DNA from: Planctomycetota bacterium
Lineage (GTDB): Bacteria > Planctomycetota > UBA1135 > UBA2386
NCBI GenBank assembly: GCA_965223545.1
Contig: OZ245006.1
Coordinates: 4,992,001-5,056,000, forward strand
Direction: 5' to 3'
Length of the DNA stretch: 64,000 nucleotides
Position 1 is the stretch's first letter. Every line of letters begins with the position of its first letter. Below, piece by piece: positions 1 to 64,000 of the stretch. The position numbers and the translations under genes are program-made. The notes under the pieces are model-generated. The model worked only from the letters and a program-made list of their open reading frames with translations, made no database searches and was not told the origin of the DNA.

Positions 1-843
1 GGATCCAACACCGTCTATGGCGTCACGTTCGCACCAGGAGCAGGTGTTTACGGGTTCGTCGGCGACGACGGCTATGGAGTCAGTGGGAGTGCCCACGGTT
101 CGGAGGCGCGAGGGGTTGTTGGCTTCGCTACGAGAGACAACGGAATCGGCGCAGAGGGTCGCGGGAACCGCGAAGGGGTCTTTGGGCGTGTGCTGAGATC
201 GACCGGATTTGCGGGCGTACACGGCTCAGTCCAGAGCACTTCGAGCTACGGAGTGTTCTCCTCGGGCGATTTCGGAGCCACGGGAAACAAGTACTTCGTC
301 CAACCCCATCCCACCGATCCCGCCACCAACCTCCGCCTCATCTGTCTCGAGGGGAATGAGTCCGGGACCTACTTCCGCGGAACCATGAGCCTCCACAAAG
401 GGCATGCCGAGATCCCAATCCCCGAAGACTGGCAACTCGTGTCGGACGACGCCGGCATCACTGTGCAAGTGACTCCCCGCCTTGGTTCGGCGCGCATTAC
501 CATCTGGAAAAAGAGTCGCGAAAACATCATTGTCAAAGGAACCGAAGACTGCGAGTTCGACTACGTCGTCAACGGTGTCCGACGAGGCTTCGCCAAACTC
601 CAACTTCGAATCGACAATCGAGCGTATCGCCCGACGGCTGCCGGAGTTCCCTATGGTGCCGAACTGTCGGACGAGGTTCGCAGCATCCTGGTCCAAAACG
701 GCACACTCAACGCCGATTACACGCCCAATGAAGTGACGGCCGGACGACTGGGTTGGGATCTAGCCAACCCCGAGGAGGTTGCCGCCAAGGAGCGCTTGTT
801 GCGGTTCGCCGCCGAGAACGCCGCCGGCGCCAACTCGCGATGA
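1..843 (+). CDS. 5'-truncated Gly-rich (GVxG repeat) protein, paralog of 949..2196
   Basis: Frame is open from base 1 (GSNTVYGVTFAPGAGVYG...). Its C-terminal ~200 aa closely match the next ORF (YGVFSSGDFGATG.K.FVQPHPTDP...CLEGNE.GTYFRG...IPIPEDWQLVS). Confidence 0.8.
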   Translation, partial: GSNTVYGVTFAPGAGVYGFVGDDGYGVSGSAHGSEARGVVGFATRDNGIGAEGRGNREGVFGRVLRSTGFAGVHGSVQSTSSYGVFSSGDFGATGNKYFVQPHPTDPATNLRLICLEGNESGTYFRGTMSLHKGHAEIPIPEDWQLVSDDAGITVQVTPRLGSARITIWKKSRENIIVKGTEDCEFDYVVNGVRRGFAKLQLRIDNRAYRPTAAGVPYGAELSDEVRSILVQNGTLNADYTPNEVTAGRLGWDLANPEEVAAKERLLRFAAENAAGANSR

Positions 844-892
844 CCGCCGATTCCTCACCCGAGTTTTCCGTGACAATCATTCCCGGACCACG

Positions 893-925
893 CTGATCAG
901 CAGAACCCCCTGATCAGCAGAACCC
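893..925 (+). repeat. Tandem 16-bp direct repeat CTGATCAGCAGAACCC x2 (period 17) upstream of the RBS
   Basis: Copies at 893-908 and 910-925, each containing the palindrome CTGATCAG. AAGGAG at 938-943 precedes ATG 949. Confidence 0.85.
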
Positions 926-948
926 AACGAGAAAATCAAGGAGAAATC

Positions 949-2196
949 ATGCAACGATTCCAACGACTTGTCTCTTCCGTTGTCTGGCCGATGTCGCTGG
1001 GCTCTTTCCTGGTCCTCGCCGAGCGTGGAGCCGCGCAATGGCAATTGAACCAGGGCAACCTCTACACGACCACGAACGCGGTCGGCATCGGCACGCCCTT
1101 CCCACAGGGCCTGCTACACGTTCAGGGCGGCCAGTTGTTCGTGTGGAACTCGGCACCAGCTTCCATTCATGCAGTCAACAGCCTGAAGACGGGGCAGGGG
1201 TACGCCGTGCACGGTGTGTCCGAATCGGAGGACGGGGCAGCGTTGTTCGGTGAAAGCAAGGCGAGCAACTACGGCAACGGTGTACTCGGAGCTGCCTACG
1301 GGTTTGCATCCGTTGGCGTCCATGGGAGATACCTCGGCAAGACCCTGGGCTTCGGGGTGTATGGGTCCAACGACAACGCCGGTGTGGGTGTGTCCGGCTT
1401 GTCTTTCAGCAGCGTCGGCACGGGCGTTGTCGGATACGCCGACCACGATGACTCTCAGGGCGTACTCGGCGTGGGCCACGGGGACAAAGGCGTGGGGGTC
1501 GAGGGCGTCGGGAACTACGAAGGAGTCTTGGGCATAGCGGAGCAATCGACTTCGTTCGCGGGAGTGCATGGCAAAGCCCGGCTCGGCCCCAGCTACGGCG
1601 TATTCTCCTCTGGTGACTTCGGCGCGACGGGCGCCAAGTCCTTCGTGCAGCCCCACCCAACGGACCCCTCCGTCAACATCCGTTTCGTGTGCCTGGAAGG
1701 GAACGAGGCCGGAACCTACTTTCGAGGTACGACGCGCTTCCACAACGGGCACGCGGAGATTCCAATTCCCGAAGATTGGCAACTGGTGTCAGAAGCCACC
1801 CAGATCACGGTGCAGGTGACGCCGATCCGCAGTTTCGCGCAACTGACGATCTGGGAGAAGAGCCGAGAGCGCATCGTCGTCAAGAGCGACCAAGACTGCG
1901 AGTTCGACTACGTAGTCAACGGGGTCCGCCGCGGTTTCGCCAACATCCAACTACGGACTGACAATCGGGCGTACCGGCCCAAGGTCCGCAATGTTCCCTA
2001 CGGGGCCGAATTGCCCGACGAGGTCCGCCAGATCCTCGTGCAAAACGGCACCCTCAACACCGACTACACACCGAACGAGGTCACCGCCGCCCGGCTCGGT
2101 TGGAGACTGCGCTCCCCCGACGAGGTCGCCGCCAAGGACCACGCGTGGCGGATCGGTGCGGAGCGAGGCCGACGAGACAAAGCCAACCGCCGCTGA
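949..2196 (+). CDS. Secreted Gly-rich GVxG-repeat (probable beta-helix/fibre) protein with conserved C-terminal domain
   Basis: SD AAGGAG, signal peptide-like N-terminus ending GAAQ, VGIGT..P..LHV motif, many GVxG repeats, C-terminal domain shared with the upstream paralog. Confidence 0.8.
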   Translation: MQRFQRLVSSVVWPMSLGSFLVLAERGAAQWQLNQGNLYTTTNAVGIGTPFPQGLLHVQGGQLFVWNSAPASIHAVNSLKTGQGYAVHGVSESEDGAALFGESKASNYGNGVLGAAYGFASVGVHGRYLGKTLGFGVYGSNDNAGVGVSGLSFSSVGTGVVGYADHDDSQGVLGVGHGDKGVGVEGVGNYEGVLGIAEQSTSFAGVHGKARLGPSYGVFSSGDFGATGAKSFVQPHPTDPSVNIRFVCLEGNEAGTYFRGTTRFHNGHAEIPIPEDWQLVSEATQITVQVTPIRSFAQLTIWEKSRERIVVKSDQDCEFDYVVNGVRRGFANIQLRTDNRAYRPKVRNVPYGAELPDEVRQILVQNGTLNTDYTPNEVTAARLGWRLRSPDEVAAKDHAWRIGAERGRRDKANRR

Positions 2197-2536
2197 GCGT
2201 CCGGGGCCGAGAATCTTCGCGCGGCGACAACATCTCCGAAGGCCCGCTGGCGTCAGCACTTCGATACCGCAACTCCCGGACGCTCGAAAGCAACACTGGC
2301 GTCTGCGCTCAGCGCGGCCGTCCGGCACCACTGAAACTGCGGGCTCCGCTACTGTCGAGACGCGCCCGGTCCTTGGTTGCGGCCTCGGCCGCGCTGAGAG
2401 CCTGTGACCCGATCCCAGCTGCTCTGGGTTCCCGAGGATGCCGTCGGCGTTCGCGTCCAGACCGAGAGTGGAGAGAGTGTCTTCGCAAGACACACCGACA
2501 ACGAAACTGGGATTGTCGAGCACGTGATCGAGTGAT

Positions 2537-4681
<2,145 letters not shown>

Positions 4682-4740
4682 GACTATGCTGACAGTGGCC
4701 GCCGCCGCCGGCAAACGTCAGCCGACCGCCAAAAAAAGCG

Positions 4741-5340
4741 ATGCCGGACGATCCGACCACTCTGCACGTGCAGCGCGCCCGGGCGGGGGATGCGGCGAGC
4801 GTCGAGTGGTTGGTGGTGCGCTTCGCGCCGCTGCTGCGCGCCCAAGCGCGGTACCGGCTGTCCGGCAGGAACTTGGCCGTCGAGCCGGACGACGTGGTGC
4901 ACGATGTGTGGACCGTGGCGTTGCCCGCATTGCCCGGCCTCCGGATGGGCGGCGCACGGCAGACCCCGGTGCTGGTCAAGTTTCTCGCCACGACCCTCCT
5001 CTATCGCGTCAACGAGCTGACGCGGCAGCACATTCGGCGCGGCGCGCGCGCGGCGCCGAGCGAGACGGCTTCGCCGAGCCGGTGGGCGGCGTCGACGCGC
5101 GGGGCACTGACGCGCGCTGCCGATGCCGACGAAGTCGAACGTGTTCTACACGCGATCCAGGCTCTGCCCGACGCCGATCGCGAAGTGGTCGTACTGCGCG
5201 GCATCGAGCAGCTCGAGAACGCCAGGGTCGCGGCCCTGCTCGGCCAGTCGGCGAACGCCGTTTCGCTGCGCTTCAACCGCGCCATGCGGCGGCTGCGGGC
5301 GGAGCTGGGACCCAGCGTGCTGGACGACCTCGACCCGTGA
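4741..5340 (+). CDS. ECF-family RNA polymerase sigma factor
   Basis: RARAGD..S.EWL, DDVVHDVW (region 2); LPDADREVVVLR...VAALLGQSANAVSLRFNRA (region 4 HTH). Confidence 0.9.
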   Translation: MPDDPTTLHVQRARAGDAASVEWLVVRFAPLLRAQARYRLSGRNLAVEPDDVVHDVWTVALPALPGLRMGGARQTPVLVKFLATTLLYRVNELTRQHIRRGARAAPSETASPSRWAASTRGALTRAADADEVERVLHAIQALPDADREVVVLRGIEQLENARVAALLGQSANAVSLRFNRAMRRLRAELGPSVLDDLDP

Positions 5341-5446
5341 TGCGCGGCGGTGTGCCGCCGGGGTTTTCTCGGATTTCTCGACGCGGGGGGCCGCTGGGAG
5401 TCACCGTCGCCTTGTCGTCCTCTCGCTGACCGAGGAGTCAGAACGC

Positions 5447-6028
5447 ATGTGGATCTGGATCGCCTTGGCCTTGCTCGCCGTCATCGTTTGTGCCGTCATC
5501 GTCGGGGCACTGCTCCCCCCGGACTTCCGTGCCGCCGGAACCTGCGATGTCGACCTCGCGCCAGAGCCGCTGTGGGCCGCGCTCTCCGACATCGAGCGGC
5601 ATCCCATGGCGGCCAAGATGGCGCGTTCCGTGCAGGTGCTGCCGCAGGAGGACGGGCTGCCGGTGTGGGTCGAGGACCTCGGCAGCTCGAAGGTGCGCGT
5701 GCGCACGACGCGGGCGGAGCCGCCCACCCTCCTGGTGCGCGAGCTGGCCGACCAGGTCGTGCCGATGACGGCGCGCGTGGAGTTGCGCATCGAGCCCCGC
5801 GGCGGCGGCAGCCGCGTCTACCTGACCAACCACACGCGAGTGAGCCGCGGCACCTGGCACGTTCCGTTGTTTCGTCTGCTGCTGACCATCACGCCGGGGC
5901 TGCGCTCCGGCATGCGCGCTTGGCTGCAACAAGCGGTGCCAGGGCGCGTTCGCTTCGATTGGCGCTCCCCGTCGCCGGCGCCGGGAGGATCTCCCGCGCC
6001 TCCGGATACCACCGGCGGCCCTCCGTAG
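5447..6028 (+). CDS. SRPBCC/START-like protein with N-terminal membrane anchor
   Basis: GAGGAG upstream of ATG 5447; hydrophobic N-terminus; APEPLWAALSD and IEPRGGGSRV typical of SRPBCC. Confidence 0.75.
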   Translation: MWIWIALALLAVIVCAVIVGALLPPDFRAAGTCDVDLAPEPLWAALSDIERHPMAAKMARSVQVLPQEDGLPVWVEDLGSSKVRVRTTRAEPPTLLVRELADQVVPMTARVELRIEPRGGGSRVYLTNHTRVSRGTWHVPLFRLLLTITPGLRSGMRAWLQQAVPGRVRFDWRSPSPAPGGSPAPPDTTGGPP

Positions 6029-6037
6029 AGTGGGGGC

Positions 6038-7513
6038 GTGAACGTCGACGCACTCGAACGAACGCCGCCGGCCTCCGGGGGCGGAGCCCCGGCTGCCTCC
6101 TGGAGCTGGCTGCGGCTGTTTCTGTTTCGCTTTGCCGCACTGTACTTCGTGCTCTACGCGCTGCCGTTTCCGTTCTCCAACCTGTGGCAGGTGGTCGCGC
6201 AGGTCATCGAGTGGAGCACTAAAGAAGGACAAGAGATCGCATGGGTGGCCGCCGTGCAGGACTTCTTCACCGGCAGCCCGGAGGAGGGCTTCGCCCGGGG
6301 TCGCTACGACGGTTGGTGGCGCGCGATCACGTCGTCGGTTGGGGATGCGGTCGGCATCGAGGTCATCCACCAGCGCACTGGCAGCGGCGATACGGCCCAC
6401 GACTGGATCAAGGCAGCGGTGGGGTTCGCGGCCGCGGCGGTCCTCGCGCTGCTCTGGAGCGTCGTCCGGCGGCACGGAGCGCATCCGGCGCTGGCGCGTT
6501 GGCTGCACCTCGGCGTGCGCTGGTATCTCGGCTTCTGGATGTTGGTCTACGGGCTGATCAAGCTGTACGCGGGTCAGTTCATCTATCCGTCGCTGCAGGC
6601 GATGATGCTCCCGCTGGGCGACATGTCACCGATGGGGCTGGTCTGGGACTTCATCGGGTTCTCCAAACCGTACGAGGTGTTCAGCGGCATCGGCGAGGCG
6701 CTCGGCGGGTTGTTGCTGTTCGCCCGGCGGACGTCGCTGCTCGGCAGCTTCGTCACCGTTGCCGTGATGACCAACGTGGTCGCCCTCAACTGGATGTACG
6801 ACGTGCCGGTCAAGCTGTTCTCGTCGCACCTCTTGCTGTTCGCATTGGCGCTGATGGTCCCCGAGGCACGGCGCTTGGTGCGGATGTTCCTGACCAACCG
6901 GCCCGTGCCGCCGGCCGACCACACGCTGGTCGCGAACCGAGGGCTTCGCGTGGCGCTGACGGTGTTCGGCACCGCGTGGCTGGCGCTGCACCTGTACTCC
7001 ACCCACGAAGGCAACATGGCCGCGAGGGAGCAGCGCCGCGCGTTTCTGGAGCGGCCACCGCTGTATGGCGTGTGGCTGGTGGACGGCATGCGCATCGACG
7101 GTGTCGACGTCGAGCCTGGAGACCCGCGGCGCTGGGAGCTGCTGGCGATCGACGCCCGCGAACGAGGCTGGATTCGCTGGCCCGGAGGGCGCACCGAGTG
7201 GATCCGACTGAAGCCGGGAGACGACGCCGACACGCTCCAAGTGGCCGCGCTCGCCGCTGGGGCAGCCGGGCCGGATGCCGATGAGCCATCGTGGTCGACT
7301 TGGTCGGTGGAGCGTGGCGAGCAGACCGTGCAGCGCCTCATCACGGTGCCGAAGTCGATGCAGGGGTACCGGCGTCAGGTCGACGAGGTCGCGCCGATGC
7401 TGGTGTTGACCGGACCGTGGCAGGAGAGTGAGCTGGAAGTGCGCGTCGTGGCCAAGCGCTTCGAGCTCGAGCGCGGCTTTCACTGGATCCAGGAGCTGCC
7501 GATCAACCGCTGA
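6038..7513 (+). CDS. DoxX-like multi-pass membrane protein
   Basis: Multiple TM helices; YGLIKLYAGQF, SPMGLVWDFIGFSKPYE, NWMYDVPVK motifs. Confidence 0.7.
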   Translation: MNVDALERTPPASGGGAPAASWSWLRLFLFRFAALYFVLYALPFPFSNLWQVVAQVIEWSTKEGQEIAWVAAVQDFFTGSPEEGFARGRYDGWWRAITSSVGDAVGIEVIHQRTGSGDTAHDWIKAAVGFAAAAVLALLWSVVRRHGAHPALARWLHLGVRWYLGFWMLVYGLIKLYAGQFIYPSLQAMMLPLGDMSPMGLVWDFIGFSKPYEVFSGIGEALGGLLLFARRTSLLGSFVTVAVMTNVVALNWMYDVPVKLFSSHLLLFALALMVPEARRLVRMFLTNRPVPPADHTLVANRGLRVALTVFGTAWLALHLYSTHEGNMAAREQRRAFLERPPLYGVWLVDGMRIDGVDVEPGDPRRWELLAIDARERGWIRWPGGRTEWIRLKPGDDADTLQVAALAAGAAGPDADEPSWSTWSVERGEQTVQRLITVPKSMQGYRRQVDEVAPMLVLTGPWQESELEVRVVAKRFELERGFHWIQELPINR

Positions 7514-7536
7514 GAGTGGCGGCGTTCGGTCGTCCG

Positions 7537-8604
7537 CTACCGAACGTCGCGCAGGTAGCGGCTGTCGGGGGCGAGTAGCTTGTCGAGGATCAAGTCGGCG
7601 GCAAACCGATGCCCCTCCGCGGTCCAGTGGCCGTCGACCGGAAAGTAGTACTCGGGATGAGCGTCGCGGTTGCGGATCGGCAAGAACGGCGCTTCGTACC
7701 TCAGAGCCAACTCGCGCAGGCGATCGAGACCCGCGCCCTTGAAGTCGAGCGCCATCAGCGCCGTCGGCCAGCCGCGGTCGCGGCAGATCTGCAGCGCGCG
7801 TTCGACCAGGGCGACGAACAACTGGCCGGGCTTGCCCGCGGTGACCGACTCGTCGCCTGCCGAGGTGGTCCCGGCCGCGCCATCCCCGCCGGGGGATTGG
7901 TGTCCGCGCCGCGCTTGGTGGCTGAGCATGCGGGTCAGGGCGAGCAAGCGGGAATACTCGATGCCGGGGATCCACTCGATCCACGGCTGCAGGCGGCGCG
8001 AGAGCGGCGGCGGCGGCGCGGGCAGCGGCTGCAGCAAACCGTCGTCGTCGAGGCGGAACAACCCCTCGCGCACGTTGTCGGGGATGTCGTTGGTGAACAC
8101 CTCGAGCACCACCAGGCGAGGGCGGGCACCCGCGAGCTCGTTCTCGAGCAGGTGGATCCAGCGGCCGTTGCCGGTGTCGGCCATGCCGGCGTTGACGACC
8201 GGCACGGTGTGCGAGCCGTGGCGCTCGTCGAGGGCTTTGCGCACCAGGGCGGGAAACTCTTCGCCGTCGTTGACACCCTGACCCTCGGTGAACGAGTCGC
8301 CGAGGAAGAGCACGCAGCCGTCCATGGAAGGTGGCGGCTCGGGGCCGCGGAAGCCGCGTGAGTTGATGCGCATGAACGCTTCGTACTCGGGGTAGATGAC
8401 CCATCCCGAGTAGCCCGGCTTGTAGCGCTTGCCGACCACGGGGTCGTACACCGTGAAGAAGCCGCGCACGGGCACGTCCGTGGCGACGGCCAACAACAGC
8501 TCCGCGAGTAGCACCGCGACGATTGCGGAGCCGATCAACAGGAGTCCGCGCCGCATCCATCGGCGCTGCACGGGCTTTGCGGAGTTCGGATCGCGGTCGG
8601 CCAT
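7537..8604 (-). CDS. SGNH/GDSL hydrolase with N-terminal TM anchor
   Basis: INSRGFRG, FLGDSFT, VVNAG, FTND, DGHWTAEGH blocks. Confidence 0.88.
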   Translation of the reverse strand: MADRDPNSAKPVQRRWMRRGLLLIGSAIVAVLLAELLLAVATDVPVRGFFTVYDPVVGKRYKPGYSGWVIYPEYEAFMRINSRGFRGPEPPPSMDGCVLFLGDSFTEGQGVNDGEEFPALVRKALDERHGSHTVPVVNAGMADTGNGRWIHLLENELAGARPRLVVLEVFTNDIPDNVREGLFRLDDDGLLQPLPAPPPPLSRRLQPWIEWIPGIEYSRLLALTRMLSHQARRGHQSPGGDGAAGTTSAGDESVTAGKPGQLFVALVERALQICRDRGWPTALMALDFKGAGLDRLRELALRYEAPFLPIRNRDAHPEYYFPVDGHWTAEGHRFAADLILDKLLAPDSRYLRDVR

Positions 8605-8683
8605 CTCGGAGTCGCGGCAGCCAACGTAGCTGGGGCCCGCGCGGCCGCAATGGTGCGGCTGCGCGAGCAGGTTGGCGCCTCGG

Positions 8684-8830
8684 TCAGGGCAACGTGATTA
8701 GCAGCGCGTTGGAAACCGCGAGCTGCGCGCTGGTGCAGCTGACCGACACGGCGTAGCGCCCTGCGGGCACCTGCAGTCCGGTGTTGTCGCGCTGGTCCCA
8801 GCGCATCGTCCGGCTAGCTCCAGGGGCAAC
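8684..8830 (-). pseudogene. Probable C-terminal remnant of an Ig-like (FlgD/BsuPI-type) domain gene
   Basis: Frame reads VAPGASRTMRWDQRDNTGLQVPAGRYAVSV, a WD.RD..G..VP.G.Y motif, with no own N-terminus; it abuts the VOC gene stop. Confidence 0.4.
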
Positions 8831-8835
8831 CGGCG

Positions 8836-9627
8836 TCAGCACTTGGGCGCGAGCTGGATCAGCGAGAACGTCGCGCCCTGTGGATCGGCGACCACGCTGA
8901 ACTTGCCGACCGGGATCTCGGTCGGCGGAACGCGCACGACACCGCTGCTGTCGGCGACGGCCTTGGTCGCGGCATCGCAATCGGCGACCGCGAAGTACAC
9001 CAACCAGTGGCTCGGGATGCCCTCGAACTGCGGGCCGTCCATCGCCATCATCCCGCCCGCGTCCTGGTCGCCGCACTTGATCATCGTGTAGACCACGTCG
9101 CCCATCGGCATGTCGGCGAACTTCCAGCCGAACAGTTGGCCGTAGAACTCGCGGCTGGCCGCGACGTCGCGGCACATCAGCTCGTTCCACGACAGGCTGT
9201 TGGGCTCGCCGACGGCGACGCCGGGGCCGGCCTCGCCGGTCTGCTGCCACATGGCGACCGAGGCCCCTTCGGGGTCGAGGATGAAGCAGAGCTTGCCGTA
9301 GCCGGGGATCTCGGTGGTCGGCACGGTGATCGTCGCGCCGAGGTCGGCGGCGCGCTGTTGCGTGGCGGCGCAGTCCTCGACGCAGACGTAGCTGTTCCAC
9401 ATCGGTGGAATGCCCTGCGCCTTCATCTCGTCGTTCATCTGGCCGACCGCGCCGGCGGCGGCCTCACCGCGCAGGAAGAACGAGTACGGCGGGCCCCCGC
9501 CCGTGTCCTGCTGCATCGATGTCCAGCCGAACAGGTTGCCGTACCACGTGGTTGCGGCGTCGAGGTCGTGAGCGGAGAGGTCGACCCAGCAGAACTCGCC
9601 GGGCTTGAAGTCGTTGCGAATCGGCAT
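8836..9627 (-). CDS. VOC/glyoxalase family protein (two-domain)
   Basis: PGEFCWVDL...WYGNLFGW and SLSWNEL...FYGQLFGW; DPEGA/DPQGA repeats. Confidence 0.92.
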   Translation of the reverse strand: MPIRNDFKPGEFCWVDLSAHDLDAATTWYGNLFGWTSMQQDTGGGPPYSFFLRGEAAAGAVGQMNDEMKAQGIPPMWNSYVCVEDCAATQQRAADLGATITVPTTEIPGYGKLCFILDPEGASVAMWQQTGEAGPGVAVGEPNSLSWNELMCRDVAASREFYGQLFGWKFADMPMGDVVYTMIKCGDQDAGGMMAMDGPQFEGIPSHWLVYFAVADCDAATKAVADSSGVVRVPPTEIPVGKFSVVADPQGATFSLIQLAPKC

Positions 9628-9735
9628 GCGGCCTTTCTCGGTTCGGGTGCGGGAAGCCGGGCCATTCTGCCGTGCTCCGGCCGCGTGCCCAAGCCGTTCG
9701 CCAGCGCGCGCTCGCCTCGGGAAAAAAGGGGCGGA

Positions 9736-10287
9736 TCAGCCGTCGCGCGTGAACACGTCGCGGGTCTGGGTCTCCACGTGGCACTGCTGGCAGCGCACCC
9801 GCTCGGGGTGAGGGCACCGGATCTCCTCGCGAGCCGCGGGACCGGTGTGGCAGGCGGCGCAGTTCTCGCGCAGCAGAACCTGGTGCGGGATCACCGGCGG
9901 GGCCAGCGGGTTGAGGCGCTCGCCGGCGCGCAGGTCCTGCTCCAGGCCCGCGAACGCGCTCTTGACCAACACCGCGTCGGTATGGACGAAGACGTGGCAC
10001 TGCTCACAGCGGGCGAACGCGCTGGGGCCGTCGGGCTGGGCATGCGGCGACGGAGGCGCGAACCCGACGCCAGGCACCGCGGTGCCAGTGTCGGTGTGGC
10101 AGGAATCGCACGCCGCGCCCATCGCCGGGTGGGGGATCACCGGTGGCGCGCCGTCGAACGCGCGGCGCGTGGCGCGCACCGTCGCCTCGGTCTTGATCGC
10201 GGCGGTCGGCTGTCCAGGCGTGGACGCCTCTTCGGCGCAGCCACCGAGCAGGGCGATGATCAGGCTCGCTGCACTGAGACCGCGCAT
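9736..10287 (-). CDS. napB: NapB-like cytochrome c lipoprotein, tetraheme (duplicated NapB module)
   Basis: Lipobox LLGGC; RRAFDGAPPVIPH and a second PPVIPH; CDSCH, CEQCH, CAACH, CQQCH; overlaps the napA 3' end. Confidence 0.82.
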   Translation of the reverse strand: MRGLSAASLIIALLGGCAEEASTPGQPTAAIKTEATVRATRRAFDGAPPVIPHPAMGAACDSCHTDTGTAVPGVGFAPPSPHAQPDGPSAFARCEQCHVFVHTDAVLVKSAFAGLEQDLRAGERLNPLAPPVIPHQVLLRENCAACHTGPAAREEIRCPHPERVRCQQCHVETQTRDVFTRDG

Positions 10288-12620
10288 TTCTTGTAGTCCG
10301 GTTCTTTGGAGATGCAGTCCATCGCGTCGAGCGTCAGCTCGTTGATCAGCGAGCTCTCGTCGAAGAACGGCACGAAGACGGTCCCGCGCGGCGGCTTGCC
10401 GCGCCCGTCGACCACCGCGGGCAACGTCATTTCGCCGCGGCGGCTGGTCAGCTTGACCTGGTCCCCGCCGTTGATGCCCAGCGCCGTCGCGTCGGCGCGG
10501 TTGAGCTCGACGTAGGTGCGCGGCACCGCCTGGTGCAGCTGGGTGACGCGGCGCGTCATCGAGCCCGTGTGCCAGTGCTCCAGCACTCGGCCGGTGCACA
10601 GCCAATACGGATACGCGTCGTCAGGCACCTCGGCGGGCGGGTGGTACGGCCGCAGCCAGATGGCGGCCTTCTCGCCGAACTTCTTCGCCTTGTAGAAGTG
10701 CACGCCCTCGCTCTTCTTGACGAACGGGTCGTGGCCGGCGGCGTAGCGATACCGGGTCTCACGGCCGTCGACCACCGGCCAGCGCAGGCCACGGGTCTTC
10801 TTCAGATCCGCGTAGCTGGCGAGGTCCTTGCCGAGGCCGAGGCCGAACGAGCGGTACTCCTCGAACATCGGCTCGTGCCAATCCGTCGAGCCGTCGGTCG
10901 GCCACGGGAACAGATGCCCCATGCCCATCCGCTTGGCGACCTCGATGATCTGCCACGCGTCTTCCTTGGCTTCGCCGGGAGGAGTCACCAGCTGGTTCCA
11001 CTGTTGCGTGCGGCGCTCGGAGTTGCCGAACACGCCCTCGCGCTCGACCCACGCGGCCGATGGCAGCACCAAGTCGGCGACGTCGGTCGTCGGCGTCGGA
11101 TAGATGTCGCTGACCACGACGAAGCGGCCGTCGCCCGGCTTGCGCTCGAAGCGGTGCAGGTTGGGCATCGTCACCCATGGATTGGTGACCTGGATCCACA
11201 TGGCGGTGACATCGCCACGGCTCAGTGCGCGGAACATGTCGACCGCGTGGTAGCCGGGCACCGGGTTGATCGTGCCGGGCTCCAGGCCCCAGATCTCTTC
11301 GGCCTTGGCCCGGTGGGCGTCGATCGTGACCAGCATGTCGGCCGGCAGGCGGTTGCTCAGCGTGCCGACCTCGCGGGCCGTCCCGCACGCGGAAGGTTGG
11401 CCGGTGAGACTGAACGGTCCCGAACCGGGGCGGCTGATCTTGCCGGTGATCAGGTGCAGGTCGTTGATCAGGTTGTTCATCCACGTGCCGCGCACGTGTT
11501 GGTTGACGCCCATGCACCAGAGGCTCACGGTGCCGCGGTTGCGGTCGCCGTAGACCTCGGCCAAGGCCTCGAGCTGGCCCTGCGACACGCCGGAGAGCTC
11601 GGCGACGCGCTCCGGTGTGTACTCGGCAACGAAGGCGCGAAGATCGTCGAGGGTCGCTGGCGTCCCCTTGTCCTTGAAGCCGTAGCGCTCGGCCTGCTCG
11701 CCGTAGCAGCCGTAGCCGATCTCCTCGACGTCCTCGATGCCGCGCATGAAGACGCAGTTGTCCTCGACGAAGCGCGTGTCGATGGCGTTGTTCTTCAGCA
11801 GGAGGTGCAGGATGCCGTTGGCGATGGCGAGGTCCGCGCCTGGCGCGAACTCGACGTAGAGATCGGCCCAGTCCGACGTCGGCGTCCGGCGGGTTGCCAG
11901 GTCGATGATGCGCACGCCGCCGTTGCGCCGCTTGTTCTCCAGGATCCGGCTGAACAGCACCGGGTGCATCTCGGCCATGTTGTTGCCCCAGAGCACGAAG
12001 TCGTCGCCGAGGTCGAGGTCGTCGTAGCACCCCATCGGCTCGTCGCTCTGGAACTGCGTCATGAAGCCCATCACCGCGCTCGCCATGCAAAGCCGCGCGT
12101 TGGGATCGATGTTGTTGCTGCGCATACCGCCCTTGACCCACTTCAGAGCGGCATAGCCGTCGAACACGGTCCACTGGCCGGAGCCGTAGACCGCGACCGA
12201 TTCGGGGCCGCGGCTGTCGAGGGCGCCCTGGAACTTCTCGGCGATCAGATCGAGGGCCTCGTCCCAGCCGATGCGCACGAGCTTGCCGTCGCGCCGCAGC
12301 TGCGGGTACAGCAGGCGGTCTTCGCCGTAGAGCATCGCGGGCAGGTGGTAGCCCTTGACGCACAACAGCCCCTTGTTCACCGGGCTCTGCGCGTCGCCGC
12401 GCACTGCTTTGACCTGGCCGTCGGCCACGCCGACCTCGACGCCGCAGCCGGTGCCGCAGTAGCGGCACGGCGCTTTGCCCCAAGTCAGATCGGCGTGCTT
12501 GCGCTGCGGGTCCTGGGCGGCCACCTGCCGGGCGCGTTCGCGGTCGCGCGGTGAGAACGCGACGACGCCCGGTGCCACGATGCCACTCTTGAAGAACGCG
12601 CGCCGGTCGATGGCGGCCAT
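10260..12620 (-). CDS. napA: Periplasmic nitrate reductase catalytic subunit (Mo-bisPGD, 4Fe-4S)
   Basis: Tat motif DRRAFFK; CRYCGTGC...LCVKG; YGSGQW; NARLCMASA; FSLTGQPSACGTAREVG; EHWHTGSMTRR; EPDYKKCAV. Start ATG 12620. Confidence 0.95.
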   Translation of the reverse strand: MAAIDRRAFFKSGIVAPGVVAFSPRDRERARQVAAQDPQRKHADLTWGKAPCRYCGTGCGVEVGVADGQVKAVRGDAQSPVNKGLLCVKGYHLPAMLYGEDRLLYPQLRRDGKLVRIGWDEALDLIAEKFQGALDSRGPESVAVYGSGQWTVFDGYAALKWVKGGMRSNNIDPNARLCMASAVMGFMTQFQSDEPMGCYDDLDLGDDFVLWGNNMAEMHPVLFSRILENKRRNGGVRIIDLATRRTPTSDWADLYVEFAPGADLAIANGILHLLLKNNAIDTRFVEDNCVFMRGIEDVEEIGYGCYGEQAERYGFKDKGTPATLDDLRAFVAEYTPERVAELSGVSQGQLEALAEVYGDRNRGTVSLWCMGVNQHVRGTWMNNLINDLHLITGKISRPGSGPFSLTGQPSACGTAREVGTLSNRLPADMLVTIDAHRAKAEEIWGLEPGTINPVPGYHAVDMFRALSRGDVTAMWIQVTNPWVTMPNLHRFERKPGDGRFVVVSDIYPTPTTDVADLVLPSAAWVEREGVFGNSERRTQQWNQLVTPPGEAKEDAWQIIEVAKRMGMGHLFPWPTDGSTDWHEPMFEEYRSFGLGLGKDLASYADLKKTRGLRWPVVDGRETRYRYAAGHDPFVKKSEGVHFYKAKKFGEKAAIWLRPYHPPAEVPDDAYPYWLCTGRVLEHWHTGSMTRRVTQLHQAVPRTYVELNRADATALGINGGDQVKLTSRRGEMTLPAVVDGRGKPPRGTVFVPFFDESSLINELTLDAMDCISKEPDYKKCAVSVQRA

Positions 12621-14203
12621 CACTTGCCCTCCTGCAGCCAGCGATGCTCCGGCCGCGCCAAAATGCCGTCGATCACCGCGCGCACCGCGTTCGCGGCGTC
12701 GGCGTTGCCTTCCTCCTCGGCGTGGTCGGCCAGCTCCCGAGCCTGTGGGATCAGCTCTTGGTAGAAGCGCTCGGCGACTTCGTACATGCCGTGCCAGTGC
12801 GCGTAGTCCGGCGCCATCATCGATGCGCCGTGCCGCGCGCGGCGACCCTCGTGGTGCCATAAGTAGAACCACGTCCACTCGATCTCTTCGTCGAAGCTGG
12901 TGGCAGTCAGCAGCTCCTGCTCGTGGAGGGCGGCGATGATCGCCTGCCCGGGCTTGGCGAACTTCTCGTTGTAGAGCACGACGAAGTCGTCGTACTGCTT
13001 GTAGAACGCGTCGACGTAGTCGCCGGTGTGGCAGTGGGTGCAGACTTGCCGCATCCGGTCGCGCTTGTCCTGCCAGGAGTCGGCGATCAGGCCACGGCGC
13101 TTCTCGGGGTCGGTCTCGCGCACGACCTTGTGGTTGATGTCGGTGTCCATCACCGCACTGATCGGCGGGCGATTGGTCCAGGAGATGCGCATGCCCGGGT
13201 CGTGCGTGATCTTGCCGCCGTTCTTGCTGTGGCCCGACAGGTGACACGTGGCGCAGGTCGGTGCCTGTGAGTAGTCCTGACCCAGCACCCACGAGTCGCC
13301 ATCCATGTTCATGTGCGCTTCGAGGTCGCGGTAGGCGGCGCCGTGCTTGGATTCCTCGTAGATCTCCTTCTGCGGGTGGTCGGGGCCGAGGTGGCACTTG
13401 CCGCAGTTCTCGGGCCGCCGCGCGCGGCGCGGCGAGAAGTCGTGCCGGCTGTGGCACGCCGAGCAGGAGCCGAGCGAGCCGTCGAGGTTGATGCGGCCGA
13501 TGCCCGTGTTGGGCCAGGTCTCCGGATGCAGCAACGGCTTGCCGTCGCTGCTCTTCTGCACCCGTGCCACCGCGTCGAGGTTGGTCGGCCGGCCGTCGGC
13601 GTCGGGTTGGAAGTCGTCGAGGGTCAGCTGCGAGCCGTCGGTCGCCTGCAGCGCCACCTTGCTGCCGTGACACTGCTTGCAGCCCAAGAACGCGCTGGCC
13701 ATGCCGTTGACCTGCTGCACGTCCGGCCGCCCGGGCGTCTCGCTGTGCGGGTCGAATGGCACGCGGGCGCCCTCCACCGTCTCGGCCAAGAAGTTGTCGA
13801 GCGAGGCGAGGATGTTGCCGCCCTTGGCGTGGTGGCTGCGGCCGAACTCCTCGGCCTCGGTCACGTGGCAGCGGGCACAGTCGCGAGGCGTGACGATGGT
13901 CGCGATGTGGTAGCCCTCGTGCGCGAAGCCGTCGACGTCGTTCTCGTCGGCCGCGTGGCAGTCATAACAACCGACCCCGCGCTCGGCGTGGGTGCTGCCC
14001 TCCCACTGCTCGACGATGCCGGGGTTGGACTCGCGGTGGCAGGCGACGCAGCGCTCGGACGAGGCCGGCACCGCGACCGGTGCCGCGCGGAGGCCGACTT
14101 CGGCCTCGCGCCGCGCGACCTCCATGCCCTGCACGAAGATCAGCGACACCAGAAAGAGGATGCCGAGCGTGCCGATGATGATCTGTTTGGTCTTCAGCGT
14201 CAT
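12620..14203 (-). CDS. Octaheme cytochrome c, hydroxylamine oxidoreductase (HAO) family, likely reductive type
   Basis: 8 CxxCH (CVACH, CYDCH, CARCH, CKQCH, CSACH, CGKCH, CATCH, CTHCH); CHLGPDHPQKEIYEESKHG; MMAPDYAHWHG; N-terminal hydrophobic helix. Confidence 0.9.
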   Translation of the reverse strand: MTLKTKQIIIGTLGILFLVSLIFVQGMEVARREAEVGLRAAPVAVPASSERCVACHRESNPGIVEQWEGSTHAERGVGCYDCHAADENDVDGFAHEGYHIATIVTPRDCARCHVTEAEEFGRSHHAKGGNILASLDNFLAETVEGARVPFDPHSETPGRPDVQQVNGMASAFLGCKQCHGSKVALQATDGSQLTLDDFQPDADGRPTNLDAVARVQKSSDGKPLLHPETWPNTGIGRINLDGSLGSCSACHSRHDFSPRRARRPENCGKCHLGPDHPQKEIYEESKHGAAYRDLEAHMNMDGDSWVLGQDYSQAPTCATCHLSGHSKNGGKITHDPGMRISWTNRPPISAVMDTDINHKVVRETDPEKRRGLIADSWQDKRDRMRQVCTHCHTGDYVDAFYKQYDDFVVLYNEKFAKPGQAIIAALHEQELLTATSFDEEIEWTWFYLWHHEGRRARHGASMMAPDYAHWHGMYEVAERFYQELIPQARELADHAEEEGNADAANAVRAVIDGILARPEHRWLQEGK

Positions 14204-14252
14204 GTCAGGTCTAGAGGGGCAGTCGCGGAACCGCGGGGTGGCGCCGCCCACC

Positions 14253-15302
14253 TCAGTGGGCCGCGACCCCTTCCCATACGGTCAGGCCGACGATCGCGAT
14301 CACGCCGGCGATGCCGATCCACACCGAGGCCTCCGAGCCCGGCCAGCGCCGGCGGATCCAGCCATCGATGAACGGCCACAGGAACATCACGAACACGATG
14401 AAGCCCATGCTCAGGATCGCCGCCGTGGCGGAGAACAGCTTGAGCCAGCGGAACGTGACGTAGAAGAACCACTCGGGCTTGATCACCTCGGGCGTGCTCA
14501 GCGGATCCGCCCGCTCGCCCATGGCGGCGGGGAAGATCGTCGCCAGCGCGCTGAGCAAGATCATCAGCACCAGGCCGATGATCAGCTCGGTGTAGAGGTG
14601 GTCGGGGAAGAAGTTGAAGAAGCGGCGTTCTTCGCGAGGCGCTTTGGGGTCGCGGAACTCGGAGATGCCCTGCAGCCGGATCAGCGTGATGTGCACGAAC
14701 AGCAGCAGCACGATGGTCGCCGGCAGCACGGCGGCGTGCAGCACGTAGAAGCGCGACAGCGTGTGGGCGTTGTAGCTGTCGCCCGCCAGCATCATCTGCT
14801 TCATCCAGCCGCCGATCAGCGGCACCGCTTCGGTGATATTGGCGCCGACCGTGGCGCCCCAGTAGCTCAGCTGCTCGTACACCAAGCTGTAGCCGGTGAA
14901 GCCGGTCATCAGCGTGCACAGCAGCAAGCACATGCCGATCATCCAGTTGAGCTCGCGCGGCTTGCGGTATGCCCCGGTGAAGTACACCCGCATCTGGTGC
15001 AGGATGACCGCGGCGATCATCAGCGTCGCCGCCCACTTGTGCAGGCTGCGCACGTACCAGCCGTAGGCGGCTTCGTGCGTGATGTAGTCGACCGATTGGT
15101 AGGCCGTGGCCGGCGCTGCCTCGTAGTAGAACGCCAGCAAGATCCCGGTCAGGATCTGGATGACGAACAGGTAGAGCGGCGTTCCACCGAGGCAGAACCA
15201 CCAGCGCTTGAGATGGTTGGGGACCGGCTCGTTGGTCAGCTCGCGCAGCTGGTCGCCACTGATCGGGACCCGCTCCCGAAACCATGCGGAGAGTCCGGTC
15301 AT
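14253..15302 (-). CDS. Cytochrome b of a Rieske/cytb complex, b6-type fused to subunit IV
   Basis: WFCLGG (heme ci Cys position), RSLHKW...LHQMRV, SYWGATV, RFYVLH-x14-H, IKPEWFFY (PEWY-like Qo motif). Confidence 0.93.
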   Translation of the reverse strand: MTGLSAWFRERVPISGDQLRELTNEPVPNHLKRWWFCLGGTPLYLFVIQILTGILLAFYYEAAPATAYQSVDYITHEAAYGWYVRSLHKWAATLMIAAVILHQMRVYFTGAYRKPRELNWMIGMCLLLCTLMTGFTGYSLVYEQLSYWGATVGANITEAVPLIGGWMKQMMLAGDSYNAHTLSRFYVLHAAVLPATIVLLLFVHITLIRLQGISEFRDPKAPREERRFFNFFPDHLYTELIIGLVLMILLSALATIFPAAMGERADPLSTPEVIKPEWFFYVTFRWLKLFSATAAILSMGFIVFVMFLWPFIDGWIRRRWPGSEASVWIGIAGVIAIVGLTVWEGVAAH

Positions 15303-15304
15303 GA

Positions 15305-15895
15305 TCAGGCTTGGGCGTCGAAGCGGTGCCGCAGGCAGGGGTCGTGGCCGGGCCCCTCGTCCGGGCCTCCGGTGTCGTCGGCGCGGGCGAGGCGTTCGAC
15401 GGGGACCTGCACGTAGAGCAGGCCCTCGACGACGCGGAGCGGGTAGCTCGCCAGACGTTGGCCGGCGTCCGCCGGTGGACCTGCAGTCGCGACCCCGTCG
15501 GGCGAAAACACACCGTTGTGGCACGGGCAGAAGAAGCGGTTGTGCTGCGGTTGCCAGTGCACCTGGCAGCCGAGGTGCGGGCAAGTGCTCGACAGCGCGA
15601 CGAAGTCGTCCGCGCTGCCTCCGCTGCCGCGCCGCGCGACGTTGACGGTGGCTCCCTGCGGGGTCCGATAACGCATCGCTTGACCGACCTCGAGGTCGGC
15701 GACCCGGGCGACGTACTGCCAGGCCACCTGCCGCGAACGGGCGGGATAGAGGAAGCGGCCGGCGATCGCCGCGAACGTGCCGTAGCCGGCGATCAACCCT
15801 CCCGCCATCAGCGCCCCGGAGGCCAGGGTGCGGCGATCGGTACTGGGATCGGGCGAAGCCTGGGGATGGGGCTCTTCGGCAGGCGGTTCGTGCAT
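15305..15895 (-). CDS. Rieske [2Fe-2S] protein
   Basis: STCPHLGC and FCPCHNGVF boxes; DRRTL plus hydrophobic segment (Tat-like anchor). Start uncertain (15895 or 15943). Confidence 0.92.
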   Translation of the reverse strand: MHEPPAEEPHPQASPDPSTDRRTLASGALMAGGLIAGYGTFAAIAGRFLYPARSRQVAWQYVARVADLEVGQAMRYRTPQGATVNVARRGSGGSADDFVALSSTCPHLGCQVHWQPQHNRFFCPCHNGVFSPDGVATAGPPADAGQRLASYPLRVVEGLLYVQVPVERLARADDTGGPDEGPGHDPCLRHRFDAQA

Positions 15896-15979
15896 GGGGG
15901 CTCTCGATCCTAACCCCCTGGTGCCGCCGCTTCTTTCACTCATTCGGCGCCGCGAGCCGGTGGCCGGCGTGGCTGCCGC

Positions 15980-16639
15980 TCACCTTCCGCGCGGCGGGCG
16001 GGTGTCTTCGGCCGCTGGCACACGAAAGCCGCGGATCAGGTCCTGCTCAACCGGCGAGTGCTCGGCGACGAGCTCGATCGCGCGTTGATACAGCATGCGG
16101 TGATCGTCGTGGCGGCGCGCGTTCTGCAGCGCGCGGCCGACCTGGTCCGCGCTCGGTGGAGTGACGCCCGCCGAACGGGCGACCCCGATCTCCCGCTCGA
16201 TGACGCGCCAGTCGACGCGCTCCGGCATCATCGGCGTGCCGAAGAAGATCTCCGCCTCGGTGAGCTGGAAATCGCCGGGCACGATCGCCACCACGCGGCC
16301 CGAGTCGGAGCCGTTGTTGACGCGCTCGGCCGTTTGCCCGCCCACGTAGAGCACGGGCTCCTCGGTTTGGCGGGCGAACACCAGCGTCGGATCGACGCTG
16401 AGCACGACCAACCAACCCGAGTCGTAGAGCGGGCGCTCGGCGCGCCAGAAGTGCGCCTGGGGCTTGCCCAGATCGAAGCGCTCGGCGTGCAGCAGGCCGA
16501 CGCCGATGCGGTGCGGTTGATCGGGGATCGGCGGCGGATGGTCGCGATCGGGTCCGCCGCGGTCGACGACGGCGCCGGTTGGGGTGACGGCGAGCGCGGC
16601 CGCGACCGCGATCAACCCAAAGAAAAGGGTCTTCTTCAT
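15980..16639 (-). CDS. Secreted hypothetical protein
   Basis: Clear signal peptide MKKTLFFGLIAVAAALA; GGAG upstream; follows the hydrolase gene by 14 bp. Confidence 0.75.
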   Translation of the reverse strand: MKKTLFFGLIAVAAALAVTPTGAVVDRGGPDRDHPPPIPDQPHRIGVGLLHAERFDLGKPQAHFWRAERPLYDSGWLVVLSVDPTLVFARQTEEPVLYVGGQTAERVNNGSDSGRVVAIVPGDFQLTEAEIFFGTPMMPERVDWRVIEREIGVARSAGVTPPSADQVGRALQNARRHDDHRMLYQRAIELVAEHSPVEQDLIRGFRVPAAEDTRPPRGR

Positions 16640-16653
16640 CGTTCCACTCCGTG

Positions 16654-19110
16654 TCAGCGCACCGTCAATTCGATCTCGTCCAGTCCGATGCGGCCCTCTG
16701 GCGAGCCCCAGCTCGGACCGAACTGGAACACGATCTGCCGCACGTCGGCGAGGTCGATCGCGTTGCCGTTGTTGAGGAAGTCGGTCAGCCGCAGCCGAAT
16801 CGTCTCGAACTCGTTGTTCCAGCCGGGGACCGCACCGATACAGCTGGCGCAGCCTGCTGGCGGTGGGTTGGTCGTGCGCTGGTAGGGTTCTTCGATGCCG
16901 CCGCCGTAGGCGCCGATGTTCATCGAGCTCTGCGCCCCCGTGCCGTCGACCAACGTGACGAAGAATCTCAGGTCTTCGAGGCGCGCGGTGGTCAGCGGAT
17001 GGCGCGTGGTCTGCGCTGCGCGGAAGGACAGGTGGTCGAACGCGTGCAGGTTGCGCTGGCCCGCCGGCAGCGAGTAGGTCAGGTGATAATCGCCGGTGCC
17101 GTCGAAACCGAGCACCGCACCTGCACTCGTGTCGAACGCGCTCGCCATGATGAAACCGTTCATCGGATCGGTGGGCAGCGCGTCGAAGCCGAAGTCGCCA
17201 TCGTCGTATCTGCCCTCGAACAGCTCGGGCAGATCACTGGTGACCGTGGCTCCCGAGCTCGCCAGCGCGACGCCGGCGCCGCTCTGGAAGTCATCGATGA
17301 TGTGCTTGCCGCTGTCCGGCGACTCCTGAAACTGGAGGTTGACGATGTTGCACTCGCCAAACGGCACGCCGATCGGACGAAAGCGGTCCCACTGCCGCCA
17401 CAAGAAGTCTTTCGACGGCACGTCGCCGCGCACGTGGTACTCGACCAACGGGAGCACGTAGCCGAGCATGATCTCGTGGGTCTTCGGTTCGTCGAGCTGG
17501 CACGGACCGGTGACCCATGGGTTCTGGTTGGTCTGCGCGTGGAACCAGCCGTGGCCCACGCCGTAGAGGCTGATCGACTGGCGCGACTTCTGCGCGCGGT
17601 CGTGCATGATGTACCACTGCTCGCGGTCGCGGCACGCGCAGCCGGGGACGTTGCTGTCGGCGACCCCGACCCACAAGTGGTAGGGGACCGCGTGTGGGTT
17701 GGAGCTGGACGGGCCGCCGTCTTGCACCGGGGCGATGCTCGACAGCAGCACGATGTCGCTGGCGTCGTAGTTGGTCATCGTCATGGTGCCGTCGATCAGC
17801 TGGTCGTAGGCGCGGACGATGCTGTCTCCACCACGGCTGTGGCCGATCCAGACGATGGTGTCGCCGTCGACGTGACCGGCGAGCACACCGCCGCCGATGG
17901 TGGCCAGGCTGCCCAGGAACGCGTCGGTGTTGTCGAGCGTCGTCAACGAGGCGGTCAGCGTGCCGGGGATCGTGTTGTTGCTGTGGCTCATCACCACGTA
18001 GCCGTAGGAGGCAAGGTGGTAGCCCAGGTGGTCGTACCACTGGTAGTTGTGGCCATTGCCGTGGCTGATCGCGATGAGCGGTAGCTGGCCGAGCTGGGCG
18101 ATGTTGGTCGGGTAGTAGACGTCCTGGCGGAGGAAGGTCGTTGGGCTGCCGGCGACCGGAACCCACGTCGCGCCCAGGTCGTACTGGATCTCGGTCACCG
18201 CGTACGGGCCGCCCGCTCCGGTGCCGGGCCCGACGCGCGTGGCGGGTCCGACGCTGCCGACGGTGGTGTCGCGCACGATGTAGAAGCCGGCTTCGCGGTC
18301 GCTGTAGCCGTCGGCGAGATCGGTGCCGTTGAAACGACCGTCTCGGTTGAAGTCGATGACGATGTCGTAGGGGACGCCGATGCGCAGATCGCCGTTGCCC
18401 GGGGTCACGTCCGGGCCGGCGAGGGTGCCCGCGTCGAGCGTGACGGTATTGGCCTGGATCGTCCCGGCGGCAAACGTCACCGCCTGCGGGGCGCCGCGCA
18501 CGTCGGTCAGGGTGTCATCTGCCAGCCACTGGCTGCGCGTCTTGGATGCGACCACGTAGACGTCGGCGGTGTTGCCGACGATGAACGGGTAGCGGGTCGG
18601 ATCGATGCCCAGCTGGAGAGAGCTGCCGGCGTTGACGGCGGCGACGTGTTGGAAGTGCGGAAACAGGCGCATCGAGCGGCCGGCCAAGTCGATGTCGCGA
18701 TCGCGCAGGGTCAGGTCGGCGCCGTTGCTGACGTCGAGACCGAAGGGGGCGCTCGGATCGGCAATGACCGCGACGGCGAACACTTGCGCGCCGGCGAGGC
18801 CGGGAAACGATGGCAGCGGCAGGGCGAGCGACAGGTTGCCGCCGGCGTCGGTTTGGCCGAGAGGCAGAACCGCGAGCGCCGGGGTGAAACCGAGCGGCAC
18901 GCTGACGCCGAACACGACCGTCGGACCTGCGGACACGTCGAGGAGCAGCGTGACGGGTAGGTTGGCGCCGCCGCTGACGTCGATCTGCAAGCGATCGCCC
19001 ATCAGTTTGACCACCGTGGTCCGCCCGTCGAACTTGAGGTCGGACGCCGGCAGTGGGGTTGCGAACGCCGCCAACGTGTACGGCAGAAGCGAGAGCAAAG
19101 TCGAGCGCAT
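16654..19110 (-). CDS. Large secreted alpha/beta-hydrolase-fold protein
   Basis: Signal peptide at ATG 19110 (GAGGAG upstream); ISHGNGH, HLASYGYVV, IGHSRGG nucleophile elbow. Confidence 0.8.
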   Translation of the reverse strand: MRSTLLSLLPYTLAAFATPLPASDLKFDGRTTVVKLMGDRLQIDVSGGANLPVTLLLDVSAGPTVVFGVSVPLGFTPALAVLPLGQTDAGGNLSLALPLPSFPGLAGAQVFAVAVIADPSAPFGLDVSNGADLTLRDRDIDLAGRSMRLFPHFQHVAAVNAGSSLQLGIDPTRYPFIVGNTADVYVVASKTRSQWLADDTLTDVRGAPQAVTFAAGTIQANTVTLDAGTLAGPDVTPGNGDLRIGVPYDIVIDFNRDGRFNGTDLADGYSDREAGFYIVRDTTVGSVGPATRVGPGTGAGGPYAVTEIQYDLGATWVPVAGSPTTFLRQDVYYPTNIAQLGQLPLIAISHGNGHNYQWYDHLGYHLASYGYVVMSHSNNTIPGTLTASLTTLDNTDAFLGSLATIGGGVLAGHVDGDTIVWIGHSRGGDSIVRAYDQLIDGTMTMTNYDASDIVLLSSIAPVQDGGPSSSNPHAVPYHLWVGVADSNVPGCACRDREQWYIMHDRAQKSRQSISLYGVGHGWFHAQTNQNPWVTGPCQLDEPKTHEIMLGYVLPLVEYHVRGDVPSKDFLWRQWDRFRPIGVPFGECNIVNLQFQESPDSGKHIIDDFQSGAGVALASSGATVTSDLPELFEGRYDDGDFGFDALPTDPMNGFIMASAFDTSAGAVLGFDGTGDYHLTYSLPAGQRNLHAFDHLSFRAAQTTRHPLTTARLEDLRFFVTLVDGTGAQSSMNIGAYGGGIEEPYQRTTNPPPAGCASCIGAVPGWNNEFETIRLRLTDFLNNGNAIDLADVRQIVFQFGPSWGSPEGRIGLDEIELTVR

Positions 19111-19255
19111 TGGTGGTGACTCCTCGGCTCCTCGGTCGGAGCGCGGCGGCCCGCGTCGTGGCCATCGGCCAGTATAGGATCGTCGTGCGATCGACGGTGC
19201 CGCTGTCACGCACCCGACCGCAGTCGTTGCGGCTGACCGCACGGCCAAGTGCGAC

Positions 19256-22150
19256 TCAGCGCGTCGCCGGCCAGTCCAGCACCTGGTCGTCGGCCAGTAG
19301 CTCGGTGCGCAGCGTTGCATAACCAACGTCTTGCAGCGCGATGTCGTCCGGCATTGCCAACGCGATCGCCACTGCCGCGCTGTGACCCAGCACCATGAAC
19401 ACGGGCTCCATGCGGATCGATCCGAACGCGATGTGGCTGGCCGACAGGCAGACCGGCACCGCCAAGTTGGTGCACTCCTCGCGCGCGGGCACGATGGCAC
19501 GGTAAGAGATGCCGTAGGGAGCGAAGCCACCGACCTGCACGTCGCCCTCGTTGCGCACGGTGCCGTCGGCGGTGACGTAGCGCTGCACGTGGTGCGAGTC
19601 CATCGTGTAGGCGGCGAGCCCGACCGGGTCCTCGACGCGGCGCGCGCCGCGGCAGTGGTGCTCGGTCATCACGACTTCGCCGACCATGCGTCGTGCCTCG
19701 CGCACGTAGAGCTGGTGTGGCCAGTGACCGTTGTCGACGAACTCGTCCTTGGCGAGTCCCCAGGTGTTGAAGTGGGCGCGCACCTGCGGTGGTACGCGCG
19801 GGTCGTTGGCCAGAGTCCAGAGCAAGCCCTGCTGGTAGGCGGCGTGATCGCGGACGATGCGCGCGCGGGTGGCCGCGTCGGCCTCGGGGTAGGCGTGGTT
19901 GGCGCCGATGTGATCGGTGGAAACGGCGAAGTTGTTGTTGCTGTCGGTCTTGCGGTTCGGCATCGCCACCGGGTGCCACGGGATGCGGTGGTCGCCGGCT
20001 TCGAAGTTGCGCAACAGCAGCTCGTAGCGCTTGGCGTCGTAGCCGGCGGGCTTCGGCCATGGCACGCGGTTCTCCGGCACGTCGGTGGCGCAGATGCGGA
20101 AGCAGTAGGCCTGCACGCGGTCGTCGCCGGTGCCGTCCTCGCCCGGCGGATCAGCTTGCACGCCGGGCAGGAGTCCACTGTCGGGATTGCCGGGCTCGAT
20201 CCACGGGTCGACCGCATGGGTGAACTGGTGGTGGCGGGCATGCGCGGTCTGCACGCCGTTGAGGGTCTCGTCGTAGGTGCGGTTGGCCTCGCGGCCGACG
20301 GTGTACGACACGCCCGCCGCCGCCATCAGGTCGCCTTCGTAGCTGGCATCGATGAACGCACGGCCGGTGAAACGGGTGCCGCTCCGTGTGCGGAACGCGC
20401 GCAGCCGGTCTCCCTCACGCTCGACGCCGCCGTCGCGGTCGAGTTGCTCGTCGAAGAACAGCGTGGCGTCGGTCTCGGCCAGCATCGCGCGCAGGATGCG
20501 TTCCGCGACGTGCGGTTCGAAGGTCCACGCGGCGTCCTCCTCCGGCCGGTGGCCGCGGCCGCGGAACTCCTCGCGGCGCTGCCAGGTCCACGCCGCGTCG
20601 TCGGCGTAATGCGCCCGCACGCGCCGGTAGAACTCGCGCGCGATGCCGCCGATCGCCGCCTTGTTGCCGATGTCCGTCGCGCCAAGCCCGCCGCTCGTCA
20701 GCCCGCCGACGTGCTGTCCCGGCTCGACCAGGGCGACGCGCAGGCCCCGCCGGGCCGCGGCGACGGCGGCGGCGACGCCGCCGGCAGTGGCGCCGTAGAC
20801 GACGAGATCGTGCTGGTGTTGGTCGCCGCCCGGCGCTGGCAACGCCATGGGCTGCGCGTCGCGGTCGACTTGGCCGGCGAGCAAGCCGTGGAGCTGGCGC
20901 AACAGCTGCGGCCGACTCGCGGCGAGGTCGTCGCGCTCACCGGGATCCGCGGCCAGGTCGAACAGCGCGAACGGGCCGTCGCCACGATTGCGCAGAATCT
21001 TGTGGTCACCGTGCCGCAGTGCGAGCCGGGAGCCCCACTTCCAGTACAAGGTGCGCGGCGCGGGGTCTCGATCCGCAGCGCTGAGCCATGGCCAGACGTC
21101 TTGCCCGTCCAGGGCTTCCGGTGTCTCCGTCACCCCGGCGAGCGCGGCCAACGTGGGCAGCCAGTCGACGGCGTGCATCACTTGCCGGCAAACGCCCGGC
21201 TGCAGAGTGCCGCGCCAGTGCGCGAACGCCGGTACGCGCATGCCCCCCTCGAACACCTCGGTCTTCCAGCCGCGTAGTGGTCGGTTGCTACTGACGACTT
21301 CCAGCGCGGAATCCGGTGGCGGATAGGCGTTGCCGCGATGCCGGCGCAGGCCGCCGTTATCGCTGGTGAAGACGATCAGCGTCTGCTCGCGCAGATCGTG
21401 CTCGTCGAGCGCGGCGACGACTCTGCCGACCGCGGCATCCAGGTGCGACGCCGCGGCCGCCAGCAACCGGCGATCCGGGTGCTCGATGTGGGCATTGGCC
21501 CGGACCCAACGCTGCGGCTCGACCAGTGGCGTGTGCACCGCGTGGTAGGGGAGATAGACGAAGAACGGCTGGTCCTTGTGCGCCTCGATCCACTGCACGG
21601 CTTCGTCGGTGCACAGGTCGGTGACGTGCCCGGTCTGCTCGAGCCACTCACCGTTGCGGTGCCAAGTTCGTGCGAACGGGGTGTCGAGTCGGTAGCGGTG
21701 GTCGTACATCCCGACTGCCCCCGCCAGCGAACCATGCGCGTGCTCGAAGCCGTAGTGGTTGGGACCCCACTCGGGCTTCGACCCCAAGTGCCACTTGCCG
21801 GACAAGAACGTCGCATAGCCGCGCGCGCGCAGCAGCGACGCCAGCGTCTCCGTGCCGGCGGGCAGCGCCCGTTCGTTGGACGCCGTGGTGCAGTGATCGC
21901 CGAACCTGCTCGGATACCGCCCGGTCAGCAGAGCGACCCGCGTCGGCGTGCACTGCGGCTGCACGTAGTGCGCATCCAGCTCGACCCCTTCCGCGACCAG
22001 CGCATCCAGCGTCGGCGTCCGCATCTCCTCCGCATGCCACCCGACATCCGCCCACCCCAGATCATCCGCCACCACCACCACGATGTTGGGCGGCCTCTCC
22101 TGCACGACCGGCGCCAGCAACGCCAGCGCCACAATCGAAAAGCCAAGCAC
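19256..22150 (-). CDS. Fusion: formylglycine-type sulfatase + FAD-dependent oxidoreductase
   Basis: PNIVVVVADDLGWAD, CTPTR, GKWHLG, SDNGG; then VVYGATAGG, GGLTSGGL, IDASYEGDL, LYVREARRM, GSIRMEPV. Start likely GTG 22150, because the longer ORF start runs through a repeat. Confidence 0.88.
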   Translation of the reverse strand: MLGFSIVALALLAPVVQERPPNIVVVVADDLGWADVGWHAEEMRTPTLDALVAEGVELDAHYVQPQCTPTRVALLTGRYPSRFGDHCTTASNERALPAGTETLASLLRARGYATFLSGKWHLGSKPEWGPNHYGFEHAHGSLAGAVGMYDHRYRLDTPFARTWHRNGEWLEQTGHVTDLCTDEAVQWIEAHKDQPFFVYLPYHAVHTPLVEPQRWVRANAHIEHPDRRLLAAAASHLDAAVGRVVAALDEHDLREQTLIVFTSDNGGLRRHRGNAYPPPDSALEVVSSNRPLRGWKTEVFEGGMRVPAFAHWRGTLQPGVCRQVMHAVDWLPTLAALAGVTETPEALDGQDVWPWLSAADRDPAPRTLYWKWGSRLALRHGDHKILRNRGDGPFALFDLAADPGERDDLAASRPQLLRQLHGLLAGQVDRDAQPMALPAPGGDQHQHDLVVYGATAGGVAAAVAAARRGLRVALVEPGQHVGGLTSGGLGATDIGNKAAIGGIAREFYRRVRAHYADDAAWTWQRREEFRGRGHRPEEDAAWTFEPHVAERILRAMLAETDATLFFDEQLDRDGGVEREGDRLRAFRTRSGTRFTGRAFIDASYEGDLMAAAGVSYTVGREANRTYDETLNGVQTAHARHHQFTHAVDPWIEPGNPDSGLLPGVQADPPGEDGTGDDRVQAYCFRICATDVPENRVPWPKPAGYDAKRYELLLRNFEAGDHRIPWHPVAMPNRKTDSNNNFAVSTDHIGANHAYPEADAATRARIVRDHAAYQQGLLWTLANDPRVPPQVRAHFNTWGLAKDEFVDNGHWPHQLYVREARRMVGEVVMTEHHCRGARRVEDPVGLAAYTMDSHHVQRYVTADGTVRNEGDVQVGGFAPYGISYRAIVPAREECTNLAVPVCLSASHIAFGSIRMEPVFMVLGHSAAVAIALAMPDDIALQDVGYATLRTELLADDQVLDWPATR

Positions 22151-22157
22151 CCACCGA

Positions 22158-22189
22158 AAGTACGGAGTCCGGCTCGATTTTCTCGCTTC
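22158..22189 (+). repeat. REP-like palindromic repeat, type A
   Basis: AAGTACGGAGTCCGGCTCGATTTTCTCGC; identical inverted copy at 34872-34900 and a 3-mismatch inverted copy at 23547-23576. Confidence 0.88.
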
Positions 22190-22264
22190 CCCTCCCGCCA
22201 TCCCCTCCGCCGCGATCGTCGCGGGCCTGCACGCACCTCGGGACGGCGTCGCTGGAACCGCCGT

Positions 22265-23484
22265 CTAGCGGAACTCGTAGGTTCCCGTGTTGCCCAGCGA
22301 GATCACCCCATTGGGATCGATCAAGACCGGCTGGGAGTGAAAGCGACCACCTGCTGCCAGCGGCGGAAGGGTCGCTTGGAAGGATGCGAGGCCGAACTCC
22401 GGTTGGATCGCGGTGAGTGGAAACGGTGTCAGCCACGGCTGTGCCAGTCCGATCGCGCCATTCAGCGACATCAAGGAGGTCGGTCCCGAGGCGAGCGGGC
22501 CGTAGACCATCCCCCCTGCCCAGATGGCTCCCTCGTCGTAGCACCCTCCCCAACAGCAGGTCTGCAGCTGCGCCGCTGTGCCAGCGGCGAGAATCTGCGA
22601 GTTGGTCGCGACGATGTCTACGCGAAGCAAGCCGCCGTACCCAGTGGGTCCGGACTCGGCCCACAGTGTGGTTCCACCGTTGCTCCCCGGATTCGCCAAC
22701 CACGTGCCGCGGTCGAGAAACACCTTCGGCGGTTCCTGGTCGTCGATCCCGGAGACGTAGGCGGCGGTCGATCCCCCTGCGTTTCCGATGCCACACAGGA
22801 AGGCAGAGCCATCGCCCGACGGTGTCGTCAGCGGCTCAGGCGAATGCAGGAATCCGGACGCTGGCGCTGAGATCACGGTCCGGGGATTCGATAGCGCGAT
22901 CGTCCCAGGAGAGAAGAACGCGGTCCGGTCCAGGTCCCAGGTCTGGATGTCGCCGGCATTTCCGATGCCGGCATACTGCTCGACGCCCGCGCGACGCCAA
23001 AGCTTCGAGTCGGCGTAGCCGGTCGGGCCACCGAGCAGCGGCGTCGGTGGTGGGAACGGCACCGAAATCGAGGCGCGCACCGAGAACAGCGGCCCCGAAG
23101 GAGAATCGTACGCCGCGACCAGGCGGTCATCGGAGATCGACAGCGAGAAATCATCGCCCGTGGTCACGAGTGCCGCGGCATCGCCGTTTTCGGTGAAGAC
23201 CGGTGGGGTCGGACGAAGGTCGAGGATGCCGGTCATCGGGTCCCAGCCCGTGGTCGACGACGTTCGCATCACGGTCAGCGATGCGTACAGCAAGCGCGAA
23301 TGCGCGTCAGCTCGATCTGGGCGATGGAAGCGACCGTGGGGCCGAAGACCGAGGCGGGAACTGTCGAAGTCCTCAGAACCGTCGGTGCTTCGCCCGTGTA
23401 CTGGGCCGCGAGAAGGGGAGTTGCGAGGATGCATGCCGACGCGGTGAGCGCCAGTCGCAACGGGGGGTTGGCTGGTGGAGTCAT
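22265..23484 (-). pseudogene. Secreted hypothetical protein with an apparent frameshift near 23295
   Basis: Signal-peptide ORF from ATG 23484 (MTPPANPPLRLALTASACILATPLLAAQY...) stops at 23275; the body (LLYASLTVMR...TYEFR) continues in another frame to 22265. Confidence 0.6.
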
Positions 23485-23546
23485 GCCAAGCAGAACCCCG
23501 TTTCGTGGCCGCTGCGGCAGCATTTTTCCTGCTCTCGCGGCGGCGC

Positions 23547-23576
23547 GAAGCGAGAAAACCGAGTCTGACTCCGTAC
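23547..23576 (-). repeat. REP-like palindromic repeat, type A variant
   Basis: Reverse complement GTACGGAGTCAGACTCGGTTTTCTCGCTTC, starting 2 nt after the methyltransferase stop. Confidence 0.85.
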
Positions 23577-23578
23577 CT

Positions 23579-24301
23579 TCAGTCCGTGTTGAGGATGAAG
23601 GCGGCGGCGGGGGGCACCTTGCACAGCTCGGTGGCGACCAGGTGTGGGTTGCGCTGCAGCCAAGCTTCGAACGCGCCGCGCTCGCCACGCTTGGGGTGAC
23701 CCTTGTAGTAGAAGTAGTCGTCGAAGTAGAGCGCGGTGCCGTCGACGACGAGTGGGGTGATGAAGTCGAGGACGGCGACGGTCGATGCGTGGAGGTCGCA
23801 GTCGATGTTGATGACCGCGGCGCGTTGGAGCGCGTGTGCGCTGCGCGTGGCTGGGGTCAGCGAGTCTTCGTAGAACCCCGGCACGGTGACCACGTCGTCC
23901 AGGTCGACCCGCGCCGCGCGCAGGTTGCGCCGGAATCGGGCTTCGTCGCACGCCATCACGCCTTGGCCGCGCCAGTGCAGTGGGGCGTGCGCTTCGTCGT
24001 GGTCGGGCAGGCCGGCGAACGAATCGAACGCGATGAAGCGCTTCTCCGCAGCGAGGAACTCCGCGCAGTCGTCTGCGCGCGCCGCCCGGTAGCGACCGAA
24101 CTCCTGGCGGTGGTACTGATAGGCGTGCGCGAACGAAGCCCCTTCGAACACGCCAAACTCGAGGTAGTCGCCGACGATGTTGTTGGCGACGCTGAAGGCC
24201 AAGCAGGCCTCGAGCGCGCGCAGCTTGTGGCCGGGTGGAAGAACCGCGGGGCGGCCACCGCGCCAGGCGCGGACCAGTCGTTTCTTGAGGGCGAGGCCCA
24301 T
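23579..24301 (-). CDS. TylF/MycF/NovP-like O-methyltransferase
   Basis: GDYLEFGVFEG, FDSFAGLP, PGFYEDSL, INIDCDL, FDDY, GERGAF. Confidence 0.88.
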   Translation of the reverse strand: MGLALKKRLVRAWRGGRPAVLPPGHKLRALEACLAFSVANNIVGDYLEFGVFEGASFAHAYQYHRQEFGRYRAARADDCAEFLAAEKRFIAFDSFAGLPDHDEAHAPLHWRGQGVMACDEARFRRNLRAARVDLDDVVTVPGFYEDSLTPATRSAHALQRAAVINIDCDLHASTVAVLDFITPLVVDGTALYFDDYFYYKGHPKRGERGAFEAWLQRNPHLVATELCKVPPAAAFILNTD

Positions 24302-24379
24302 TGAGCTCCAAAAAGGGGGGGGTACCGTTGCATCGGCGCGCGGCCGCGCTCGCTTGAGCCGGGCGCCCCCCGGCCGGCC

Positions 24380-27300
24380 TCACCAGCCGGCGCCGAGCCC
24401 GCTCGCGTCGCTGAACAGCGCAGGCGGCACCGCCGGTGCGCACATGCCCGCGTCGTCGGAGGTCACCGGGTCAGCCGGCAGGACCGTCCCGCCGTTGGCC
24501 AGCGGTGTGCACGAGGTCAGCAGGTTGGTGCCGTCGACGCCCGCGGTGCTCCACGCCGTTGCCAGCACCAGCGTGTCGGCTCCGAGCAGCGCGACCTGAC
24601 CGCCGAACGAGCGGATCTCGTTGATCCCGCCCTGCGCGTTGCCGGCCATGCTCACATCGACGACCGGCATCTGGCGCGCCTGCGGACCCGGAACCGGCGT
24701 GCTGTTGATCGCGCCGCTGGCAAACAGGTTGATGTCGAGTGCGGCCCACAACCGGTTGACCGCGCTCGCATTGTCGTGGTTGACGTTGTCGAACGCGCGG
24801 TCGGCCGCCACGATACGGCCGCCGAGCGAGCGGATGTCGATCTGGCCGCCACCGTGGTTGCCGAGCATCTTCACGGCGATCGTGCCGGGGTTGGGGAATG
24901 CGAAGTGCTGGATCGTGTTGCCCAGCACGACGATGTCTCCCTGCGCCTGCATTTCGATGCGGCCCGGATCGGCGATGTTGTCGCGGTCGGTGCGCACCAC
25001 GACGCCCGTTGTGCTGATCCGCCGCCCCTGCACGGCGACTTGCTTGAGCGTCGTGCCGGTGACCGTGATCTTGCCATCGAACGAGGCGACGCGAATCGCC
25101 GGGGCCGGCGCCGCGCGGTAGATGGCTTCGACCAACCCGTTGATCGAGATGTCACCCCCGCGCCCAGCGGCCGCGTCACCGCCGGTCAACACATGGACGT
25201 CACCGCCGGCATCCGAGCGCACCAGGCCAGTGACGGCCAGCTTGACGTCGCCGCAACGCGAGGCGATCAAGATGCGGCCCGAGCGGCCGTTGGCGGTCTG
25301 CGCGCGGTTCACGACGACGCCCCGAAGGTCGATCTCGCCATCGGCGATGATCTCGAGATCACCCGCCTGTGCGTTGTGCGCGTGCACGTCGATCGCCGCA
25401 TCGTCATCCAGGAACACGGTGCAGCTGGTCTGCACGCGAACCCCCGGCGCCGGCCGTTGCTTGCCGCGGGTCGCCACGGTGCCGGTCGTGATCGTCGCGC
25501 CGTCGATGACCTCGAGACGCTTGGTGCCGGTGTCGACGATCAGGCGCCAGGTATCCGGCGTCGGACCGCTGGTGTCGAACGACACGTACGGCGCGAGTGC
25601 GGGGTCGCCCTGCCAAGTCGGCGGCGAAGTGTTGAAGTCGGCGACCAAGTCTTGATCGATGCGGACGACGTCACCGTCGCAGTCAGGGCACGTGCCGAGC
25701 ACCGTCAGCACGCCGGGATTGCTGGCGACGGTGCCGGCGGCATTGCTCACCTTGGCGGTGTAGCGCCCGGCATCACCGTTGTTCACCGACGCCAAGAAGA
25801 GCGTGCTCTGCGTCTCGCCGGTCAGCGGGATCCCGTCCTTGCACCACTGGTAGCTCAGGTTGCTGCCGCTCGCCACGACCGAGAGCGTCACGTCGGCTCC
25901 AGCCGCCACGGTCTGGTCCTGCGGATGACTCAGGATCTGCGGCAATGCGGGCACCGCGGTCACCGTCACCGCGGCCATCACGGTCTCGCCAGTCGGGCTG
26001 GTGACCGCTAGCACGTAGAGCGTGTTCGCGTCAGGCGGAGGCGTCACCGTGACCGGCACTTCGCTGGTCACCGGGATCGGGCCGGGCGTGATCACGCCTT
26101 GGCCCCCGGAGAACCGCGCCGTCAGCACGGAAGTCTCGCCATTGATGACGAGCGTCGGCGAGGCCACAAAGCTCTCGATGTTCGGCGGGGGCACTGCCTG
26201 GACCGAGACGACGGCCTGGACCGAAGCGCCGGCGGGGTTGGTGACCACCAACGTGTAGGTAGTGGTGGCATCGTCGGGCGGCGTCACCGAGAGCGAGACT
26301 CCGCTCGAGACAGCTTGGCTGGTGACGCCATCGCTCAGCTGCCCGGTGCCGTTGGCGAAGACGAACGCCAGGTCCACCGCGGTCCCATTGGTGACGATGC
26401 TCGCCGAGCTCGTGAAGCTGGTGATCACCGGCAGGGGATACGAGGTCACCGCGGCCGTTGCCGTCACCGCGACACCGGCGCCATTCGTGACGGTCAGGGT
26501 GTAGGCGGTGGTCGCTCCGGGTGTCGGAGTGACGGTCACCGCTTGGCCCGACGTCACGGCACCGACGCCCTGGTCGATCACGCCCGTGCCGCCGCTGAAC
26601 ACCGGGACCAGCGTCACGGTGTCGCCGTCGGAGACGATGGATGGCGTCGCGTCGAACGAGAGGATCACCGGCGGTGGTTCGTCCACGGTGATGTATCCGG
26701 CGCGTGTCGCGGTATCGGTGCCGCCCGGGCCGGACACGGTCAGCGAAACCGAGTAGGTCCCCGGCGTCGTGTAGACGTGCTGCGGGGAGCTGGCGGACGA
26801 GGCGCTGCCGTCGCCGAAGCTCCACGACCAAGCGGTGATCGCGCCGCTCGACTGGTCAGTGAACGACACCGCGAGCGGAGCCGGGCCAGATGTCGGAGTG
26901 GCCGAGAACGCCGCCACCGGCGCCGGGTCGACGATGGTGATGTAGCCGTTCTTGGTCTCGGTGCTCGCGCCGCACGCGCCGGTCGCGGTCAACGAGACGT
27001 CGTACGGGCCGGGTGCCGCGTAAGTGTGCACCGGGTGTTGCGCCGTCGACGTGGTGCCGTCGCCGAAGCTCCACAGCCAGCTGTCCACCGTGCCGGTCGA
27101 CAGGTCGGTGAACGACACCATGAGTGGGGCGCTACCGCCGACGAGGTCGCTGGTGAATGCTGCCTGCGGAATGGCCTGCACGGTCAACACCGCCGGCTGG
27201 CTCTGCACGCTGCCACCCGGGTTGGTCACCAGCACGTCGTAGCTGCCGGCGTCCGTCGTACTCACCGGGCTCAAGCTCAAGCTCGGCGTGGTTGCGCCGG

Positions 27301-30300
27301 CGATGTCCGTTCCGTCCTTGCGCCACTGGTAGCCGATCGGCACGGCGCCGCTCGCGGCGACCGAGAACGTCGCCACCGCGCCTTCGCAGACCGTGAGGTC
27401 CTGTGGTTGCGAGGTGATCGTCGGCGGATCCGGCAGCACCTCGACGTGAGGAGTCGGTTCGCCGCAGCCGGTCTCGATGTTCAGCCGCAAGACTTGGCCG
27501 CTGACCAGAGAGATCATGTCGAACGTCGCTTGGCCGCTGGTGCCGGGGTCGAGGTCGCCCAAGTCGACTGCCGCGGCCGTGATCTGGCCGCTGGACCCGT
27601 ACGAGAGCGTGGCTTCGGACTGTGTCGGGGCCAGCGCGCATTCGACCAAGTTGTCGGAGTACACGTTGACCCGGACCAGGTTGGCGACCGTTGCGCCTTG
27701 GTTGGTCACCGTCACGCCGAACGGGAAGCTGCCACCGGCGGTCACCGAGGTCGGGGTCTGGAAGTCACAGGCGAGCAGCGGAAGGGTGACGACGAACGCG
27801 TCACTGACCGCGGCCGTGGCGATCGACGACAACAGCGTGCCGAAGCCGTAGAGGTCACCGTTGGTCGTCGCCGACACGGCGTAGGTGCCGGGCTCGTCAC
27901 CGCGGACCACCCACGATGCCTGGTCCACGTCGCCGGCGTCGAGGTCGGCGAGGGTTCGAGTCAGACTCTGCGGAACCCCGTCGAGATCGGGCAGACCGAG
28001 GCCACCGGGCAGCGCGTCGAGCGCGACCGTGACGTTGCGCAGCTGGACATCGGTCGGGTCCTCGGCGTCCGAGCGATTGACCACCACCATGGTGACGTCG
28101 TAGAAGCTCTTCAGCGTCCAGATGTCGCCCGCGATGATCATCCACGTCTCCGTGCGGCGGCCGCCGCCATGGAAGTCGAGGATGCCGAGCAGCATCTTGT
28201 CACCGCCTCCCCCGGGTGGCTGCTGCACTTCTCGAGAGATGGTGATTCGGGTTGGCGTGGTGTAGTTGGTGCGCGGTACCTCGACGTTCGTCGCGATGAT
28301 CGGATCGCCGATCTCCATCGCCACGACGAAGTCGACGATGTGGTTGTTGATGGGGTCGTTGATGTTGACCCCACGCGCCTGAACCTCCGCCGAACTCAGC
28401 GGCTGCGGCGTCACGGCCGCGACCTCGAGCGTCGCGCCGGCGGTCAGCGGGATCTCGACCGTGCTGGCACCGTCCGGCACCAAGAACGTGCGAGAAACCG
28501 CGAGGTAGCCTTGCTTGTAGGCGGCGACACCGCGCGCGCCCGGAGGCAGGTTCACCGTGACTTCGCCGGTTCCGTCCGTGGAGACCACGCCCGGAAGGTC
28601 CTGGAACGAGACCAGGCCACCACCGATGACGGCGCTCGTACCGGCGTCGACCAGGCGAACCGTCAGCGAGGCTGCCGGCTGGTCGAACAGCTTGACGTCC
28701 AGGGAGCCGCTGAAGATCCCGGTCGCGGTCGCGACATCGACCGAGATCGGGTGGACGTCGGGCTGACCGCCGAGCGGCGGCGCCGGCGTGCCGGGGGGCA
28801 CACTCAGATCGGCGAGCACTGCGACGGACTCGCCGGGCGCCAGCGTGACGCCGGACAGATCGGTGACCAGGCTCAACCAGCTGCTGTTGGTCGTGGCTTG
28901 CGTGATGGCGGTCGCCCCGGCGCCGGTGTTCTGCACCGTCAGGGTGACCGAAGCGTTGTCGCCCGGGTACGACAGGCGCTCACCGCCACTGATGCCCAGT
29001 TGCTCTGGTGGTGCGTCCACCGCGACCAGGAGCGCGGCGCGGTTGTCGCCCGGCGTTGCTTCTGGCGGGGTCTGGTTGACGACGACCGCGAACAGGTTGT
29101 GCAGGCCGGGCGCGCCCGGCGTCCACGGCAGGCCGTAGGTCGCGGTGTCACCGACACCGATCACACCACCGGTTTGGCCGAGCAGCACGCCGCCGAGGTC
29201 GGGGTCGCCGCGGTAGAGCTGTACCGCGGCGGTTGCGTTGATCTGGCCCCCGTTCTTGACCGCGATCGAGACCTGAGTGGCGATTCCAGAGCTCGGGCTC
29301 GCGGGAGTGACCGAGATCGCGTCGGCGGGCAACGCCAAGTCCGAGTGGAACGGGATCACCGCCAGGACGTGCGGCAGCGATGCCAGGCTGGTGCTGTCGA
29401 ACGCCAAGTCGACCGTCTGCGGGGTGTCGAATACCAGGTCGCCGAAGGTCGCCACTCCGTTGTTGGGCACCTGGCTGGTGGTGCCACCGAGCGTGCCGAG
29501 CACGTTTGCCGCGGCGAGGGTGACCGGATCGACGGCCTGAGTGACGACGTTGTCGTAGACGTCGACCACCTGAACCTGGATGGCCGGGACGATGGCGTCC
29601 TCGCTGGCCACCGCCGGTGGCGGCGTGGCGAACTGGAGCGTTGCGGCGGCTGCCGCTTCGACGGTGATCGGCGCGGAGCTGGCCGGCAGCAGTCCGCTCG
29701 CACTGGATGCGTCGAGCGCGATGACCTCTGCCTTCGTGTACGAGATGTCGGAGAAACTCGCGACACCGTTGTTCGCGATCGCGGTCAGGGTGCCCCACAG
29801 CGTGTCCGTGCCGCTGGCCAGACTCAGGGTGATCGTCTCACTGGGGGCTGTCGACGCGAGGTTGCCGAGCTGGTCGCGGATCTCGACCGAGAAGCTGTCG
29901 AACACGACGCCGGCCGTTTGCGTCGGCGAAGGATCGACGAACACCAGCTGCGTGGGCGCCGCGGCCTCGACCGTCACGGGTGCGGTGACGACGTTGGTGC
30001 CGCCGAGTCCCGCGGCGGCGCACGCCACCGTCACCGATTCCGCGGTGTCATAGGTCAGTGAATCGAAGGTTGCGATGCCGCCGACCGCGTTGATCTGCTG
30101 GTCGCCGTTGAGTGTGCCCGTGCCGCCGTTGATCGAGACCGCGACCAGGTCCGTGTAGCTCGTGACCAAGTTGCCGTAGGTGTCCTCGATCCGCAGCGAG
30201 AACGCCGGCCAGACTCCGCCAGCCGTCACCGGCGAAGCCGGCGGTGTGTCGAAGAGGAGGTCCTGCGGGGCGGCCGCCTCGACAGTGACGAGATTGTCGA

Positions 30301-33300
30301 GCAGGCCTGTGAGACTGCCGGACACCAGGTCGAAGGGAATCGGTCCCGCCTGCGTAGCCGACAAGTCGGCGAAGGTGGCGATGCCGTTGACCGGGAGCTG
30401 CGTCAGCGTGCCGCTCAGTGGACCGGTGGTCACCAGGGTGACGGGGTCGGTGGCGCTGGGCACGAGGTTGCCCTGCGAGTCCTCGATGCGGACGCTGAAC
30501 GCGGGCCAGGTCGTGCCTGCGTCGACCGTCGGGGTCGGCAGCACGTCGAAGGCGAGCTGGGTGGTCGCCGGCAGCGGAGTCGCGCTGCGCACGCCGAGCA
30601 CCTGCGTGCCGACCGCCGGAATCGTCTCCGCGAGCCGGTAGTAGTAGGTCACGCCGGCCGTCAGGCCGGGGTCGAGCACTTGGTAAGCCGTGGGGCCGGT
30701 CGCGGCGAGCGTCGCGATGGTCGCGAACGGGCCGGTCGGGCTCTGCGAACGGCCGAGGACGAACGACTCGACCTCTGGCTCGGCACCGGTCACCCAGTCC
30801 AGCGTCACTTCCTCGACGCCGGGCGTCGCCGTGTAGCTGAGCAGATCGGTGCTCTGCGGCGCTGCCCATTCGATCAGGTTGGAGGGATCGCTCTCGAAAC
30901 CGTCGCCGGCCAGGTTGCCAGCGAAGTTGACGAACGTCAGCTGCGCGCCGCCGGCCGGGGTGGTGACGTTGAACGCGCCTTGGACGCCGAGGGGGTTGTC
31001 GAAGGTGGTGTAGCGCAGCTCGGTCGGTGCCGTGCGGTGCAGGTTGAGGAGGACCGCGCCAGTCGCCGCCGGGTTGCGGAACGTCGCGACCCGCAGATCG
31101 TCCGGGGCGGGAGCCAAGGTCGCGCTCGCCGAAACAACGACCCCACTCGCGCCCATGTCCTCGAACGCGACGTTGCTGGCGGTGAGCCCACCGTGGATCG
31201 TGAGGCCGTAGCCGCTGCCGCCGAGGCCGCGAATCGTCGCCGGAGTTCCGGGGATGCCGACGGCGCGGAGCGCCCCCGCGGTGTTGATCGTCACCGCGCA
31301 GGTGGGCGCCAGCTCGAGCAGTGCCCCGTCGTCGAGGTTGACGCTACCGTCGACCGAGACCGTCGGGCAAGTCAGCGACAGTTGGCTCTGGCCGAGATCG
31401 AGGACTGCCGTGGTCGCGATGGTCAACGAGTTGGCGCTGACGGAGAGTTGCGCCGAGCCCACCGTTCTGGTGCCACCGTTCTCCAGGCGCAGAGTCGCGA
31501 AGGAAAGGCCGGTGCCGGGTGTCGGCGCGGACATCGCGCCGGTGCCATCGAGGACGACCGATCCCGACGTCGGCGCGAAGGCGGCGTCGGCCGACCAGTC
31601 ACCGGCACAACGGATGGTGTCGGGAGGGGTCGTGACGGTGGTTCCTGCGAAGGTGACGTCGCCGTCGACGTCGAAGACGCCGGAGCTCCAGCGCGTGAGG
31701 GTGCCGGCCAGCATCTGGGCGTCGCCGGTGACGTGGAGGGTGTCGCCGGAGTAGGTGCGCAGCGTGCCCGACTCGAGGCGGAAGGTGCCGACCGTGACGG
31801 TGCCGCGGATGGTGAGCAGGCCGTTGCCGGTCTTGGCGGCGTGCAGCGCTCCGGGGTGCGTGAAGGAATACGCGGTGGTGCTGGTGCTGCCGTCGAGAGT
31901 GAGGTCGCCGGTGCCCAGCAGGGTGGCGTTGCGCAGGTCGAAGTTGCCGGCGAAGGTGTGGTTGGCGGTGCCGAGATCGAGTGTGCCGGAGCCGCTGACG
32001 TGGCTGTTGGCGTCGAGAGTGTTGGCGCCGAGGGCGAGGGCGCCGTTGACGGTGAGGGTTCCGTTCGATTGCAGGGAGTTGGCCGCGGTGACGGCCGGGC
32101 CGGTGATCAGCAGACTCGAGAACACGGAGGTCCCGGTCGAGGACTGGAAGGACTGGGCTCCGGCGCCATCGAACACGACGGTGCCACTGGTGGGAGCGAA
32201 GGCGTCGTCGGTGGACAAGTTGCCGGCAAAACGCATCGTGTCCGGCGGCGCGGTGACGCTGGTTCCGGCGAAGGTGGCGTTGCCGTCGACATCGAAGACG
32301 CCGGAGCTCCAGCGCGTGAGGGTGCCGGCCAGCATCTGGGCGTCGCCGGTGACGTGGAGGGTGTCGCCGGAGTAGGTACGCAGGGTGCCCGACGTGAGGC
32401 GGAGCGTGCCGACCGTGACGGTGCCGCGGATGGTGAGCAGGCCGTTGCCGGTCTTGGCGGCATGCACCGTACCGGCGTGGCTGAAGGAGTAGGCGGTGGT
32501 GCCGGTGCTGCCGTCGAAGACCAGGTCGCCAGTGCTCAGCAGGGTGGCGTTGCGCAGGTCGAAGTTGCCGGCGAAAGTGTGGTTGGCGGTGCCGAGATCG
32601 AGCGTGCCGGAGCCGTTGACGTGGCTGTTGGCGTCGAGAGTGTTGGCGCCGAGGGCGAGGGCGCCGTTGACGGTGAGGATTCCGTTCGAGCGCAGCGCGT
32701 TGCTCGCGGTGACGGCCGGGCCGGTGATCGTCAGAGTCGAGAACACGGAGGTCCCGGTCGAGGATTGGAAGGACTGGGCACCGGCGCCATCGAACACGAC
32801 GGTGCCACTGGTGGGAGCGAAGGCGGCGTCGGTGGACAGGTTGCCGGCAAACCGCATCGTGTCCGGCGGCGTGGTGACGCTGGTTCCGGCGAAGGTGGCG
32901 TCGCCGTCGACATCGAAGACGCCGGAGCTCCAGCGCGTGAGGATGCCGGCCAGCATCTGGGCGTCGCCGGTGACGTGGAGGGTGTCGCCGGAGTAGGTGC
33001 GCAGGGTGCCCGACGTGAGGCGGAGCGTGCCGACCGTGACGGTGCCGCGGATGGTGAGCAAGCCGTTGCCGGTCTTGGCGGCATGCACCGTACCGGCGTG
33101 GCTGAAGGAGTAGGCGGTGGTGCCGGTGCTGCCGTCGAAGACCAGGTCGCCAGTGCTCAGCAGGGTGGCGTTGCGCAGGTCGAAGTTGCCGGCGAAGGTG
33201 TGGTTGGCGGTGCCGAGATCGAGCGTGCCGGAGCCGTTGACGTGGCTGTTGGCGTCGAGAGTGTTGGCGCCGAGGGCGAGGGCGCCGTTGACGGTGAGGA

Positions 33301-34705
33301 TTCCGTTCGAGCGCAGCGCGTTGCTCGCGGTGACGGCCGGGCCGGTGATCGTCAGAGTCGAGAACACGGAGGTCCCGGTCGAGGATTGGAAGGACTGGGC
33401 ACCGGCGCCATCGAACACGACGGTGCCACTGGTGGGAGCGAAGGCGGCGTCGGTGGACAGGTTGCCGGCAAACCGCATCGTGTCCGGCGGCGTGGTGACG
33501 CTGGTTCCGGCGAAGGTGGCGTCGCCGTCGACATCGAAGACGCCGGAGCTCCAGCGCGTGAGGGTGCCGGCCAGCATCTGGGCGTCGCCGGTGACGTGGA
33601 GGGTGTCGCCGGAGTAGGTGCGCAGGGTGCCCGACGTGAGGCGGAGCGTGCCGACCGTGACCGTGCCGCGGATGGTGAGCAGGCCGTTGCCGGTCTTGGC
33701 GGCATGCACCGTACCGGCGTGGCTGAAGGAGTAGGCGGTGGTGCCGGTGCTGCCGTCGAAGACCAGGTCGCCAGTGCTCAGCAGGGTGGCGTTGCGCAGG
33801 TCGAAGTTGCCGGCGAAGGTGTGGTTGGCGGTGCCGAGATCGAGCGTGCCGGAGCCGTTGACGTTGCTGTTGGCGTCGAGAGTGTTGGCGCCGAGGGCGA
33901 GGGCGCCGTTGACGGTGAGGATTCCGTTCGAGCGCAGCGCGTTGCTCGCGGTGACGGCCGGGCCGGTGATCGTCAGAGTCGAGAACACGGAGGTCCCGGT
34001 CGAGGACTGGAAGGACTGGGCTCCGGCGCCATCGAACACGACGGTGCCACTGGTGGGAGCGAAGGCGGCGTCGGTGGACAGGTTGCCGGCAAACCGCATC
34101 GTGTTCGGCGGCGCGGTGACGCTGGTCCCTGCGAATGTGGCGTCCCCGTCGACGTCGAAGACGCCGCCGGAAGACCAGCGCGTGAGGGTACCGGCCAGCA
34201 TCAGGGCGTCACCGGTGACGCGGAGGGTGTCAGCGGAGTAGGTGCGCAGGACGCCCGACGTCAGGGTGAGGTTGCCGGTGACGTTGCTGCCGCGAATCGT
34301 GACCGTCCCGCTGCCGCGGTCGATCTCGAGCTGCGGGCAGGTGACCGCGGACAAGTCGGACGTCGTGGTACCCAGCAGTCGCACCGTGCCATTGCCCGCG
34401 ACGACGCCACTGAGGGCGCCGTACACCTCGAGTGGGGCGGTGGCGTCGACGACGAGGTTGGCGCCCGCTTCGATCGCGAGCGCGCGGCACTGGGGTGGAG
34501 TGGGCTCCCCTGCCGTGGACGCACCCAGCGCGGTGGCGGCCGCGATCGTCGCGTCCGTGCTCGCATTCGGAACACCGTTGGTCCAGTTCGCCGGGTCGCC
34601 CCAAGCACTGCTCGCGGCACCCGTCCAGGTCGTTTGCGCGCTGATTACGGTGGAGAAGCAGGCGAGGACGGCGAGGACGCCGCACAGCAGTTGTGCTCGG
34701 GTCAT
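24380..34705 (-). CDS. Giant (3441 aa) secreted adhesin-like protein: beta-helix repeats, FN3/Ig-like, CARDB-like, PKD and Ig domains
   Basis: Signal peptide; TWTGAASSAWGDPANW; 207-aa tandem repeats; PKD motifs WSFGDG..ST...P.H.Y; Ig motifs YQWRKDG...DAGSY. Confidence 0.9.
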   Translation of the reverse strand: MTRAQLLCGVLAVLACFSTVISAQTTWTGAASSAWGDPANWTNGVPNASTDATIAAATALGASTAGEPTPPQCRALAIEAGANLVVDATAPLEVYGALSGVVAGNGTVRLLGTTTSDLSAVTCPQLEIDRGSGTVTIRGSNVTGNLTLTSGVLRTYSADTLRVTGDALMLAGTLTRWSSGGVFDVDGDATFAGTSVTAPPNTMRFAGNLSTDAAFAPTSGTVVFDGAGAQSFQSSTGTSVFSTLTITGPAVTASNALRSNGILTVNGALALGANTLDANSNVNGSGTLDLGTANHTFAGNFDLRNATLLSTGDLVFDGSTGTTAYSFSHAGTVHAAKTGNGLLTIRGTVTVGTLRLTSGTLRTYSGDTLHVTGDAQMLAGTLTRWSSGVFDVDGDATFAGTSVTTPPDTMRFAGNLSTDAAFAPTSGTVVFDGAGAQSFQSSTGTSVFSTLTITGPAVTASNALRSNGILTVNGALALGANTLDANSHVNGSGTLDLGTANHTFAGNFDLRNATLLSTGDLVFDGSTGTTAYSFSHAGTVHAAKTGNGLLTIRGTVTVGTLRLTSGTLRTYSGDTLHVTGDAQMLAGILTRWSSGVFDVDGDATFAGTSVTTPPDTMRFAGNLSTDAAFAPTSGTVVFDGAGAQSFQSSTGTSVFSTLTITGPAVTASNALRSNGILTVNGALALGANTLDANSHVNGSGTLDLGTANHTFAGNFDLRNATLLSTGDLVFDGSTGTTAYSFSHAGTVHAAKTGNGLLTIRGTVTVGTLRLTSGTLRTYSGDTLHVTGDAQMLAGTLTRWSSGVFDVDGNATFAGTSVTAPPDTMRFAGNLSTDDAFAPTSGTVVFDGAGAQSFQSSTGTSVFSSLLITGPAVTAANSLQSNGTLTVNGALALGANTLDANSHVSGSGTLDLGTANHTFAGNFDLRNATLLGTGDLTLDGSTSTTAYSFTHPGALHAAKTGNGLLTIRGTVTVGTFRLESGTLRTYSGDTLHVTGDAQMLAGTLTRWSSGVFDVDGDVTFAGTTVTTPPDTIRCAGDWSADAAFAPTSGSVVLDGTGAMSAPTPGTGLSFATLRLENGGTRTVGSAQLSVSANSLTIATTAVLDLGQSQLSLTCPTVSVDGSVNLDDGALLELAPTCAVTINTAGALRAVGIPGTPATIRGLGGSGYGLTIHGGLTASNVAFEDMGASGVVVSASATLAPAPDDLRVATFRNPAATGAVLLNLHRTAPTELRYTTFDNPLGVQGAFNVTTPAGGAQLTFVNFAGNLAGDGFESDPSNLIEWAAPQSTDLLSYTATPGVEEVTLDWVTGAEPEVESFVLGRSQSPTGPFATIATLAATGPTAYQVLDPGLTAGVTYYYRLAETIPAVGTQVLGVRSATPLPATTQLAFDVLPTPTVDAGTTWPAFSVRIEDSQGNLVPSATDPVTLVTTGPLSGTLTQLPVNGIATFADLSATQAGPIPFDLVSGSLTGLLDNLVTVEAAAPQDLLFDTPPASPVTAGGVWPAFSLRIEDTYGNLVTSYTDLVAVSINGGTGTLNGDQQINAVGGIATFDSLTYDTAESVTVACAAAGLGGTNVVTAPVTVEAAAPTQLVFVDPSPTQTAGVVFDSFSVEIRDQLGNLASTAPSETITLSLASGTDTLWGTLTAIANNGVASFSDISYTKAEVIALDASSASGLLPASSAPITVEAAAAATLQFATPPPAVASEDAIVPAIQVQVVDVYDNVVTQAVDPVTLAAANVLGTLGGTTSQVPNNGVATFGDLVFDTPQTVDLAFDSTSLASLPHVLAVIPFHSDLALPADAISVTPASPSSGIATQVSIAVKNGGQINATAAVQLYRGDPDLGGVLLGQTGGVIGVGDTATYGLPWTPGAPGLHNLFAVVVNQTPPEATPGDNRAALLVAVDAPPEQLGISGGERLSYPGDNASVTLTVQNTGAGATAITQATTNSSWLSLVTDLSGVTLAPGESVAVLADLSVPPGTPAPPLGGQPDVHPISVDVATATGIFSGSLDVKLFDQPAASLTVRLVDAGTSAVIGGGLVSFQDLPGVVSTDGTGEVTVNLPPGARGVAAYKQGYLAVSRTFLVPDGASTVEIPLTAGATLEVAAVTPQPLSSAEVQARGVNINDPINNHIVDFVVAMEIGDPIIATNVEVPRTNYTTPTRITISREVQQPPGGGGDKMLLGILDFHGGGRRTETWMIIAGDIWTLKSFYDVTMVVVNRSDAEDPTDVQLRNVTVALDALPGGLGLPDLDGVPQSLTRTLADLDAGDVDQASWVVRGDEPGTYAVSATTNGDLYGFGTLLSSIATAAVSDAFVVTLPLLACDFQTPTSVTAGGSFPFGVTVTNQGATVANLVRVNVYSDNLVECALAPTQSEATLSYGSSGQITAAAVDLGDLDPGTSGQATFDMISLVSGQVLRLNIETGCGEPTPHVEVLPDPPTITSQPQDLTVCEGAVATFSVAASGAVPIGYQWRKDGTDIAGATTPSLSLSPVSTTDAGSYDVLVTNPGGSVQSQPAVLTVQAIPQAAFTSDLVGGSAPLMVSFTDLSTGTVDSWLWSFGDGTTSTAQHPVHTYAAPGPYDVSLTATGACGASTETKNGYITIVDPAPVAAFSATPTSGPAPLAVSFTDQSSGAITAWSWSFGDGSASSASSPQHVYTTPGTYSVSLTVSGPGGTDTATRAGYITVDEPPPVILSFDATPSIVSDGDTVTLVPVFSGGTGVIDQGVGAVTSGQAVTVTPTPGATTAYTLTVTNGAGVAVTATAAVTSYPLPVITSFTSSASIVTNGTAVDLAFVFANGTGQLSDGVTSQAVSSGVSLSVTPPDDATTTYTLVVTNPAGASVQAVVSVQAVPPPNIESFVASPTLVINGETSVLTARFSGGQGVITPGPIPVTSEVPVTVTPPPDANTLYVLAVTSPTGETVMAAVTVTAVPALPQILSHPQDQTVAAGADVTLSVVASGSNLSYQWCKDGIPLTGETQSTLFLASVNNGDAGRYTAKVSNAAGTVASNPGVLTVLGTCPDCDGDVVRIDQDLVADFNTSPPTWQGDPALAPYVSFDTSGPTPDTWRLIVDTGTKRLEVIDGATITTGTVATRGKQRPAPGVRVQTSCTVFLDDDAAIDVHAHNAQAGDLEIIADGEIDLRGVVVNRAQTANGRSGRILIASRCGDVKLAVTGLVRSDAGGDVHVLTGGDAAAGRGGDISINGLVEAIYRAAPAPAIRVASFDGKITVTGTTLKQVAVQGRRISTTGVVVRTDRDNIADPGRIEMQAQGDIVVLGNTIQHFAFPNPGTIAVKMLGNHGGGQIDIRSLGGRIVAADRAFDNVNHDNASAVNRLWAALDINLFASGAINSTPVPGPQARQMPVVDVSMAGNAQGGINEIRSFGGQVALLGADTLVLATAWSTAGVDGTNLLTSCTPLANGGTVLPADPVTSDDAGMCAPAVPPALFSDASGLGAGW
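31560..34270 (-). repeat. ~4.3 tandem intragenic copies of a 621-bp (207-aa) unit
   Basis: TRWSSG occurs 5x and GANTLDANS 4x; shadow ORFs start at 32496/33117/33738 (period 621); inner copies nearly identical at DNA level. Ends approximate. Confidence 0.93.
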
Positions 34706-34871
34706 GGGGCTGGGTCGTCATGGCCGTCGCACTCATCCGGACGGCGTTCGCCCTTCCCAACCCCACTCGGCCCTCGGCCCCGCAGCGAAAGTACTGAAAA
34801 GTACCAGGTGTGGCTCGATCCTCCGTCTGCGCGGGTGGTGGGGGCGCGGCCTGCCGCGGTGGGGCGGCGAG

Positions 34872-34900
34872 GCGAGAAAATCGAGCCGGACTCCGTACTT
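34872..34900 (-). repeat. REP-like palindromic repeat, type A
   Basis: Exact reverse complement of 22158-22186; GTAC begins immediately after the lpdA TAA. Confidence 0.88.
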
Positions 34901-36341
34901 ACTGGAAGATGTGGACGGCCATTTTGTGGACCGCTTCGCTGGCTTCCATGATGGTCTCGGGCAAGGTCGGGTGCGCGTGGATGGTCTGCGCGATGTCGCC
35001 GATCGTGGCGCCCATCTCGATCGCCAGCGCGCCCTCGGCGATCAGCTCGGTGACCTCGGGGCCGATCATGTGCAGGCCGAGCAGGCGGTCGGTCTTCGCG
35101 TCGGCGATGACCTTGACCCAGCCGTCGGTCATGTTGAGCGACATGGCGCGGCCCGAGGCGCCGAACGGGAACTTGCCCTCGGCGACCTCGAATCCCGCCT
35201 CTTTGGCTTCTTCGGCGGTGAGGCCGACGCTGGCGATCTCGGGATCGGTGAAGATCACGGCCGGGATGCAGGCCGGGTCGTAGGCGGCGCCTTTGTCGCC
35301 GGCGATCGCCGCCGCCGCCACTAGGCCCTCGTGGCTGCCCTTGTGCGCCAGCATCGGCTGGCCGGCGACGTCGCCGACCGCCCAGATCCCCGGCACATTG
35401 GTCTGTCGTTGGTGGTCGACCGCGATGAAGCCGCGCTCGTCGACCTGCACGCCGGCCGCTTCGAGGCCGAGCCCCTTGGCCAGCGGCCGGCGGCCGACGG
35501 TCGACAGGATCACGTCGCATTCGTGCGTCGTGGTCTTGCCCTTCGTCTCGACCTCTACGCTCAGGCCCGCCTTGGTCTTCTTGAAGCCGACTGCCTTGGA
35601 CTCGAGGTGGACCGGGATCTTCTTCTTCTTCAGCGAGCGGCCCATCTCCTTCGACAGCTCGGCGTCCATGCCGGGCAGCACGCGGTCCATGAACTCGACG
35701 ACGCGGACTTCACTGCCGAGGTTGTGGTAGACGAGGCCGAGCTCGAGGCCGATGTAGCCGCCGCCGATCACCAGCATCCGCTTGGGAATGGCGGCCGGCG
35801 CGAGCGCCTCGGTCGATCCCCAGACGTGCTCGCCGAAGGGGAAGCCCGGTATCTCGATCGGCACCGAGCCGGTGGCGACCACGACGTGTTGGGTCTGCAC
35901 GGTGGTCTTCTTGCCGTCCCCGCCTTCGATCGCGACTTCGTTGCGGCTGATCACCGACGCCGTGCCGCTGTGCACGTCGATCTTGTGCTTCTTGAGCAAG
36001 CCGCCGACGCCGCCGGTCAGCTTGCCGACGATGCCCTCCTTCCACTTGACCAGCGTCTCGACCTCGAGGCCGAGGCCCTCGACCTTGATCCCCATGACCT
36101 GGGCGTTCTTGATCTTCTTGACCAGGCTGCCAGCCGCGATCAGCGCCTTGCTGGGAATGCAACCCACGTTGAGACAGGTGCCGCCCAGGGCTTCCTTCTC
36201 GACGACGGCGACCTTCAAGCCGAGCTGTGCGCAGCGGATCGCGCACACGTAGCCGGCCGGACCGGCGCCGATGACGACGACGTTGTACTTCATGGAATCG
36301 GAGGTCGAACGGGAAGGGGTCTGGGGGTCGGTGGCGGTCAT
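34899..36341 (-). CDS. lpdA: Dihydrolipoyl dehydrogenase (E3)
   Basis: IGAGPAG, GGTCLNVGCIPSK, IGGGYIGLE, HAHPTLPE. Start 36341 (ATGA overlap) or 36293. Confidence 0.96.
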   Translation of the reverse strand: MTATDPQTPSRSTSDSMKYNVVVIGAGPAGYVCAIRCAQLGLKVAVVEKEALGGTCLNVGCIPSKALIAAGSLVKKIKNAQVMGIKVEGLGLEVETLVKWKEGIVGKLTGGVGGLLKKHKIDVHSGTASVISRNEVAIEGGDGKKTTVQTQHVVVATGSVPIEIPGFPFGEHVWGSTEALAPAAIPKRMLVIGGGYIGLELGLVYHNLGSEVRVVEFMDRVLPGMDAELSKEMGRSLKKKKIPVHLESKAVGFKKTKAGLSVEVETKGKTTTHECDVILSTVGRRPLAKGLGLEAAGVQVDERGFIAVDHQRQTNVPGIWAVGDVAGQPMLAHKGSHEGLVAAAAIAGDKGAAYDPACIPAVIFTDPEIASVGLTAEEAKEAGFEVAEGKFPFGASGRAMSLNMTDGWVKVIADAKTDRLLGLHMIGPEVTELIAEGALAIEMGATIGDIAQTIHAHPTLPETIMEASEAVHKMAVHIFQ

Positions 36342-37534
36342 GCGGGCAGCTCGCGGTCGAAGTGGTCTTGCAGGCCCGGCGGGATGTCGGCGAAGACGTC
36401 CTCGAGCAGCGTTTCCGCCGCTGGTGTGCCGCCCTGTTCGGCTTCGCGGATGGCGCTGTTGACACTGGCGGCGATCTCGTCGACGAGGGCGGTTTCCTTG
36501 CCGTCGTCCCACAGCTCGCGCTTCTGCATGTAGCGTCGCAAGCGCTCGATCGGATCGCGGCGTTCCCACGCCTCGACTTCCTTGTCGTCGCGGTAGCGCG
36601 ACGGGTCGTCCGACGAGCTGTGCCCCAGCCGCCGGTAGGTGACGGCCTCGACGAACGTCGGGCCATCGCCGGCGCGCGCGCGCGCCGCGGCCTCACGCGT
36701 CACTTGGTAGACGGCGAGCACGTCGTTGCCGTCGACGCGGACGCTCCGCATGCCGTAGGCCTTGCCCTTGGCGGCGATCGTCTCGGAGGCGTGCTGCTGG
36801 GTCACCGGCACCGAAATCGCCCACTGGTTGTTCTGGCAGAACAGGATCACCGGCGCTCGATAGACCTCCGCGAAGTTCATGCCGGCGTGGAAGTCGTTGG
36901 TGCTGGTGGCGCCATCGCCGAGGTAGCCGAGGATCACGCAATCGTCGCCGCGGGTCTTTGCCGCCATCGCCGCGCCGACCGCGTGCGTGATCTGCGTGCC
37001 GACGACCGACGACATCGCGATGTAGCGCCCCTCTTTCAAGGTGTAGTGGCACGGCATCTGCCGGCCCTTGCAGCGGTCGAGATCGTTGCCGATCAGCTGG
37101 GCGATCGCGGAGTGCATCGGCAGGCCGCGCATCATCGCCGCCGCGCCCTCGCGGAGCGCTGGGAAGATCCAATCGCGCTCTTCGACCCCGGCGACGGAGC
37201 CCACGGTCGCCGCTTCCTGACCGAGGATGGGGCCGTAGAACCCGATGCGTCCCTGGCGCTGCAGAATCAACATGCGGCGATCGAACTCGCGCACCTCCAC
37301 CATCGTCCGGTAGAGATACAACAGGGTGTCGTCGTCCACCGGGCAGTCGCCACGCAGGACGCCATCCTCGCCGAGGATGGACACCATGTGGCCCTCGCCG
37401 GGCGGCGCCGCCGCGGCGCCCGCCTCGGCGGCGTGCGCGCCCGCCGTCTTCTTGCTGGCCGAGCGCCGCCCCTTGCTCGCGTTGCGCGTGCGCGCCGATC
37501 TCTTCGACGCGGCCTGCTTGGAGCTCTTGGCCAT
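36338..37534 (-). CDS. 2-oxoacid dehydrogenase E1 alpha, second paralog
   Basis: LQRQGRIGFY, GDGATS..DFH...NN TPP motif, GHSSSDDPSRYR. Confidence 0.93.
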   Translation of the reverse strand: MAKSSKQAASKRSARTRNASKGRRSASKKTAGAHAAEAGAAAAPPGEGHMVSILGEDGVLRGDCPVDDDTLLYLYRTMVEVREFDRRMLILQRQGRIGFYGPILGQEAATVGSVAGVEERDWIFPALREGAAAMMRGLPMHSAIAQLIGNDLDRCKGRQMPCHYTLKEGRYIAMSSVVGTQITHAVGAAMAAKTRGDDCVILGYLGDGATSTNDFHAGMNFAEVYRAPVILFCQNNQWAISVPVTQQHASETIAAKGKAYGMRSVRVDGNDVLAVYQVTREAAARARAGDGPTFVEAVTYRRLGHSSSDDPSRYRDDKEVEAWERRDPIERLRRYMQKRELWDDGKETALVDEIAASVNSAIREAEQGGTPAAETLLEDVFADIPPGLQDHFDRELPA

Positions 37535-37536
37535 GC

Positions 37537-38871
37537 TCACAACCGTCCGAGCAGCAAGCGCCGCGGGCTCTCCAGGCATTCCTTGATCACGTTCATCCAG
37601 CGGGCGCCCATCGCGCCGTCGACGATGCGGTGATCGATACTGACCGAGAGGTACATCACATCGCCGACCTCGATGCGGCCGTCGGCGGTGACGACCGGCG
37701 TCTTCTTGATCGCGTGGACACCGCAGATCGCCACTTCGGGGAAGTTGATGATCGGCGTGGCGAACAGGCCGCCGATGTTGCCGGCGTTGGTGATCGTGAA
37801 CGTGCCGCCCTGCAGGTCGTCGACCGACACCTTGCCTTCGCGCGTTCTGGCCGCCAGCTCCTGGATCTCGCGCGCCAGCTCGGCGATCGACTTGCGGTCG
37901 ACGTCTTTGATGACCGGCACGATCAGCCCGGCGTCGGTGTCGGTGGCGATGCCGAAGTTGTAGTAGTGCTTGATGACGAGCTCGTCGGTGCTCTCGTCGA
38001 GGGCGGCGTTCATCATCGGGAACTGCTTCATCGCCTCGACGATGGCTTTCATGATGAACGGCAAGTAGGTGATGTTGACGCCCTTGTCCTTGAACTCGGC
38101 CTTGGCTTCGCGGCGCAAGGCGACGAGGTCGGTGACGTTGATGTCGTCGACGTAGGTGAAGTGCGCGGCGGTGCTCTTCGAACGCGCCATCGCCTCGGCG
38201 ATCTTGCGTCGCAGGCCGCGGAACGGCACCCGCTCTTCGCTGCCCGAGCTGGGGATCGCCACCGGCGTCCTCGGTGCCGCGGCCGGTGCGGGCGCCGCCG
38301 CCGGCGCGGTGGGCGCCGGTGCTGCGGTGGCCGTGCCGCCTTGTTCGAGGAACCCCTGCAGATCGTCATTGGTGACGCGACCGCGCGGGCCGGTGCCCTG
38401 CACTTGGTGCAGGTCGACGCCCATCTCGCGCGCGCGGCGTCGGGTGGCCGGTGCGGCGAGCACCTTGCCGGGCGATGCCTGCTCGAAGCCGCCGGCGGCG
38501 GCCCCGACCGGCTCGGGCGTTGCCGCCTCCGGCGTTGGCGCGGCCGGCCGCGGTACCTCGGTCGGGGTCTCGGCTGCGGGAGCCGTGGCTTCGGTACCGG
38601 CACCGGCGGTGCCGTTGCCGCCGCCCGCCGCCGCGGTGTCGATCACCGCGATGACGCTCTCGACCGGCACGACGTCGCCCTCCTTGCAGCGCAGCTCGGC
38701 GATGACGCCATCGTGCGGCACGGTGATCATCACCGTCGCCTTGTCGGTCATCACCTCGACGAACTCGTCCTCTTCCTTGACCTGTTGTCCGACCTCGACC
38801 TTCCAGCCGACGATCTCACCTTCGGCGATGCCCTCGCCGATGTCGGGAAGCCGAAACTCCAACTTTGACAT
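37537..38871 (-). CDS. Dihydrolipoamide acyltransferase (E2)
   Basis: Lipoyl domain EVMTDKAT; E3-binding APATRRRA...GTGPRGRV; catalytic DHRIVDG. Confidence 0.96.
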   Translation of the reverse strand: MSKLEFRLPDIGEGIAEGEIVGWKVEVGQQVKEEDEFVEVMTDKATVMITVPHDGVIAELRCKEGDVVPVESVIAVIDTAAAGGGNGTAGAGTEATAPAAETPTEVPRPAAPTPEAATPEPVGAAAGGFEQASPGKVLAAPATRRRAREMGVDLHQVQGTGPRGRVTNDDLQGFLEQGGTATAAPAPTAPAAAPAPAAAPRTPVAIPSSGSEERVPFRGLRRKIAEAMARSKSTAAHFTYVDDINVTDLVALRREAKAEFKDKGVNITYLPFIMKAIVEAMKQFPMMNAALDESTDELVIKHYYNFGIATDTDAGLIVPVIKDVDRKSIAELAREIQELAARTREGKVSVDDLQGGTFTITNAGNIGGLFATPIINFPEVAICGVHAIKKTPVVTADGRIEVGDVMYLSVSIDHRIVDGAMGARWMNVIKECLESPRRLLLGRL

Positions 38872-38898
38872 TTGTGTTCTCCGTGCGCGGAAGGGGAT

Positions 38899-39912
38899 CT
38901 ACCAGCTGAAGGTGCGCTCGATGCCGCGCAGCACGCGGCGGGCATCGGGCATGTAGAGGTTTTCGAGGGTGTAGGGAAACGGTGTGTCGAAACCGGTGAC
39001 GCGCGCGATCGGGCCCTCGAGGTGCTCGATGGCCTTCTCGGCGACGATGGCCGCGATCTCGCCGGCGAAGCTGCCGGTGCGGGGTGCTTCACAGAGCACC
39101 ACGCAGCGCCCGGTCTTGCGCACCGACTCCAGGATCAGCTCCTCGTCCAGCGGCACCAGGGTGCGCGGGTCGACGATCTCGATGCTGCGGCCTTGCTCGT
39201 CGGCCTGCGCTGCGGCCTTCTCGGCCACTTGCACCATGGCGCCCCACGCGATGACGGTGCAGTCGGTGCCTTCGCGCACGATGCGCCCCTTGCCGAGCGG
39301 CACGACGTACTCCCCGGTCGGCACCTCGGCCTTGACCTTGAGGTCGCGGTAGATCTTCTTCGGCTCGAAGAACATCACCGGGTCTTCATCGCGGATCGAG
39401 GCCACCAGCAGCCCCTTGGCGTCGGCCGGCGTCGATGGCATCACCACCTTGAGCCCCGGCGTGTGACAGAAGTACGCCTCGCTGGACTGGCTGTGGTAGT
39501 GGCCGCCGCGAATGCCGCCACCCGAAGGCGCGCGGATCACCAGGGGACAGGTGTACTCACCACCGCTGCGGTAGCGCATCTTGGCCGCTTCCGACACGAT
39601 CTGGTCGAACGCCGGATAGATGAAGTCCAAGAACTGGATCTCGGCGACCGGTCGCATGCCGTAGACCGCCATGCCGACCGCGGTGCCGATGATGCCGCAC
39701 TCCGAGAGCGGCGTGTCGAAGCAGCGCGGCTCGCCGAACTTGTCCTGCAGGCCCTGCGTCACGCCAAAGACGCCGCCCTTGCGGCCGACGTCCTCGCCGA
39801 AGACCACGACGCGGTCGTCGTTGGCCATCTCGTGGTGGAGGGCGTCGTTGACGGCCTCCAGCAAGGTCATGGTCTTCATACTCGATCCCTTGGGTGTTTC
39901 CGTTGCGGTCAT
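38899..39912 (-). CDS. 2-oxoacid dehydrogenase E1 beta
   Basis: GEDVG..GGVF, DTPLSE, EIQFLDF, GGHYHSQS, FFEPK. Confidence 0.96.
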   Translation of the reverse strand: MTATETPKGSSMKTMTLLEAVNDALHHEMANDDRVVVFGEDVGRKGGVFGVTQGLQDKFGEPRCFDTPLSECGIIGTAVGMAVYGMRPVAEIQFLDFIYPAFDQIVSEAAKMRYRSGGEYTCPLVIRAPSGGGIRGGHYHSQSSEAYFCHTPGLKVVMPSTPADAKGLLVASIRDEDPVMFFEPKKIYRDLKVKAEVPTGEYVVPLGKGRIVREGTDCTVIAWGAMVQVAEKAAAQADEQGRSIEIVDPRTLVPLDEELILESVRKTGRCVVLCEAPRTGSFAGEIAAIVAEKAIEHLEGPIARVTGFDTPFPYTLENLYMPDARRVLRGIERTFSW

Positions 39913-39933
39913 CTGTCGTCCTCTCTCGTCTGC

Positions 39934-41040
39934 TCAGAGCGGGAAGGCGCCCTGCTCTTCCTCCGCCGGGCCTTCCAGGGACAGCAACGACTCGCGCTGC
40001 TCGGCGAGTTGCGCGGTCGGGTTCATGAAGACGTCGTCGAACATCGTCTCGGGTGCCGGCGCCGAGCGCGCCTCGGCGCGCTTGATCGCCGCGTTGATCT
40101 CGTCCTTGCCCTGCTCGTGGCACTCGGTCTCGAGCTTCTCGCTCCAGATCCCCTTCTGCTTGAGGTAGGCCTGGAACCGGGCGATCGGGTCGCGCTTCTT
40201 CCAGCGCTCCCACTCCTTCTTGTCACGGTAGCGGTCGGCGTCGTCCGACGAGCTGTGCGAGCCGATGCGGTAGGTCACGGTCTCCACCAGGGTCGGGCCC
40301 TCGCCCTGCCGCGCGCGCTCGACCGCCTCCTTGCAGACGCGGTAGACCGCGAGCACGTCGTTGCCGTCGACGCGCACGCCGGGCATGCCATACGCCTCGG
40401 CCTTCGCCGCGATGGTCTCCGACGCGGTCTGTTGCTGCACCGGCACCGAGATCGCCCACTGGTTGTTCTCGCAGACGAACACTACCGGCGCCTTGTAGAC
40501 GCCGGCGAAGTTGAGCCCGCAGTGGAAGTCGTTCGAGCTGGTGCCGCCATCGCCGCAGAAGCTCATGAACGCGGTGTCGTCGCCGCGCAGCCGGGCCGCC
40601 ATCGCGGCGCCGGCGGCCTGGGTGAGCTGGGTGCCGATCGGCGAGCTGATCGAGAAGAAGTTGATCGAGCGCAGGCTGTAATGCACCGGCATCTGTCGGC
40701 CTTTGCACACGTCACCGTCGTTGCCGTACCACTGGCAGATGACGTCGTCGAGGTCGGCGCCGCGCAGCAGCATGATGCCGGGCTGGCGGTAGGCCGGGAA
40801 CAACCAGTCGCTGTCCTTCAGCGCAAAGGCGGAACCGATGTGGCTGGCCTCTTGCCCGGTCGACACGAGGTAGAAGCCGATGCGGCCCTGCCGCTGCAGC
40901 GCGAGCGCGCGTTCGTCGAGGATCCGCGTCTGCACCATGACCCGGTACAGCTTCTCCAGCTGCTCCGGAGGCAAGTTGGGGTCCTTGTCCTTGGCCGTGC
41001 GGCCGTCCTTCTCGATGATCGTGAGGGTCTTGGTGGTCAT
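39934..41040 (-). CDS. 2-oxoacid dehydrogenase E1 alpha, first paralog (pyruvate or branched-chain type)
   Basis: LQRQGRIGFY, GRQMPVHY, GDGGTS..DFH...NN, SHSSSDD. Confidence 0.95.
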   Translation of the reverse strand: MTTKTLTIIEKDGRTAKDKDPNLPPEQLEKLYRVMVQTRILDERALALQRQGRIGFYLVSTGQEASHIGSAFALKDSDWLFPAYRQPGIMLLRGADLDDVICQWYGNDGDVCKGRQMPVHYSLRSINFFSISSPIGTQLTQAAGAAMAARLRGDDTAFMSFCGDGGTSSNDFHCGLNFAGVYKAPVVFVCENNQWAISVPVQQQTASETIAAKAEAYGMPGVRVDGNDVLAVYRVCKEAVERARQGEGPTLVETVTYRIGSHSSSDDADRYRDKKEWERWKKRDPIARFQAYLKQKGIWSEKLETECHEQGKDEINAAIKRAEARSAPAPETMFDDVFMNPTAQLAEQRESLLSLEGPAEEEQGAFPL

Positions 41041-41960
41041 GACAGCTGGCTCGTCTCCTCCGCGGACTTCCGGCGCCGCAGCATGCCCTCGATGTAGAAC
41101 TCGGCCGCCTTGTAGGAGGACCGCACCAGCGGTCCCGACGCGACGTACAAGAAGCCCTTGCGCAGTGCGCGGCGCTCGAGGGCCTTGAACCGGCCGGGCG
41201 AGACGTGCTCGCGCACCGGCAGGTGCTTGAGTGTGGGGCGGAGGTACTGCCCGAAGGTGACGACGTCGACGGCGGCGTCGCGGAGATCGTCCATCGCGGT
41301 CTCGACCTCCGCTTCCGATTCGCCGAGGCCCAACATCAGCGACGATTTGGTGACCACGCCGGGCCGCAGCTCCTTGGCGCGCCGCAACACCGCCAACGAG
41401 CGTTCGTACGAGCAGCGGAAGTCGCGCACCCGCGGAGTCAGGCGAGCCACCGTCTCGACGTTGTGAGCGAACACGTCGACCGGACTGTCGAGGAGCGTGG
41501 CCAGCGGCCCGTCCTCGCCGGCGAAATCGCCGGTCAGGGCTTCCACGAGGACGTCCGGGTCGCGGTTCTTGAGGGCGGCGACCGTGGCGCCGACGTGGGC
41601 GGCTCCGCCGTCGGGCAGGTCGTCGCGGTCGACCATGGTCAGCACGACGTAGCGAAGCCCCATCGCGGTGGCGGCTTCGGCAACCTTGGTCGGCTCGTCG
41701 GGGTCGACTGGCTGCCCTTTGGCGTGGGTCTTCACCGCGCAGAAGCGGCAGCCGCGGGTGCAGACGTCACCCAGCACCATGAATGTGGCCGTGCCGCCGT
41801 CCCAGCACTCGCCCATGTTGGGACAGCGCGCCTCCTCGCACACCGTGTGCAAACCGCGGCGACGCAGGATGGAGCGGAGCGCAGCGGTGGTCTCGCCAGC
41901 GGGCAGCGGGACCTTCAGCCAAGTCGGCTTGGGGGCGGGGGTGATCCGGTGGGCGGGCAT
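41037..41960 (-). CDS. lipA: Lipoyl synthase
   Basis: CEEARCPNMGEC, CTRGCRFC, GQYLRP, LVRSSY. Start uncertain. Confidence 0.96.
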   Translation of the reverse strand: MPAHRITPAPKPTWLKVPLPAGETTAALRSILRRRGLHTVCEEARCPNMGECWDGGTATFMVLGDVCTRGCRFCAVKTHAKGQPVDPDEPTKVAEAATAMGLRYVVLTMVDRDDLPDGGAAHVGATVAALKNRDPDVLVEALTGDFAGEDGPLATLLDSPVDVFAHNVETVARLTPRVRDFRCSYERSLAVLRRAKELRPGVVTKSSLMLGLGESEAEVETAMDDLRDAAVDVVTFGQYLRPTLKHLPVREHVSPGRFKALERRALRKGFLYVASGPLVRSSYKAAEFYIEGMLRRRKSAEETSQLS

Positions 41961-42161
41961 CGAGGGGCGGACAGGGTACGGAGTCATCGGCCGCCAGCAA
42001 GCGCGATCCTCTATGGATGCCGAAGAGAATGTCAAAACTGGATTCTCGGTGGAATCTCAACCCGGATATGCTTGAATCACGGCGGTGAAGGGCGTCCCCC
42101 CGTGCGGCGGGGGCGGCCGACACAGAACTAGATTCTGACCAGTATTTCAAAACCGCTCCGC

Positions 42162-42818
42162 GTGGCCCGACCCAAAGACCCTGCTCTGCGCGCCAAGCTG
42201 CTCCACGCGGCCGCGGTCGAGTTCGCCGAGCGCGGCTTCGGCGGTGCCAGCATGAGCTCGATCGGCCGGCGGGCCGGCGTCACCAAGGGAGGCGTCTACT
42301 TCCACTTCCGCAGCAAGGAAGAGCTGTTCTTCGCTGCGGTCGACCAGTGGCGGGCGACGCTGCGCGGCGCCCTGGCCGAGGCCACGCGCGAGGGCAGCGG
42401 GGCGCGGCGGCTCCGCGCCTTCGTCATCGCGTTCTTGCGCTCACACTTTGCCGACGCGGCGCACGCGGCGCTGCTGCGCACCCTGCGGGCGGAGCTCTTG
42501 ACCACGTTCACCGCCGAGGTGCGCGACGACCTGCGCTCCGTGTTTCGCGCGGTGCGGGCGCAGCTCCGCGAGCTGTTGGTCGAAGGCGAGCGCGACGGCA
42601 GCTTGTACGCGCACGATCCGGCCTCGTCGGCGTTCTTGCTCGCCGCCGAACTCGATGGTGTGGTGCAGCAGTGGCTGGCCTCGCCGCGCGAGGTCGAGAG
42701 CTTCTGTCACCCCGAGTCCGTGGCCGATGCCATGATGGCTCCCTACCTCGCCGGCTCCGCCGGCCCGATTCCGCCGGCGCTCAGCGACGACGACCGCGCG
42801 CCGTTCCTCTCGTTCTGA
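42162..42818 (+). CDS. TetR/AcrR transcriptional regulator, divergent from the lipA operon
   Basis: FAERGF...SMSSIGRRAGVTKGGVYFHFRSKEELF HTH. Confidence 0.93.
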   Translation: MARPKDPALRAKLLHAAAVEFAERGFGGASMSSIGRRAGVTKGGVYFHFRSKEELFFAAVDQWRATLRGALAEATREGSGARRLRAFVIAFLRSHFADAAHAALLRTLRAELLTTFTAEVRDDLRSVFRAVRAQLRELLVEGERDGSLYAHDPASSAFLLAAELDGVVQQWLASPREVESFCHPESVADAMMAPYLAGSAGPIPPALSDDDRAPFLSF

Positions 42819-42843
42819 CCCTATCGGCCGCGCGCCCACCTCG

Positions 42844-43587
42844 ATGACCTCTGCCCCCGACTCGCCCAACAAAGAGTCCGCGTCTCCCCGGCCGCCGCTG
42901 CGGCTCAGCGTGGTGATGCCGGTCTACAACGAGATCAAGACGCTCGAAGTGATCCTCGAGCGGGTGCTGGCCGTACCGGTCGACAAGGAGGTCATCCTGG
43001 TGGATGACGGCTCGGTCGACGGCAGCCGCGAGCTGCTCGACACGCTCGCCGAGCGCCAGCCTGCGATCCGCGTCTTCAAGCACGATCGAAACCGCGGCAA
43101 AGGGGCGGCGTTGAAGACCGGATTCTCCCATGCCACCGGCGATGTGATCGTCATTCAGGACGCCGATCTCGAGTACGACCCAGACGATTATCCGGCGCTG
43201 ATGCGGCCGTTCTACGAGGCCGACGCCGACGTGGTCTACGGCTCGCGCTTCTTGGTGGGTGAGTACGCCCGCGTGCACCTGTTCTGGCACTACCTGGGCA
43301 ACCGCTTCCTCACGTTCTTGAGCAACATGTCGACGGGGCTCAACCTCACCGACATGGAGACCTGCTACAAGGCGTTCCGCCGCGAGGTGGTGGAGCGGAT
43401 CGAGATCCGCTCCCGCCGGTTCACCATCGAGCCGGAGCTGACGGCGAAGTTTGCGCGCATGAAGGTGCGCATCTTCGAGGTGCCGATCCGCTACGCCGGC
43501 CGCAACTACGGTGAGGGCAAGAAGATCACGTGGCGGGATGGCATCGCGGCGCTGTGGGCGATCGTGCGGTATCGGTTTGCGGATTGA
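42844..43587 (+). CDS. GT2 glycosyltransferase (DPM1-like)
   Basis: SVVMPVYNE, VDDGSVDG, NRGKGAA, QDADLEYDP, DMETCYK. Confidence 0.95.
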   Translation: MTSAPDSPNKESASPRPPLRLSVVMPVYNEIKTLEVILERVLAVPVDKEVILVDDGSVDGSRELLDTLAERQPAIRVFKHDRNRGKGAALKTGFSHATGDVIVIQDADLEYDPDDYPALMRPFYEADADVVYGSRFLVGEYARVHLFWHYLGNRFLTFLSNMSTGLNLTDMETCYKAFRREVVERIEIRSRRFTIEPELTAKFARMKVRIFEVPIRYAGRNYGEGKKITWRDGIAALWAIVRYRFAD

Positions 43588-43618
43588 GCCTGGGCGGGGT
43601 GGGCGGGGTCCCCTGGGC

Positions 43619-43948
43619 TCACGGCTCGCGGAGCATGCGCTCGAGCAGGTCGAACGCTTCGCGCTCGGCATCCGTCACGGCGCCGTCGACCGAGATGGTC
43701 GCGCGCGCCGCCTCGATGAAGAGTGACCGGTGCTGTGCGGGGATCTCCTGAGGATCGACCTGCTCCGGCCGTGGCGGGACTTTGAGCCAACCCTGCACCT
43801 CGGCGCGCTCGTCGTCGCTCAGCTGCAGGCGCTGTGCGAGGTGGGCGACCAGCTTGCGCTCCGCGTCGGTGACCTGCAGGTCCGACCAGGCAAACGAGCA
43901 GACGAAGCGCATCAGGCGCAGTCGGTCCGCTCGACTGAGTTGATCCAT
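43619..43948 (-). CDS. Small TerB-like protein
   Basis: 109 aa from ATG 43948; repeated AWSDLQVTDAER and ISVDGAVTDAERE motifs. Confidence 0.75.
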   Translation of the reverse strand: MDQLSRADRLRLMRFVCSFAWSDLQVTDAERKLVAHLAQRLQLSDDERAEVQGWLKVPPRPEQVDPQEIPAQHRSLFIEAARATISVDGAVTDAEREAFDLLERMLREP

Positions 43949-44059
43949 GCGGGGATGGTATCCCGCAGATCGCGGGGTGCACGATCTGCCGTGATTTCGA
44001 CTACGCTGCCAAATCGAGCACACTTGGGTCCCCGATGGGGCCGATAGGACGGAGCAGAG

Positions 44060-45748
44060 GTGCACGAACCACCCATGCTGGAGACCACGCAAGACCCCCC
44101 TGCGGCCAACCTTCCCGCAGTACAGCGCGCACGGCGCCGCCAGCCCGTGTTCGAGATGCGGTGGCGGAACCCGGAACGCGGCCTGCTGGACTACGCTTCG
44201 GCGGTCTGGGCGCGCAAGTACACCGTGTTGTTGGTGACCTTCCTGCTCGGCTTCGTCGGGCTCGTCTACGCGCTCAGCAAGCCGAACACCTACGCCTCCA
44301 AGGCGCGGCTGATGGTGCACGGCGCGGAGCTGTCGGGGACGGCGACCGACGCCGCGGCCGCTCTGCTGGGCACGGGGCGGATCCTGCCCGACCAGGTGGT
44401 GACGGCGGTCGAGATCATCCGCTCGCGCATCGTCTTGGCGCGGTTGGTGGACTCGCTCGGCTATGAGGCCATCCTCGCTCCATACCAGCCGCCGGCCGGC
44501 GACGAGGCCGACTCCGGTCTGTTCTCCCGGCTGATGGATGCGGTCCACCGCGTGCAAGCGCGGTTCTTGTCCGCGAGCGCGGTCGACTTCGGTGAGTTCG
44601 GCGAGGAGGAGCTGCGCGAGGCCGCGATCGAGGCGCTGGACACCAACCTCGAGGTGACGCACGCCGCGCGCGGCACGACGATCCAGCTGCAGTACCTGCA
44701 CACCGACCGCTTTACCGCGCAGCGGATCCTGGCGGCGGTCATGAAAGAGAGCATCGCCCGCTATGGCGAGGTCGTGGCACCGCCGGCGGGGCAGGACCTC
44801 GTCGCGGACAAGGTCGAGCAGGCTGCCGCGGAGACCAAGGCGGCCAATGAAGACGTCAGCCGTTTCGAGAGCGAGCACGGCTCGCTGGACATGACGGCGG
44901 AGATCGAATCGCTCAACGAGGCGCTGGCCGAACTCCGCGCCGCGCTGCGCGCCGCCAAGCTGGCGCTGTCCGAGAATGGCAGCGTGATCGACTCGCTGCA
45001 GGCCGAGCTGGACAATCTCAGCCCGACCGAGCGGGTTCCGGTGGAGCCGGTGTTCTCGCCCGAGGCGGGCCAATCGTGGCAAGCGGAGCTGCAGCGATTG
45101 CGCAGCTTGCGCAGCCAGCACAAGCCGGGGACCGAGGCCTACCAGACCCTCGACCGTCGCATTCGCGACTTGCTGGCCGACCGGGAGAGCCAGCAGACCG
45201 GCGGCGAAGGCCCGATCTATCAGAATCAGCCCAACCAGAGCTACTTGGAGATCGCCGGCATGATCCGCGATCGCCGCGTGCAGCTGATCGAGGCCAAGGC
45301 GCAGATCCCTGCGCTCGAAGCGGACATCGAAGGGCGCGAGGCCGAGCTGACCCGAGCGCAGCAGCTGCAGCGCGAGGCCAGCGCGCTGAGCGCGCGGTTG
45401 GAAGAGGCCGAGAAGACGCTGGAGGACTTCCGCGGCTTGGCCAAGACCTACCAGTTCACCAGCGAGCTCGATACGCGCGGGCTGACCAACTTGCGGGTCG
45501 TCGACTCCGCCTTGCTGCCGCGCACCAAGGAGGGGCCCAAGCGCGGCAAGATCCTGCTCGCGGCGATGGCCGCGGGGCTGATCTTCGCGGTGACCATGCT
45601 GCTGGTGCGCGTGCGGCTGAGCCGGCGGATGGTGCGGCACACCGACGTCGCCTTTGCCCTGGGGCGCAGCGATGTCGTCACCCTGCCGCTGTTGACCTCG
45701 CGCAATCTGCAGCGCTTCGAGGAAGCGCGCCGGAGGGGTTGGGAATGA
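44060..45748 (+). CDS. Polysaccharide co-polymerase (Wzc N-terminal/GumC-like)
   Basis: Two TM helices flanking a long coiled coil; PNTYASKARL; NLRVVDSALLP...GPKR. Confidence 0.88.
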   Translation: MHEPPMLETTQDPPAANLPAVQRARRRQPVFEMRWRNPERGLLDYASAVWARKYTVLLVTFLLGFVGLVYALSKPNTYASKARLMVHGAELSGTATDAAAALLGTGRILPDQVVTAVEIIRSRIVLARLVDSLGYEAILAPYQPPAGDEADSGLFSRLMDAVHRVQARFLSASAVDFGEFGEEELREAAIEALDTNLEVTHAARGTTIQLQYLHTDRFTAQRILAAVMKESIARYGEVVAPPAGQDLVADKVEQAAAETKAANEDVSRFESEHGSLDMTAEIESLNEALAELRAALRAAKLALSENGSVIDSLQAELDNLSPTERVPVEPVFSPEAGQSWQAELQRLRSLRSQHKPGTEAYQTLDRRIRDLLADRESQQTGGEGPIYQNQPNQSYLEIAGMIRDRRVQLIEAKAQIPALEADIEGREAELTRAQQLQREASALSARLEEAEKTLEDFRGLAKTYQFTSELDTRGLTNLRVVDSALLPRTKEGPKRGKILLAAMAAGLIFAVTMLLVRVRLSRRMVRHTDVAFALGRSDVVTLPLLTSRNLQRFEEARRRGWE

Positions 45749-46470
45749 ACGACATCCCGGTCGAGGCCCAGCCTCGCGAGGGCAGCCCGTTTCTCAGCTG
45801 GCCGCGTCCCAACGACGAGTGGGAGCGGTCGCTGAAATCGCTCGTGCCGTACTGCGAAGAGCTGTGGAACCGCGTCCAGCTGGCCGACCCGCGGCCGGCG
45901 CACGGCAGTATCCGCATCTTCACCGTGGCGGGCTTGGTCGAGGGCGATGGCGCTTCGACGACCGCGACCGGCTTGTCCTACTACCTGGCGAACAGCCTCG
46001 GTGCCCGCGTGCTGTTGGTCGAGGCCGACCTCCGCGCGCCCTACCTGCGCAGCATGGGGCTGGTGCCCCGCGGGCCCGGGCTTGCCGGCGTCTTGCAGCG
46101 CCAAGTGAAGCTCAAGTACGTGGTCTTCGAGCTGCCGCGCGTCGGCTTCCACGTGCTGCCGGCCGGCGCAACGGTCGCCAGCCCGACGGCGCACATCAAT
46201 CCGTCCAAGCTCGGCCGGCTACTGCACGGAGTCGAGTCGCATTTCGACGTCGTGCTGTTCGACTCGCCGCCGCTGACGCTCGCCCCCGAGGCGCGCCACC
46301 TGGTGGCGATCTCGGACGCGACGATCCCCGTGCTGCGCAGCGGCCGCGCGCTGCCCGAGCAGGCCGCCTACTGGCTGGCCAAGATCCCCGAGTACGGCGG
46401 CAGGGTCGGCGCGGTGTGCCTCAACGGCGTCGAAGCCGTACTGCCGACCTCCGTCCGCGGTCTCTTCTGA
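45745..46470 (+). CDS. BY-kinase-like (CpsD/CapB) protein with a degenerate Walker A
   Basis: ATGA-coupled to the co-polymerase; VLLVEADLR, VVLFDSPP; Walker A reads EGDGAST. Confidence 0.82.
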   Translation: MNDIPVEAQPREGSPFLSWPRPNDEWERSLKSLVPYCEELWNRVQLADPRPAHGSIRIFTVAGLVEGDGASTTATGLSYYLANSLGARVLLVEADLRAPYLRSMGLVPRGPGLAGVLQRQVKLKYVVFELPRVGFHVLPAGATVASPTAHINPSKLGRLLHGVESHFDVVLFDSPPLTLAPEARHLVAISDATIPVLRSGRALPEQAAYWLAKIPEYGGRVGAVCLNGVEAVLPTSVRGLF

Positions 46471-46491
46471 CCGCAGAACACACCCATCCCG

Positions 46492-46570
46492 GCGCACGTA
46501 CGGAGCCAGGCTCCGATTCATCACCCGGCGCCGCCGGGTGATGAATCGGAGCCTGGCTCCGTACGTGCGC
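46492..46570. repeat. Perfect 79-bp palindrome (39-bp arms) made of two inverted type-B REP-like units
   Basis: GCGCACGTACGGAGCCAGGCTCCGATTCATCACCCGGCG-C-reverse complement, between convergent genes. Confidence 0.95.
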
Positions 46571-47898
46571 TACCCGTAGCGCAGTCGGATCGTGCGGATC
46601 GGATTGGTGGCCAGCGAGTCCTCTTCCGCCGACCGCTGCGCGCCGGCCAGCATGCCCATGAGGCCGCCCATGATCAGGTAGTGGGGGGTGCGCAGGAAGG
46701 AGTCGCCCCATGCCGTGCACACCAGCCAACCGAGCACCGGCACCAGGCCGGCGCCGACTTGTTGGAACAGGACACGGCGCGGAAACGTCCCCTGGCCGAT
46801 CACCCAGATGCTCGACAGCCAGAACGCCGACAGCAGCAGCATGCCGGGGTAGCCGAAGTGCAGCACCGCGAGCAGGAGCTCGCCGTCGATGATCTCCCAG
46901 AACTCGCGGGCGAAGGACTCGCCGTGGCCGAAGATCGGGCTGGCCTCGACCATCGGCTTCCACGTCTCGATCTGAAGGAAGCGGAAGAACAGGGTCTGGC
47001 CGGACTCGCTGGACGCGTCGGTGAGCGCCAAGCCGGCCAGGATGCCCGAGACGCCGGGCTGCAGCATCCAGACGAAGAACCCGATCCCGATTCCGCCGAG
47101 CAAGCAGGCAAACCAGCCCTGGCGTCGCAGGAGCACTGGCGCGAACAGCACCAGCGCCAGGCCGATGATCGGTCCGCGGCTGAGCGACATCAGCACGCCG
47201 ATGCAGCCCGCGATGATGCCGAAGTCGAGATAGCGTCCGGCGTGGCGGTAGATCTCCTCGCCGGCGCGCCGCACCGCGACCATCAGCAGGGTCAGCAGCA
47301 CGAGGGTGTGGCCCAGCTCGAGCTGGTTCTGGGTGAAGACGATGGGCCGGTAGATGCCCAGCCGGTAGAGGCCGATGACTTCCTCGCCGTATACCCAGCG
47401 CTGGAACCGCGGATACATCCGCGCCTCGAAGGCCATCAAGAGCAGGTAGACGATGACGATGGGCACGACGAGCCGGACCAGGCTCACCATGTCGCTGGCC
47501 CGCTGCAGGTAGAGCCGGCCGGCGAAGAAGGGCACGACGAGGGTCAAGAGCTGCGTCAGCAGCATCGATGCCGCCGCGTAGGCGCCCTGGTTGAGCGCGA
47601 CGCTGAGCGCCGTCCAGCCCACGTAGGCCAGCAGGAAGAGATCCGGCCACAGGAACCGGAAGCGTCGCCAGTTCTCGCGTGGTGAAAAAAGGAACAGCAG
47701 GCCCGCCGCCGCGGTGACGCAGGTCGTGCGGTCGAGGGTGGGGACGCCGGGCAGGTCGTACTCGGCGAACGCAGGCAAGAACAGCGGGCCGAGCAGGAGC
47801 AGCACCGGCACCAGCCGTTGCGGGCCGATGACGAACCCGCCCCAGAGGGTGAACCCAAGGGTCAAGAACAGGACCAGGATTGCGAAGTCTTGTCCCAC
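46570..47898 (-). CDS. O-antigen ligase/Wzy-like polymerase
   Basis: About 11-12 TM segments, MSLSRGP, SPIFGHG; polysaccharide locus context. Confidence 0.78.
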   Translation of the reverse strand: MGQDFAILVLFLTLGFTLWGGFVIGPQRLVPVLLLLGPLFLPAFAEYDLPGVPTLDRTTCVTAAAGLLFLFSPRENWRRFRFLWPDLFLLAYVGWTALSVALNQGAYAAASMLLTQLLTLVVPFFAGRLYLQRASDMVSLVRLVVPIVIVYLLLMAFEARMYPRFQRWVYGEEVIGLYRLGIYRPIVFTQNQLELGHTLVLLTLLMVAVRRAGEEIYRHAGRYLDFGIIAGCIGVLMSLSRGPIIGLALVLFAPVLLRRQGWFACLLGGIGIGFFVWMLQPGVSGILAGLALTDASSESGQTLFFRFLQIETWKPMVEASPIFGHGESFAREFWEIIDGELLLAVLHFGYPGMLLLSAFWLSSIWVIGQGTFPRRVLFQQVGAGLVPVLGWLVCTAWGDSFLRTPHYLIMGGLMGMLAGAQRSAEEDSLATNPIRTIRLRYG

Positions 47899-48082
47899 GG
47901 TGCGGTGCGCAGGGCGGCGTCGGCCCGGGTCTATCTTCGGCAGACGCGCGTGCGTCTGAGTAGCTCTTTCGGCGGGGCTCTTTCGGCGATGGCGCCGGCA
48001 TCATACGCAGCTGGCTCCCGGCTCAACTCGGCGATCCACCCTGGTCGAAAGACGCTGCATGGAGGAGACTTGCGCCCCCTCG

Positions 48083-49381
48083 ATGACCGCCGAAGACACC
48101 GACGCCGCGGGCGCTGGCGTTCGACGGAAGAGCGATGCACCGCCTCTGCTCGGGGTGCGAGTCGCCTACCTCGTCAATCAGTATCCGAAGGTCAGCCACA
48201 GCTTCATCCGCCGCGAGATCCACGCGCTGGAGGCGTTGGGGTGTGACGTGGAGCGCATTTCGGTGCGCCGCGTCGACGAAACCCTCGCCGATCCGGCCGA
48301 TCGCCGCGAAGCGGAGCTCACGCACGTGATCCTGGGTCGTGGCGCGCTACCGCTGCTGCGCGCGGTGGTCGGCACCGCGGTCACGGCGCCCCGCCGTTGG
48401 TTGGCGTCCCTGCGCTTGGCCTGGCGCCTGGGGCGGCGCTCGGACCGCGGCCGGCTGCGGCACCTGGTCTACTTTGCCGAGGCTTGCGTTTGCCTGCCCT
48501 GGCTGCGCGAGGCCGGCGCCCAGCACATCCACGCCCACTTCGGCACCAACTCGGCGATGGTCGCCATGTTGATCCATGCGCTGGGCGGGTCGCGCTACAG
48601 CTTCACGGTGCACGGGCCGGAAGAGTTCGACAAGCCGGAGTTCATCGCGCTCGGCGAGAAGATCCGGCGCGCGGCGTTCACGATCGCGATCAGCGACTTC
48701 GGCAAGAGCCAGCTCTACCGCCAGGTCGAGTACGACCACTGGCGCAAGATCGCCGTGGTGCGTTGCGGTGTCGACCAGCGGTTCCTCGGCGCGCCGGTGG
48801 TGCCGGCTCCGACCGCTCCGCGGTTGGTCTGTGTCGGTCGACTCTGCGAGCAAAAGGGACAATCGCTGTTGGTGGAAGCGGCGGCGCAGCTGGTGGCGGC
48901 GGGGCGCGAGCTCGAGCTGGTGCTGGTCGGCGATGGGCCGATGCGACCGCAGATCGAGGAGCTGATCCAGCGCGCGGGTCTGCGCGGATCGATCCGCATC
49001 ACCGGGTGGTTGGGCGAAGCCGAGGTGCTGCGCGAAATCGTGTCGGCGCGGGCGCTGGTGTTGCCGAGCTTCGCGGAAGGGCTGCCGGTCGTCATCATGG
49101 AAGCGCTGGCGCTCGGGCGGCCGGTGATCGTGACGCGCATCGCCGGCATTCCGGAGCTGGTCGAGGACGGCACCAACGGCTGGTTGGTGACCGCCGGCAG
49201 CGTCGATCAGCTCGTGCATGCCATGGGCGAGGCGCTCGGCGCCAGCCCCGAGTTGCTCGATCGGCTCGGAGCCGCCGGCCGCAAGCGCGTGTTGGCGCAG
49301 CACGACGCCCATGCCGAGGGCGCCAAGCTCGGTGGTCAGATCGCCCGGGCGATCGCCGAGCGGCCACCGGAGGCGCGGTGA
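48083..49381 (+). CDS. GT4 glycosyltransferase (WcaL-like)
   Basis: YPKVSHSFIRREI, HIHAHFG, VGRLCEQKG, EGLPVVIMEALA. Start uncertain (48059 or 48083). Confidence 0.93.
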   Translation: MTAEDTDAAGAGVRRKSDAPPLLGVRVAYLVNQYPKVSHSFIRREIHALEALGCDVERISVRRVDETLADPADRREAELTHVILGRGALPLLRAVVGTAVTAPRRWLASLRLAWRLGRRSDRGRLRHLVYFAEACVCLPWLREAGAQHIHAHFGTNSAMVAMLIHALGGSRYSFTVHGPEEFDKPEFIALGEKIRRAAFTIAISDFGKSQLYRQVEYDHWRKIAVVRCGVDQRFLGAPVVPAPTAPRLVCVGRLCEQKGQSLLVEAAAQLVAAGRELELVLVGDGPMRPQIEELIQRAGLRGSIRITGWLGEAEVLREIVSARALVLPSFAEGLPVVIMEALALGRPVIVTRIAGIPELVEDGTNGWLVTAGSVDQLVHAMGEALGASPELLDRLGAAGRKRVLAQHDAHAEGAKLGGQIARAIAERPPEAR

Positions 49382-49493
49382 TGCCCCGGCTCGAATCGCC
49401 GGTGGTCCGCGGGCGGTTTGCCAACGGCGCGGCGATGGGCATGATGCACCGCCGCCACGGCCGGCCCGGGCCTCGTCCAGTCGTCGGAAGACC

Positions 49494-50831
49494 ATGAACC
49501 CTCGCTCCCAGTACGCCGCCGAGCTGGCAAAGAAGATCGAAGACCGCTCCGCGACGGTGGCCGTCGTGGGCCTCGGCTACGTCGGTCTGCCGTTGGTGCG
49601 CGTGATGCACGCGGCCGGCTTCCAAGTCCTCGGTTTCGACACCGACGTCAAGAAGATCCGCATGCTGGAGCGCGGCGAGGCCTACCTCCAGCACCTGGGC
49701 ACCGATCTCACCCAAGAGCTGGCTGCCTCCGACCGCTTTACGCCGACCGCGCGCGCCGAGGACTTGGCCGCGGCCGACGCGATCATCCTGTGCGTGCCGT
49801 CACCGGTCGGACCGCACAACGAGCCCGACATGACCTACATCGTGTCCTCGACGCGGATGGTTGCCGGTGTCTTGCGGCGCGGCCAGCTGGTGTCGCTGGA
49901 GTCGACGACCTATCCGGGGACGACGCGCGGCGACTGCAAACCGCTGCTGGACGCGACGGGGCTGGAATGCGGGGTCGACTACTTTCTCGCCTTCAGCCCG
50001 GAGCGAGAGGACCCTGGCCGCGAAGGAGTGTCGACGCAGACCATCCCCAAGCTGGTGGGAGGGCTCGACGACGTCAGCGGCGATTTGGCGCACCAGCTCT
50101 ACTCCGCCGCGGTGGCGCAGGCGGTGCGCGTCGAGTCGGCCGAGGTCGCCGAGGCGGCCAAGCTGCTGGAGAACATCTACCGCGCGGTCAACATCGCGCT
50201 GGTCAACGAGCTCAAGCCGGTGCTGCTCAGCATGGGCATCGACATCTGGCGCGTGATCGAGGCGGCGGCGACCAAGCCGTTCGGGTTCCAGCCGTTCTAT
50301 CCCGGGCCCGGCCTCGGCGGCCACTGCATCCCCATCGATCCGTTTTACCTGACGTGGAAGGCGCGCGAGTTCGGTCACCACACTCGGTTCATCGAGCTGG
50401 CGGGTGAGATCAACAGCTCGATGCCCGGCTTCGTCGTGCAACGGACGATGGAGGGACTCAACGAGGTCGGCAAAGCAGTCAAGGGGGCGCGGGTGTTGAT
50501 CTGCGGGGTCGCCTACAAGCCGGACATCGACGATGTGCGCGAGACCCCGGCCGCCGAGATCATCGAGCGCCTCCTGCAGCACGGCGCCGACATCAGCTAC
50601 CACGACCCGCATGTCGCTCGACTCGGTGGAATGCGCAAGTACGACCTGGAGCTCGCATCGGTGCCGTTGACGCCCGAAGCGCTGCGCCAGAGCGACGCGG
50701 TGATCGTCGTCACCAATCACAAGGCCATCGACTGGGCCCTGGTCGCGCGCGAAGCGCCGTTGATCGTCGACACACGCGACGTGCTATCCAAGCTCCCGGA
50801 TCCACCCACCGGCCTGGTCATCAAGGCCTGA
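49494..50831 (+). CDS. Nucleotide-sugar 6-dehydrogenase (WbpA/WecC-like)
   Basis: VVGLGYVG, LESTTYPGTT, FSPEREDPG, KLLEN, GGHCIPIDP, YKPDIDDVRETP. Confidence 0.94.
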   Translation: MNPRSQYAAELAKKIEDRSATVAVVGLGYVGLPLVRVMHAAGFQVLGFDTDVKKIRMLERGEAYLQHLGTDLTQELAASDRFTPTARAEDLAAADAIILCVPSPVGPHNEPDMTYIVSSTRMVAGVLRRGQLVSLESTTYPGTTRGDCKPLLDATGLECGVDYFLAFSPEREDPGREGVSTQTIPKLVGGLDDVSGDLAHQLYSAAVAQAVRVESAEVAEAAKLLENIYRAVNIALVNELKPVLLSMGIDIWRVIEAAATKPFGFQPFYPGPGLGGHCIPIDPFYLTWKAREFGHHTRFIELAGEINSSMPGFVVQRTMEGLNEVGKAVKGARVLICGVAYKPDIDDVRETPAAEIIERLLQHGADISYHDPHVARLGGMRKYDLELASVPLTPEALRQSDAVIVVTNHKAIDWALVAREAPLIVDTRDVLSKLPDPPTGLVIKA

Positions 50832-50862
50832 CGCCCGACGGCAGGTGCAGGTACGGAGCCAG

Positions 50863-51112
50863 TCCTGCCCCGGCAGATTTGTCGGCCCTTCAGGGCAGGA
50901 AACTAGCCGCTGAGGAAGGGGGAGGGGAACGTGTGAGGGGCCCGGCAGCTACGCCCCCAATAGCCACTGGAGCACGTTTGCCCCAGAGCCAGTCTGGGTC
51001 CGAGTTGGCCATCCTTCACTGGTGAGGGGCACGTCGCCGTGCCCACTCCCGCAGGTCAGATTCGTTTGATCGCCGCCTCGGGCCGGGCCCACCACAACAA
51101 TGAGGATGAAGT
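50863..51112 (+). ncRNA. Candidate IS110 bridge RNA region in the 250-bp non-coding left end
   Basis: Contains GAGCCAG (50986-50992, target-left + core) and CAGGTCAG (51052-51059, IS right end + core), plus several hairpins. RNA ends not determined. Confidence 0.55.
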
Positions 51113-52495
51113 ATGGCTGGGAAGAGCAGAACGAGGAAGGGCAAGAAGCCCGCAGCGGAAGTATTGCCAGTCGTGAAGCCCAACGCCGCCGGAATCGACA
51201 TCGGCAGCCGCGAGCACTGGGTGTGCGCAGCAGCACCCGACGGCAGTCGTCCGATCAAGCGATTCGGAACGACGACGCCCCAGCTAGAGGCGCTCGCGGA
51301 CTGGCTGGAGGAGCTCGGAGTGCGATCCGTCGCGATGGAGAGCACCTATGTCTACTGGATTCCCGTCTACGAGCTACTCGAGTCGAGAGGCTTCGAGGTC
51401 ATCCTCGCGAATGCCCGCGAGGTGAAGAACGTGCCGGGCCGCTCCAAGTCCGATGCCAGCGATTGCAGTTGGCTGCAGAAGCTACACACCTATGGCCTCA
51501 TTCGCGCTTCGTTCCGGCCTCCGAAGGACATCTGTGCGTTGCGGACCCTGCAACGCCATGCCGCGTCTTTGATCGCGCAGCGCACGCGCCACACGCAGTT
51601 GATGCAGCGGTCACTGGATCAGATGAACGTGGCGATCCATCGCGCGGTAACGGACATCACCGGCAAGACCGGCCTCGCGATCATCCGCGCGATTCTCGCT
51701 GGTGAACGCGACCCTCGAGCGCTCGCCAGACTGCGTGATCCGCGCTGCAAGATCTCCGAGAAGGAGCTCGCGGATCACTTGCAAGGGACCTGGATCGAGG
51801 AGCACATCTTCACTCTCGCTTCGGGCTTGCGGATGCTCGAGCACACCGACCACGAGATCGAGTCGGTCGAGAAGCGATTGATGGCGATGATCGAGGACCT
51901 GCAACCGGAGGAAGCCAAGACGGCTGACGTCCCCGAGCATCCAGACCCCCGCAAGGAGAGGAGCATCCGAACGAAGGGCGGCCGGGAGCTTCGCGATGCC
52001 CTCTGCCGGCTCGTCGGGTGTGATCTCACGCGAATCGACGGTATCAGCCCGAGCACGGCCATGATCGTGCTCACCGAGGTCGGCTACGACCTCGATGCTT
52101 TCCCGACCGAGAAGCACTTCGTCTCCTGGCTACGCCTGTGCCCACGTCAAGCCGTCTCGGGTGGAAAGCGCATCAAGAAGCACCGCAACAACATCGCGGT
52201 CAGCAGGATCGCCACGGTCCTCCGGATGGCCGCCCTGTCCCTCCAACGTACTCAGACAGCTCTCGGCGCACACTTCCGCAAGATCGCCCGCGCGAAGGAC
52301 GGCAACGTCGCCATCTTTGCCATCGCCCGCAAACTGGCCCTGCTCATCTACCGCATGCTGAAGTTCGGCCAGGACTACGTAGACGAAGGCGCCAAGGCCT
52401 ACGAGGAGCGCTTCACCCAGCGACGCATCGTCGGACTCCGACAGAACGCTAAATCCCTCGGGTACAAGCTCATACCGATCGTCGAGGCTGGGTGA
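51113..52495 (+). CDS. IS110 DEDD recombinase/transposase
   Basis: GIDIGS, VAMEST, KSDASD (DEDD RuvC-like); RIDGIS, SGGK, AIARKLA in the C-terminal domain. Confidence 0.96.
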   Translation: MAGKSRTRKGKKPAAEVLPVVKPNAAGIDIGSREHWVCAAAPDGSRPIKRFGTTTPQLEALADWLEELGVRSVAMESTYVYWIPVYELLESRGFEVILANAREVKNVPGRSKSDASDCSWLQKLHTYGLIRASFRPPKDICALRTLQRHAASLIAQRTRHTQLMQRSLDQMNVAIHRAVTDITGKTGLAIIRAILAGERDPRALARLRDPRCKISEKELADHLQGTWIEEHIFTLASGLRMLEHTDHEIESVEKRLMAMIEDLQPEEAKTADVPEHPDPRKERSIRTKGGRELRDALCRLVGCDLTRIDGISPSTAMIVLTEVGYDLDAFPTEKHFVSWLRLCPRQAVSGGKRIKKHRNNIAVSRIATVLRMAALSLQRTQTALGAHFRKIARAKDGNVAIFAIARKLALLIYRMLKFGQDYVDEGAKAYEERFTQRRIVGLRQNAKSLGYKLIPIVEAG

Positions 52496-52605
52496 GTTTC
52501 AGGTCAGGCTCCGATTCATCACCCGGCCACGGCGCTCGAACGAAGCCAGGCTCCGCCGGGTGATGAATCGGAGCCTGGCTCCGTACCTGCACCTGCCGTC
52601 GGGCG

Positions 52606-53997
52606 TCAGGCGCCGCCGCCGCGGAACACTTCGCGGACGGTCTTGGCCATGATCTTCAAGTCCATCGCCAGCGACCAGCCGTCGATGTACTGCATGTCGA
52701 GTTCCATCCAGCGGTCGAAGCTGATCGCGTTGCGGCCCGACACCTGCCAGATGCAGGTGAGTCCCGGGCGCACGGACAGGCGGCGGCGCTGCCACCAGTC
52801 GTATTGATCGACTTCGGATGGCAAGGGCGGCCGCGGTCCGACGATGCTCATGTCGCCGCGCACGATGTTGATGAGCTGAGGTAGCTCGTCGAGGCTGTAC
52901 TTGCGGATGAAGCGGCCGACGGCGGTGATCCGGGGGTCGTGCTTCATCTTGAACACCGGTCCGGCCTGCTCGTTCTGCGCTGCCAGGCGCGCTTTCAGCT
53001 CTTCGGCGTTGACCACCATCGAGCGGAACTTGATCAGGGTGAAGGGCCGCGCGTGCAGCCCCAGCCGCGTCTGCTTGAAGAAGACCGGCCCCTTGCTGCT
53101 CAGCTTGATGGCGACGGCGATGGCCAAGAGCACCGGGGACAGCAGGGTGAGGCCGACCGAGGCGCCGACCAGGTCGAGCACGCGCTTGACGCCGAGTCGG
53201 TGGCGGTCGCCAAAGCCGGTGTGCACCGTGTAGGTCGGGACATCGCCGGTCGCCGTCACCGAAGTCCGCTCGAGCGGAATGCCGAGGAAATCCGGTGCGA
53301 CCCGGCAGTTCAGGCCGGCAGTCTGCAGGAACTTGAGCACCGATTTGACCTCGGTGGTCCAGACCCCGTCGGACGGGCAGATGAGCACTTCGTCGACGGC
53401 GTGCTCGCGCAGCACTCGCTCGAGATTGGCGACCGGCCCCAGCGGCCGGACGCCGGCCGCGGCGCGCAGGTGGTCCTCGCCGGTGAAGTTGAGCTCACCG
53501 AGGATGACGATGCCGTAGTGGGGGTGCTGCCGGTAGTCGTCCGCGATGCGGCGGGCCGTCGAGCCCCGGCCGACGAACAGCACGTTGCGCGTGTTGTGGC
53601 CGCGGCTGCGCAGCATCAAGAGCGCGCTGCGCAAAGCGATGCGCAGACCGACCATGGCGCCGATGGCGACGATCAGCGCTCGCGTCGGCTCGAGCTGGGC
53701 GGCTCCGCCGAGGACGACGCGCACGAGCACCAGCGACGACAGCGTCAAGAACGCCGTGACGAGCAGGTGCTTGAGTTCGGGGATCCAGGTCGTCGTCCGG
53801 CGGGACGCATACAGATCGAGCTGGACCGCCAGCCAAGTCCAGACCACGCCGGTCAGCATCAGCTCGGCGAGCAGATGCCAGACCCCGGGCAACGGCTGGC
53901 CCGCCGCACAATGGCCCACAACGGCCCCGAGGTACAGCACGACCATGTCGAAGCCGTAGATCAGGCTGGCGAAGGCGCGTCTGTGCTGGAGGAGCAT
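52606..53997 (-). CDS. Polyprenyl-phosphate glycosylphosphotransferase (priming sugar transferase)
   Basis: KRVLDL, KFRSM, DPRIT.VG.FIRKYSLDELPQL.N, GDMSIVGPRP, PGLTCIWQVSGRN. Confidence 0.95.
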   Translation of the reverse strand: MLLQHRRAFASLIYGFDMVVLYLGAVVGHCAAGQPLPGVWHLLAELMLTGVVWTWLAVQLDLYASRRTTTWIPELKHLLVTAFLTLSSLVLVRVVLGGAAQLEPTRALIVAIGAMVGLRIALRSALLMLRSRGHNTRNVLFVGRGSTARRIADDYRQHPHYGIVILGELNFTGEDHLRAAAGVRPLGPVANLERVLREHAVDEVLICPSDGVWTTEVKSVLKFLQTAGLNCRVAPDFLGIPLERTSVTATGDVPTYTVHTGFGDRHRLGVKRVLDLVGASVGLTLLSPVLLAIAVAIKLSSKGPVFFKQTRLGLHARPFTLIKFRSMVVNAEELKARLAAQNEQAGPVFKMKHDPRITAVGRFIRKYSLDELPQLINIVRGDMSIVGPRPPLPSEVDQYDWWQRRRLSVRPGLTCIWQVSGRNAISFDRWMELDMQYIDGWSLAMDLKIMAKTVREVFRGGGA

Positions 53998-54186
53998 CGG
54001 TCGAGGGGATGACGCCGGCGGTCTGCAGGGAATATCGGCAGTTGGCGGCCAAAACGTGATGTCTCGCAACGAGAATCCGCCCCGGCGGGATGCTGCCCAA
54101 GCGCACCGGCGGGTTGCCTCGTGGCCGTCCGCTTTCTAGTTTCGCGCTCCCCCGCGGTGACCCGCTCCGGCACTGTGGCCCGTCCC

Positions 54187-55404
54187 ATGACTCCCACGCC
54201 CAACGGACTGCCCCGCGACGCTGACGCCTCCGGCCGAACCATGGGCGCGGAGGAGCTGGAGCTGCTGGCTCGGGTCATCGACAGCGGTGTGCTCAACGTC
54301 ACGCGCGGTGAGTTCGCCGGGCGTTTCGAGCGGGCGTTCGCCGCGCGGATGGGAGCGCCGCATGCCGTGTGCTGTGCATCCGGATCGGCTGCCGTGCACG
54401 CCGCGGTCGCGGCCCTCGGCCTCGATCTCGGCGACGAGGTCGTGACCACCGCGATCACCGACATGGGCGCGATCATGCCCTTGCTCTACGAGGGCTTGGT
54501 GCCGGCGTTCTGCGACGTCGATCCGGCGACCGGCAACGTCACCGCGGAGACCATCGAACGCGCGCTGACGCCGCGCGCGCGCGCGGTCATCGTCACTCAC
54601 TTGTTCGGCCGTGCGTGTGAGATGGCGCCGATCCTCGAGCTGGCCCGCTCTCGGGACCTGGTCGTGATCGAGGATTGCGCGCAGGCTTATCTCGCCAGTG
54701 ATGCGCGGGGCATGGCCGGCCAGCACGCGCCGTTGGCGGTGTTCAGCCTGCAGCAGTCCAAGCACATCACCACCGGCGAGGGCGGGATCGTGCTCGCTGC
54801 CACCGAAGGCCTGGCGCAGCGTGTGCGCCAGTTCGTCAACAAGGGATGGGGCTACGGGCTGCCACGGCCCGACCACGACTTCCCGGCCCTCAACTACCGC
54901 ATGACCGAGCTGCAGGCGGCGGTGGCCTGCGCGCAGCTGGGCAAGCTCGACACCGTCGTCGCGCGGCGCCGGCAGACGGCGGCGGCGTTCCTGGCCGAAC
55001 TCGATGGCGTGGCCGGACTCGCGCATCCTCCGCTCTCGCCGGGCGCCGCCCACTCCTACTGGCGCATGTCACTGCAGGTCGACCCCGCTCGAGTGGCCGG
55101 CGGTGCGCGCGGCCTCAGCCAACGACTGGCGCAGCGCGGCATCGCCGCGCAGCCGCACTACATCCAAAAGCCCGCCTACCAGTGCCGCGTGTTCCGCGAG
55201 TGGCGACGGTTCGCGGTGACCCGGGCGGTCTACGAGCGCGCCGGTGTCGAGCCGGCACCGCCCGCCGCGATGCGCCGGGGGACCGAGGAGTTCCTCGCCA
55301 GAGTCCTGGTGCTGCCCTGGAACGAGCACTACTCGTCCGACGACGTGCGCCGATTGGCGCACGCCCTGGCGAGCGCGGCCGGTGCTCCGCGGGTCGAGGC
55401 CTGA
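54187..55404 (+). CDS. DegT/DnrJ/EryC1/StrS aminotransferase
   Basis: SGSAA, GDEVVT, IEDCAQA, FSLQQSKHITTGEGG, NYRMTELQAA. Confidence 0.93.
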   Translation: MTPTPNGLPRDADASGRTMGAEELELLARVIDSGVLNVTRGEFAGRFERAFAARMGAPHAVCCASGSAAVHAAVAALGLDLGDEVVTTAITDMGAIMPLLYEGLVPAFCDVDPATGNVTAETIERALTPRARAVIVTHLFGRACEMAPILELARSRDLVVIEDCAQAYLASDARGMAGQHAPLAVFSLQQSKHITTGEGGIVLAATEGLAQRVRQFVNKGWGYGLPRPDHDFPALNYRMTELQAAVACAQLGKLDTVVARRRQTAAAFLAELDGVAGLAHPPLSPGAAHSYWRMSLQVDPARVAGGARGLSQRLAQRGIAAQPHYIQKPAYQCRVFREWRRFAVTRAVYERAGVEPAPPAAMRRGTEEFLARVLVLPWNEHYSSDDVRRLAHALASAAGAPRVEA

Positions 55405-55405
55405 C

Positions 55406-56404
55406 GTGGGCGCCTTGGCGATCGGTGTCGTCGGCGCGGGTGCGGTGGCGCAGGACTACCTGGCGGTCGCCGCGCAGGCCGACGACCTCGACGTGGTCGC
55501 CGTGGTCGACTGCGATCCGCGCGCGGCCGAGGCCGCGGCGGCGCGGTGTGGTGGAGTCGCGCAACCGAGCGTCGGCGCGATGCTCTCGGCCGGCGGGGTC
55601 GATGCGGCGTTGGTGCTGACGCCGCCGGCCACGCACGAGCCGCTCGCGTTGGAGCTGCTCGCCGCCGGCCTGCCGGTGCTCTGTGAGAAGCCGATCGCCA
55701 CCTCGTCTGCGTCGGCGGCGCGGATGTTCCAGGCGGCCTCGCGCGCCGGCGTGGCGCTGATGATGGCTTCCAAGTTCCGCTACGTGCCCGACATGCAGGC
55801 CGCGCGGGCGATGGTCGCGCGCGGCGATCTCGGCGACATCGTGCTGCTCGACAACGCGTTCTGCGCGCCCGTCGACATGGTGGGCCGGTGGAACTCCGAC
55901 CACGCGGTGGCTGGCGGCGGCGTGCTGATCGACAACGGCTGCCACGCGGTCGACATCGTGCGCTTCCTGCTCGGCCCGCTGGTGCGCATTTGGGGTCACT
56001 TCGGGCGGCGCACGACGCGGATCGACGTGGAGGACACCGTCCGACTGGTGATCGAGACCGCTGGCTCGGCGGTGGCGCAAGTCGATCTGTCCTGGGCCGT
56101 CGACAAGGGCAACGACTACTACGTCGGGTTGCAGGGCACCCGGGCGACGCTGCAGCTTGGTTGGGCGGGCTCGCGCTGGCGGGCGCACGGCGAGCGCGCG
56201 TGGCGTGAGTTCGGCGACGGCTATGACAAGCGGTCCGCGTTTGCCGCACAGCTGCGCAACTTTGCCGCCGTCATCCGCGGCGAGGAGGCGCCGCTGGTCA
56301 CCGCCCAAGACGCGGTGGAGTCGCTACGGGCGATCGAGGCAGCCTATCGGTCCGCGCGCACCGGCCGCTGGGTTCCGCTGCACACCTCCACCGGGAGCAG
56401 CTGA
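55406..56404 (+). CDS. Gfo/Idh/MocA oxidoreductase (WbpB-like)
   Basis: GVVGAGAV, TPPATH, VLCEKP, GGGVLIDNGCH; GTG start right after the previous stop. Confidence 0.9.
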   Translation: MGALAIGVVGAGAVAQDYLAVAAQADDLDVVAVVDCDPRAAEAAAARCGGVAQPSVGAMLSAGGVDAALVLTPPATHEPLALELLAAGLPVLCEKPIATSSASAARMFQAASRAGVALMMASKFRYVPDMQAARAMVARGDLGDIVLLDNAFCAPVDMVGRWNSDHAVAGGGVLIDNGCHAVDIVRFLLGPLVRIWGHFGRRTTRIDVEDTVRLVIETAGSAVAQVDLSWAVDKGNDYYVGLQGTRATLQLGWAGSRWRAHGERAWREFGDGYDKRSAFAAQLRNFAAVIRGEEAPLVTAQDAVESLRAIEAAYRSARTGRWVPLHTSTGSS

Positions 56405-56405
56405 T

Positions 56406-56942
56406 ATGAGCGGTGATTCCACACCCGGCGCCGTGGTGCATCCAACCGCGTTGGTCGAAGACGATGTCGAGCTGGGGCCGGGCACCGTAGTTTGGGACGG
56501 CGTGCACATCCGTCGCGGCGCGCGCGTCGGCCGAGACTGCATCATCGGCGAGAAGACCTACCTCGCCTACGACGTGCGCGTCGGGGACCTGGTCAAGATC
56601 AACGCCCACGTCTACGTCTGCGCGGGCGTCACCATCGAGGACGGAGTGCTGATCGCGGCGCACGTCGTGTTCACCAACGACCGCGCGCCGCGCGCCACCG
56701 ACGTCGACCTGAAGCGGCTGCTGCCATCGACGCCCGGCGACCACACCGAGCGGACGCGCGTCGGCCGCGGTGCCTCGATCGGCGCCAACGCGACCATCGG
56801 ACCGGGCGTCGCCATCGGCGCGTTCGCCATGGTGGGCATGGGTGCCGTGGTCACCAAAGACGTGCCGCCGCACGGCCTGGTCATCGGCAACCCGGCCCGA
56901 CTGGTCGGCCAGGTCGCCCGCGATGGCACCCGAGTCCCATAA
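56406..56942 (+). CDS. Hexapeptide-repeat N-acetyltransferase (WbpD-like)
   Basis: VHPTALVE, VFTND..PR, GASIGANATI, VTKDVP...GNPAR. Confidence 0.92.
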   Translation: MSGDSTPGAVVHPTALVEDDVELGPGTVVWDGVHIRRGARVGRDCIIGEKTYLAYDVRVGDLVKINAHVYVCAGVTIEDGVLIAAHVVFTNDRAPRATDVDLKRLLPSTPGDHTERTRVGRGASIGANATIGPGVAIGAFAMVGMGAVVTKDVPPHGLVIGNPARLVGQVARDGTRVP

Positions 56943-56957
56943 CACGCGATAACGAAC

Positions 56958-56984
56958 GTACGGAGCCAGGCTCCGATTCATCAC
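56958..56984 (+). repeat. Single type-B REP-like unit
   Basis: GTACGGAGCCAGGCTCCGATTCATCAC, identical to the core at 46498-46524, between convergent genes. Confidence 0.9.
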
Positions 56985-56991
56985 GTCGCCG

Positions 56992-57711
56992 TCAGTTGCC
57001 TTCGATCGGAATCGCCGCGCCGGTGACGCCGATCGGCAACAGCCGCCGGATGTAGAGCTCGACCCAGTTGCCGGCGTCGGCGATGCCCGAGGTCTGGCAC
57101 CAGACGACGTCACCTGGCAGCACGGGGAAATCGGGAGACTTGCCGTACAGGATCGCGTCCACGTTGACGCGGACGGTGCGCGGCGCGCCCGAGGCGGGCT
57201 CCTTGCGCACGACGAGTACGTCCGTGGGCTTGGCGGTGATCTGAAACCCGCCGGCCGCGGACACCGCTTGCGCGATGGTCAGGCTCGAGGTCCACGGCAC
57301 CGGCCCCGGGTTGTAGACCTCGCCGGCGACGAACACGGTCGCCGGGTTGGGGTTGGTCAGGTTGATCGAGAGCTCGACGCCGGTGAGGATCTCCTCGTAG
57401 GCTTGCTCGACCGCCCCGCGGAACTCGGACACCGTGCGGCCGGCCGCCCGCAGCGAGCCCGGCAGGCGGCGCAGGGTGACGACCCCGGACGGGGACACCG
57501 TGACCTCCTGGGTCAGACTCTCGTTGTCGAACGCGCTGATGGTCAGCTGATCGCCGGGCACCAGCACGTGATCGCTGTTCATGTAGGCCGCCCACTCCTG
57601 CACCATGGTCTCCACCGGGAAGGGTGGCGCGACGGAGCAGCTGGCGAGCGCGAGGAGCGCGGCGAGGGACGCGCAGCGGTGGTGCACCGCGGAGGCTGCG
57701 CTTTGCTTCAT
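56992..57711 (-). CDS. Polysaccharide export lipoprotein (Wza/OPX family)
   Basis: Lipobox LASC; LVPGDQL, VFVAGEV..PG, AVSAAGG, VLPGDVV. Confidence 0.88.
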   Translation of the reverse strand: MKQSAASAVHHRCASLAALLALASCSVAPPFPVETMVQEWAAYMNSDHVLVPGDQLTISAFDNESLTQEVTVSPSGVVTLRRLPGSLRAAGRTVSEFRGAVEQAYEEILTGVELSINLTNPNPATVFVAGEVYNPGPVPWTSSLTIAQAVSAAGGFQITAKPTDVLVVRKEPASGAPRTVRVNVDAILYGKSPDFPVLPGDVVWCQTSGIADAGNWVELYIRRLLPIGVTGAAIPIEGN

Positions 57712-57832
57712 GGATTTGCTGTCGGCGGAAAGCCGGGGTGGACTTGAGGGAGAGCGGGGGCCGTGCCGCCCATGGCAAGGGCGCCCGGCCACGTCGGAGC
57801 GAGCTTGCTCAGAGGCTACACTGGCGCGCCGC

Positions 57833-58888
57833 ATGACACCGCCGCCTTTGTCTCGCCGGGTCTTTGTCGCCCGCCGGCTGCCGGAACGCGGCATGGCGCG
57901 GTTGCGCGAGGCCGGGGTGGGGATCGAGGTCGGCCAACCCGACGACGAACTCGGGGTTGATCGCGACGTGCTCGAGGCCGGCGTGCGCGCGGCGAGTGGG
58001 CTGGTGTGCCTGCTGACCGAGTCGGTCGACCGCGCCATGCTCGAAGGCGCGCCACGGCTGCTCGGCGTCGCCAACATGGCCGTCGGCTACAACAACATCG
58101 ACGTCGCGGCGGCGACCGAGCTCGGCATCCCGGTGAGCAACACGCCCGGCGTGCTGACCGAGACCAGCGCGGACCTGGCCTTCGCCTTGTTGTTGGCGAC
58201 CGCGCGCCGTCTGCCGCAAGCGGAAGCCTATCTGCGCGGGGGCCGCTTTCGCATCTGGGGTCCCAACGCGTTCCTCGGGGCCGATGTCGGTCCGGGCGCG
58301 GCGGGCGCGCGCAAGACCCTCGGCGTCGTCGGTTTTGGTCGGATCGGCCGAGCGATGGCGCGGCGCGCGACCGGCTTCGACATGCGGGTGTTGGCCACGG
58401 GGCGCGAAGCGCCCCCGGCGGACCTGCCGGCGGGCGTCGAGTGGGTGGCTCTCGACGAGCTGTTGCGCAGCAGCGACTTCGTCAGCCTGCACGTGCCGCT
58501 GACCGAGCAGACCCACCACCTGATCGGTGCGGCCGAGCTGGCCGCGATGCGGCCGACGGCGATTCTCATCAACACTTCGCGCGGACCGGTGGTCGACGAG
58601 GCGGCGCTGGTCGAGGCGTTGCGCGCGGGCGATATCGCCGCCGCCGGCTTGGACGTCTACGAGGCCGAGCCCGAGCTCGCCGATGGCCTGCTCGCCTGTG
58701 AGAACGCGGTCCTGCTGCCGCACATCGCCAGCGCGAGCCACGACACGCGCAACGCGATGGCGCTGATGGCCGTCGACAACGTGCTCGCCCACCTCGACGG
58801 TCGGCGCGCCGCCAATGTCGTCAACCCGCGGGTCTACGACAGCGCCGCGTGGCGCGGACGCCGCGCCGCGGCGGGCGGCCCCGGCTGA
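57833..58888 (+). CDS. D-2-hydroxyacid dehydrogenase (glyoxylate/hydroxypyruvate reductase-like)
   Basis: AVGYNNID, NTPGVLT, GFGRIG, LINTSRG, LDVYEAEP, LPHIAS. Confidence 0.93.
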   Translation: MTPPPLSRRVFVARRLPERGMARLREAGVGIEVGQPDDELGVDRDVLEAGVRAASGLVCLLTESVDRAMLEGAPRLLGVANMAVGYNNIDVAAATELGIPVSNTPGVLTETSADLAFALLLATARRLPQAEAYLRGGRFRIWGPNAFLGADVGPGAAGARKTLGVVGFGRIGRAMARRATGFDMRVLATGREAPPADLPAGVEWVALDELLRSSDFVSLHVPLTEQTHHLIGAAELAAMRPTAILINTSRGPVVDEAALVEALRAGDIAAAGLDVYEAEPELADGLLACENAVLLPHIASASHDTRNAMALMAVDNVLAHLDGRRAANVVNPRVYDSAAWRGRRAAAGGPG

Positions 58889-58907
58889 CGCCTGCGGGCC
58901 GCGCGGT

Positions 58908-58928
58908 GCGGGGCGCAAAGCGCCCCGC
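58908..58928. terminator. GC hairpin between convergent genes (possible terminator)
   Basis: GCGGGGCGC-AAA-GCGCCCCGC, 9-bp stem, no U-tract. Confidence 0.4.
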
Positions 58929-58934
58929 GTCGGC

Positions 58935-60047
58935 TCACTCGCCGGCCTTGGTCATCTCTTCGACCAGCTTCTTGGCGATCTCGGTCGCCTCGTTGCCGTT
59001 GTGGCCGCGGTAGTGGATCACCATGTCGGCGTCCAGCACCACGATCGTCGGCCAACCCTGCACGGCCCAGTCTTCGGAGATCGGGCGCTCGGCGCCCTCG
59101 GGCTGGTTCTGGAAGCTGCGCCAGTTGAGCCCGTTCTCCTCGACCGCCTTCTTGGCGCGGGGGAGGTCGTCACTGTTGACGCCGATCAGAGCGAACGGCT
59201 TGTTCTTCATCTCTTCCACGAGCGACCGCTCGTGTGGGTACATGGCCCGGCAAGGGCCTCACCAATCGCCCCAGAAGTCGAGGAAGACCACCTTGCCCTT
59301 GTAGTCGGACAGCTTGAACTCGACGCCGTCGAGATCGATGCCCTCGATGTCGGGGGCGGTGTTGCCGACGCCGTACTTCTCGCGCAGGTCGATCTTCTGC
59401 GTCAGCTGACCGCGCAGGCGCTTGTCGGTGACGTTCTCCGCCGCGGCGAGCAGCGCGGCCTTCGCCGCCCCGTACTCATCCGAGTCGCGGTCCGCGTTGT
59501 CGATCGTGTCGGCGTGCTCGGCGAGCAGCATGTAGCCGATGACGTCCGGGTCCTTGTTCTGGGCCCGCACGGCGTCGATCAGCGACTGCGCGGTGTCCTT
59601 GCCCACCATGTCCGGCAGGTACTGCATCATCGGCGCGACCTTGGCGATGGCCGAGCTCGCGGCGTGCGCGTCGGCCAAGGTCTGCACCGCTTGCTTTGCC
59701 ACCTCCGGCTCGGACTGCGCCGAGTACTGGATCAGCGGCACCAAGAACTTCACCGCGTCATCGGTGCCGGCGAAGTCCTCGGCGGCGGCCTGGTACTTCG
59801 GCAGCAGCGTGCTGAAGTCCGGTCGCATGGGGATGGCGGGAACGGCCTCGCCGCTCTCCTTGGCCTTTTCGGCGGCCTCTTGTGCCGCCGTGACCGCCTT
59901 GCGCCATTCGCGCACGACGGACTGGAACTCCTTCTGGAGTGCCTCCAGCCGTGCGTCGGCATCGGCGGCTTGCGGCGGGGCGGCGTCCTGCGCCGCGAGA
60001 CTCGCGGCGCACAGCAGCACCCCCGCCAGGGGGATCGTGATTTTCAT
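58935..60047 (-). CDS. Secreted TlpA/AhpC-type redoxin selenoprotein (UGPC), 370 aa with Sec at TGA 59261-59259
   Basis: ...VFLDFWGDW-TGA-GPCRAMYPHE... in frame; both flanking ORFs are halves of one thioredoxin fold (VQGWPT cis-Pro); signal peptide. Confidence 0.88.
59217..59234 (-). promoter_or_regulatory. Bacterial SECIS-like hairpin
   Basis: mRNA CACGAGC-GGUC-GCUCGUG; the apical loop begins 32 nt after UGA and starts with G. Confidence 0.72.
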
Positions 60048-60058
60048 GGTCTGAGGGT

Positions 60059-61534
60059 TTACTCCTGAGCAGATCGTCCTGTTTGCACCGATCCAGTGCA
60101 ACCGGAGGATTCGGTTCCGGTGCGCCGTGATTCGCGGGTTTGGCCGCTGGGTTCCGGGCCGAGTCGTACACCGGCCAGTGGTCGGGAAAAGCGCTGTGTT
60201 ACCCGCCGCGTCAGAAATACGGCGGCCAGCATCAGACCGATCACCAGTCCCCACCACAGGCCGATCGGGCCGAGTCCCAGGCCGGTGGCCAGCCCCCACC
60301 CGATCGGCAGCCCGACCACCCAAAAGCCGATCGCCTGCACGATCACCGGGCTGCGGGTGTCGTCGATGCCGCGCAGCACGCCCGCGGCCACGACTTGGAC
60401 GCCGTCGAACACCTGAAACACGCCGGCGATCTGCACCAGGCTCGCGGTGAGCGCCAGCACCGAAGCTTCGTCGGTGTACAGCCGAGCGAGCAACGGCGCC
60501 GCCGACAGCATCACGATGGCGAACACCGACATCACCACGACGGTGCTGCCGAGCGACACCGATGCCGCGCGGCGCGCGCGCGGCGCGTCTTCGGCGCCGA
60601 CCGCGTAGCCGACGCGGACCGCGGCACCGGCGGCCAGTCCCTGCGGCACCATGAACGTCAGCGCCGCCATGTTGATCGCAATGTGGTGGGCGGCGAGCTC
60701 GGTGCGGCCGAGGCTGCCCATGAGCAGGGCCGTGGTGAAGAACGCGCCGTACTCGAGCAGGTGTGCCATGCCCACCGGCGCACCGATGCGGACCACGCCT
60801 CGCAGCGGACGCAGCGCGAGCGCGTCGCGGCGCAGCGGCCAGACCAAGCGGTGCAGCGCCGGGCCGCCACCGAGCAGGAGGCCCAGCGCCATGGCGGTGC
60901 GGCAGGCCGTGGTCGCCCAAGCACAGCCGACGGCGCCGAGGCTCGGGGCGCCCCAGTTGCCCCAGATCAGCGCCCAGTCGAGAACCGCGTTGAGCACGTT
61001 GGCGGCCAACACGGTGACCACCACCGCGCGCACGCGCGACATCGCCTGCATGGTCTGCCGCAGCACGATGAACGCCAGGAAGGGCGGGATGCCGAGCACC
61101 GACGCGTCGATGCACTCGACCGCCAACGGGATCACGTCGGGCGGCTGCCGCATCGCCAAGAGCACGGCTTCCGCCGGCACGCAGGCGAGCACCGCCGGGA
61201 TGCTCAGCACGGCGGCGAGCACCAAGCCGCGTTGCACGTGGCCCGCGAGCTCGCCGCGGGTCCGCTCGGCGTCGGCCGCGGCCCGTGCCTTCTGCGTCGC
61301 GCCGAGTGCCTGGCTGATCAGCGGATCGAGCGCGTGCAGCGTGCCGAAGGCGAAGATGATCCAGACGAACGTGTAGTTGTGCGCGAGTGCGATCGCAGTC
61401 AGCGCCTGCTCGGACACGCGGCCGAGCATCGCCACGTCGACTGTCGACATCGCCACCATGCCGATCTGGGCAGTGATGACGGGTGCTGCCAGCCGCAGGG
61501 TCGCGCGCAGCTCGGTTCGCGTTTCTGGAAGCAC
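60059..61534 (-). CDS. MATE family efflux transporter (NorM-like)
   Basis: LRLAAPV, TVDVAMLGR, LAAHHIA, FQVFDGVQVV..GVLRG..DTR; about 12 TM. Confidence 0.93.
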   Translation of the reverse strand: MLPETRTELRATLRLAAPVITAQIGMVAMSTVDVAMLGRVSEQALTAIALAHNYTFVWIIFAFGTLHALDPLISQALGATQKARAAADAERTRGELAGHVQRGLVLAAVLSIPAVLACVPAEAVLLAMRQPPDVIPLAVECIDASVLGIPPFLAFIVLRQTMQAMSRVRAVVVTVLAANVLNAVLDWALIWGNWGAPSLGAVGCAWATTACRTAMALGLLLGGGPALHRLVWPLRRDALALRPLRGVVRIGAPVGMAHLLEYGAFFTTALLMGSLGRTELAAHHIAINMAALTFMVPQGLAAGAAVRVGYAVGAEDAPRARRAASVSLGSTVVVMSVFAIVMLSAAPLLARLYTDEASVLALTASLVQIAGVFQVFDGVQVVAAGVLRGIDDTRSPVIVQAIGFWVVGLPIGWGLATGLGLGPIGLWWGLVIGLMLAAVFLTRRVTQRFSRPLAGVRLGPEPSGQTRESRRTGTESSGCTGSVQTGRSAQE

Positions 61535-61592
61535 GGTGCGCGCAGAGCGTAGCTGTCGCGTCGCTCTTCGCGCGAGTGGCGTTCGCTGCCGG

Positions 61593-63347
61593 TCAGCGCG
61601 GCTGCACCGCGCGGCCGCCGTTGGCTTCGGCCAGCTTTCGCATCAGCTCGGCGGGGGGCATCCAGCCCGGCATGGCGGGTTGCAGGCCCTGGGGCATCGG
61701 CGCTGGCGCAGCGGTCGAGTCGAGGAACACGGTGTTGATGCGCACGCTGGAGACCGCATTGGTCTGCGTCACCGTCATCAAGATCTGCTCGGGGTCGACG
61801 ATCGATCCCGAGCTCGGCGCGCCGTCGGACAGCAAGAACAGCTCGTCCACGGACCGCGCGTAGCGGGCGCCGAGCGTCACCGAGCGGATGCCCAAGGCCC
61901 GGTCGAGGCCGCCCCAGAGGTTGGTCGAGGTGCGGGGCTTCTGGCGGTTGATGAAGCGCCGCGCTTCGGCCTTGTGCACGGGGTCGGCGCGGACCAGGTC
62001 CTCGCGCCAGGCGTGGACCTGCTCGGAGAACAGCACGATGTTGAAGGTGGCGTCCGGCGCCAGGGCGTCGAGCGCGGCGGAGAGCTCGCGCTTGGCTGCC
62101 TGCAACTTGGTGATGGGGCGGGCCCCGGCGGAGGTCGGGCCACGACCGGCGAACGGCTCTTCCATGCTGCCCGAGACGTCGATGACGAACACCACGGCGG
62201 TGCCGACCGGCACGATGCCGAAGAAGCCGCCGGCGACCGTGCGGCCGCCGCCGCCTCCCGGCGCGCGCTTCGGCGGAGCCATGCGGAACCCCTGCCCTCG
62301 CCGTTGCCAGAATGCGCGCCAGCCGGCGACGTCGGTGGCCGCGATCCGCGCGCCCGTCATGTTCTCGAGGGCGTCGTGGGCGGCGCTGCGCAGCAGTCCC
62401 GATCGCCCCGCCGCGGTCTCCGGGTCGTCGTCGAGGTGGCGTGCGAGCACGTCGATCAGCACCGGGATGGCGGCCGACGACCGAAACGCGCGCAAGAAGT
62501 CGACCAGGGCCAAGTCGCCGCGCCACGTCGCGCTGCCGACGGCGCCGACCACCGCGCGCACCCCGCGCCGGAGCAATCGCGTGTCGAGCGTGGCCTGGTG
62601 GGCCGAGAACACGTCGCGCAGCGCGCGCACGATCTCGATGCGTGCGGCCTCGTCGGTCTCCGCCTGCAAGGCGCCGATCAAGTCCGCCGCCGCGCGGCCT
62701 TCTCGCAGCCGGCGCAGGCCGGCGGCGGCTGCCATCCGCGCGGTCGGGTTGTCGGCGCGGAGTGCTCCGACCAACACGCGCTTGGCCGGCGCGTCACCGT
62801 AGATGCCGCAGGCCCGCAGCGCGGCCGCGCGCAGACCGTCGGCAGCCGAAAGCGCGTGCACGCGGCTCGACCTCGCCTCGGGCGAAGCCTCGCCGGCGGC
62901 GATGGCCAGCACCAGGGCGCGCGCCGACGCCGTGGTGAATCGAGGCAGGGTGCGTTCCGCCATGGTGCGGACCAGGGGGGCGGCGTGCCGCGGTGCCCAG
63001 CGCAAGTCGGTCAGCCCCGACGCCCCGATGCGCAGGACCCGCAGCATCGTCGCCGGCGAATCGGCGCGTGCCGCCGCATCCAACAGCAGCTGCAGCTCGG
63101 ACAGCGGGGTCAGGTCCCGCCCGCGCTCGCGCGGCACCAGACCGGCGCGGAGGGCGATGGTCGTCCCACCGCGCGAATACCAATCCCGCAGGTCGAGCTT
63201 GCCGGCGACGTACGCGGCCGTCCAGCGGTCGAGCGCTTCGAGCAGAACGCCCTCGTCGCGCGGCAGCGGCTGTGGCGGGGCGCGCCCGATCCCGGCGAGT
63301 GCCGGGGCGAGGACGGCCGATGTGAGGATGGCCAGGCGGCGGTGCAT
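61593..63347 (-). CDS. Secreted HEAT-repeat + vWA domain protein
   Basis: Signal peptide; HEAT-like helices; FFGI, FVIDVSGSM (MIDAS), TNLWGGL, FLLSDGAP, RINTV. Confidence 0.85.
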   Translation of the reverse strand: MHRRLAILTSAVLAPALAGIGRAPPQPLPRDEGVLLEALDRWTAAYVAGKLDLRDWYSRGGTTIALRAGLVPRERGRDLTPLSELQLLLDAAARADSPATMLRVLRIGASGLTDLRWAPRHAAPLVRTMAERTLPRFTTASARALVLAIAAGEASPEARSSRVHALSAADGLRAAALRACGIYGDAPAKRVLVGALRADNPTARMAAAAGLRRLREGRAAADLIGALQAETDEAARIEIVRALRDVFSAHQATLDTRLLRRGVRAVVGAVGSATWRGDLALVDFLRAFRSSAAIPVLIDVLARHLDDDPETAAGRSGLLRSAAHDALENMTGARIAATDVAGWRAFWQRRGQGFRMAPPKRAPGGGGGRTVAGGFFGIVPVGTAVVFVIDVSGSMEEPFAGRGPTSAGARPITKLQAAKRELSAALDALAPDATFNIVLFSEQVHAWREDLVRADPVHKAEARRFINRQKPRTSTNLWGGLDRALGIRSVTLGARYARSVDELFLLSDGAPSSGSIVDPEQILMTVTQTNAVSSVRINTVFLDSTAAPAPMPQGLQPAMPGWMPPAELMRKLAEANGGRAVQPR

Positions 63348-63591
63348 GCGTCCGGGTCGGCCGAGCCTACCTCCTGGTCGCCTGCCGGTAACCCGGTGCG
63401 GCCAAGTCCCCGGTGGCGCCGGACTGGCGGTCCGAGCAGGTCGTTCGGGTGCGACCAATTGCCAAGAGGGCCGCTGTCGGCGGGTCCAAGGCCGCGCTTT
63501 TTGGATCGCAACGCGAATCCTGGCACCGGCGCTGCGTAGTCGCGGGCGCTTTTTCCGGCCGCCCGACCCCGAAACGTATCATTACCCAGGC

Positions 63592-64000
63592 ATGGCGCCT
63601 TCGCCCCCCAGCTCCGAACCACCCCGCTCCGACCCGGAATCCGCGTGGGAGGCGTTCTACCGCGACTATCGCAAGCCCGGCTTCGTCCCGGGCTATGAGA
63701 TCACGTCGAAGCTCGGCGGCGGCATGTTCGGCCTCGTGTTTCGGGCCCGCAAGCAGTCGATCGGCCGCGACTACGCGATCAAGTTCCTCAAGGTCGACGA
63801 CCCGGACGTGCGGCGGGCGATCCGTGCCGAGCTCGACTCGGTGCGCCACTTTGCCCAGGTCGACCACCCCAACTTGGTCTCGATCGAGGACCGGGGCGAG
63901 GTCGGGGGGCTGCCGTACATCGTCATGGCGTATGCCGGCGACCGCACGCTGCGCGACGCGATCGACGCCGGCGAGCCGGCCGAGCGCTGCCTGGCCTACG
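63592..64000 (+). CDS. Ser/Thr protein kinase, 3'-truncated by the window edge
   Basis: ATG 63592; YEITSKLGGGMFGLVF, YAIKFL, DHPNLV, YIVMAY. Not in the ORF track because it has no stop. Confidence 0.88.
   Translation, partial: MAPSPPSSEPPRSDPESAWEAFYRDYRKPGFVPGYEITSKLGGGMFGLVFRARKQSIGRDYAIKFLKVDDPDVRRAIRAELDSVRHFAQVDHPNLVSIEDRGEVGGLPYIVMAYAGDRTLRDAIDAGEPAERCLAY

Follow-up and report, generated by a model that had tools for sequence, protein, structure and literature searches.

A compact Rieske/cytochrome b-octaheme-Nap operon of Planctomycetota as a candidate menaquinol-driven nitrate and nitrite reductase module

Several nitrate-ammonifying bacteria pose the question of how nitrite is ammonified without NrfA (PMC5276818, PMC6896113, available portions), and the closest described wiring is that of the Caldithrix abyssi nap cluster (Cabys_2564-2556), for which the electron flow considered here was proposed together with a proton-motive role (PMC5317091). 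According to the available text of that source, the cluster combines NapA, a tetraheme partner, Rieske/cytochrome b and an octaheme cytochrome without the cross-linking Tyr in a single locus, with neither NapC nor NrfA, but the donor to Nap is ambiguous because NapG and NapH are retained. In Campylobacter jejuni, a Rieske/cytochrome b complex is required for Nap activity: the Qcr dependence of Nap was shown genetically, and electrogenic nitrate reduction from menaquinol was proposed; there, however, the complex is QcrABC, which is of general use and has QcrC as a diheme subunit, NapGH is still needed, and the available text describes no dedicated octaheme-bearing complex (PMC6195509). The gene order Rieske-cytochrome b-octaheme is found in the Nitrospira ONR-petBC arrangement (PMC6606698), in which ONR follows two Rieske/cytochrome b genes, is accompanied by glnA, amtB and glnK, and is interpreted as assimilatory; no NapA is attached to it in the available portions of the descriptions (PMC6606698, PMC12342949, PMC5767232).

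The locus described here (Table 1) combines features of these systems in five genes. Our first-pass annotation had left open whether its gene order was already described: the wiring idea is published (PMC5317091, and PMC6195509 for Qcr-dependent Nap), while no paper on the five-gene form was found in the literature, and the available portions of PMC8840924 and PMC10732223 contain nothing on this operon. Compared with Caldithrix by description (PMC5317091, available portion), it consists of five genes only, has no NapGH or NapD, and differs in gene order; since there is no NapGH, the minimal operon removes the donor ambiguity of the Caldithrix cluster.

Table 1. Genes of the operon, in order of transcription
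Product	Coordinates	Strand	Features
Rieske [2Fe-2S] subunit	15895-15305	minus	196 aa; PF00355, E 1.2e-10
Cytochrome b	15302-14253	minus	349 aa; PF00033/PF00032
Octaheme cytochrome, HAO family	14203-12620	minus	527 aa, 8 CxxCH; PF13447
NapA	12620-10260	minus	786 aa; TIGR01706 and NF010055 equivalogs
Tetraheme cytochrome, tandem NapB-like	10287-9736	minus	183 aa, 4 CxxCH; weak NapB match

The ORF coordinates bear out the dense co-directional packing that had been noticed initially, the successive junctions being gaps of 2 bp and 49 bp followed by overlaps of 1 base (stop/start) and 28 bp. The Rieske ORF could alternatively start at an in-frame ATG at 15943. Across the 64-kb window (the whole stretch of DNA analyzed), 43 ORFs were called, only two of which contain CxxCH, and none of the 43 has the ferredoxin motif CxxCxxCxxxC. 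As had been claimed, no napC, napG, napH, napF or napD family was detected in the window by Pfam scans (33 + 10 ORFs); the same scans found no amtB, glnK or glnA, and the operon thereby differs from Nitrospira ONR-petBC. Neighboring genes were rejected as operon parts: the upstream 818-aa and 219-aa genes form a pair with two other copies in the genome, the former giving a single weak match among 80 related loci, and the downstream glyoxalase-like gene was not matched among these loci. A promoter and terminator scan returned 0 promoters and, on the opposite strand, one terminator-like site, numbers that do not exceed chance; what we take to be the FNR-like consensus has 19 one-mismatch matches in the window vs 6.55 expected, with no perfect match, and the region upstream of the Rieske gene has none.

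The five-gene synteny is conserved: of the 80 related GTDB loci, 36 keep the same order, which is therefore not a chance arrangement. Its parts, however, are not equally constant. Cytochrome b lies upstream of the octaheme gene in all 73 loci with room for it, and Rieske in 62 of 63, whereas only 41 of the 69 related loci that are informative have napA behind these three, and napA is found apart from the three-gene core in some genomes (L056, G131); in 39 of 45 loci, the start of napA is at most 62 bp away from the octaheme stop codon. In a survey of 301 genomes of the same phylum, Planctomycetota (44 with the octaheme and 257 without), a NapA match (E<=1e-150) is absent from 24 of the 44 octaheme genomes, although these and the other survey counts overstate independence because the genomes are 85-100% complete and related. 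The constant unit is Rieske-cytochrome b-octaheme, with Nap as an optional add-on, so that the synteny expected for a five-gene module stands, while its delimitation as the basic unit does not. Both the octaheme and a NapA at least 70% identical occur in 18 same-phylum genomes, and the two genes are adjacent in 17; in the exception (G154), they are on separate contigs, with napA starting at a contig edge. One genome (G010) has a partial 72% NapA and no octaheme match. Five loci whose record titles seem to be wrong (L008, L017, L028, L034 and L039) were left out of taxonomic assignments by title.

The Rieske protein begins with a Tat-like/membrane segment and carries the motifs CPHLGC and CPCHNGVF; both Cys/His boxes are present in all 71 related ORFs, the second box ending in G-x-F in each of them. 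High-potential Rieske proteins have Ser and Tyr at two positions at which Gly and Phe denote the low-potential, menaquinol type. Gly and Phe occupy these positions here, and by this residue rule the protein would be of the menaquinol type. Cytochrome b joins an N-terminal part resembling b6 to one resembling subunit IV, and its best PDB matches are cytochromes b6. The four b-heme ligands (His88, His102, His189 and His204) and the PEW of the Qo motif, PEWF here, are invariant in 50 sequences. The heme-ci Cys (FCLGG) is present, its column being Cys in 44 of 72 relatives and Ala in 28, and the last residue is His, as in 76 of 79 relatives. Judged by its residues, the pair has all hallmarks of a Rieske/cytochrome b complex: Cys/His boxes, four heme-b His and a PEWY-type Qo motif.

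In the octaheme protein, a hydrophobic segment (residues 8-26) forms an N-terminal membrane anchor, which is conserved in cytochrome b-linked octahemes and missing from stand-alone and DsrP/NrfD-linked relatives. Trp470 is found in 41 of 41 clade rows at the column that, by our numbering, presumably corresponds to the cross-linking Tyr of oxidative HAO; HOX and HDH have Tyr there, as do L148 (identical to 4N4J), L139 and L140. All 41 clade rows retain His276, Asp275 shows no variation among 42, and Met462 is located at the position of a His in HOX, HDH and HAOr. Since Trp replaces the cross-linking Tyr and the Asp-His pair is kept, the protein looks like a reductase and not like an oxidative (P460) HAO, HOX or HDH, in line with the description of HAOs without this Tyr as reductases (PMC8042395, available portion). 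The HAO-type reductase identity suggested at first thus gains credence from the eight CxxCH, HAO homology, the missing Tyr and the retained His276. The protein has no CxxCK, the catalytic heme motif of NrfA and true ONR (TvNiR type), and in a Foldseek search with its model NrfA and TvNiR structures appeared only at E>=1.5. The AlphaFold monomer has a mean pLDDT of 71.4, but <50 for residues 248-324, and a poor heme core, and its Foldseek matches to the HAO family (TM ~0.3, rmsd ~20) are usable for family assignment only. The octaheme shares with the reductive HAOs (Kuenenia HAOr 6H5L, Ignicoccus 4QO5 and epsilon-Hao) eight CxxCH, HAO sequence and Foldseek matches, and the missing cross-linking Tyr, but it is distant from them (31% to the HAOr-like paralogue of G121), and its clade has the N-terminal anchor and Met462; Ignicoccus 4QO5, which is the nearest solved protein and is listed as a hypothetical multiheme protein, has Val at the position of His276.

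A Rieske/cytochrome b operon ending in a Trp-type octaheme is also present in the anammox-type genome G121 (locus L142), and its complex with hexaheme and octaheme is presumably the one named "bc3"; this operon, however, lacks Nap and contains additional genes for a hexaheme protein and for products of NAD(P)H-oxidoreductase size. Orthology of the two octahemes was rejected (24% identity, separate clades in a quick tree). For possible orthology with Nitrospira ONR, only an Atlas feature match was obtained for the octaheme, with no Nitrospira name among the matches listed, and a further homologue search yielded no named Nitrospira or Caldithrix protein among 120 matches listed.

In a complex model built on our own alignments, the anchor helix of the octaheme docks on cytochrome b with an ipSAE of 0.63, vs 0.00 for the best of three controls; 116 of 157 solved pairs attain this ipSAE mark, as do 2 of 215 mismatched ones. 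The partners have a pLDDT of at least 85 and run agreement is at least 0%, with two of three runs high and one at 0.04, and the confident interface is a single helix. The model supports the octaheme as a predicted c-type subunit on cytochrome b, attached via its N-terminal helix, in the cytochrome c slot to which it had been assigned. HAOs are normally trimeric and bc cores normally dimeric.

NapA exceeds both NCBIfam equivalog cut-offs (TIGR01706 and NF010055; 960.8 vs 904 and 939 vs 930.55 bits, respectively) and carries an N-terminal 4Fe-4S motif and a twin-arginine signal. Among 45 related NapA N-termini examined, 44 have the twin-Arg motif and 35 of these a lipobox-like motif; NapA here has Pro at the lipobox Cys position of most relatives. 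The tetraheme protein is a lipoprotein of two tandem NapB-like diheme units, each with the pattern PPxIPH / CxxCH / PxxH / CxQCH, and its halves align with 33% identity (E 2e-8). Alone, it scores below the Pfam NapB cut-off (20.7 vs 25.1 bits) and gave no match in a single-sequence PDB search; the best PDB matches of the family profile are three NapB structures (3ML1, 1OGY and 1JNI; E 9e-8 to 7e-6), and PF03892 is matched by 30 of 39 family members (E<=0.001). By description, its likeness to NapM, the Caldithrix tetraheme, consists of four hemes and the place beside napA (PMC5317091, PMC5276818, available portions).

Profile searches of the host genome, which is 91% complete, found no NapD, NrfA, NapG or NapH over cut-off, either adjacent or elsewhere, and for NapC only a weak domain match inside an unrelated pentaheme protein. 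NapD occurs in none of the 18 five-gene genomes, vs 21 of 44 other NapA-matching genomes; NapG-like matches in two of the 18 are below cut-off and far away, and NapC-domain matches in six are all weak, in long frames or in NrfH beside nrfA. The canonical Nap complement, with NapC or NapGH as quinol dehydrogenase and NapD as chaperone, is not present. The parts found and those missing (NapC, NapGH, NapD and NrfA) agree with the initial reading of bc-driven reduction of nitrate to ammonium, which is nevertheless weakened by the presence of nirK and norCB, giving nitrite another outlet in the host. In addition, the genome has a second Rieske/cytochrome b-c pair and an ACIII-like cluster, which could also feed NapB.

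The best overall explanation, to which we assign a little better than even chances, is a self-contained quinol-driven nitrate/nitrite reductase module, probably one in which menaquinol drives the conversion of nitrate via nitrite to ammonium in a proton-motive manner; the end product and the Q-cycle are what we infer. Menaquinol would be oxidized at the Qo site, and electrons would pass from the Rieske centre to the octaheme, which, substituting for NrfAH, would reduce nitrite, with ammonium as the most likely product. In operons that include napA, NapA would also receive electrons through the tandem NapB, either via the octaheme heme chain or directly from Rieske; membrane tethering would hold the parts together, and the b-heme branch would run a Q-cycle, making the process proton-motive. 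It is very probable that Rieske/cytochrome b feeds NapA, and nearly as probable that in vivo the octaheme functions as a nitrite reductase; operation of the Q-cycle is likely, if less so, and ammonium as the octaheme product comes slightly behind it. The most far-reaching version, a single membrane-tethered assembly of all five proteins taking nitrate to ammonium with Q-cycle energy conservation and without NapC, NapGH, NapD or NrfA, its core being a common NrfA substitute, appears rather unlikely. Purified HAOr, a Trp-type relative, yielded only NO with a mild donor and ammonium with methyl viologen (PMC8042395, available portion), which counts against ammonium here because a Rieske centre, too, donates electrons only mildly. 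In Deferribacter desulfuricans, reduction goes no further than nitrite although napMADGH and a hao are present (PMC6896113, available portion).

In the Planctomycetota survey, NrfA was found in 3 of 44 octaheme genomes vs 76 of 257 others (the octaheme in 44 of 301 genomes vs NrfA in 79), and in the four families in which both occur (f24, f36, f52 and f57) they are never in the same genome. NrfA (3), NirK (2) and NirS (1) are all absent from 38 of the 44, NirK being too rare for contrast (11 of 301). The near-exclusive distribution points to a functional marker that DNRA surveys lack; the stripped-down operon is common and may represent an overlooked route from nitrate to ammonium, and, if so, a sizeable part of the capacity for nitrate ammonification would escape surveys based on nrfA. 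As one 6-kb unit, it lets dedicated Rieske/cytochrome b drive of Nap be probed, and bears on which product, ammonium or NO, a Tyr-less HAO forms when its donor is physiological, and on NapA maturation without NapD.

With the same wiring, the octaheme could stop at NO, as HAOr does with mild donors, or mainly remove NO or hydroxylamine, resulting in partial denitrification or nitrosative-stress defence. The 77 neighbor ORFs scanned at related loci include globins/protoglobins in or beside the operon (5 loci), Hcp (2) and Rrf2 regulators (2), norCB is present in the host, and a Phycisphaerae survey suggests that such octahemes replace NirK/NirS (PMC11266412, available portion). The Hcp, globin and Rrf2 neighbors also fit the best explanation. 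We nonetheless regard this outcome as improbable: the NrfA exclusion fits replacement of an ammonifying enzyme, the host already has NirK, and the host's genome is the only one of the 44 with the octaheme that gave a NorB-like match (E<=1e-40), although this test is weak for qNor because three long-frame, qNor-sized matches scored 1e-41 to 1e-46, at the threshold.

It is more doubtful still that the complex is not proton-motive, being a simple quinol dehydrogenase, or that nap is merely co-regulated and draws on other complexes. The variable heme-ci Cys, which also counts against the best explanation, the second bc complex with the ACIII-like cluster, and the detached napA genes would fit, as opposed to the invariant b-heme ligands and PEW and the close spacing of napA to the octaheme gene. 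An assimilatory role, in which nitrate or nitrite would be converted in the periplasm into ammonium for growth, as has been put forward for Nitrospira ONR-petBC, can be compatible with the quinol-driven module but is quite unlikely as an explanation of its own. Nitrospira ONR and its Rieske/cytochrome b are expressed when nitrite is the only N source (PMC6606698, PMC5767232, available portions), and a siroheme NirA/NirB-type domain is absent from the host and found in only 2 of 18 five-gene genomes; however, no Amt, GlnK or GlnA is encoded among the 77 immediate-neighbor ORFs, and the siroheme reductase family PF01077 (16 of 44 octaheme genomes vs 116 of 257 others) shows no clear exclusion and is uninformative. 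PF01077 also holds sulfite reductases. Least likely, the octaheme would mainly serve as a wire for electrons in the place of cytochrome c1/f, or reduce another substrate such as a sulfur oxyanion, NapA alone acting on nitrogen: its clade has no characterized member and its model is poor in the heme core, but the Asp-His pair is conserved throughout, NapA, to which such a wire would lead, is missing from 24 of the 44 octaheme genomes, and relatives adjoin napA behind a DsrP/NrfD-type module, a different quinol oxidase.

The five genes described in the first-pass annotation, and their spacing, were recovered as stated, all on the minus strand, and they form a real and conserved operon.

Genes of the five-gene operon in the window
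Gene	Position	Strand
Rieske	15895-15305	minus
cytochrome b	15302-14253	minus
octaheme (HAO family)	14203-12620	minus
napA	12620-10260	minus
tetraheme	10287-9736	minus

Conservation of gene order was analysed in the best 80 of at least 592 confirmed stretches from a GTDB scan (598 checked). The proposed five-gene synteny stands in part: the complete order, with small inserts in a few, is found in 36 of these 80 loci, under record titles naming Planctomycetota, Gemmatimonadota, Acidobacteriota, Eiseniibacteriota and Krumholzibacteriota, but napA follows the octaheme in just 41 of the 69 loci with room. Cytochrome b lies upstream of the octaheme in 79/80 (73/73 with room), and the Rieske gene upstream in 62 of 63 with room. 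Among 301 same-phylum genomes, 44 (source genome counted) carry an octaheme at least 64% identical, one gene being split in two; NapA at 70% or more accompanies it in 18, adjacent in 17 and across contigs in one. Since 24 of the 44 lack a NapA match at E<=1e-150 and two have another NapA type, the three-gene unit is the core. One genome outside these 44, G010, lacks any match to the octaheme but has a partial NapA at 72%. At one locus, L127 (G275:C55:126000-145000), the three-gene core stands beside a different Nap set, comprising a NapD-like gene, a divergent NapA-like protein below cut-offs, a diheme and a NapG-like ferredoxin.

The 77 neighbour ORFs from the 80 best GTDB loci include alginate-export-type barrels (10), globins or protoglobins (5), Hcp (2), Rrf2 (2) and Crp/Fnr (1). 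The barrel, a candidate nitrate/nitrite channel, lies beside many nap-bearing copies (loci L007:6814-8073, L030, L035, L038, L049, L051, L054, L068, L072 and L079); the source genome's 55% homologue is elsewhere (C1:3092446-3093840). In some planctomycetes globins are found between cytochrome b and the octaheme, and Hcp after the octaheme (L011:9488-9892, L032, L074:9469-9927, L016:11727-13715, L018:10443-11726), accompanied in L016 by a protoglobin.

Both cluster boxes are present in the Rieske protein, and the second closes with G-x-F, as it does in all 71 related ORFs; a Rieske protein without the Ser and Tyr hydrogen bonds is of the low-potential, menaquinol-oxidising type. Cytochrome b, whose nearest PDB relative is b6, has its four His and PEW motif invariant in 50 sequences, while its heme-ci Cys is kept in 44 of 72 relatives. 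Its C-terminal residue (window 14253-14255) is His in 76 of 79 relatives drawn from loci L007-L086, within the motif TxWEAxxxH, and in the structural model adjoins the predicted octaheme anchor.

The octaheme, a member of the HAO family, was aligned to HAO-family proteins of anammox-type genomes, including the protein L148, whose sequence is that of PDB 4N4J. His276 is retained, and in 41/41 clade rows Trp470 occupies the column where the oxidative enzymes HOX and HDH have Tyr, which, by the numbering we assume, we take to be the cross-link residue. Met462 (about 12818-12820), likewise invariant in 41/41, is His in HOX, HDH and the Tyr-less Kuenenia reductive relative HAOr, presumably the heme 8 ligand in the same assumed numbering; 4QO5 also has Met there, and the residue possibly creates a His/Met heme of higher potential. 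The N-terminal anchor is conserved where cytochrome b accompanies the octaheme, and distant relatives differ in partner or stand alone: they either adjoin napA and follow a DsrP/NrfD-type quinol oxidase, or are stand-alone with signal peptides. The octaheme tree is a quick build with SH-aLRT as its only support.

Modelling supports binding of the octaheme to cytochrome b, with a score of 0.63 against 0.00 for the best control, a value that 116 of 157 solved pairs attained, as did 2 of 215 mismatched ones; one of three runs (0.66, 0.04, 0.63) nevertheless failed to reproduce the pairing. The partners had pLDDT values of 85 or higher, and agreement between runs was at least 0%. The modelled interface joins octaheme 1-36 to cytochrome b 93-109, 257-281 and 324-346, with invariant residues on both sides (Ser20 and Gln25; Thr93 and Thr341).

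NapA scores above both NCBIfam cut-offs, and the tetraheme is a tandem NapB. N-termini of NapA relatives carry a twin-Arg motif in 44 of 45, and a lipobox-like Cys in 35 of those 44, so that in this NapD-free clade most have a predicted Tat lipoprotein signal; in the window (12620-12540), compared with relatives among loci L009-L084, Pro stands at the Cys position. In eight Gemmatimonadota-titled loci (L035:9529-10083, L047, L052, L057, L058, L061, L075, L084) tandem NapB is followed by a conserved protein of ~190 aa with no Pfam match and with Atlas matches all below 0.9.

The names of the best matches place the host most probably in Planctomycetota; its assembly comprises 8.1 Mb in 2 contigs and is 91% complete. 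The absence of napC, napGH and napD from the window extends to this genome, as does that of nrfA: searches of it found no NapD, NrfA or NapG, four NapH matches all below cut-off, and a single NapC-domain match above cut-off, to an unrelated 472-aa pentaheme of another cluster. Further searches of it gave no siroheme nitrite/sulfite reductase domain, Hcp or NosZ, and no strong match to NirS. A nirK above cut-off lies beside a norC-norB-like cluster, and aa3- and cbb3-type oxidases, an ACIII-like cluster and a second Rieske/cytochrome b-c pair are present; the host appears to be a facultative aerobe capable of partial denitrification. The genome also holds a second NorC-like gene with a divergent heme-copper-oxidase-family partner (L160, G000:C1:1050757-1052965; no NCBIfam match at E<=1e-8) and further large multiheme clusters, in which CxxCH motifs number up to 23 (G000:C1:4761147-4768590, 6212299-6223461 and 203863-205608).

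NrfA occurs in 3 of 44 octaheme genomes (G219, G027, G089) versus 76 of 257 others, counts in which kin genomes are not independent; within four families having both (f24, f36, f52, f57) the two never share a genome. NirK is found in 2/44, NirS in 1/43, and none of the three in 38/44; NorB-like proteins (E<=1e-40) occur in 1/44, qNor detection being weak at this cut. NapD occurs in none of the 18 five-gene genomes but in 21 of 44 other NapA-matching genomes, and a search of 37 chosen genomes gave NapG-like proteins in 2/18 and weak NapC-domain matches in 6/18.

Menaquinol would most likely be oxidised by the Rieske/cytochrome b core, the anchored octaheme would reduce nitrite, probably to ammonium, and tandem NapB would pass electrons to NapA. 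The product is the main doubt, because HAOr with a mild donor gave NO (PMC8042395) and the genome has nirK and norCB. Menaquinol is placed at -75 mV and nitrate at +420 mV, and deletion of qcrABC in C. jejuni abolishes Nap-dependent growth (PMC6195509); a non-electrogenic mode, in place of the proton-motive one first proposed, is possible. Assimilatory use is possible as well: the Nitrospira Rieske-cytochrome b-octaheme is interpreted as an assimilatory nitrite reductase fed by quinol (PMC6606698, PMC12342949, PMC5767232); Amt, GlnK and GlnA were not among the 77 neighbour ORFs. The quinol-fed wiring of the first-pass annotation was already proposed for Caldithrix abyssi, in which napM, napA, napG, napH, Rieske/cytochrome b and a Tyr-less Hao share one locus (PMC5317091), and Deferribacter and Thermosulfurimonas have nap-hao clusters without nrfA (PMC6896113, PMC5276818). 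The literature searched, with most subscription papers outside its reach, yielded no description of the exact five-gene operon, and in the literature covered we did not find any account of how widespread it is, of its near-exclusion with NrfA, of a NapA that lacks NapD and usually carries a lipid anchor, of the tandem NapB or of the predicted anchor site.

Elsewhere in the window, two genes at 15980-19110 encode a secreted alpha/beta-hydrolase-like protein of 818 aa and a protein of 219 aa without a family assignment; the pair is present three times in the source genome. The window also holds an FAD-dependent oxidoreductase domain fused to a sulfatase (19259-22024), a secreted 3441-aa protein with PKD and Ig domains (24383-34705), a 2-oxoacid dehydrogenase cluster (34902-41987: lipoyl synthase, E1-alpha, E1-beta, E2, second E1-alpha, E3) and an IS110-family transposase within a polysaccharide biosynthesis region (51335-52492).
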